Shown here piece after piece: positions 1 through 64,000 of a stretch of 64,000 nt of DNA. Numbering within the stretch: the stretch's first letter is position 1; every line of letters begins with the position of its first letter. The stretch lies in the NCBI RefSeq assembly GCF_030013595.1, contig NZ_CP122768.1. The stretch is one strand, 5' to 3'. A program made the position numbers and the translations under genes. The notes below the pieces were generated by a model, which saw nothing but the letters and a program-made list of their open reading frames with translations, was not told the DNA's origin and did no database searches. Source of the stretch: Escherichia coli. GTDB taxonomy: Bacteria; Pseudomonadota; Gammaproteobacteria; Enterobacterales; Enterobacteriaceae.

Positions 1-1
1 C

Positions 2-229
2 AATGATTGCGAGGTTATCGCAAGAAAACGTTTTCGCGAGGTTGATGCGGTGCTTTCCTGGCTGTTAGAATACGCCCCGTCGCGCCTGACTGGGACAGGG
101 GCCTGTGTCTTTGCTGAATTTGATACAGAGTCTGAAGCCCGCCAGGTGCTAGAGCAAGCCCCGGAATGGCTCAATGGCTTTGTGGCGAAAGGCGTTAATC
201 TTTCCCCATTGCACAGAGCCATGCTTTAA
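2..229 (+). CDS. ispE: 4-diphosphocytidyl-2-C-methyl-D-erythritol kinase, 3' end (partial; starts outside window)
   Basis: Reading frame from position 2 translates to ...[75 protein letters not shown] stop, matching the recalled IspE C-terminus; located directly upstream of prs as in E. coli. Confidence 0.8.
21..38. promoter_or_regulatory. Candidate PurR operator (near-palindrome caagaaaacgttttcgcg centred on acgt) upstream of prs, inside ispE
   Basis: Sequence seen directly; reverse strand gcgaaaacgttttcttg resembles the PurR box consensus ACGCAAACGTTTTCTT as I recall it. prs is a reported PurR regulon member. Not verified by matrix scoring. Confidence 0.4.
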
Positions 230-253
230 GCCGGGCAAGCTGAGTTTCGGTGA

Positions 254-1327
<1,074 letters not shown>

Positions 1328-1345
1328 TCGAACCCGGCTCAAAGA

Positions 1346-1367
1346 CCCGCTGCGGCGGGTTTTTTTG
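1346..1367 (+). terminator. Rho-independent terminator after prs (GC hairpin cccgctgcggcggg followed by T7)
   Basis: Hairpin plus U-tract seen directly 19 nt after the prs stop. Confidence 0.6.
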
Positions 1368-1451
1368 TCTGTAATATCCATTTGTATGACCTATGCCTCC
1401 TTCACCTGCCATTTAGTTGACAGATGATGCGCTCACGGATGAAACATTATT

Positions 1452-3131
1452 GTGAACAAAATATTTTCCTCACATGTGATGCCTTTCCGCGCTCTGATCG
1501 ACGCTTGCTGGAAAGAAAAATATACTGCCGCACGGTTTACCCGTGACCTGATTGCCGGGATAACCGTCGGGATTATTGCTATCCCGCTGGCAATGGCGTT
1601 GGCTATTGGTAGTGGTGTGGCACCCCAGTACGGTTTATATACCGCAGCTGTTGCGGGGATTGTCATTGCTCTGACGGGTGGGTCACGCTTTAGCGTTTCC
1701 GGTCCGACTGCGGCATTTGTGGTAATTCTCTATCCCGTTTCGCAACAGTTTGGACTGGCAGGACTGCTGGTCGCGACACTCATGTCAGGTGTCTTTTTGA
1801 TCCTGATGGGGCTGGCACGTTTTGGACGCTTGATTGAATATATTCCGGTTTCCGTGACCTTAGGTTTCACCTCGGGTATCGGGATCACCATCGGTACCAT
1901 GCAGATTAAAGATTTTCTCGGTCTGCAAATGGCCCATGTCCCGGAGCATTATCTACAAAAAGTCGGCGCATTATTTATGGCGCTGCCGACCATTAATGTG
2001 GGTGATGCAGCCATTGGCATTGTGACGCTTGGCATTCTGGTTTTCTGGCCGCGTCTGGGCATTCGTTTGCCTGGTCACCTTCCGGCCTTGCTGGCTGGTT
2101 GCGCGGTGATGGGGATTGTTAACCTGCTCGGCGGACATGTTGCTACCATCGGTTCGCAGTTCCACTACGTTCTGGCCGATGGTTCTCAGGGTAACGGTAT
2201 TCCGCAATTGCTGCCACAACTGGTGCTGCCGTGGGACCTGCCCAATTCAGAATTCACGCTAACCTGGGATTCTATTCGCACACTGCTGCCTGCGGCATTC
2301 TCAATGGCAATGCTCGGCGCAATCGAATCTCTGCTCTGCGCCGTGGTGCTGGATGGTATGACCGGAACGAAACACAAAGCGAACAGCGAACTGGTTGGAC
2401 AGGGACTGGGGAATATCATCGCCCCGTTCTTTGGTGGTATTACCGCTACAGCTGCCATCGCGCGCTCTGCCGCTAACGTCCGTGCCGGGGCAACTTCCCC
2501 TATCTCGGCGGTGATCCACTCTATTCTGGTTATTCTTGCCCTGCTGGTACTGGCACCGCTGCTCTCCTGGCTGCCGCTTTCCGCCATGGCTGCCCTGCTG
2601 TTGATGGTGGCGTGGAACATGAGTGAAGCGCACAAAGTGGTCGACTTGCTGCGTCATGCGCCGAAAGATGACATCATCGTCATGCTGCTGTGCATGTCGC
2701 TGACCGTGCTGTTTGATATGGTTATTGCCATCAGCGTGGGGATCGTGCTGGCATCGCTGCTGTTTATGCGTCGTATCGCACGTATGACTCGCCTGGCCCC
2801 GGTAGTCGTAGACGTTCCAGACGATGTTCTGGTTCTGCGCGTTATTGGCCCGCTGTTCTTTGCTGCCGCTGAAGGCTTGTTCACGGACCTGGAGTCACGT
2901 CTTGAAGGCAAACGGATTGTGATTCTGAAGTGGGATGCCGTTCCGGTACTTGATGCTGGTGGTCTTGATGCGTTCCAGCGTTTTGTGAAGCGTCTACCCG
3001 AAGGATGTGAACTGCGCGTGTGCAACGTGGAATTCCAGCCACTGCGCACTATGGCTCGAGCAGGCATTCAACCGATCCCGGGCCGCCTTGCTTTCTTCCC
3101 GAATCGTCGCGCGGCGATGGCGGATTTATAA
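1452..3131 (+). CDS. dauA: C4-dicarboxylate (succinate) transporter, SulP family with STAS domain, 559 aa
   Basis: ORF 1452..3131 (GTG start) gives [36 protein letters not shown]...; matches recalled DauA/YchM, same length and context. Confidence 0.9.
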
Positions 3132-3140
3132 GTACGAGAT

Positions 3141-3168
3141 TGACCAGTCAGCGCAAACTGACTGGTCA
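3141..3168. terminator. Perfect 11-bp inverted repeat (tgaccagtcag / ctgactggtca) between convergent dauA and ychH; putative bidirectional terminator
   Basis: Seen directly; no strong U-tract on either side, so terminator function is uncertain. Confidence 0.4.
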
Positions 3169-3185
3169 GCAAACTGCAGTATTTG

Positions 3186-3464
3186 TTAGCTATGACGGCG
3201 ATTATCGCTACGGCGGCAACGTTTGTCATAGTGGCGAACCCACCAGTAACGGTCGCACACCTGTTCATGCCCGCCAACACGGGCCCCCGCCAGCCAGAGA
3301 ATGGCACCGACGAAAATACTTAGCACTGCACCATGTGCGAAATACTGGGGCATATTAAACTGTGGTAACTGGTTGAGGATTGAATACCCCACGCCGACCA
3401 CCATTACCACCAGACCCAACCCCATGAGCACGTTACCGAGTAACGAAGCGTTTTTGCGTTTCAT
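3186..3464 (-). CDS. ychH: Small inner-membrane stress-induced protein YchH, 92 aa
   Basis: ORF 3186..3464 (-) MKRKNASLLGNVLMGLGLVVMVVGVGYSILNQ...; matches recalled YchH size, sequence and position between dauA and pth. Confidence 0.85.
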   Translation of the reverse strand: MKRKNASLLGNVLMGLGLVVMVVGVGYSILNQLPQFNMPQYFAHGAVLSIFVGAILWLAGARVGGHEQVCDRYWWVRHYDKRCRRSDNRRHS

Positions 3465-3741
3465 ATGTCACCTCCGGAACTTTCTGGGTTGTAACAGGGA
3501 ATACCCCTCTTCCTTATGTGTAAAGTATAGACAACACCCTGTGGGTTATGTGCGGGCGTGATCACAATTACAACCCTTATTTCAACAAAACTTTACAAAT
3601 AAACGCCTGAACACCTTGACTTTCTAATAGTCCACTCAGGCAATTATTGCGTTATCTGCATTTGATACGCAGTTTTTTGTCAAGCGGGGCCGCAACCAGT
3701 AAACTACGCGCCAGTTATGTACACACTCAGGACAAAAAAAC

Positions 3742-4326
3742 GTGACGATTAAATTGATTGTCGGCCTGGCGAACCCCGGCGCTGAATACGCCGCAACGCG
3801 ACATAATGCTGGTGCCTGGTTCGTTGACTTACTGGCAGAGCGATTGCGCGCTCCGCTGCGCGAAGAGGCTAAATTCTTTGGTTATACTTCGCGAGTCACC
3901 CTTGGAGGCGAAGATGTCCGCCTGTTAGTCCCGACTACATTTATGAATCTCAGCGGCAAAGCCGTTGCGGCGATGGCCAGTTTTTTCCGCATTAATCCGG
4001 ACGAAATTCTGGTGGCCCACGACGAACTGGATCTGCCTCCTGGCGTCGCCAAATTTAAGTTGGGCGGTGGCCATGGTGGTCACAATGGACTGAAAGACAT
4101 CATCAGTAAATTGGGTAATAACCCTAACTTTCACCGTTTACGCATCGGAATCGGTCATCCGGGCGATAAAAATAAAGTTGTTGGTTTTGTATTAGGCAAA
4201 CCGCCTGTTAGTGAACAGAAGTTAATTGATGAAGCCATCGACGAAGCGGCGCGTTGTACTGAAATGTGGTTTACAGATGGCTTGACCAAGGCAACGAACC
4301 GATTGCACGCCTTTAAAGCACAATAA
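3742..4326 (+). CDS. pth: Peptidyl-tRNA hydrolase, 194 aa
   Basis: ORF 3742..4326 [35 protein letters not shown]...; canonical Pth N-terminus and length. Confidence 0.95.
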
Positions 4327-4442
4327 GTCGTTGTCTGCGGCATTTTTGCCGAGTGCCGTGTATAATAGGCAAAGTTATTTCCATTTCTGCAATCTGTTAG
4401 CAATAACAGGTTGATTATTAAGATATTAAGGTGATTTAAATC

Positions 4443-5534
4443 ATGGGATTCAAATGCGGTATCGTCGGTTTGCCCAACGTCGGGAAATCTACCCTGTTCA
4501 ACGCGCTGACCAAAGCCGGTATTGAAGCGGCCAACTTTCCATTCTGCACCATTGAGCCGAACACAGGCGTCGTACCAATGCCTGACCCTCGCCTGGATCA
4601 ACTGGCTGAAATCGTAAAACCGCAGCGTACGCTTCCCACGACCATGGAATTTGTCGATATCGCCGGTCTGGTAAAAGGCGCATCGAAAGGCGAAGGTCTG
4701 GGTAACCAGTTCCTGACTAACATCCGTGAAACCGAAGCGATCGGTCACGTTGTTCGCTGCTTTGAAAATGACAACATCATTCACGTTTCCGGCAAAGTTA
4801 ACCCGGCGGATGATATTGAAGTTATCAACACCGAACTGGCGCTGGCGGACCTCGACACCTGCGAACGTGCGATTCATCGCGTACAGAAGAAAGCCAAAGG
4901 TGGCGATAAAGACGCGAAAGCCGAGCTGGCGGTACTGGAAAAATGCCTGCCGCAGCTGGAAAACGCAGGTATGCTGCGCGCGCTGGATTTAAGCGCTGAA
5001 GAGAAAGCGGCTATTCGTTACCTGAGCTTCCTGACGCTGAAACCAACAATGTACATCGCCAACGTCAACGAAGACGGTTTTGAAAACAACCCGTATCTTG
5101 ACCAGGTGCGTGAAATCGCGGCGAAAGAAGGTTCTGTTGTGGTTCCGGTTTGTGCTGCTGTTGAAGCAGACATTGCCGAACTGGACGACGAAGAACGTGA
5201 CGAGTTTATGCAGGAGCTTGGGCTGGAAGAGCCGGGCCTGAACCGTGTGATCCGTGCCGGTTATAAGCTGCTGAACCTGCAAACTTACTTCACCGCTGGG
5301 GTGAAAGAAGTACGTGCATGGACCATTCCGGTTGGTGCAACCGCGCCGCAGGCCGCTGGCAAAATCCATACTGATTTTGAAAAAGGCTTTATCCGTGCAC
5401 AAACTATTTCGTTCGAAGATTTCATCACTTACAAAGGTGAACAAGGCGCGAAAGAAGCAGGCAAAATGCGTGCAGAAGGCAAAGATTACATCGTTAAAGA
5501 TGGCGATGTAATGAACTTCCTGTTCAATGTCTAA
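4443..5534 (+). CDS. ychF: Ribosome-binding ATPase YchF (Obg-family GTPase/ATPase), 363 aa
   Basis: ORF 4443..5534 [40 protein letters not shown]...; Walker [10 protein letters not shown] and TGS-like C-terminus. Confidence 0.95.
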
Positions 5535-5590
5535 TTAATTTGTTGTCTCATGAGGTTTCGCTAAATCTCATGAAGAGCGCAAAAGTATAT

Positions 5591-5616
5591 AAAATCCACG
5601 CAATTGCGTGGATTTT
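5591..5616 (+). terminator. Rho-independent terminator after ychF (aaaatccacgcaattgcgtggatttt)
   Basis: Perfect hairpin followed by T-run, about 55 nt after the ychF stop. Confidence 0.6.
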
Positions 5617-5779
5617 TCATTTCACCGAGTCCTAACCATTCTTATAACATCCTACACTTTTGTGCTTATTGCCTATAGTGAACCACCAGAATAATTAAAG
5701 ACATAAGTGTTCAGATGAGGGATATCTCATTAGCAATGAGATAACGTAAGTTTGTGTTCCACTGCACATCAGACACCTT

Positions 5780-6037
5780 TTACAGCTGATCAATATTGAT
5801 CACGCTCCAATATGCTGGCGAGAAAAGGACTTGCCTGAAGGGCAATATCCAGCAGATAAAGCCCCCGAATAACGTGATTACGTGCGATCCTGGCAAGATG
5901 AAAATGATAACCAGTAGCACGATAATAACGATAAGCCAGAAAATCCATTGATCAAAAATGAATATCGATGTTTTTTGCTTTTTCTTATTAGTAATGCAAA
6001 AATGGCTCATATTGTTTTTGTTATGCAGATACATCAA
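5780..6037 (-). CDS. Hypothetical small membrane protein (about 77-85 aa; basic N-terminus followed by one or two hydrophobic helices)
   Basis: Only ORF in the 0.84-kb ychF-ycgV spacer; predicted TM stretch LIVIIVLLVIIFILP...; AT-rich; no recognised family. Start codon uncertain (TTG at 6037 or internal ATG). Confidence 0.25.
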   Translation of the reverse strand: MMYLHNKNNMSHFCITNKKKQKTSIFIFDQWIFWLIVIIVLLVIIFILPGSHVITLFGGFICWILPFRQVLFSPAYWSVINIDQL

Positions 6038-6378
6038 GCGAAAATCCCATAACTAATTAGGATTATTACCAAAAATATTCACCAAATTATTTAACCGCTG
6101 TTTGTTGTAATGTTTTTGTCATATTCATAGTAACGAATTGGAATAAGTAACGACAACTTAGGGAATAACTCGATCTAAACTCACCTTTGTAAGGAGGATG
6201 TTAAATATATATTAATTCCTGTGTTCCTGATTTTGCCCGGTAATAGAGAATTATTCTCAGAGCAGCTCATCATGATTGCACCATACAAATATCATGATGA
6301 TAAGAGGATATTATGCATTGACTTAAACAAAATGACAAAATCCATAGACCCATAGCCTGGGTACTATATAGGAGTGGT

Positions 6379-9246
6379 ATGGGCATCAAACAACACAATG
6401 GGAATACCAAAGCCGATCGTCTCGCTGAATTAAAAATCCGTTCGCCCTCAATTCAACTGATAAAATATGGCGCTATTGGTTTGAATGCAATTATCTTTTC
6501 CCCCCTGCTGATAGCTGCTGATTTAGGAAGTCAAAATGGCACCAATATTACTATTAGTGATGGTGACAGAATTACAGGAGATACCGCCGATCCATCAGGA
6601 AACCTCTATGGTGTAATGACCCCAGCAGGAAACACGCCTGGCAATATCAACCTGGGTAATGATGTCACCGTCAATGTCAACGACGCCTCTGGATATGCAA
6701 AGGGAATCATTATTCAGGGCAATAACAGCTCCCTGACAGCTAACCGACTTACAGTAGATGTTGTTGGTCAAACCTCTGCCATCGGCATTAATTTAATTGG
6801 TGACTATACCCATGCTGACTTAGGCACAGGCAGCACCATTAAGAGTAACGATGACGGCATCATTATTGGACATAGCTCAACACTAACAGCCACTCAATTC
6901 ACCATTGAAAACTCGAACGGTATAGGCCTAACCATCAATGACTATGGCACCAGTGTCGATCTTGGAAGCGGAAGTAAAATCAAGACCGATGGAAGTACAG
7001 GTGTTTATATCGGTGGTCTCAACGGCAATAACGCCAATGGTGCTGCGCGTTTTACGGCGACAGACCTGACAATCGATGTTCAGGGCTATAGCGCCATGGG
7101 AATAAACGTACAGAAAAACTCTGTTGTCGATCTCGGAACAAACAGTTCCATTACAACCAATGGCGATAATGCACACGGCCTCTGGAGCTTTGGCCAGGTG
7201 AGCGCGAATGCACTCACTGTTGATGTAACTGGAGCCGCGGCAAATGGCGTCGAAGTTCGTGGTGGTACAACCACTATCGGTGCTGATAGCCATATTTCTT
7301 CCGCGCAGGGCGGTGGCCTCGTAACCAGTGGTTCAGACGCGACAATCAATTTTTCTGGCACGGCAGCGCAACGAAACAGCATCTTTTCCAGCGGTTCTTA
7401 TGGTGCCTCAGCCCAGACGGCAACGGCTGTTATCAACATGCAAAATACCGATATTACGGTTGATCGTAATGGCAGTCTGGCGCTGGGTTTGTGGGCGCTC
7501 AGCGGCGGTAGAATAACCGGAGACAGTTTGGCTATCACCGGCGCGGCAGGAGCCAGGGGAATTTATGCTATGACCAACAGCCAGATCGACCTCACGAGCG
7601 ATCTGGTCATTGATATGAGTACACCCGACCAGATGGCCATTGCAACGCAACATGACGATGGTTATGCCGCCAGCCGCATCAACGCCTCGGGTCGTATGCT
7701 TATCAACGGTAGCGTTCTTTCCAAAGGTGGGCTAATCAATCTGGATATGCACCCCGGGTCGGTTTGGACAGGTTCTTCCCTCAGCGATAATGTCAATGGC
7801 GGGAAACTGGACGTTGCAATGAATAACAGCGTCTGGAACGTAATAAGTAATTCTAATCTCGACACGCTGGCGCTGAGCCATTCAACTGTCGATTTTGCCA
7901 GCCACACGTCAACTGCCGGCACATTTACCACATTAAACGTAGAGAACCTGAGCGGTAACAGTACCTTTATTATGCGTGCTGATGTTGTTGGCGAGGGTAA
8001 TGGCGTTAATAATAAAGGGGATTTATTGAATATCAGCGGGAGTAGTGCTGGTAATCACGTATTGGCTATCCGTAACCAGAGCAGCGAGGCCACAACGGGA
8101 AATGAAGTTCTGACTGTGGTAAAAACCACTGACGGCGCGGCCTCGTTCAGCGCGTCTTCTCAGGTTGAGTTGGGAGGATATCTGTATGATGTGCGTAAAA
8201 ATGGCACTAACTGGGAGCTTTATGCTTCCGGGACAATTCCGGCGCCGACTCCTAATCCTGAGCCCACACCAGCTCCCGCTCAGCCCCCCATAGTCAACCC
8301 CGATCCTACGCCTAACCCCACTCCCACACCTAAACCCACCACGACCGCAGATGCTGGCGGCAATTATCTCAATGTCGGTTACTTATTAAACTATGTTGAA
8401 AACCGTACGCTGATGCAACGGATGGGTGACCTGCGAAATCAGAGTAAAGACGGAAATATCTGGCTGCGCAGTTATGGGGGAAGTCTGGACTCCTTCGCCA
8501 GTGGCAAACTGAGCGGCTTTGACATGGGTTACAGCGGTATCCAGTTTGGTGGGGATAAACGTCTCTCTGATGTAATGCCGTTGTATGTCGGTCTGTATAT
8601 TGGCTCAACACATGCATCGCCGGACTATAGCGGAGGCGACGGTACCGCACGTTCAGACTACATGGGAATGTACGCCAGTTACATGGCACACAGCGGTTTT
8701 TACAGCGATCTCGTTGTAAAAGCATCACGCCAGAAAAATAGTTTCCACGTACTGGACAGTCAGAACAACGGCGTTAATGCCAACGGCACTGCGAATGGAA
8801 TGAGTATCGCCCTGGAAGCCGGGCAGAGGTTCAACCTGACCCCTACTGGTTATGGGTTCTATATAGAGCCGCAAACCCAGCTCACATACAGCCACCAGAA
8901 TGAGATGGCTATGAAGGCGAGTAATGGCCTCAATATACATCTGAATCACTACGAATCGCTGCTGGGGCGTGCCAGCATGATACTGGGATATGACATCACC
9001 GCAGGCAACAGCCAGCTGAATGTCTATGTGAAGACTGGCGCTATCCGCGAGTTTTCAGGGGATACCGAATATCTGTTGAACAACTCCCGGGAGAAGTACA
9101 GTTTCAAAGGTAATGGCTGGAATAACGGCGTGGGAGTCAGTGCACAGTATAACAAACAGCACACATTCTATCTCGAAGCGGATTACACGCAGGGTAACCT
9201 CTTTGATCAGAAGCAAGTCAACGGAGGATATCGCTTCAGCTTTTAA
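6379..9246 (+). CDS. ycgV: Autotransporter adhesin (type Va secretion), 955 aa, with Pro/Thr/Asn-rich linker and C-terminal beta-barrel
   Basis: ORF 6379..9246; repetitive beta-helix-like passenger (GxxxG/T/N-rich), linker PAPTPNPEPTPAPAQPPIVNPDPTPNPTPTPKP, barrel ending ...GGYRFSF; size and position match recalled YcgV. Confidence 0.85.
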   Translation: MGIKQHNGNTKADRLAELKIRSPSIQLIKYGAIGLNAIIFSPLLIAADLGSQNGTNITISDGDRITGDTADPSGNLYGVMTPAGNTPGNINLGNDVTVNVNDASGYAKGIIIQGNNSSLTANRLTVDVVGQTSAIGINLIGDYTHADLGTGSTIKSNDDGIIIGHSSTLTATQFTIENSNGIGLTINDYGTSVDLGSGSKIKTDGSTGVYIGGLNGNNANGAARFTATDLTIDVQGYSAMGINVQKNSVVDLGTNSSITTNGDNAHGLWSFGQVSANALTVDVTGAAANGVEVRGGTTTIGADSHISSAQGGGLVTSGSDATINFSGTAAQRNSIFSSGSYGASAQTATAVINMQNTDITVDRNGSLALGLWALSGGRITGDSLAITGAAGARGIYAMTNSQIDLTSDLVIDMSTPDQMAIATQHDDGYAASRINASGRMLINGSVLSKGGLINLDMHPGSVWTGSSLSDNVNGGKLDVAMNNSVWNVISNSNLDTLALSHSTVDFASHTSTAGTFTTLNVENLSGNSTFIMRADVVGEGNGVNNKGDLLNISGSSAGNHVLAIRNQSSEATTGNEVLTVVKTTDGAASFSASSQVELGGYLYDVRKNGTNWELYASGTIPAPTPNPEPTPAPAQPPIVNPDPTPNPTPTPKPTTTADAGGNYLNVGYLLNYVENRTLMQRMGDLRNQSKDGNIWLRSYGGSLDSFASGKLSGFDMGYSGIQFGGDKRLSDVMPLYVGLYIGSTHASPDYSGGDGTARSDYMGMYASYMAHSGFYSDLVVKASRQKNSFHVLDSQNNGVNANGTANGMSIALEAGQRFNLTPTGYGFYIEPQTQLTYSHQNEMAMKASNGLNIHLNHYESLLGRASMILGYDITAGNSQLNVYVKTGAIREFSGDTEYLLNNSREKYSFKGNGWNNGVGVSAQYNKQHTFYLEADYTQGNLFDQKQVNGGYRFSF

Positions 9247-9345
9247 GTGGGGGATAGACAAGCCCTTAAACGATGCTGAAAATTGTTAGCGTGCGCCGGA
9301 ATGAAATACAGATCACTCTGATGTATCATAAATCGTTTCTGTCTT

Positions 9346-11265
9346 TCATACCCGGCGCTTAAACTGCCCTGCATCAATGCCATGTTGCTTCATTTTCCGC
9401 CACAGCGTAGTGCGGCCGATTCCAAGTAAAGCCGACATTTCCTGAATGCGACCGCCTGTGACCTGGGCTGCGTTAATAATTGCCTCTTTTTCAACTTCCG
9501 CAAATGACAGACTGGTGGAAAGGCGGGTGGCGCTGACATCATCTGTCGCCTGCTCGGTAAACAGATGTTCAGGTAAATCACTGACGCGAATGCGCCCGTT
9601 ATCACTACTCAGAGCAAGATTCTCGATGACGCTGTAAATTTCAAAATCGTTGCCTGGCCATGCACAAGAAACCAGGCGAGCGAGGGCATCGTCGTCAATT
9701 TTCAGACGCGTAGAGAAGCGTTTTTCAAGACTGCGTAATTTGTTATTCACCAGCGCCGGAATGCTGCCACGCCGCATACGCAGAGGCGGGATGGTAATTT
9801 CAAATGCATGCAGCGCGTAATACAGCTGGCGACTAAAGCGATTTTGTTCCACCAGCATTGCCAGGTCCGCGGTCGTTGTGGCAATCACTTTGACATCAAT
9901 GGGTATTAAACGCCGCGCATCCAGTCGCGTGATAACACCCTGCTTGATAACCTGAAGCAAAGCAGACTGTAACTCCACCGCCAGATATTCAATCTTTTCA
10001 AGAAACAGCGTGCCGCCGTGCGCCAGTTCCAGCCGACTCAGACGGCCATTTTCATTATCCGTGCGATCGCCACCAATAAATTCTTCCGCCAGCGCCGCAT
10101 CACCATATAACTCACAATTGACGGCAATATAAGGCCCCGCTGCACGCTCGCTTTCATTATGAATTGCCTGACTTAGCAGTGCCTTGCCCACGCCCTCTTC
10201 TCCACAAAGCAGGACAGGAAAGCTACTACGCGCCGCCTGGCGACCAAAATGAATCAAGCGGCGGGTTTGCGGATCGTCCTGTGGCATATGAGCGAAAGTA
10301 TGGCTGACTTTTCCTAATTGACTGGTCATTAACTGCCGCATCTGTTCCACAGGATGGAGCAACAAAATAAAGCTGGTTCCCTGCGTTTCTATTATCGGTT
10401 TAAGGGTTATCACCGCATCAATAAACTGGTGCTGGCTTTCAAAGGTTGCTTCTACGTGTTTGAGCGGATGTGCCTGTTTTATTGCTTGTTGCAATACGGC
10501 GGGTAACGTTAAGAGTTCAGTGATTGCCCTTCCCTGACTTGCCGTCGCGTCAAGGCGCAAGGCCCGCGCCGCCTGGGCGTTGATAAATTGCAAATTACCC
10601 TGCTCGTCCCAGCTAATCACGCCATCATCCATACTTTCTAACAGGGCATTAAGTTGATTTAAATGACGGTTAGTTTCAGCGAGCAAACTGTCCGTCAGCA
10701 GTAAATTACCGACCTCGCGGGCGATTGCTAACGTCAACGGCAAATCAGCTGCGGTAGTTTGCTCAACCGGACACGCCAGCGCTATTGTTCCCGTCAATCG
10801 GCCCTTGCTGTCAAACAACGGCGTTGCACAAAAGGCCCAGTTCCAGAGTGCCTGTTTGAAATGTTGATCGGCCATCGTTTTCACGGCCTGACCAGAGATA
10901 GCCGCTAACGATAGCGCACAAGTACCAATAATTCCCTCGGCGCAATACGTGCCGTCATTGAATCCCAGTGTACTTAGTTGCTGCAAGGTTTGCGGATCGC
11001 CATTACGGCTGAGAATGCAGGCGGTTTCATCGAGGATAAACAACGCACACTCTCGCGGTGCCATATATTCCCAGGCATCTTCCAGCGCAGCCTGCCCGAG
11101 CGTCAGCATCGCTTTCTTACGCCGATAAATAGACGCAAATGTCACGCCCTGGGCCTGGTGTGGTACGTTCCATGTCTCCCGTTTCATCAGCTTATTGCAT
11201 CTCTCCCAGGAGGTTGCAATTAAGGGAGATATGCCCCGACCATCGTTGTTAAAAGCGCCACTCAT
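9346..11265 (-). CDS. dhaR: Dihydroxyacetone-kinase operon transcriptional regulator, 639 aa (GAF/PAS, AAA+-like, C-terminal HTH)
   Basis: ORF 9346..11274 (-); product from MSGAFNNDGRGISPLIATSWERCNKLMKRETWNVPHQ... matches recalled DhaR; divergent from dhaKLM. Confidence 0.9.
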   Translation of the reverse strand: MSGAFNNDGRGISPLIATSWERCNKLMKRETWNVPHQAQGVTFASIYRRKKAMLTLGQAALEDAWEYMAPRECALFILDETACILSRNGDPQTLQQLSTLGFNDGTYCAEGIIGTCALSLAAISGQAVKTMADQHFKQALWNWAFCATPLFDSKGRLTGTIALACPVEQTTAADLPLTLAIAREVGNLLLTDSLLAETNRHLNQLNALLESMDDGVISWDEQGNLQFINAQAARALRLDATASQGRAITELLTLPAVLQQAIKQAHPLKHVEATFESQHQFIDAVITLKPIIETQGTSFILLLHPVEQMRQLMTSQLGKVSHTFAHMPQDDPQTRRLIHFGRQAARSSFPVLLCGEEGVGKALLSQAIHNESERAAGPYIAVNCELYGDAALAEEFIGGDRTDNENGRLSRLELAHGGTLFLEKIEYLAVELQSALLQVIKQGVITRLDARRLIPIDVKVIATTTADLAMLVEQNRFSRQLYYALHAFEITIPPLRMRRGSIPALVNNKLRSLEKRFSTRLKIDDDALARLVSCAWPGNDFEIYSVIENLALSSDNGRIRVSDLPEHLFTEQATDDVSATRLSTSLSFAEVEKEAIINAAQVTGGRIQEMSALLGIGRTTLWRKMKQHGIDAGQFKRRV

Positions 11266-11492
11266 ATCCCGCATCCCTTATGACAAAAGGTGTTCCGGCT
11301 CGCAATTTTAAGTATTAATACACGTAAAAGTTTCAATATGGAACATTCATTAAAGCATATGTTTCACTATGAAACATAATTTGGGCTAATTTTCTTTTCC
11401 CTTGCCTGATGCACAATGGATTCATCGGCAGTCAGTGGTCGCCGTGTCGTTGAACATCATCCATGCCCTACCGTAATTGCTGGAGCAAAATA

Positions 11493-12563
11493 ATGAAAAA
11501 ATTGATCAATGATGTGCAAGACGTACTGGACGAACAACTGGCAGGACTAGCGAAAGCGCATCCATCGCTGACACTGCATCAGGATCCGGTGTATGTCACC
11601 CGAGCTGATGCCCCCGTGGCAGGAAAAGTCGCCCTGCTGTCGGGTAGCGGTAGCGGACACGAGCCGATGCACTGCGGTTATATCGGTCAGGGGATGCTTT
11701 CGGGGGCCTGTCCGGGCGAAATTTTCACCTCACCGACGCCCGATAAAATCTTTGAATGCGCCATGCAAATTGATGGCGGCGAAGGTGTACTGTTGATTAT
11801 CAAAAATTACACCGGCGATATTCTTAACTTCGAAACAGCAACCGAGTTACTGCACGATAGCGGCGTAAAAGTGACCACTGTGGTCATTGATGACGACGTT
11901 GCAGTAAAAGACAGTCTTTATACCGCCGGGCGGCGCGGCGTTGCCAACACCGTATTAATTGAAAAACTCGTAGGCGCAGCGGCGGAGCGTGGCGACTCAC
12001 TGGACGCCTGTGCGGAACTGGGGCGTAAGTTGAATAATCAAGGCCACTCAATAGGTATTGCTCTCGGTGCCTGTACCGTTCCTGCCGCGGGCAAACCTTC
12101 TTTTACCCTGGCGGACAATGAGATGGAGTTTGGCGTCGGCATTCATGGTGAGCCAGGTATTGACCGCCGTCCCTTCTCTTCCCTTGATCAAACCGTCGAT
12201 GAAATGTTCGACACCCTGCTGGAAAATGGCTCATACCATCGCACTTTGCGTTTCTGGGATTATCAACAAGGCAGCTGGCAGGAAGAATCACAAACCAAAC
12301 AACCGCTCCAGTCTGGCGATCGGGTGATTGCGCTGGTTAACAATCTTGGCGCAACTCCGCTTTCTGAGCTGTACGGCGTCTATAACCGCCTGACCACACG
12401 TTGCCAGCAAGCGGGATTGACTATCGAGCGTAATTTAATTGGCGCGTACTGCACCTCACTGGATATGACCGGTTTCTCAATCACCTTACTGAAAGTTGAT
12501 GACGAAACGCTGGCACTCTGGGACGCCCCGGTCCACACCCCGGCCCTTAACTGGGGTAAATAA
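11493..12563 (+). CDS. dhaK: Dihydroxyacetone kinase, dihydroxyacetone-binding subunit, 356 aa
   Basis: MKKLINDVQDVLDEQLAGLAKAHPSLTLHQDPVYVTRAD... within ORF 11463..12563; start set at the canonical MKKLIN. Confidence 0.9.
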   Translation: MKKLINDVQDVLDEQLAGLAKAHPSLTLHQDPVYVTRADAPVAGKVALLSGSGSGHEPMHCGYIGQGMLSGACPGEIFTSPTPDKIFECAMQIDGGEGVLLIIKNYTGDILNFETATELLHDSGVKVTTVVIDDDVAVKDSLYTAGRRGVANTVLIEKLVGAAAERGDSLDACAELGRKLNNQGHSIGIALGACTVPAAGKPSFTLADNEMEFGVGIHGEPGIDRRPFSSLDQTVDEMFDTLLENGSYHRTLRFWDYQQGSWQEESQTKQPLQSGDRVIALVNNLGATPLSELYGVYNRLTTRCQQAGLTIERNLIGAYCTSLDMTGFSITLLKVDDETLALWDAPVHTPALNWGK

Positions 12564-12573
12564 GGAGATAGCA

Positions 12574-13206
12574 ATGTCACTGAGCAGAACTCAAATTGTT
12601 AATTGGCTCACTCGTTGTGGCGATATTTTCAGCACCGAGAGCGAGTATCTTACCGGACTGGATCGCGAAATTGGCGACGCTGACCACGGGCTAAATATGA
12701 ACCGAGGTTTTAGCAAAGTGGTGGAAAAACTCCCTGCTATCGCAGATAAAGATATCGGTTTCATTCTCAAGAATACCGGCATGACGCTACTTTCCAGCGT
12801 CGGAGGTGCCAGTGGTCCGCTGTTCGGTACCTTCTTTATCCGCGCCGCACAGGCGACCCAGGCACGGCAAAGCCTGACGCTGGAAGAGCTTTATCAGATG
12901 TTCCGCGATGGCGCGGACGGCGTAATCAGTCGCGGGAAAGCCGAACCTGGCGATAAAACCATGTGTGATGTGTGGGTGCCGGTGGTGGAATCGTTACGTC
13001 AGTCCTGCGAGCAAAATCTCTCTGTTCCGGCGGCGCTCGACGCTGCCAGTAGCATCGCCGAATCCGCTGCACAAAGTACGATTACGATGCAAGCCCGCAA
13101 AGGCCGCGCCAGTTATCTCGGTGAACGCAGTATTGGTCACCAGGATCCCGGCGCGACCTCGGTGATGTTTATGATGAAAATGTTGGCGTTAGCCGCAAAA
13201 GAGTAA
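12574..13206 (+). CDS. dhaL: Dihydroxyacetone kinase, ADP-binding subunit, 210 aa
   Basis: MSLSRTQIVNWLTRCGDIFSTESEYLTGLDREIGDADHG... within ORF 12496..13206. Confidence 0.9.
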   Translation: MSLSRTQIVNWLTRCGDIFSTESEYLTGLDREIGDADHGLNMNRGFSKVVEKLPAIADKDIGFILKNTGMTLLSSVGGASGPLFGTFFIRAAQATQARQSLTLEELYQMFRDGADGVISRGKAEPGDKTMCDVWVPVVESLRQSCEQNLSVPAALDAASSIAESAAQSTITMQARKGRASYLGERSIGHQDPGATSVMFMMKMLALAAKE

Positions 13207-13216
13207 GGAATTGGTG

Positions 13217-14635
13217 ATGGTAAACCTGGTCATAGTTTCACATAGCAGCCGACTGGGAGAAGGTGTCGGTGAATTAGCCCGTCAGATGTTAATGGGTGAT
13301 AGTTGTAAAATCGCCATTGCCGCGGGAATTGACGATCCACAAAATCCCATTGGTACCGATGCCGTCAAAGTGATGGAGGCCATCGAATCTGTTGCCGATA
13401 CCGACCATGTGCTGGTCATGATGGATATGGGTAGCGCATTATTGAGTGCTGAAACTGCGCTGGAATTGCTGGCTCCCGAGATCGCCGCAAAAGTACGTTT
13501 GTGTGCTGCACCGTTGGTCGAAGGTACACTGGCAGCAACGGTCAGCGCGGCCTCGGGGGCGGAGATCGACAAAGTTATCTTTGACGCCATGCATGCGCTG
13601 GAAGCCAAACGTGAACAACTGGGTTTACCCTCCTCCGACACTGAAATCTCTGACACATGTCCTCCGTACGATGAAGAAGCCCGTTCTCTGGCGGTGGTCA
13701 TTAAAAACCGTAACGGCCTGCATGTACGTCCGGCCTCCCGGCTGGTTTATACCTTATCGACATTTAATGCCGATATGTTGCTGGAGAAAAACGGCAAATG
13801 CGTCACACCGGAGAGTATTAACCAGATTGCGTTACTACAAGTTCGCTATAACGATACGCTGCGCCTGATTGCGAAAGGGCCAGAAGCTGAAGAGGCACTG
13901 ATCGCTTTCCGTCAGCTGGCTGAAGATAACTTTGGTGAAACGGAGGAAGTTGCTCCACCTATTCTGCGTCCCGTTCCGCCTGTTTCGGGTAAAGCCTTTT
14001 ATTATCAACCGGTTTTATGTACGGTACAGGCAAAATCAACCCTGACCGTGGAAGAAGAACAAGAACGATTACGCCAGGCCATTGACTTCACGTTATTAGA
14101 TCTGATGACGTTAACAGCGAAAGCAGAAGCCAGCGGGCTTGACGATATTGCCGCAATCTTTTCTGGTCACCATACACTGTTAGATGATCCGGAACTACTG
14201 GCGGCGGCAAGCGAACTCCTTCAGCATGAACATTGCACGGCAGAATATGCCTGGCAGCAAGTTCTTAAAGAACTTAGCCAGCAATACCAGCAACTGGATG
14301 ATGAATATCTACAGGCTCGCTATATTGATGTGGACGATCTTCTGCATCGCACCCTGGTCCACCTGACCCAAACGAAAGAAGAACTCCCGCAGTTTAACTC
14401 GCCAACTATTCTACTGGCGGAGAACATCTATCCCTCCACAATACTGCAACTGGATCCGGCGGTTGTAAAAGGTATCTGCCTTAGCGCCGGAAGTCCGCTA
14501 TCCCACAGCGCCCTGATCGCCCGTGAACTGGGGATTGGCTGGATTTGCCAGCAAGGTGAGAAACTGTATGCGATACAACCAGAAGAAACGCTAACGCTGG
14601 ACGTTAAAACGCAACGTTTCAGCCGTCAGGGTTAA
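13217..14635 (+). CDS. dhaM: Dihydroxyacetone kinase phosphotransfer subunit (multiphosphoryl PTS protein: EIIA-like, HPr-like, EI-like), 472 aa
   Basis: MVNLVIVSHSSRLGEGVGELARQMLM... within ORF 13211..14635; HPr-like segment NRNGLHVRPASRLV present. Confidence 0.9.
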   Translation: MVNLVIVSHSSRLGEGVGELARQMLMGDSCKIAIAAGIDDPQNPIGTDAVKVMEAIESVADTDHVLVMMDMGSALLSAETALELLAPEIAAKVRLCAAPLVEGTLAATVSAASGAEIDKVIFDAMHALEAKREQLGLPSSDTEISDTCPPYDEEARSLAVVIKNRNGLHVRPASRLVYTLSTFNADMLLEKNGKCVTPESINQIALLQVRYNDTLRLIAKGPEAEEALIAFRQLAEDNFGETEEVAPPILRPVPPVSGKAFYYQPVLCTVQAKSTLTVEEEQERLRQAIDFTLLDLMTLTAKAEASGLDDIAAIFSGHHTLLDDPELLAAASELLQHEHCTAEYAWQQVLKELSQQYQQLDDEYLQARYIDVDDLLHRTLVHLTQTKEELPQFNSPTILLAENIYPSTILQLDPAVVKGICLSAGSPLSHSALIARELGIGWICQQGEKLYAIQPEETLTLDVKTQRFSRQG

Positions 14636-14646
14636 ACCACCGTTCG

Positions 14647-14670
14647 GATGGCATCGTTCTGATGCCATCC
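14647..14670 (+). terminator. Hairpin (ggatggcatc ... gatgccatcc) downstream of dhaM; possible terminator
   Basis: Perfect 10-bp inverted repeat seen 12 nt after the dhaM stop; weak U-tract. Confidence 0.4.
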
Positions 14671-14954
14671 GGCTATTTACTCTGCACTAATGTTTTTTAA
14701 CTATCTGTTATATTTTTCACCAATTTATGATGATTTTTCTTCGCTAATCGCGAACCCAACGCCGCTGACTGGCTAACAAACAGACGTTATTTGATCACTC
14801 TATTTCGCCGTTATTTATCCCTTTAATTCCCTTTTCTAAAATGCCTGACCGTTCGCAGAATGAGATTTCGATCATGCAGCTAGTGCGATCCTGAACTAAG
14901 GTTTTCTGATACTTGAATACCGTTTTATTCGGTTTCGCCAAAGGAGAATGATTG

Positions 14955-16652
14955 ATGAAATCCCCCGCAGCTTCTCGCCCGCTAAAAATGGCGTTAATTC
15001 CAGCCTGCATTTTTTTGTGTTTCGCTGCGCTATCGGTGCAGGCAGAAGAAACACCGGTAACGCCACAGCCGCCTGATATTTTATTAGGGCCGCTGTTTAA
15101 TGATGTGCAAAACGCCAAACTTTTTCCGGACCAAAAAACCTTTGCCGATGCCGTGCCGAACAGCGATCCGTTGATGATCCTTGCTGATTATCGGATGCAG
15201 CAAAACCAGAGCGGATTTGATCTGCGCCATTTCGTTAACGTCAATTTCACCCTGCCGAAAGAGGGCGAGAAATATGTTCCGCCAGAGGGGCAATCACTAC
15301 GCGAACATATTGACGGACTTTGGCCGGTATTAACGCGTTCTACCGAAAATACCGAAAAATGGGATTCTCTGTTACCGCTGCCGGAACCTTATGTCGTGCC
15401 GGGCGGACGTTTTCGCGAGGTATATTACTGGGACAGTTACTTCACCATGTTAGGGCTTGCCGAAAGCGGTCACTGGGATAAAGTCGCGGATATGGTAGCC
15501 AATTTTGCTCATGAAATAGACACTTACGGGCATATTCCCAACGGCAACCGCAGTTACTATTTAAGCCGCTCGCAACCGCCCTTCTTTGCCCTGATGGTAG
15601 AGTTACTGGTGCAGCATGAAGGCGATGCCGCGTTGAAGCAATACCTGCCGCAAATGCAAAAAGAATATGCTTACTGGATGGACGGTGTTGAAAACCTGCA
15701 AGCCGGACAACAGGAAAAACGCGTTGTAAAACTTCAGGATGGTACCCTTCTCAACCGCTACTGGGACGATCGCGATACGCCACGACCAGAGTCATGGGTG
15801 GAAGATATTGCCACCGCCAAAAGCAATCCGAATCGACCTGCCACTGAAATTTACCGCGACCTGCGCTCTGCCGCTGCGTCTGGCTGGGATTTCAGCTCGC
15901 GCTGGATGGACAATCCGCAGCAGTTAAATACCTTACGCACCACCAGCATCGTACCGGTCGATCTGAACAGCCTGATGTTTAAAATGGAAAAAATCCTCGC
16001 CCGCGCCAGCAAAGCTTCCGGAGATAACGCGATGGCAAACCAGTACGAAACGCTGGCGAATGCCCGTCAAAAAGGGATCGAAAAATACCTGTGGAACGAT
16101 CAACAAGGCTGGTATGCCGATTACGACCTGAAAAGTCATAAAGTGCGCAATCAGTTAACCGCTGCCGCCCTGTTCCCGCTGTACGTCAATGCGGCAGCGA
16201 AAGATCGCGCCAACAAAATGGCGACGGCGACGAAAACACATCTGCTGCAACCAGGCGGCCTGAACACCACGTCGGTGAAAAGTGGACAGCAATGGGATGC
16301 GCCAAATGGCTGGGCTCCCCTGCAATGGGTGGCGACAGAAGGGTTGCAAAACTACGGGCAGAACGAGGTGGCGATGGACATTAGCTGGCACTTCCTGACC
16401 AATGTTCAGCACACTTATGACCGGGAGAAGAAGCTGGTCGAGAAATATGATGTCAGCACCACCGGAACAGGGGGCGGCGGTGGCGAATATCCATTACAGG
16501 ATGGCTTTGGCTGGACCAATGGCGTGACGCTGAAAATGCTGGATTTGATCTGCCCGAAAGAGCAACCGTGTGACAATGTTCCGGCGACGCGTCCACTCAG
16601 TGAATCAACAACACAGCCGGTAAAACAAAAAGAGGCGGAACCTACGCCTTAA
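14955..16652 (+). CDS. treA: Periplasmic trehalase, 565 aa
   Basis: [63 protein letters not shown]...; signal peptide plus GH37 trehalase, matching recalled TreA. Confidence 0.9.
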
Positions 16653-16666
16653 CTTTGCTGTATATC

Positions 16667-16709
16667 GAGCAATGCCATTATGTGCATAAAATTGGCATTG
16701 CTCTTTTTT
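16667..16709 (+). terminator. Rho-independent terminator after treA (11-bp stem gagcaatgcca / tggcattgctc followed by T6)
   Basis: Hairpin plus U-tract seen directly 15 nt after the treA stop. Confidence 0.6.
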
Positions 16710-16934
16710 CGCCACGAAATGCCCCCCATTCTACGGTCTATGCCTTTATTTTCTTTTATCAGAGAAGATTTTAATTTTATTTTATCAATTTGTTAATCAT
16801 TACACCTCTATTTATATTTTTCGCCACTCCGCCATTCTCCCTGACAATTTTCTTGTGGAACAAAGTGTTATTTAAGCAACAAGCAAATCATTCTGTCTCT
16901 TTAGACAAATTTTGACATCAAACATGATTTTTTT

Positions 16935-16958
16935 CGATATATATGTAAATATATAGCG
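16935..16958. promoter_or_regulatory. ModE-type operator candidate: CGATATATA-tgtaaa-TATATAGCG, 25-48 bp upstream of the start codon of the ABC binding-protein gene
   Basis: Near-perfect inverted repeat seen directly; fits the ModE consensus as I recall it (CGnTATATA-N6-TATATAnCG). The downstream operon contains a ModD-like gene. Confidence 0.5.
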
Positions 16959-16982
16959 GTTTTTATTATCAGGATATAACTT

Positions 16983-18005
16983 ATGTCACTAACCAGACGG
17001 AGGTTTACACAGATTCTTGCGTCGACATTGTTCCTGCATCATCTGCCGTCCTTTGCACAATCAGTCAAATTCTGGGCCTCACTGACGCTTCCCGAAGCCC
17101 AAAACATTACACGCATCGTCAGCGCAGGCGCGCCCGCCGATTTACTATTGCTGGCTGTCGCGCCAGAAAAAATGGTCGGTTTTTCCTCTTTTGATTTTGC
17201 CCGTCAGGCATTAATTCCATTGCCAGAGCACATTCGCCAGTTCCCCAGGCTGGGACGACTCGCCGGGCGCGCCAGCACACTCTCGCTGGAAGGGCTTATG
17301 GCGTTACATCCCGATTTGGTCGTTGATTGCGGCAATACGGATGAAACCTGGATCTCCCAGGCACGGCAGGTTAGCGAACAGACACAAATACCCTGGTTAT
17401 TGCTTAACGGGAAACTGGAACAATCAGCAGAACAGTTAACAACGCTTGGCAAAACGTTAGGCGAAGAGCACCGCACCGCAGAACAAGCCAATCTCGCCAG
17501 CCGCTTCGTTGGTGAAGCTCAGGCATTCGCCACCTCACCCGCCGCTAACCTCAGCTTTTATGCTGCGCGCGGTCCTCGAGGGCTGGAAACGGGCTTACAG
17601 GGTTCGTTGCATACCGAGGCGGCGGAATTATTAGGTTTGCACAACGTCGCGCAAATAGCCGATCGCCACGGTCTGACACAGGTTTCCATGGAAAATCTCC
17701 TGCGCTGGCAGCCGGATATTATTCTGGTTCAGGAGGCCGTTACTGCAGATTTTATTCGTCGTGATCCTCTCTGGCAGGGCGTGAAAGCGGTTGCGGAACA
17801 ACGCATCTTATTTTTAAGTGGCCTGCCCTTTGGCTGGCTGGATGCCCCGCCGGGAATCAACCGTCTTCTGGGATTACGCAGACTTCACGCCTGGCTGGAT
17901 CCCGCCATCAATCGCCAGTTTAAAAGTGACATGCAGCATTACGCCCAACTGTTCTGGCATTGCCCATTAAGTGACGCCGACTATCAAAAATTGGTGGCGA
18001 GCTAA
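16983..18005 (+). CDS. ABC-transporter periplasmic substrate-binding protein, cluster A/class III (FecB/FhuD/BtuF-like), 340 aa, Tat-like signal peptide
   Basis: N-terminus MSLTRRRFTQILASTLFLHHLPSFAQS has a twin-arginine-like motif T-R-R-x-F and an AxA-like cleavage site; size and composition typical of iron-complex/cobalamin binding proteins; SD agga 8 nt upstream. Confidence 0.8.
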   Translation: MSLTRRRFTQILASTLFLHHLPSFAQSVKFWASLTLPEAQNITRIVSAGAPADLLLLAVAPEKMVGFSSFDFARQALIPLPEHIRQFPRLGRLAGRASTLSLEGLMALHPDLVVDCGNTDETWISQARQVSEQTQIPWLLLNGKLEQSAEQLTTLGKTLGEEHRTAEQANLASRFVGEAQAFATSPAANLSFYAARGPRGLETGLQGSLHTEAAELLGLHNVAQIADRHGLTQVSMENLLRWQPDIILVQEAVTADFIRRDPLWQGVKAVAEQRILFLSGLPFGWLDAPPGINRLLGLRRLHAWLDPAINRQFKSDMQHYAQLFWHCPLSDADYQKLVAS

Positions 18006-18985
18006 TGAGAACCGTAAACGGATGTATTTTGCTGCTGGCAGCTATCAGTATCACTTTTGCCGCCGTAAGTGGGGCTTATCATCTCGATATACAGCAACTG
18101 CTGGCGCTCATTCTGCGTCAAGAAAATGTTCCTGTGCAGGAACAAATTGTCTTCTGGCAAATCCGCGTGCCGCGTATTCTTGCTGCGCTGTTTCTGGGCG
18201 CGGCGCTGGCAGGGGCCGGAACCACCTATCAGGGAATGTTCCGTAATCCCTTAGTGTCACCGGATATTTTAGGCGTCTCCGCCGGTGCCGGACTTGGTGC
18301 CTGCGCGGCAATCCTGTGGGGATTATCCATTGTTTACATCCAGCTGTACGCATTTTGCGGCGGGCTGATGGTGGTCGCGGGCGTCTGGTTGATTACGCGT
18401 CGGGTGACCCGCCACGATCCGATCTTAACCCTGGTGCTGGTAGGCATTGCGTTAGGAACGTTGTGCGGAGCGGGGATATCGCTAATAAAAACGCTGGCCG
18501 ATCCTTACACCCAGTTACCGTCAATTACCTTCTGGTTGCTGGGGGGGCTGTCCACCGTGACCTTACGCGATCTCTGCTATGCTGCACCGATCATTCTCAT
18601 AGGCTCCTTGCCCCTGTTTTTTCTCCGCTGGCGCATGAATTTACTCACGCTTTCCGACGACGAAGCCCGTTCGCTGGGACTGAACGTGACACGTCTGCGC
18701 TTTGGATTAATTGTCTGCGCCACACTAATCACCGCCAGCACGGTAGCAATAGCGGGCATAATTGGTTGGGTCGGCCTGGTCGTTCCGCACATTGCCCGCT
18801 TGTTGACCGGTCATAACCATCAGCAGCTGTTGCCCATGGCAATGTGTACTGGCGCGATTCTGCTCCTGCTTACCGATACGCTGGCACGCAGCATTGGAAC
18901 AACAGAAATCCCACTTGGCATTCTGACCGCTTTTGTTGGTGCACCGTTTTTCCTGTTTTTGTTGTTACGCGGAGGTCGCCAGTGA
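18005..18985 (+). CDS. ABC-transporter permease, FecCD family, 326 aa
   Basis: Multi-pass hydrophobic protein with FecCD-like segment GAALAGAGTTYQGMFRNPLVSPDILGVSAGAGLG; start ATG overlaps the upstream stop (taATG). Confidence 0.8.
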   Translation: MRTVNGCILLLAAISITFAAVSGAYHLDIQQLLALILRQENVPVQEQIVFWQIRVPRILAALFLGAALAGAGTTYQGMFRNPLVSPDILGVSAGAGLGACAAILWGLSIVYIQLYAFCGGLMVVAGVWLITRRVTRHDPILTLVLVGIALGTLCGAGISLIKTLADPYTQLPSITFWLLGGLSTVTLRDLCYAAPIILIGSLPLFFLRWRMNLLTLSDDEARSLGLNVTRLRFGLIVCATLITASTVAIAGIIGWVGLVVPHIARLLTGHNHQQLLPMAMCTGAILLLLTDTLARSIGTTEIPLGILTAFVGAPFFLFLLLRGGRQ

Positions 18986-19740
18986 CTTTGCTTGCCGTCC
19001 GTCATGCGTCTCTGGGTTACTCCCGCCATCCGGTGCTACGCGACGTGTCCTTCACCCTGTCGCAAGGAACAATTTGTTGTCTGTTAGGAGCCAATGGTTG
19101 CGGCAAAACCACACTCATGCGCTCCATTCTTGGCGTTATACCGTTATTAAAAGGCGAGATCTTACTGGATAGCCTCCCTGTGCAGACACTCAGCCATCGC
19201 CAGCGCGCGCAGGCTATTGCCTGGGTGCCGCAGGCGCACGACGGCATTTTTGCTTTTAGTGTGCTGGATATGGTGTTGATGGGCCTGGCCCCCACCATAG
19301 GCGCTTTTTCCGTTCCCGGTAAGCAAGAACGCCTGAAAGCAACGGAGCAACTGGAAAAGCTGGGCATTTTGCATCTGGCGACACGACGCTGGAATACGCT
19401 TAGCGGCGGTGAACGTCAGCTGGCTTTAATCGCTCGTGCACTCGTCCAGCAACCGCGCTTGTTATTACTGGATGAGCCTGCCTCCAGCCTCGATTTCGGT
19501 CATCAGATCCAACTACTGGACACGCTGGCGCAGCTCAAAAATAACGGCATGACAATGTTAATGTCGACTCATCATCCGCTCCATGCCAACGCCATTGCCG
19601 ACAGCATTATCCAGGTAGAGCCAGATGGACGAGTAACACAAGGCTTACCGACCGAACAGTTAACAACGAACAAACTGGCTGCCCTGTACCGGGTTTCTGC
19701 CGACCAGATTCACCATCACCTCTCTGCAATTAAGCACTAA
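18982..19740 (+). CDS. ABC-transporter ATP-binding protein, 252 aa (GTG start overlapping the permease stop)
   Basis: Walker A GANGCGKTT, ABC signature LSGGERQ, Walker B LLLLDEP; SD ggagg 6 nt upstream of the GTG at 18982. Confidence 0.8.
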   Translation: MTLLAVRHASLGYSRHPVLRDVSFTLSQGTICCLLGANGCGKTTLMRSILGVIPLLKGEILLDSLPVQTLSHRQRAQAIAWVPQAHDGIFAFSVLDMVLMGLAPTIGAFSVPGKQERLKATEQLEKLGILHLATRRWNTLSGGERQLALIARALVQQPRLLLLDEPASSLDFGHQIQLLDTLAQLKNNGMTMLMSTHHPLHANAIADSIIQVEPDGRVTQGLPTEQLTTNKLAALYRVSADQIHHHLSAIKH

Positions 19741-19749
19741 GGAAAAATC

Positions 19750-20550
19750 ATGCTCATTGACGATATTGATTTTGCAGACCTTTACCTTCAGCAACTCAGG
19801 CTGGCCCATCGCACAGAAAAAACGCCGGATCACTGGGATCAACGGGCGGAAAATTGCGCCTCGCCTACGGACAGCTACCTGCAACAACTGATCGCTAAAA
19901 TTGACCTACAAGGCGCTCAGACCTTATTCGATATGGGCTGCGGACCGGGTACCGTATCGCTGGCGCTGGCTGACAAACTCACGACGATTTATGGCGTTGA
20001 TTACAGTCAGGGGATGCTGAAGGTTGCCGCCCGTCGCGCCGCCGCGCTAAAGGCAGACAATGTCCACTGGATCCAGCGCGCCTGGGAAGAGGACTGGAGT
20101 GACCTGCCACGCTGCGATATTGCCGTGGCTTCCCGCTCCACTCTGGTGGCTGATATGCGCCAGGCAATGAGCAAACTGAATAATCAGGCACGGCTTCGCG
20201 TCTATACGACTCATCTGGTCAGCACCTCGTTCGTCTCTCCAGCCATTCAGCGGGCGGCTGGTCGGGAAGTGATCGAATTACCCAACTATATCTTTGCGCT
20301 CAACGTCCTGTATCAGATGGGAATTTATGCTCACGTTGATTTTATCCGTGGACAAAATTGCCAACAGGATAACAGCACCTGGGAACGTTTTGAGCAGAAC
20401 GTCAGCTGGAGTCTGGGCGCGCTTAACGACGATGAGCGTGAGCGGTTATATCGCTGGTATCAACAACAAGATGCTCGTGCCCTCGCCCCTGCCAGCCGCG
20501 ACTGGGCGCTCATCTGGTGGGATAGCGTACCGCAAGAGGCACTGCGATGA
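19750..20550 (+). CDS. Class I SAM-dependent methyltransferase, 266 aa
   Basis: Motif I LFDMGCGPGTVS (GxGxG) followed by an acidic residue in VDYS; embedded in the transporter operon; SD aagga upstream. Confidence 0.7.
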   Translation: MLIDDIDFADLYLQQLRLAHRTEKTPDHWDQRAENCASPTDSYLQQLIAKIDLQGAQTLFDMGCGPGTVSLALADKLTTIYGVDYSQGMLKVAARRAAALKADNVHWIQRAWEEDWSDLPRCDIAVASRSTLVADMRQAMSKLNNQARLRVYTTHLVSTSFVSPAIQRAAGREVIELPNYIFALNVLYQMGIYAHVDFIRGQNCQQDNSTWERFEQNVSWSLGALNDDERERLYRWYQQQDARALAPASRDWALIWWDSVPQEALR

Positions 20551-21401
20551 TTTTCCTTTCTCAGGCACAAATCGATGCGTTACTTCTGGAAGATATCCAG
20601 GGCGGTGACCTGACCACGCGAGCATTAAATATTGGACACCAGCATGGCTATATAGAGTTTTTTCACCGTCAGGGCGGCTGCGTCAGCGGAATTTCTGTCG
20701 CGTGTAAGATGTTAACTACGCTGGGATTAACTATTGATGACGCGGTCAGCGACGGTTCACAAGCGAACGCGGGTCAGCGGCTAATCCGTGCGCAGGGTAA
20801 TGCCGCAGCACTTCATCAGGGATGGAAGGCAGTCCAGAATGTGCTGGAGTGGAGTTGCGGTGTTTCTGATTATCTCGCTCAAATGCTGGCGTTACTTCGT
20901 GAACGTTACCCTGATGGCAATATCGCCTGCACCCGAAAAGCAATTCCGGGCACCCGCTTACTGGCCTCGCAGGCAATTCTGGCTGCCGGAGGACTGATTC
21001 ATCGTGCCGGATGTGCGGAAACCATATTATTGTTTGCCAACCACCGCCATTTTCTTCATGACAATCAGGACTGGTCAGGCGCAATCAATCAGTTACGTCG
21101 CCACGCACCCGAGAAGAAAATAGTTGTTGAAGCCGACACGCCGAAAGAGGCAATCGCCGCGTTACGCGCGCAACCAGACGTACTTCAGCTCGACAAATTT
21201 AATCCGCAACAGGCAACTGAAATTGCGCAAATAGCACCGTCGCTGGCTCCTCACTGCACGCTGGCTCTGACCGGCGGAATTAATCTGACAACACTCAAAA
21301 ATTACCTCGACTGCGGCATTCGCCTTTTTATTACCTCCGCGCCTTATTACGCGACACCAGCTGACATTAAAGTCAGTCTGCAACCCGCAGCCTCTATTTA
21401 A
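20547..21401 (+). CDS. modD: ModD-like protein (quinolinate/nicotinate-nucleotide pyrophosphorylase fold), 284 aa
   Basis: QPRTase-type motif CTRKAIPGTRLL and overall size typical of ModD; start overlaps the methyltransferase stop (ATGA). Symbol refers to the family, not to a verified orthologue. Confidence 0.65.
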   Translation: MIFLSQAQIDALLLEDIQGGDLTTRALNIGHQHGYIEFFHRQGGCVSGISVACKMLTTLGLTIDDAVSDGSQANAGQRLIRAQGNAAALHQGWKAVQNVLEWSCGVSDYLAQMLALLRERYPDGNIACTRKAIPGTRLLASQAILAAGGLIHRAGCAETILLFANHRHFLHDNQDWSGAINQLRRHAPEKKIVVEADTPKEAIAALRAQPDVLQLDKFNPQQATEIAQIAPSLAPHCTLALTGGINLTTLKNYLDCGIRLFITSAPYYATPADIKVSLQPAASI

Positions 21402-21426
21402 TTCTTTGTTAAACGGAATTTATTCT

Positions 21427-64000: not shown

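What the first reader, a model, noticed from the sequence alone, without database searches (positions are those of the whole stretch)
16935..16958. Near-perfect ModE-type palindrome directly upstream of the accessory transporter operon
CGATATATA-tgtaaa-TATATAGCG is a 9-bp inverted repeat with one mismatch and a 6-bp spacer, 25 bp upstream of the first start codon. It fits my recollection of the ModE operator consensus (CGnTATATA-N6-TATATAnCG) and is coherent with the ModD-like gene in the operon. If real, the whole TonB-dependent system is molybdate-repressed, which is unusual for a FecBCD-type importer.
Basis: partly seen in the sequence, partly recalled or inferred. Interest (0 to 1): 0.7.

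Follow-up and report, generated by a model that had tools for sequence, protein, structure and literature searches.

The report
ModE operator of a molybdenum-uptake operon
A 24-bp palindrome in front of an E. coli gene island long annotated as an iron transporter is almost certainly a binding site for the molybdate sensor ModE, so the island is probably switched on by molybdenum starvation, not iron starvation.

Summary
The palindrome CGATATATA-TGTAAA-TATATAGCG is at 16935-16958, ending 24 nt before the first start codon. It matches the published E. coli ModE consensus with no mismatches. A matrix built from the K-12 modA, moaA, dmsA and napF operators scores it 27.1 bits; those operators score 26.1-30.4. 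About 3e-5 such hits are expected per 64-kb window.

The decisive evidence is comparative. In 45 of 53 orthologous loci, from Escherichia to Providencia and Shewanella, a box of at least 17 bits lies just upstream of the same first gene, while the flanks are unalignable. Fifteen loci carry a second box before the TonB-dependent receptor gene. No Fur box or riboswitch is present.

The operon is the prrA-modD-yc73-fepC cluster (O157 island OI#55), which the literature calls "possibly iron uptake". Its permease and ATPase are closest, among solved structures, to MolBC of Haemophilus influenzae, a BtuCD-type molybdate/tungstate importer that also sits next to modD.

I conclude that this is a ModE operator overlapping the promoter, as at modA, so molybdate should repress the operon. 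ModE binding, the sign of regulation and the transported substrate are not tested experimentally. In this strain the receptor gene carries a premature stop codon.

The parts
16667..16709 (+). Rho-independent terminator of the upstream gene treA (11-bp stem, then T6). It implies that the transporter operon needs its own promoter.
   Evidence: Fold -18.6 kcal/mol, z = -3.2 against shuffles; treA ends at 16652.
16912..16917 (+). Perfect -35 hexamer TTGACA, 17 nt upstream of the box. The -10 must therefore fall inside the left half-site (GATATA at 18 nt or TATATA at 20 nt).
   Evidence: Sequence. A TTGAY element at the same distance is kept in Escherichia, Citrobacter, Yokenella, Enterobacter, Klebsiella, Raoultella and Pluralibacter. 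The transcription start is not mapped, so this part is inferred.
16935..16958 (.). ModE operator CGATATATA-TGTAAA-TATATAGCG.
   Evidence: 0 mismatches to the consensus. 27.1 bits on the K-12 operator matrix. Conserved in 45/53 orthologous loci. Information content is 1.74 bits/position at consensus positions against 0.3 in the flanks.
16935..16943 (.). Left half-site CGATATATA.
   Evidence: The B2/ST131 allele reads CGCTATATG.
16950..16958 (.). Right half-site TATATAGCG.
   Evidence: Invariant in the 7 E. coli alleles aligned.
16971..16974 (+). Shine-Dalgarno-like AGGA, 8 nt before the ATG.
   Evidence: Sequence; caggat is kept in most Enterobacteriaceae orthologues.
16983..18005 (+). Periplasmic substrate-binding protein (PF01497 class) with a twin-arginine signal peptide. 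First gene of the operon (O157 ECs1699/Z1966).
   Evidence: No iron-family NCBIfam cut-off is reached (best 32 bits against 320). Closest solved relatives are 4pag and 4ovk (ligand unknown), then MolA HI_1472.
18005..18985 (+). Type II (FecCD/BtuC-fold) ABC permease.
   Evidence: Best solved relative is MolB HI1471 at 223 bits, against FhuB 175, HmuU 168 and BtuC 146. Identity to a MolB cluster representative is 41.6%.
18982..19740 (+). ABC ATPase ('fepC' of the prrA-modD-yc73-fepC cluster).
   Evidence: Best single-domain solved relative is MolC HI1470, 126 bits.
19750..20550 (+). Class I SAM-dependent methyltransferase ('yc73'); function unknown.
   Evidence: Conserved in the operon in nearly all orthologous loci.
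20547..21401 (+). ModD (quinolinate-phosphoribosyltransferase-like).
   Evidence: TIGR01334 at 501 bits, cut-off 179; QPRTase structures at E = 6e-20.
21427..23397 (+). TonB-dependent outer-membrane receptor ('prrA'). It is interrupted here by an in-frame TAG at 21919-21921.
   Evidence: The gene is intact (656 aa) in ST131 and O157 Sakai.

Best explanation
The palindrome is an operator for the molybdate-sensing regulator ModE. It lies on the core promoter of a six-gene operon encoding a substrate-binding protein, permease, ATPase, methyltransferase, ModD and TonB-dependent receptor. When molybdate is sufficient, the molybdate-bound ModE dimer binds the two TATAT-containing half-sites and occludes the -10 region and transcription start, as it does at modA, so the operon is off. 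When the cell runs short of molybdate, ModE releases the DNA and the operon is transcribed. The operon then provides a second uptake route for molybdenum, either as the oxyanion or as a molybdenum-bearing complex. What is shown: the motif match, its statistical significance, its conservation, its position, the absence of a Fur box, and the homologies. What is inferred: ModE binding, the sign of regulation, the transcription start and the substrate.
For: (1) The site matches the E. coli ModE consensus exactly and also the TATAT-N7-TAYAT core. (2) It scores 27.1 bits on a matrix from the modA, moaA, dmsA and napF operators taken from K-12. In leave-one-out tests it beats every held-out operator: 28.0 vs 18.5, 26.4 vs 26.2, 25.5 vs 18.6 and 21.8 vs 15.7. 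(3) The chance expectation is 3e-5 per window and below 0.01 per genome. (4) Phylogenetic footprint: across 898 kb from 53 orthologous loci there are only 63 boxes of at least 17 bits. Of these, 45 lie within 300 nt upstream of the binding-protein gene, 15 lie just before the receptor gene, and one lies before a receptor-first operon in Lampropedia. Information content is 1.74 bits/position at consensus positions against about 0.3 in the flanks, and spacer sequences differ between clades. (5) Geometry: 24 nt separate the box from the ATG, against 19 nt at the repressed modA promoter and 73-198 nt at the activated moaA, dmsA and napF promoters. A perfect TTGACA lies 17 nt upstream. (6) modE is present in 5391 of 5426 complete E. 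coli genomes. (7) Context points to molybdenum. ModD scores 501 bits, and ModD is also linked to modABC in Geobacter, with a ModE site, and to molBCA in H. influenzae. The permease and ATPase are closest to MolBC. Pasteurellaceae molA genes carry ModE-like boxes 23-36 nt upstream. (8) There is no Fur box (best 13/19, which is shuffle level) and no riboswitch.
Against: There are no experimental data for this promoter, and I found no paper that tests its regulation. The consensus promoter scan does not call a promoter over the box, because no -10 hexamer with T at position 6 sits at 17-18 nt from TTGACA; the transcription start is unknown. The matrix rests on only four sites. Within E. coli the box differs at 3 of 24 positions between alleles, although only at the degenerate position, at position 9 and in the spacer. 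Eight of 53 loci lack a box of at least 17 bits upstream of the binding-protein gene. The binding protein resembles MolA only weakly and partially, and the permease is 42% identical to MolB, so it is a relative and not an orthologue. Molybdate as the substrate is therefore not established. The receptor is truncated in this strain.
Confidence: 0.85

Rival explanations
1. A real ModE operator, but the operon is not a molybdenum importer. It would be a molybdenum-starvation-induced system that brings in something else, such as an iron or other metal chelate, or tungsten. This would be analogous to ModE repression of Mo-independent alternatives in diazotrophs.
For: The architecture (TonB-dependent receptor, class III binding protein, type II ABC transporter) is typical of chelate and cofactor uptake. 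In Azotobacter, TonB-dependent receptors with ABC transporters are induced only when Mo and V are absent. The methyltransferase and ModD suggest an organic ligand is processed. The binding protein is only distantly like MolA.
Against: ModD is repeatedly linked to molybdate ABC transporters of both types. The closest solved relative of the permease and ATPase is the molybdate/tungstate importer MolBC. No Fur box is present.
Confidence: 0.15
2. The site binds ModE but activates transcription, or it is a non-functional relic in E. coli.
For: ModE activates moaA, dmsA and napF (established knowledge). The receptor gene is decaying in this lineage, and K-12-type strains lack the island altogether.
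Against: Only 24 nt separate the box from the ATG, so no promoter can lie downstream of a bound activator. The activated K-12 promoters have the box 73-198 nt from the ATG. The box and its distance are conserved across many genera. The five other genes are intact.
Confidence: 0.06
3. The palindrome is the operator of a different transcription factor with a similar AT-rich inverted repeat.
For: Binding was not tested. The spacer TGTAAA resembles half of a TyrR box.
Against: All 16 specified positions match the ModE consensus, including the outer CG dinucleotides. No TTTACA partner for a TyrR box is present. The same motif lies before Pasteurellaceae molA. I know of no other E. coli regulator with this consensus (own knowledge).
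Confidence: 0.04
4. A chance AT-rich palindrome, or simply -10-like promoter sequence, in front of a Fur-regulated iron transporter, as the annotation implies.
For: The intergenic region is AT-rich (68% A+T). Database names say 'iron ABC transporter', and papers say 'possibly iron uptake'.
Against: Even with the intergenic base composition, the expectation is 5e-7 for this 330-bp region. The box is conserved in 45/53 loci while the flanks are not. The best Fur match, 13/19, is reached by 97 of 500 shuffles. No iron-family NCBIfam cut-off is reached.
Confidence: 0.01

Closest known systems
modABC operator/promoter of E. coli K-12 (repressed by ModE-molybdate)
   Same: It has the same 24-bp motif class: CGTTATATT-GTCGCC-TACATAACG at modA and CGATATATA-TGTAAA-TATATAGCG here. 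The position is also similar, 19 nt against 24 nt before the start codon of the first gene, which in both cases encodes a periplasmic binding protein of an ABC importer.
   Different: The target operon is different, and the site here is closer to the consensus (0 mismatches against 2). The operon is absent from K-12, so it was not covered by the K-12 ModE regulon studies.
MolBC-A (HI1470-HI1472) with ModD (HI1473) of Haemophilus influenzae: a type II ABC importer for molybdate/tungstate
   Same: It shares the BtuCD-type fold. MolB is the best solved match of the permease (223 bits) and MolC the best single-domain match of the ATPase. MolA is the closest characterised solved relative of the binding protein. 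modD is adjacent. ModE-like boxes lie 23-36 nt before molA in two Pasteurellaceae contigs.
   Different: The permease is only 41.6% identical to MolB, and true MolB orthologues in Pectobacterium and Symbiopectobacterium form a separate group. Similarity of the binding protein to MolA is partial (E = 2e-13 with a profile). The E. coli operon adds a TonB-dependent receptor and a methyltransferase. MolA is reported as low-affinity, about 100 uM.
prrA-modD-yc73-fepC cluster of uropathogenic E. coli CFT073 and O-island 55 / S-loop 83 of O157:H7 (ECs1693-1699, Z1961-Z1966)
   Same: This is the same gene cluster at the same chromosomal site, between treA and ymgE.
   Different: The literature I could search treats it as a putative iron-uptake system and does not mention ModE or molybdate regulation.
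Fur-regulated siderophore, haem and B12 uptake systems (FecABCDE, FepA-FepBDGC, BtuB-BtuFCD)
   Same: The overall architecture is the same: a TonB-dependent receptor, a class III binding protein and a type II ABC transporter.
   Different: There is no Fur box and no B12 riboswitch; a ModE box is present instead. No NCBIfam cut-off for any of these families is reached. The operon also contains ModD and a methyltransferase.

Membership tests
ModE operators | Inverted repeat matching CGnTATATA-N6-TATATAnCG (core TATAT-N7-TAYAT) | tested here: met
   0 mismatches at 16 specified positions; the consensus is quoted in PMC545781.
ModE operators | Score comparable with experimentally validated operators on a matrix built from them | tested here: met
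   27.1 bits against 26.1-30.4 for the operators. It outscores each held-out operator in leave-one-out tests. P = 5e-10 per position.
ModE operators | Cognate regulator encoded in the genome | tested here: met
   modE is in 5391 of 5426 complete E. coli genomes. The window itself does not include modE, so this holds at species level only.
ModE operators | Site conserved upstream of orthologous genes in other species | tested here: met
   45/53 loci, plus 15 second boxes before the receptor gene. Information content is 1.74 bits/position in the box against 0.3 in the flanks.
ModE operators | Molybdate-dependent binding of ModE and ModE-dependent regulation | not testable with these tools
   Needs EMSA or footprinting, ChIP, or reporter fusions. 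No published data were found.
MolBC-A type II molybdate/tungstate importers | Permease and ATPase homologous to MolB and MolC | tested here: inconclusive
   MolB and MolC are the best solved matches. However, permease identity is 41.6%, and closer MolB orthologues exist in other Enterobacterales that are not this operon. This is a relative, not an orthologue.
MolBC-A type II molybdate/tungstate importers | Binding protein that binds molybdate/tungstate | not testable with these tools
   Similarity to MolA is only partial. I could not read the paper that defines the MolA ligand residues.
MolBC-A type II molybdate/tungstate importers | Genomic association with modD | tested here: met
   ModD is in the operon; HI1473 modD lies next to molABC.
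Fur-regulated iron-chelate uptake systems (the current annotation) | Fur box in the promoter region | tested here: not met
   The best match is 13/19 in the window and 10-14/19 in 19 orthologous promoters, which is shuffle level.
Fur-regulated iron-chelate uptake systems (the current annotation) | Proteins reach the curated family thresholds for Fec, Fep, Fhu or Btu components | tested here: not met
   All hits fall far below the curated cut-offs, for example FecB-type 32 bits against 320 and FecD 194 against 406.

The most novel reading that the evidence does not exclude
The operon is a dedicated, ModE-repressed, TonB-energised molybdenum-scavenging pathway of Enterobacterales and Shewanella. 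An outer-membrane receptor and a MolBC-like type II importer would take up a molybdenum (or tungsten) complex, possibly a chelate ('molybdophore') that the cytoplasmic methyltransferase and ModD then process. It would be the first active outer-membrane transport route for molybdenum described in enteric bacteria. It would also mean that a gene cluster counted for twenty years as an iron-uptake virulence marker of ExPEC and EHEC is a molybdenum system.
Probability: 0.35. Interest if true: 0.75.

Novelty: new member of a known kind. Interest (0 to 1): 0.55.

Why it matters
ModE and its operator are textbook, but the E. coli ModE regulon has been defined in K-12, which lacks this island. About 40% of complete E. 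coli genomes carry the island (2139 of 5426), including O157:H7, ST131 and ATCC 25922.

The literature treats the cluster (prrA-modD-yc73-fepC, OI#55) as a putative iron-uptake or virulence-associated locus. A ModE operator, the absence of a Fur box, and kinship with MolBC-A and ModD together re-assign it to molybdenum homeostasis.

Molybdenum supply limits anaerobic respiration (nitrate, DMSO and TMAO reductases, and formate dehydrogenases) in the inflamed gut and urinary tract. A second, possibly TonB-energised, molybdenum uptake route in pathogenic lineages would therefore be physiologically relevant. It would also give a function to ModD, which has been unexplained since its discovery. The prediction can be tested directly with standard strains.

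Tried and rejected
- **Studholme and Pau 2003:** this ModE-site survey could not be read. The consensus was taken from PMC545781 instead, and the operators were pulled directly from K-12. I therefore cannot exclude that this site was listed there or in RegPrecise.
- **Promoter scan:** it did not call a promoter over the box. The perfect TTGACA was found by eye and supported by cross-species conservation.
- **Fur box:** searched in the window and in 19 orthologous promoters, and none was found.
- **Rfam:** the whole window was searched, and no Moco or B12 riboswitch lies near the operon.
- **Rejected assumption about MolB relatives:** I first assumed that the Pectobacterium and Symbiopectobacterium permeases 55-57% identical to MolB belonged to this operon family. 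tblastn showed they are only about 40% identical to the permeases of my loci. This operon is therefore a sister family of MolBC-A, not its orthologue.
- **Structure search with the intact receptor:** only plug-domain matches, so it was uninformative.
- **Structure search with the methyltransferase:** only generic hits.
- **Literature searches:** locus tags (ECs1693-1699, Z1961-Z1966), modD plus TonB, and ModE plus TonB-dependent gave no regulation data.
- **MolA structure paper:** it was not held, so ligand-binding residues could not be compared.

Full report
**1. Observation.** Window 16935-16958 reads CGATATATATGTAAATATATAGCG. This is a 9-bp inverted repeat with one mismatch at arm position 3, which is the degenerate position of the consensus, and a 6-bp spacer. 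It ends 24 nt before the ATG at 16983. It is the only match in the window to CGNTATATA-N6-TATATANCG, and it has 0 mismatches.

**2. Genomic setting.** The window is an E. coli chromosome segment: dhaR-dhaKLM-treA, then an island, then ymgE-ycgR-emtA-ldcA-cvrA.
- The island (16983-23397) encodes a PF01497 substrate-binding protein, a FecCD/BtuC-fold permease, an ABC ATPase, a class I SAM methyltransferase, ModD (TIGR01334, 501 bits against a cut-off of 179) and a TonB-dependent receptor.
- None of the iron, siderophore or B12 NCBIfam models reaches its curated cut-off.
- The full island is present in 2139 of 5426 complete E. coli genomes. These include O157:H7 Sakai (ECs1693-1699), ST131 and ATCC 25922.
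- The island is absent from K-12-type genomes: only 2144 genomes match the intergenic region.
- treA ends in a good terminator hairpin at 16667-16709, so the island needs its own promoter.

I pulled the four validated operators from K-12 MG1655:

| Operator | Sequence | Mismatches to consensus |
|---|---|---|
| modA | CGTTATATTGTCGCCTACATAACG | 2 |
| moaA | CGCTATATACATGATTACATAGCG | 1 |
| dmsA | CGATGTATACAAGCCTATATAGCG | 1 |
| napF | GGTTATAAATATATTTATATAGCG | 2 |

- On a symmetrised matrix built from these four, the window site scores 27.1 bits, against 26.1-30.4 for the training sites.
- In leave-one-out tests it outscores each held-out operator on the same three-site matrix.
- The exact tail probability is 5e-10 per position. 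That gives 3e-5 expected per 64 kb, 0.003-0.008 per genome, and 5e-7 for this 330-bp intergenic region even at its own AT-rich composition. The next best site in the window scores 12.1 bits.

**4. Conservation.** Within E. coli, two alleles exist: CGATATATATGTAAATATATAGCG (this window and O157) and CGCTATATGTGTAAGTATATAGCG (B2/ST131; 24.9 bits). They differ only at the degenerate position 3, at position 9 and in the spacer.

The stronger evidence comes from other genera. I aligned 18 diverse orthologues of the binding protein. A scan of one genome per species with that alignment returned 53 loci. They come from Escherichia, Citrobacter, Yokenella, Serratia, Symbiopectobacterium, Enterobacter, Klebsiella, Raoultella, Affinibrenneria, Pluralibacter, Erwinia, Pectobacterium, Providencia, Proteus and Shewanella. 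A few distant loci are from Burkholderiales, and one is from Methylobacterium.
- The gene order is conserved: binding protein, permease, ATPase, methyltransferase, ModD (sometimes absent), receptor.
- In 898 kb of these loci only 63 boxes reach 17 bits. Of these, 45 lie within 300 nt (mostly 18-35 nt) upstream of the binding-protein gene, one per locus.
- Another 15 lie 20-40 nt before the receptor gene, in Providencia, Proteus, Pectobacterium, Serratia H1w and Shewanella fodinae.
- One lies before the receptor-first operon of Lampropedia. Two are strays.
- Across 22 diverse promoters anchored on the box, information content is 1.74 bits/position at the 16 consensus positions. It is 0.64 at the degenerate and spacer positions and about 0.3 in the 40-nt flanks.

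This is a classical phylogenetic footprint, and it is independent of the K-12 matrix.

**5. Sign of regulation.**
- The box is 24 nt from the ATG here and 18-35 nt in the orthologues. At the repressed modA promoter it is 19 nt from the ATG. At the ModE-activated moaA, dmsA and napF promoters it is 175, 73 and 198 nt away (the direction of regulation at those promoters is established knowledge).
- With a Shine-Dalgarno sequence at 16971-16974, there is no room for a promoter downstream of the box. Bound ModE must therefore sit on the promoter or between the promoter and the gene, which means repression.
- A perfect TTGACA lies at 16912-16917, 17 nt before the box, and a TTGAY element at that spacing is conserved in Enterobacteriaceae. 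This places the -10 inside the left half-site, as at modA.
- In Providencia and Shewanella the -35/-10 pair lies just upstream, and the box covers the predicted start.
- The consensus promoter scan does not call this promoter, because no -10 hexamer with T at position 6 is correctly spaced. The transcription start is unmapped, so this step is inference.
- modE is present in 5391 of 5426 E. coli genomes.

**6. What the operon is.**
- The literature knows the cluster as prrA-modD-yc73-fepC of the CFT073 pathogenicity island, and as O-island 55 / S-loop 83 of O157:H7. It is proposed to act in iron uptake (PMC1890555; PMC12928451).
- I found no paper linking it to ModE or molybdate. A 2020 review of molybdenum in pathogens lists only ModABC, sulfate transporters and MolBCA as uptake routes.
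- Regulatory signals argue against iron. The best Fur-box match is 13/19, which 97 of 500 shuffles reach, and orthologous promoters give 10-14/19. No riboswitch is present.
- Among solved structures, the permease is closest to MolB (HI1471): 223 bits against FhuB 175, HmuU 168 and BtuC 146.
- The ATPase's best single-domain match is MolC (HI1470).
- The binding protein's closest characterised relative is MolA (HI_1472), after two structural-genomics proteins of unknown ligand.
- MolBC-A is a type II importer that carries molybdate/tungstate (PMC4031551). In H. influenzae Rd it lies next to modD (HI1473; PMC3928620).
- ModD is also linked to a ModE-controlled modDABC operon in Geobacter, and to modE and TonB-dependent transporters in the Zymomonas nif cluster.
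- Two Pasteurellaceae molA genes that I retrieved carry ModE-like boxes 23 and 36 nt upstream, at 23.5 and 15.2 bits. Each is the top hit in its 17-kb locus.
- Caveat: the E. coli permease is only 41.6% identical to MolB. Closer MolB orthologues in Pectobacterium and Symbiopectobacterium are not part of this operon family. This is therefore a sister family, and its substrate is not settled. It could be the oxyanion, or a molybdenum or tungsten complex that needs the receptor, the methyltransferase and ModD.

**7. Verdict.**
- The interpretation as a ModE operator that makes the operon molybdate-repressed is strongly supported in silico (confidence 0.85 for the operator and for repression).
- The statement that this is unusual for a FecBCD-type importer needs qualifying, because MolBC-A is a precedent for a type II molybdate importer. 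The receptor under ModE control has no precedent in what I could search.
- As a kind of element, this is a new member of a known kind: a new ModE regulon member outside K-12.
- Its value lies in re-annotating a widespread 'iron' island of pathogenic E. coli as a molybdenum-starvation system, and in giving a testable handle on ModD.
- In this particular strain the receptor gene has an in-frame TAG at 21919-21921 (Gln in the intact alleles). The outer-membrane step is therefore probably lost here, while the five other genes are intact.

Noticed in passing
window 21427-23397 (stop at 21919-21921): The TonB-dependent receptor gene carries an in-frame premature TAG where the intact alleles of ST131 and O157 Sakai have Gln (…GWSRSQDNAYD…). 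RefSeq marks the copy in the nearest genome as a pseudogene, and most of the closest genomes annotate only a 'plug domain-containing protein'. The loss therefore looks lineage-specific.
   Followed up: partly
window 16983-17060: The binding protein starts MSLTRRRFTQIL…, a twin-arginine (Tat) type signal peptide. The two arginines are invariant in 18 orthologues (alignment A2).
   Followed up: no
L035, L039, L041-L045, L047, L048, L050, L052, L059, L061-L063 (about 4.5 kb downstream of the first box): In Providencia, Proteus, Pectobacterium, Serratia H1w and Shewanella fodinae a second ModE box lies 20-40 nt before the receptor gene. The receptor is therefore a separate ModE-controlled unit there, whereas in Enterobacteriaceae it is fused into the operon without its own box.
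   Followed up: partly
L065 6900-6923; L067 6922-6945: Pasteurellaceae molA, the first gene of the characterised MolBC-A importer family, is preceded by ModE-like boxes: CTTTATATACTTTGGTATATAATG (15.2 bits) and CGCTATGTATATTATTATATATCC (23.5 bits). I found no statement in the papers I read that molBCA is ModE-regulated.
   Followed up: partly
L030 (Citrobacter braakii), L046 (Erwinia phyllosphaerae), L053 (Symbiopectobacterium): These loci lack a box of at least 17 bits. In L030 and L046 the binding-protein match starts only at residue 36-37, suggesting a rearranged or degraded 5' end. In L053 the box has decayed to 16.7 bits in a symbiont genome.
   Followed up: no
window 37679-37802 (+) and 62908-63031 (-): Two copies of the STnc490 sRNA family score identically (146.4 bits each) and lie in inverted orientation 25 kb apart. 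They are probably part of a repeated mobile element.
   Followed up: no
window 40140-40218 (-): Rfam match to the C0299 sRNA (111.9 bits).
   Followed up: no
L006 7028-7228 (O157 Sakai, equivalent to window ~16680-16880): The Sakai RefSeq record annotates a 66-aa hypothetical protein (ECs_5716) inside the treA-operon intergenic region, and it names the binding protein 'ABC transporter ATP-binding protein'. Both look like annotation artefacts.
   Followed up: no

What the first reader, a model, noticed from the sequence alone, without database searches (positions are those of the whole stretch)
19750..21401. SAM-methyltransferase and ModD-like enzyme translationally coupled inside a transport operon
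Two predicted enzymes sit between the ABC ATPase and the outer-membrane receptor, with overlapping stop/start codons (ATGA at 20547-20550). ModD has a quinolinate-phosphoribosyltransferase-like fold whose function is unknown, as far as I know. Pairing it with a methyltransferase suggests chemical processing of the imported substrate (release, modification or detoxification of a ligand) rather than transport alone.
Basis: inference. Interest (0 to 1): 0.55.

Follow-up and report, generated by a model that had tools for sequence, protein, structure and literature searches.

The report
Molybdenum-controlled uptake operon with enzyme pair
The methyltransferase and ModD genes are real and tightly coupled, but the operon they sit in looks like a molybdenum-starvation uptake system, not the iron transporter it is annotated as; what the two enzymes do is still unknown.

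Summary
A class I SAM methyltransferase (19750-20550) and a ModD protein (20547-21401) overlap by ATGA. They lie between an ABC ATPase and a TonB-dependent receptor in a six-gene operon (16983-23397) with junctions of -1, -4, +9, -4 and +25 nt.

This is the known E. coli accessory cluster prrA-modD-yc73-fepC (O157:H7 O-island 55), inserted between treA and ymgE in about 39% of complete E. coli genomes and labelled "possible iron uptake".

The new points:
- A perfect ModE (molybdate repressor) operator, CGATATAT-N7-TATATAGCG, sits 24 nt upstream of the first gene. It scores the same as the K-12 modA and moaA operators, and there is no Fur box.
- Equivalent boxes precede orthologous operons in six enterobacterial genera.
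- The permease and ATPase are closest to H. influenzae MolBC, a molybdate/tungstate importer.
- Across 80 species, ModD sits beside Mol-type or ModABC-type transporters, ModE, Mop or NifQ, and occurs fused to ModC-like ATPases and to NifQ.
- The methyltransferase-ModD pair, with its overlap, recurs from Escherichia to Sulfuricurvum. It occurs inside modABC clusters, and alone in Edwardsiella.

So the pair belongs to molybdenum handling, not to one imported ligand. Its chemistry is unresolved. The receptor gene in this window carries a private amber codon.

The parts
16912..16917 (+). TTGACA hexamer, candidate -35 element
   Evidence: Read. It lies 17-20 nt upstream of the left arm of the ModE box, and TTGA is conserved in E. 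albertii and Citrobacter. The consensus scan did not call a canonical promoter here, and the transcription start is unverified.
16935..16958 (.). ModE-operator-like palindrome CGATATAT-ATGTAAA-TATATAGCG, ending 24 nt before the SBP start codon
   Evidence: Scores 15 of 15 on the template CGnTATAT-N7-TAYATAnCG, equal to the K-12 modA and moaA sites. It is the only site scoring 13 or more in the 64 kb window. 0 of 100 window shuffles match TATATA-N5-8-TATATA, and 0 of 5000 shuffles of the intergenic region exceed 13. It is conserved across E. coli phylogroups, E. albertii and Citrobacter, and matches the published consensus ATCGnTATATA-N6-TATATAnCGAT (PMC545781).
16983..18005 (+). Periplasmic substrate-binding protein (class III, Peripla_BP_2 type)
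   Evidence: Only weak NCBIfam matches, all to FecB/FepB/IsdE-type cluster A SBP models; Peripla_BP_2 is the precomputed Pfam call on the Proteus and Gibbsiella orthologues. Best solved relative is 4PAG, 92 bits. The match to MolA (HI1472) is only 34 bits over residues 214-286.
18005..18985 (+). FecCD/BtuC-type permease, MolB-like
   Evidence: Best solved match is HI1471 (MolB, 2NQ2): 222.8 bits, E 6e-65. FhuB scores 175, HmuU 168 and BtuC 146.
18982..19740 (+). ABC ATPase (252 aa, no TOBE domain), GTGA overlap with the permease gene
   Evidence: Second-best solved match, and the best bacterial importer ATPase, is HI1470 (MolC), 126 bits. Junction.
19750..20550 (+). Class I SAM-dependent methyltransferase ('yc73')
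   Evidence: The family alignment has invariant DxGxGxG, D84, ASRS and several Trp/Tyr residues. No specific structural neighbour was found; TM is about 0.5 to small-molecule N-, S-, C- and O-methyltransferases. This copy is 4 residues shorter than the 270-aa allele of most strains.
20547..20550 (+). ATGA stop/start overlap between MT and ModD
   Evidence: Conserved as ATGA or GTGA in 38 of 39 loci that carry the pair.
20547..21401 (+). ModD (TIGR01334), a QPRTase-fold protein
   Evidence: It keeps the equivalents of M. tuberculosis QPRT Arg139, Lys140, His161, Arg162, Glu201 and Asp222. The Lys172 position is Phe (Phe163, near-invariant in 50 ModDs), and the Arg105 position is Lys94.
21427..23397 (+). 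TonB-dependent receptor ('prrA'), interrupted here by an amber codon at 21919-21921
   Evidence: The gene is intact at 1971 nt in five sampled strains, including O157:H7 and ATCC 25922. None of 2147 E. coli records shares the window's 61-mer around the TAG.
23405..23434 (.). Inverted repeat GCGGATAGCG-N10-CGCTATCCGC between the receptor gene and the convergent ymgE
   Evidence: Read. It was not called by the terminator scan because there is no T-run on the + strand. It probably marks the end of the operon or serves as the ymgE terminator; this is inference.

Best explanation
The two genes are the yc73 methyltransferase and modD of the E. coli accessory island prrA-modD-yc73-fepC. They are the fourth and fifth genes of a six-gene operon: SBP, MolB-like permease, MolC-like ATPase, methyltransferase, ModD, TonB-dependent receptor.

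The operon is most likely repressed by ModE-molybdate and switched on when molybdenum is scarce. Its transport part is a Mol-type (type II ABC) importer extended by an outer-membrane TonB-dependent receptor. It therefore most likely brings in molybdenum or tungsten, as the oxyanion or as a bulkier complex, rather than iron.

The methyltransferase-ModD pair is a conserved, translationally coupled cytoplasmic module of the molybdenum regulon. It also travels with ordinary ModABC transporters, or alone.

ModD keeps the PRPP-binding and catalytic residues of type II phosphoribosyltransferases but has lost one quinolinate-carboxylate ligand. It is probably a phosphoribosyltransferase acting on something other than quinolinate. 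Together with the methyltransferase it would make or modify a small molecule used in intracellular molybdenum handling.

What is shown and what is inferred:
- Shown in silico: gene anatomy, family memberships, operator match, cross-genome contexts and fusions.
- Inferred: ModE binding and repression, the transported species, and the chemistry of the two enzymes.
For: 1. Operator. The window site 16935-16958 scores 15/15, the same as the K-12 modA and moaA ModE sites, and is unique in the window.
2. Boxes in orthologous operons. Boxes scoring 13-15 lie 10-36 nt upstream of the first-gene ORF of the orthologous operon (overlapping the called ORF start in E. albertii and Enterobacter) in Escherichia, Citrobacter, Enterobacter, Proteus, Morganella and Providencia. 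A second box precedes the receptor gene in the last three genera. The score distribution over 1.48 Mb is bimodal (11: 419, 12: 37, 13: 26, 14: 45, 15: 16). 58 of 85 boxes in the 1.45-Mb 80-locus survey lie in or next to ModD clusters.
3. No Fur box. The best match is 13/19, reached by 205 of 1000 shuffles. There is also no riboswitch.
4. Transporter. The permease and ATPase are closest to H. influenzae MolBC, an experimentally shown molybdate/tungstate importer whose gene cluster also contains modD (PMC4031551, PMC3928620).
5. ModD contexts. 38 of 80 species loci carry ModA/B/C/E, Mop or NifQ homologues, and 66 of 80 have such a gene or a ModE box.
6. Fusions. ModC/WtpC-like ATPase-ModD (P0143, P0148), ModD-NifQ (P0195) and ModD-diMop (P0168).
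7. The pair. The MT-ModD pair with its ATGA/GTGA overlap occurs in 38 of 39 loci, including modA-MT-modD-modB-modC in Sulfuricurvum. In Edwardsiella the pair stands alone with its own ModE-like box.
8. Residues. The catalytic residues are conserved across 50 ModDs.
9. Literature. modE-modD-modABC in Geobacter (PMC2700814, PMC545781); R. capsulatus ModD is detected in the proteome of the Mo-regulated mop/mod gene cluster (PMC6925177).
Against: - No experiment here or in the searchable literature shows ModE binding, Mo-dependent expression or Mo transport for this operon.
- The SBP is only weakly similar to MolA (34 bits), so the ligand may not be the free oxyanion.
- H. influenzae MolBC-A is a low-affinity system, which fits poorly with a starvation-induced scavenger.
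- No canonical -10/-35 pair was found around the operator.
- 14 of 80 ModD loci show no molybdenum gene or box.
- The methyltransferase occurs without ModD in Shewanella avicenniae.
- Nothing identifies the enzymes' substrates; the methyltransferase model has no informative structural neighbour.
- The 80 loci are the best tblastn matches to the E. coli protein among hits to one peptide pattern, not a random sample of the family.
- In this window the receptor gene is broken, so the system may not work in the source strain.
Confidence: 0.62

Rival explanations
1. One reading: the transporter imports an organic metal chelate (a molybdenum-catecholate 'molybdophore', another metallophore, or a pyridine-dicarboxylate complex). 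The methyltransferase and ModD chemically modify that ligand in the cytoplasm to release the metal or detoxify the carrier.
For: - A TonB-dependent receptor plus a class III SBP plus a type II ABC importer is the standard route for bulky chelates.
- The SBP is far from MolA.
- The enzymes are co-transcribed and coupled.
- ModD keeps a carboxylate- and PRPP-binding site.
- The methyltransferase resembles small-molecule methyltransferases.
Against: - The pair occurs with no transporter in Edwardsiella, and inside oxyanion-type modABC clusters in Sulfuricurvum.
- ModD alone follows ModABC-like transporters in many taxa and is fused to ModC-like ATPases and NifQ.
- No biosynthesis or export genes for a chelator are in the operon.
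Confidence: 0.25
2. ModD is mainly a non-catalytic or regulatory partner of molybdate-type ABC ATPases. It would accept or sense cytoplasmic molybdate in its phosphate/PRPP pocket, replacing the TOBE domain that these ATPases lack. The methyltransferase would be a lineage-specific add-on.
For: - ModD directly follows, or is fused to, short ModC/WtpC-like ATPases that have no TOBE domain.
- The E. coli ATPase also lacks TOBE.
- From my own recollection of Wang et al. 1993 and the TIGR01334 model description: a ModD mutation in R. capsulatus shifts the molybdenum requirement only about 4-fold.
Against: - The PRPP-binding and catalytic residues (Arg130, Lys131, His152, Arg153, Glu195, Asp216) are invariant or nearly so across 50 diverse members, which suggests catalysis.
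- The tight, conserved coupling to a methyltransferase argues for a two-step enzymatic pathway.
Confidence: 0.15
3. The current annotation: an iron (siderophore, haem or ferric-chelate) uptake system, with modD and yc73 as unrelated passengers.
For: - RefSeq product names are 'iron ABC transporter...' and 'TonB-dependent siderophore receptor'.
- The literature label is 'possibly mediating iron uptake' (PMC12928451, PMC1890555).
- The generic family matches are to siderophore, haem and B12 systems.
Against: - There is no Fur box.
- There is a perfect, conserved ModE operator.
- The closest solved transporter is the molybdate importer MolBC.
- The six-gene order is conserved across genera with the enzymes inside it.
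- No family cutoff for any iron system is reached.
Confidence: 0.05
4. The methyltransferase (with ModD) protects the cell from toxic oxyanions or metalloids that enter through a derepressed molybdate route (tungstate, tellurite, selenite, arsenate) by methylating or otherwise derivatising them.
For: - The genes are co-expressed with uptake genes only when the transporter is on (operon structure).
- From general knowledge: SAM-dependent methylation is a known route for metalloid detoxification.
- There is a weak NCBIfam hit to an ArsM-like model (E 1e-4).
Against: - The ArsM hit is far below cutoff and generic.
- The alignment shows no conserved Cys triad typical of ArsM (Cys64 of motif I is the only Cys at 90% conservation or more).
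- This reading gives no role to a PRTase-fold partner.
Confidence: 0.07

Closest known systems
Haemophilus influenzae MolBC-A (HI1470/HI1471/HI1472), a type II ABC molybdate/tungstate importer, and its cluster HI1469-HI1475 (modA, molCBA, modD, salX, cysU)
   Same: - The homodimeric BtuC-fold permease and the TOBE-less ATPase are the nearest solved relatives of the window proteins.
- The SBP is class III.
- modD is in the same gene neighbourhood (PMC3928620).
- molB is repressed by molybdate (PMC4031551).
- A ModE-like box precedes the MolA-like gene in Haemophilus sp. FF7 and Necropsobacter.
   Different: - The E. coli operon adds a TonB-dependent outer-membrane receptor and a methyltransferase.
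- It places ModD inside the transporter operon.
- Its SBP is only marginally similar to MolA (34 bits).
E. coli prrA-modD-yc73-fepC cluster (O157:H7 O-island 55 / S-loop 83, ECs1693-1699; GR9 of APEC BEN2908; a copy on a UPEC pathogenicity island)
   Same: It is this locus: the same genes and the same treA-ymgE insertion site (PMC1890555, PMC12928451).
   Different: The literature treats it as a putative iron system. I found no paper in the searchable library that links it to ModE or molybdenum.
ModABC-ModD operons (Rhodobacter capsulatus modABCD, Geobacter sulfurreducens modE-modDABC)
   Same: ModD is of the same family (TIGR01334). These operons are under molybdenum-responsive control, with a ModE site reported upstream of Geobacter modDABC (PMC545781, PMC2700814).
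   Different: Those operons use the type I oxyanion transporter ModABC, with no receptor and no methyltransferase.
Quinolinate phosphoribosyltransferase NadC (EC 2.4.2.19)
   Same: The two-domain fold is the same (TM 0.86-0.89, rmsd about 2 A). The PRPP- and substrate-binding Arg139, Lys140, His161, Arg162, Glu201 and Asp222 equivalents are conserved.
   Different: Identity is about 24%, and the score is below the nadC family cutoff. The Lys172 position is Phe and the Arg105 position is Lys throughout the ModD family. The genomic context is molybdenum transport, not NAD synthesis.
Metal-regulated TonB-dependent receptor plus ABC importer pairs such as ZnuD-ZnuABC (Zur) or nickel and copper receptors (from general knowledge)
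   Same: The logic is the same: a metal-specific repressor controls an outer-membrane active transporter together with an inner-membrane ABC importer.
   Different: The metal sensor here is ModE. In the papers I could search, no TonB-dependent route for molybdenum is described.

Membership tests
ModD protein family (NCBIfam TIGR01334) | Whole-protein score above the curated cutoff | tested here: met
   501.4 bits against a cutoff of 178.85, covering model positions 1-277 of 277.
ModD protein family (NCBIfam TIGR01334) | Two-domain QPRTase fold (QRPTase_N plus QRPTase_C) | tested here: met
   PF02749 and PF01729 are precomputed on homologues. The AlphaFold model has pLDDT 96.6 and TM 0.86-0.89 to solved QPRTases.
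ModD protein family (NCBIfam TIGR01334) | Genomic association with molybdenum transport or regulation genes | tested here: met
   A ModE operator precedes this operon. 38 of 80 species loci carry ModA/B/C/E, Mop or NifQ homologues. Fusions to a ModC-like ATPase, NifQ and Mop exist.
Quinolinate phosphoribosyltransferase NadC (TIGR00078) | Score above the curated family cutoff | tested here: not met
   135.7 bits against a cutoff of 198.4.
Quinolinate phosphoribosyltransferase NadC (TIGR00078) | Complete quinolinate-binding set (M. tuberculosis Arg105', Arg139, Lys140, His161, Arg162, Lys172) | tested here: not met
   Arg139, Lys140, His161 and Arg162 are kept as R130, K131, H152 and R153. The Lys172 position is Phe163 and the Arg105 position is Lys94. 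F163 is nearly invariant in 50 ModDs.
Quinolinate phosphoribosyltransferase NadC (TIGR00078) | Catalysis of quinolinate + PRPP to NaMN + CO2 + PPi | not testable with these tools
   Needs an enzyme assay or nadC complementation.
Class I SAM-dependent methyltransferase | Rossmann-type fold with motif I (D/ExGxGxG) and the acidic residue at the end of strand 2 | tested here: met
   DMGCGPG at residues 61-67 and D84 are invariant in the family alignment. Pfam Methyltransf_31/25/12/11 match. The model has pLDDT 90.
Class I SAM-dependent methyltransferase | Identified methyl acceptor | tested here: inconclusive
   No NCBIfam cutoff is reached; the best hit is CpaM at 43.5 bits against 180. The Foldseek neighbours are diverse small-molecule methyltransferases at TM about 0.5.
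Mol-type (MolBC-A) type II ABC molybdate/tungstate importer | BtuC-fold permease and TOBE-less ATPase closest to MolB and MolC | tested here: met
   HI1471 scores 222.8 bits, well ahead of FhuB, HmuU and BtuC. HI1470 is the second-best solved match for the ATPase and its best bacterial importer match, 126 bits.
Mol-type (MolBC-A) type II ABC molybdate/tungstate importer | Cognate class III SBP related to MolA that binds molybdate or tungstate | tested here: inconclusive
   Same SBP class, but only 34 bits to MolA over 73 residues. The best relative, 4PAG, is uncharacterised. Ligand binding cannot be tested here.
ModE regulon (molybdate-responsive repression) | Operator matching ATCGnTATATA-N6-TATATAnCGAT at the promoter | tested here: met
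   CGATATATATGTAAATATATAGCG at 16935-16958 scores 15/15, like the modA and moaA sites. The consensus is quoted in PMC545781.
ModE regulon (molybdate-responsive repression) | Site conserved in orthologous promoters of other species | tested here: met
   Boxes scoring 13-15 lie upstream of the first gene in six enterobacterial genera. The box is the best-conserved block of the intergenic alignment.
ModE regulon (molybdate-responsive repression) | ModE binding and Mo-dependent transcription | not testable with these tools
   Needs EMSA or footprinting and reporter or RT-qPCR assays.
Fur-regulated iron uptake operon | Fur box at the promoter | tested here: not met
   The best match in 16653-16982 is 13/19, reached by 205 of 1000 shuffles.
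Cobalamin- or Moco-riboswitch-controlled transporter | Riboswitch in the leader | tested here: not met
   No Rfam match at E of 1 or less in 10000-30000.
TonB-dependent receptor | Plug plus 22-strand barrel encoded in one intact reading frame | tested here: not met
   The plug and barrel halves match TBDR models, but in this window they are separated by an amber codon at 21919-21921. Orthologues in other strains are intact at 656 aa.

The most novel reading that the evidence does not exclude
Enterobacterales, and independently Campylobacterota such as Sulfuricurvum, possess a ModE-controlled, TonB-dependent molybdenum (or tungsten) acquisition pathway. Its dedicated enzyme pair, a ModD phosphoribosyltransferase and a partner methyltransferase, makes or processes a so far unknown small molecule: a ribosylated and/or methylated heterocyclic carboxylate. 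That molecule would carry or release molybdenum inside the cell. If so, ModD would get a biochemical function 30 years after it was named, and active outer-membrane transport of molybdenum would be established.
Probability: 0.15. Interest if true: 0.85.

Novelty: new variant of a known kind. Interest (0 to 1): 0.6.

Why it matters
- **Annotation.** If the ModE control holds, a widespread E. coli accessory island (about 39% of complete genomes, including O157:H7, Nissle 1917 and ATCC 25922) has been filed under the wrong metal.
- **Infection biology.** Molybdoenzyme-dependent anaerobic respiration drives enterobacterial blooms in the inflamed gut, and tungstate poisoning of these enzymes is being explored as a therapy (from general knowledge). 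A second, receptor-assisted molybdenum/tungsten entry route in pathogenic and probiotic strains would bear directly on that.
- **Transport.** It would be an example of TonB-dependent uptake under a molybdenum sensor.
- **ModD function.** It offers a genetically tractable setting (E. coli, Proteus, Edwardsiella) to find out what ModD and its partner methyltransferase do. That question has been open since modD was described in Rhodobacter capsulatus.
- **MolBC regulation.** It may also explain the 'unknown factor' behind molybdate repression of molB in H. influenzae.

Tried and rejected
- **Riboswitches.** An Rfam search (E of 1 or less) over 10000-30000 found nothing. Cobalamin and Moco riboswitch control was dropped.
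- **Fur box.** The scan found no significant site. Iron control was dropped.
- **Promoter and terminator scan.** It found no canonical promoter at the operator and no more sites than in shuffles. The promoter assignment is left as inference.
- **The search for related loci.** The 50-sequence ModD alignment failed because no conserved 7-10 column stretch was found. I repeated it with 12 closer sequences.
- **Methyltransferase substrate.** NCBIfam, PDB sequence search and Foldseek gave only generic hits. The weak top hit to the corrinoid-associated CpaM (43.5 bits against a cutoff of 180) was not taken as evidence.
- **SBP against MolA.** The match is too weak to compare binding residues.
- **Receptor name.** I first suspected that the RefSeq name 'plug domain-containing protein' meant widespread truncation of the receptor. 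Sampling showed intact genes, and the amber is private to this window.
- **Literature.** Searches for any ModE/molybdenum link of this cluster, or for a TonB-dependent molybdate receptor, found none. Studholme & Pau 2003 and Tirado-Lee 2011 are not held in the library, so prior mention there cannot be excluded.
- **ModE box across E. coli.** Megablast matched the promoter query in only 521 genomes, probably because of low-complexity masking and the 28-nt word requirement. Conservation was checked on sampled alleles instead.
Full report
**1. What is in the sequence**

The window is E. coli chromosome: dhaKLM-treA on one side and ymgE-ycgR-emtA-ldcA-cvrA on the other. Between treA and ymgE lies a six-gene + strand block:
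- substrate-binding protein (SBP), 16983-18005
- FecCD-type permease, 18005-18985
- ABC ATPase, 18982-19740
- class I SAM methyltransferase, 19750-20550
- ModD, 20547-21401
- TonB-dependent receptor, 21427-23397

Junctions are -1, -4, +9, -4 and +25 nt. An inverted repeat (23405-23434) follows the last gene. About 39% of complete E. coli genomes (2139 of 5426) carry at least 80% of the block.

This is the cluster called prrA-modD-yc73-fepC. It is O-island 55 / S-loop 83 (ECs1693-1699) in O157:H7 and GR9 in APEC BEN2908, and it is described only as "possibly mediating iron uptake" (PMC1890555, PMC12928451).

**2. The two proteins**

ModD scores 501 bits on TIGR01334 (cutoff 178.85) and falls below the nadC cutoff. 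Its AlphaFold model (pLDDT 96.6) superposes on solved quinolinate phosphoribosyltransferases with TM 0.86-0.89 at about 24% identity. No ModD structure has been solved.

I compared ModD with M. tuberculosis QPRT:
- Kept: Arg139, Lys140, His161, Arg162, Glu201 and Asp222, as R130, K131, H152, R153, E195 and D216.
- Changed: the Lys172 position is Phe163, nearly invariant in 50 diverse ModDs. The Arg105 position is Lys94.

So the PRPP and catalytic machinery looks intact, but the quinolinate pocket is altered.

The methyltransferase has the canonical motif I and a confident Rossmann-type model. It has no informative relatives. The NCBIfam hits are all far below cutoff, and Foldseek gives TM of about 0.5 to assorted small-molecule methyltransferases.

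**3.

The sequence CGATATAT-ATGTAAA-TATATAGCG sits at 16935-16958, ending 24 nt upstream of the SBP start codon.
- The K-12 modA operator is CGTTATAT-TGTCGCC-TACATAACG, ending 20 nt before modA.
- The published ModE consensus is ATCGnTATATA-N6-TATATAnCGAT (PMC545781).
- On a 15-point template the window site, the modA site and the moaA site all score 15.
- It is the only site scoring 13 or more in the 64 kb window.
- None of 5000 shuffles of the AT-rich intergenic region exceeds 13.
- A Fur box is absent: the best match is 13/19, reached by 205 of 1000 shuffles.
- No riboswitch is present.
- The box is the best-conserved block of the intergenic region in O157:H7, other E. coli phylogroups, E. 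albertii and Citrobacter.
- A perfect TTGACA lies just upstream (16912-16917), so the operator would overlap the -10/start region as in modA. The promoter itself is not established.

**4. Comparative genomics**

I retrieved 80 ModD loci from different species. I annotated them with the window proteins plus K-12 ModA/B/C/E, a NifQ domain and a Mop domain.

Contexts found:
- **Same six-gene order.** Escherichia, Citrobacter, Enterobacter, Proteus, Morganella and Providencia (and Gibbsiella), in different chromosomal neighbourhoods.
- **MT-ModD alone.** Edwardsiella.
- **ModA-like / ModB / short TOBE-less ATPase / ModD.** Yersinia alsatica, Pasteurellaceae, Photobacterium, Gilliamella and spirochaete MAGs. 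The Yersinia SBP passes the modA cutoff.
- **MT-ModD inside or beside molybdate-transport genes, often with a TonB-dependent receptor upstream.** Sulfuricurvum and a Campylobacterales MAG. Locus L080 reads ModE, ModA, MT, ModD, ModB, ModC.
- **modD inside or beside modABC/modE.** Chromatiaceae, Chlorobium and Desulfurobacterium.
- **NifQ within 8 kb.** Three loci.

Counts over the 80 loci:
- methyltransferase directly upstream of ModD: 37
- type II permease in the cluster: 28
- receptor in the locus: 33
- molybdenum gene in the locus: 38
- ModE box scoring 13 or more in or near the cluster: 35
- either a molybdenum gene or a box: 66

The box-score distribution over 1.48 Mb is bimodal (11: 419, 12: 37, 13: 26, 14: 45, 15: 16). 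In the 1.45-Mb 80-locus survey, 58 of 85 boxes scoring 13 or more lie in or beside ModD clusters.

Where the boxes lie:
- upstream of the first-gene ORF in the enterobacterial operons, by 10-36 nt in most (overlapping the called ORF start in E. albertii and Enterobacter)
- a second box in front of the receptor gene in Proteus, Morganella and Providencia
- in front of the stand-alone MT-ModD pair in Edwardsiella

The MT stop / ModD start overlap is ATGA or GTGA in 38 of 39 loci that carry the pair.

In the 50%-identity library ModD also occurs as fusions:
- ModC/WtpC-like ATPase + ModD (P0143, P0148)
- ModD + NifQ (P0195)
- truncated ModD + di-Mop (P0168)

**5. The transporter**

Among solved structures the permease is clearly closest to HI1471, which is MolB: 222.8 bits, against FhuB 175, HmuU 168 and BtuC 146. 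HI1470 (MolC), at 126 bits, is the ATPase's second-best solved match and its best bacterial importer match.

MolBC-A is the type II ABC importer shown to carry molybdate and tungstate in H. influenzae. Its cluster, HI1469-1475, contains modA and modD. molB is repressed by molybdate through an "unknown factor" (PMC4031551, PMC3928620).

The E. coli SBP, however, matches MolA only marginally (34 bits). Its best relative, 4PAG, is uncharacterised. The transported species could therefore be the oxyanion or a larger molybdenum complex. The receptor matches only generic TonB-dependent receptor models.

**6. Interpretation**

The best-supported reading is a ModE-repressed, molybdenum-starvation-induced uptake operon. 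It combines a Mol-type inner-membrane importer with a TonB-dependent outer-membrane receptor.

The MT-ModD pair is a conserved accessory module of molybdenum handling, not a processor of one particular imported ligand.

Status of each element:
- Shown in silico: anatomy, family membership, operator match and its conservation, contexts and fusions.
- Inferred: ModE binding and repression, molybdenum or tungsten as cargo, catalytic activity of ModD on a non-quinolinate substrate, and any product of the pair.

It is weakened by three observations: the pair stands alone in Edwardsiella, it sits in oxyanion-type modABC clusters, and ModD is linked to ModC-like ATPases and to NifQ. The iron annotation has no specific support.

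**7. Caveats**

- The 80 loci are the best tblastn matches to the E. coli protein among hits to one peptide pattern, so the percentages describe that neighbourhood of the family, not all of it.
- 14 loci show no molybdenum link.
- The methyltransferase occurs alone next to an IS element in Shewanella avicenniae.
- Two key papers could not be read, so earlier mention of ModE sites at such operons cannot be excluded.
- In this window the receptor carries a private amber codon. None of 2147 E. coli records shares the 61-mer around it, and five sampled strains have intact genes. The closest relative has a frameshifted copy. The system may be inactive in the source strain, or this may be a sequence error.

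**8. Verdict**

- The locus is a known, named cluster whose metal assignment is probably wrong.
- It is best described as a new variant of a known kind: a MolBC-type molybdate importer extended by a TonB-dependent receptor and a coupled methyltransferase-ModD pair under ModE control.
- Interest is moderate to high, because it makes ModD's function and TonB-dependent molybdenum uptake directly testable in E. coli.

Noticed in passing
window 21919-21921: An in-frame amber codon (TAG where other strains have CAG) splits the TonB-dependent receptor gene. None of 2147 E. coli records shares the 61-mer around it. The closest relative (HCP5S3_I2) instead has a frameshifted copy. Five other strains have intact genes.
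   Followed up: yes
window 19750-20550 (about codon 38): The methyltransferase is 266 aa here and in the closest relative, against 270 aa in most E. coli and other genera. A 12-nt in-frame deletion removes the KMAE-like residues after RAE. The effect is unknown.
   Followed up: partly
L011-L035 (e.g. L022 10933-10956, L030 6077-6100): In Proteus, Morganella and Providencia the ModD-receptor gap is about 100-270 nt and holds a second ModE-like box scoring 14-15. The receptor gene there seems to have its own molybdenum-controlled promoter. E. coli has only a 25-nt gap and no second box.
   Followed up: partly
L043 222-245 and L044 225-248: A ModE-like box (score 13) lies 23 nt upstream of the MolA-like SBP gene of a MolABC-type operon in Haemophilus sp. 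FF7 and Necropsobacter. This is a candidate for the 'unknown factor' behind molybdate repression of molB reported in PMC4031551.
   Followed up: partly
P0143, P0148, P0195, P0168 (50%-identity protein library): Natural ModD fusions exist: TOBE-less ModC/WtpC-like ATPase + ModD, ModD + NifQ, and truncated ModD + di-Mop. The last one may be an assembly or frameshift artefact.
   Followed up: partly
L040 9248-9802 (Ferrimonas kyonanensis): A histidine-phosphatase family gene, weakly like the alpha-ribazole phosphatase CobC (105.9 bits, below the cutoff of 162.9), sits directly upstream of modD. If ModD makes a ribotide, this would fit a ribotide-to-riboside step. It was seen in one locus only.
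   Followed up: no
L092 8001-8816 (Shewanella avicenniae): A 62%-identical copy of the methyltransferase stands alone next to an IS transposase, with no ModD nearby. A Nitro_FeMo-Co (PF02579) gene lies about 2.5 kb away.
   Followed up: no
L052 (Glaesserella australis) 2132-12902: A rearranged version of the system: methyltransferase, ATPase and receptor on one strand; two permease/SBP sets and ModD on both strands; and three ModE-like boxes in the divergent intergenic regions.
   Followed up: no
L067, L068, L076, L077, L080, L081: ORF just downstream of modD (e.g. L067 10846-11247): A conserved gene of about 130 aa, with no NCBIfam match, lies between modD and modB in the Sulfuricurvum-type clusters.
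   Followed up: partly
window 5900-5918: The best Fur-box-like match in the whole window (15 of 19, GAAAATGATAACCAGTAGC) lies far from the operon studied. The gene it precedes was not examined.
   Followed up: no
L005 (contig labelled Collinsella sp. MAG): A 3.2-kb contig encodes a ModD 100% identical to the window's, flanked by partial ATPase, MT and receptor ORFs that score near self-match level. It is binned as the actinobacterium Collinsella, which is almost certainly a binning contaminant.
   Followed up: no
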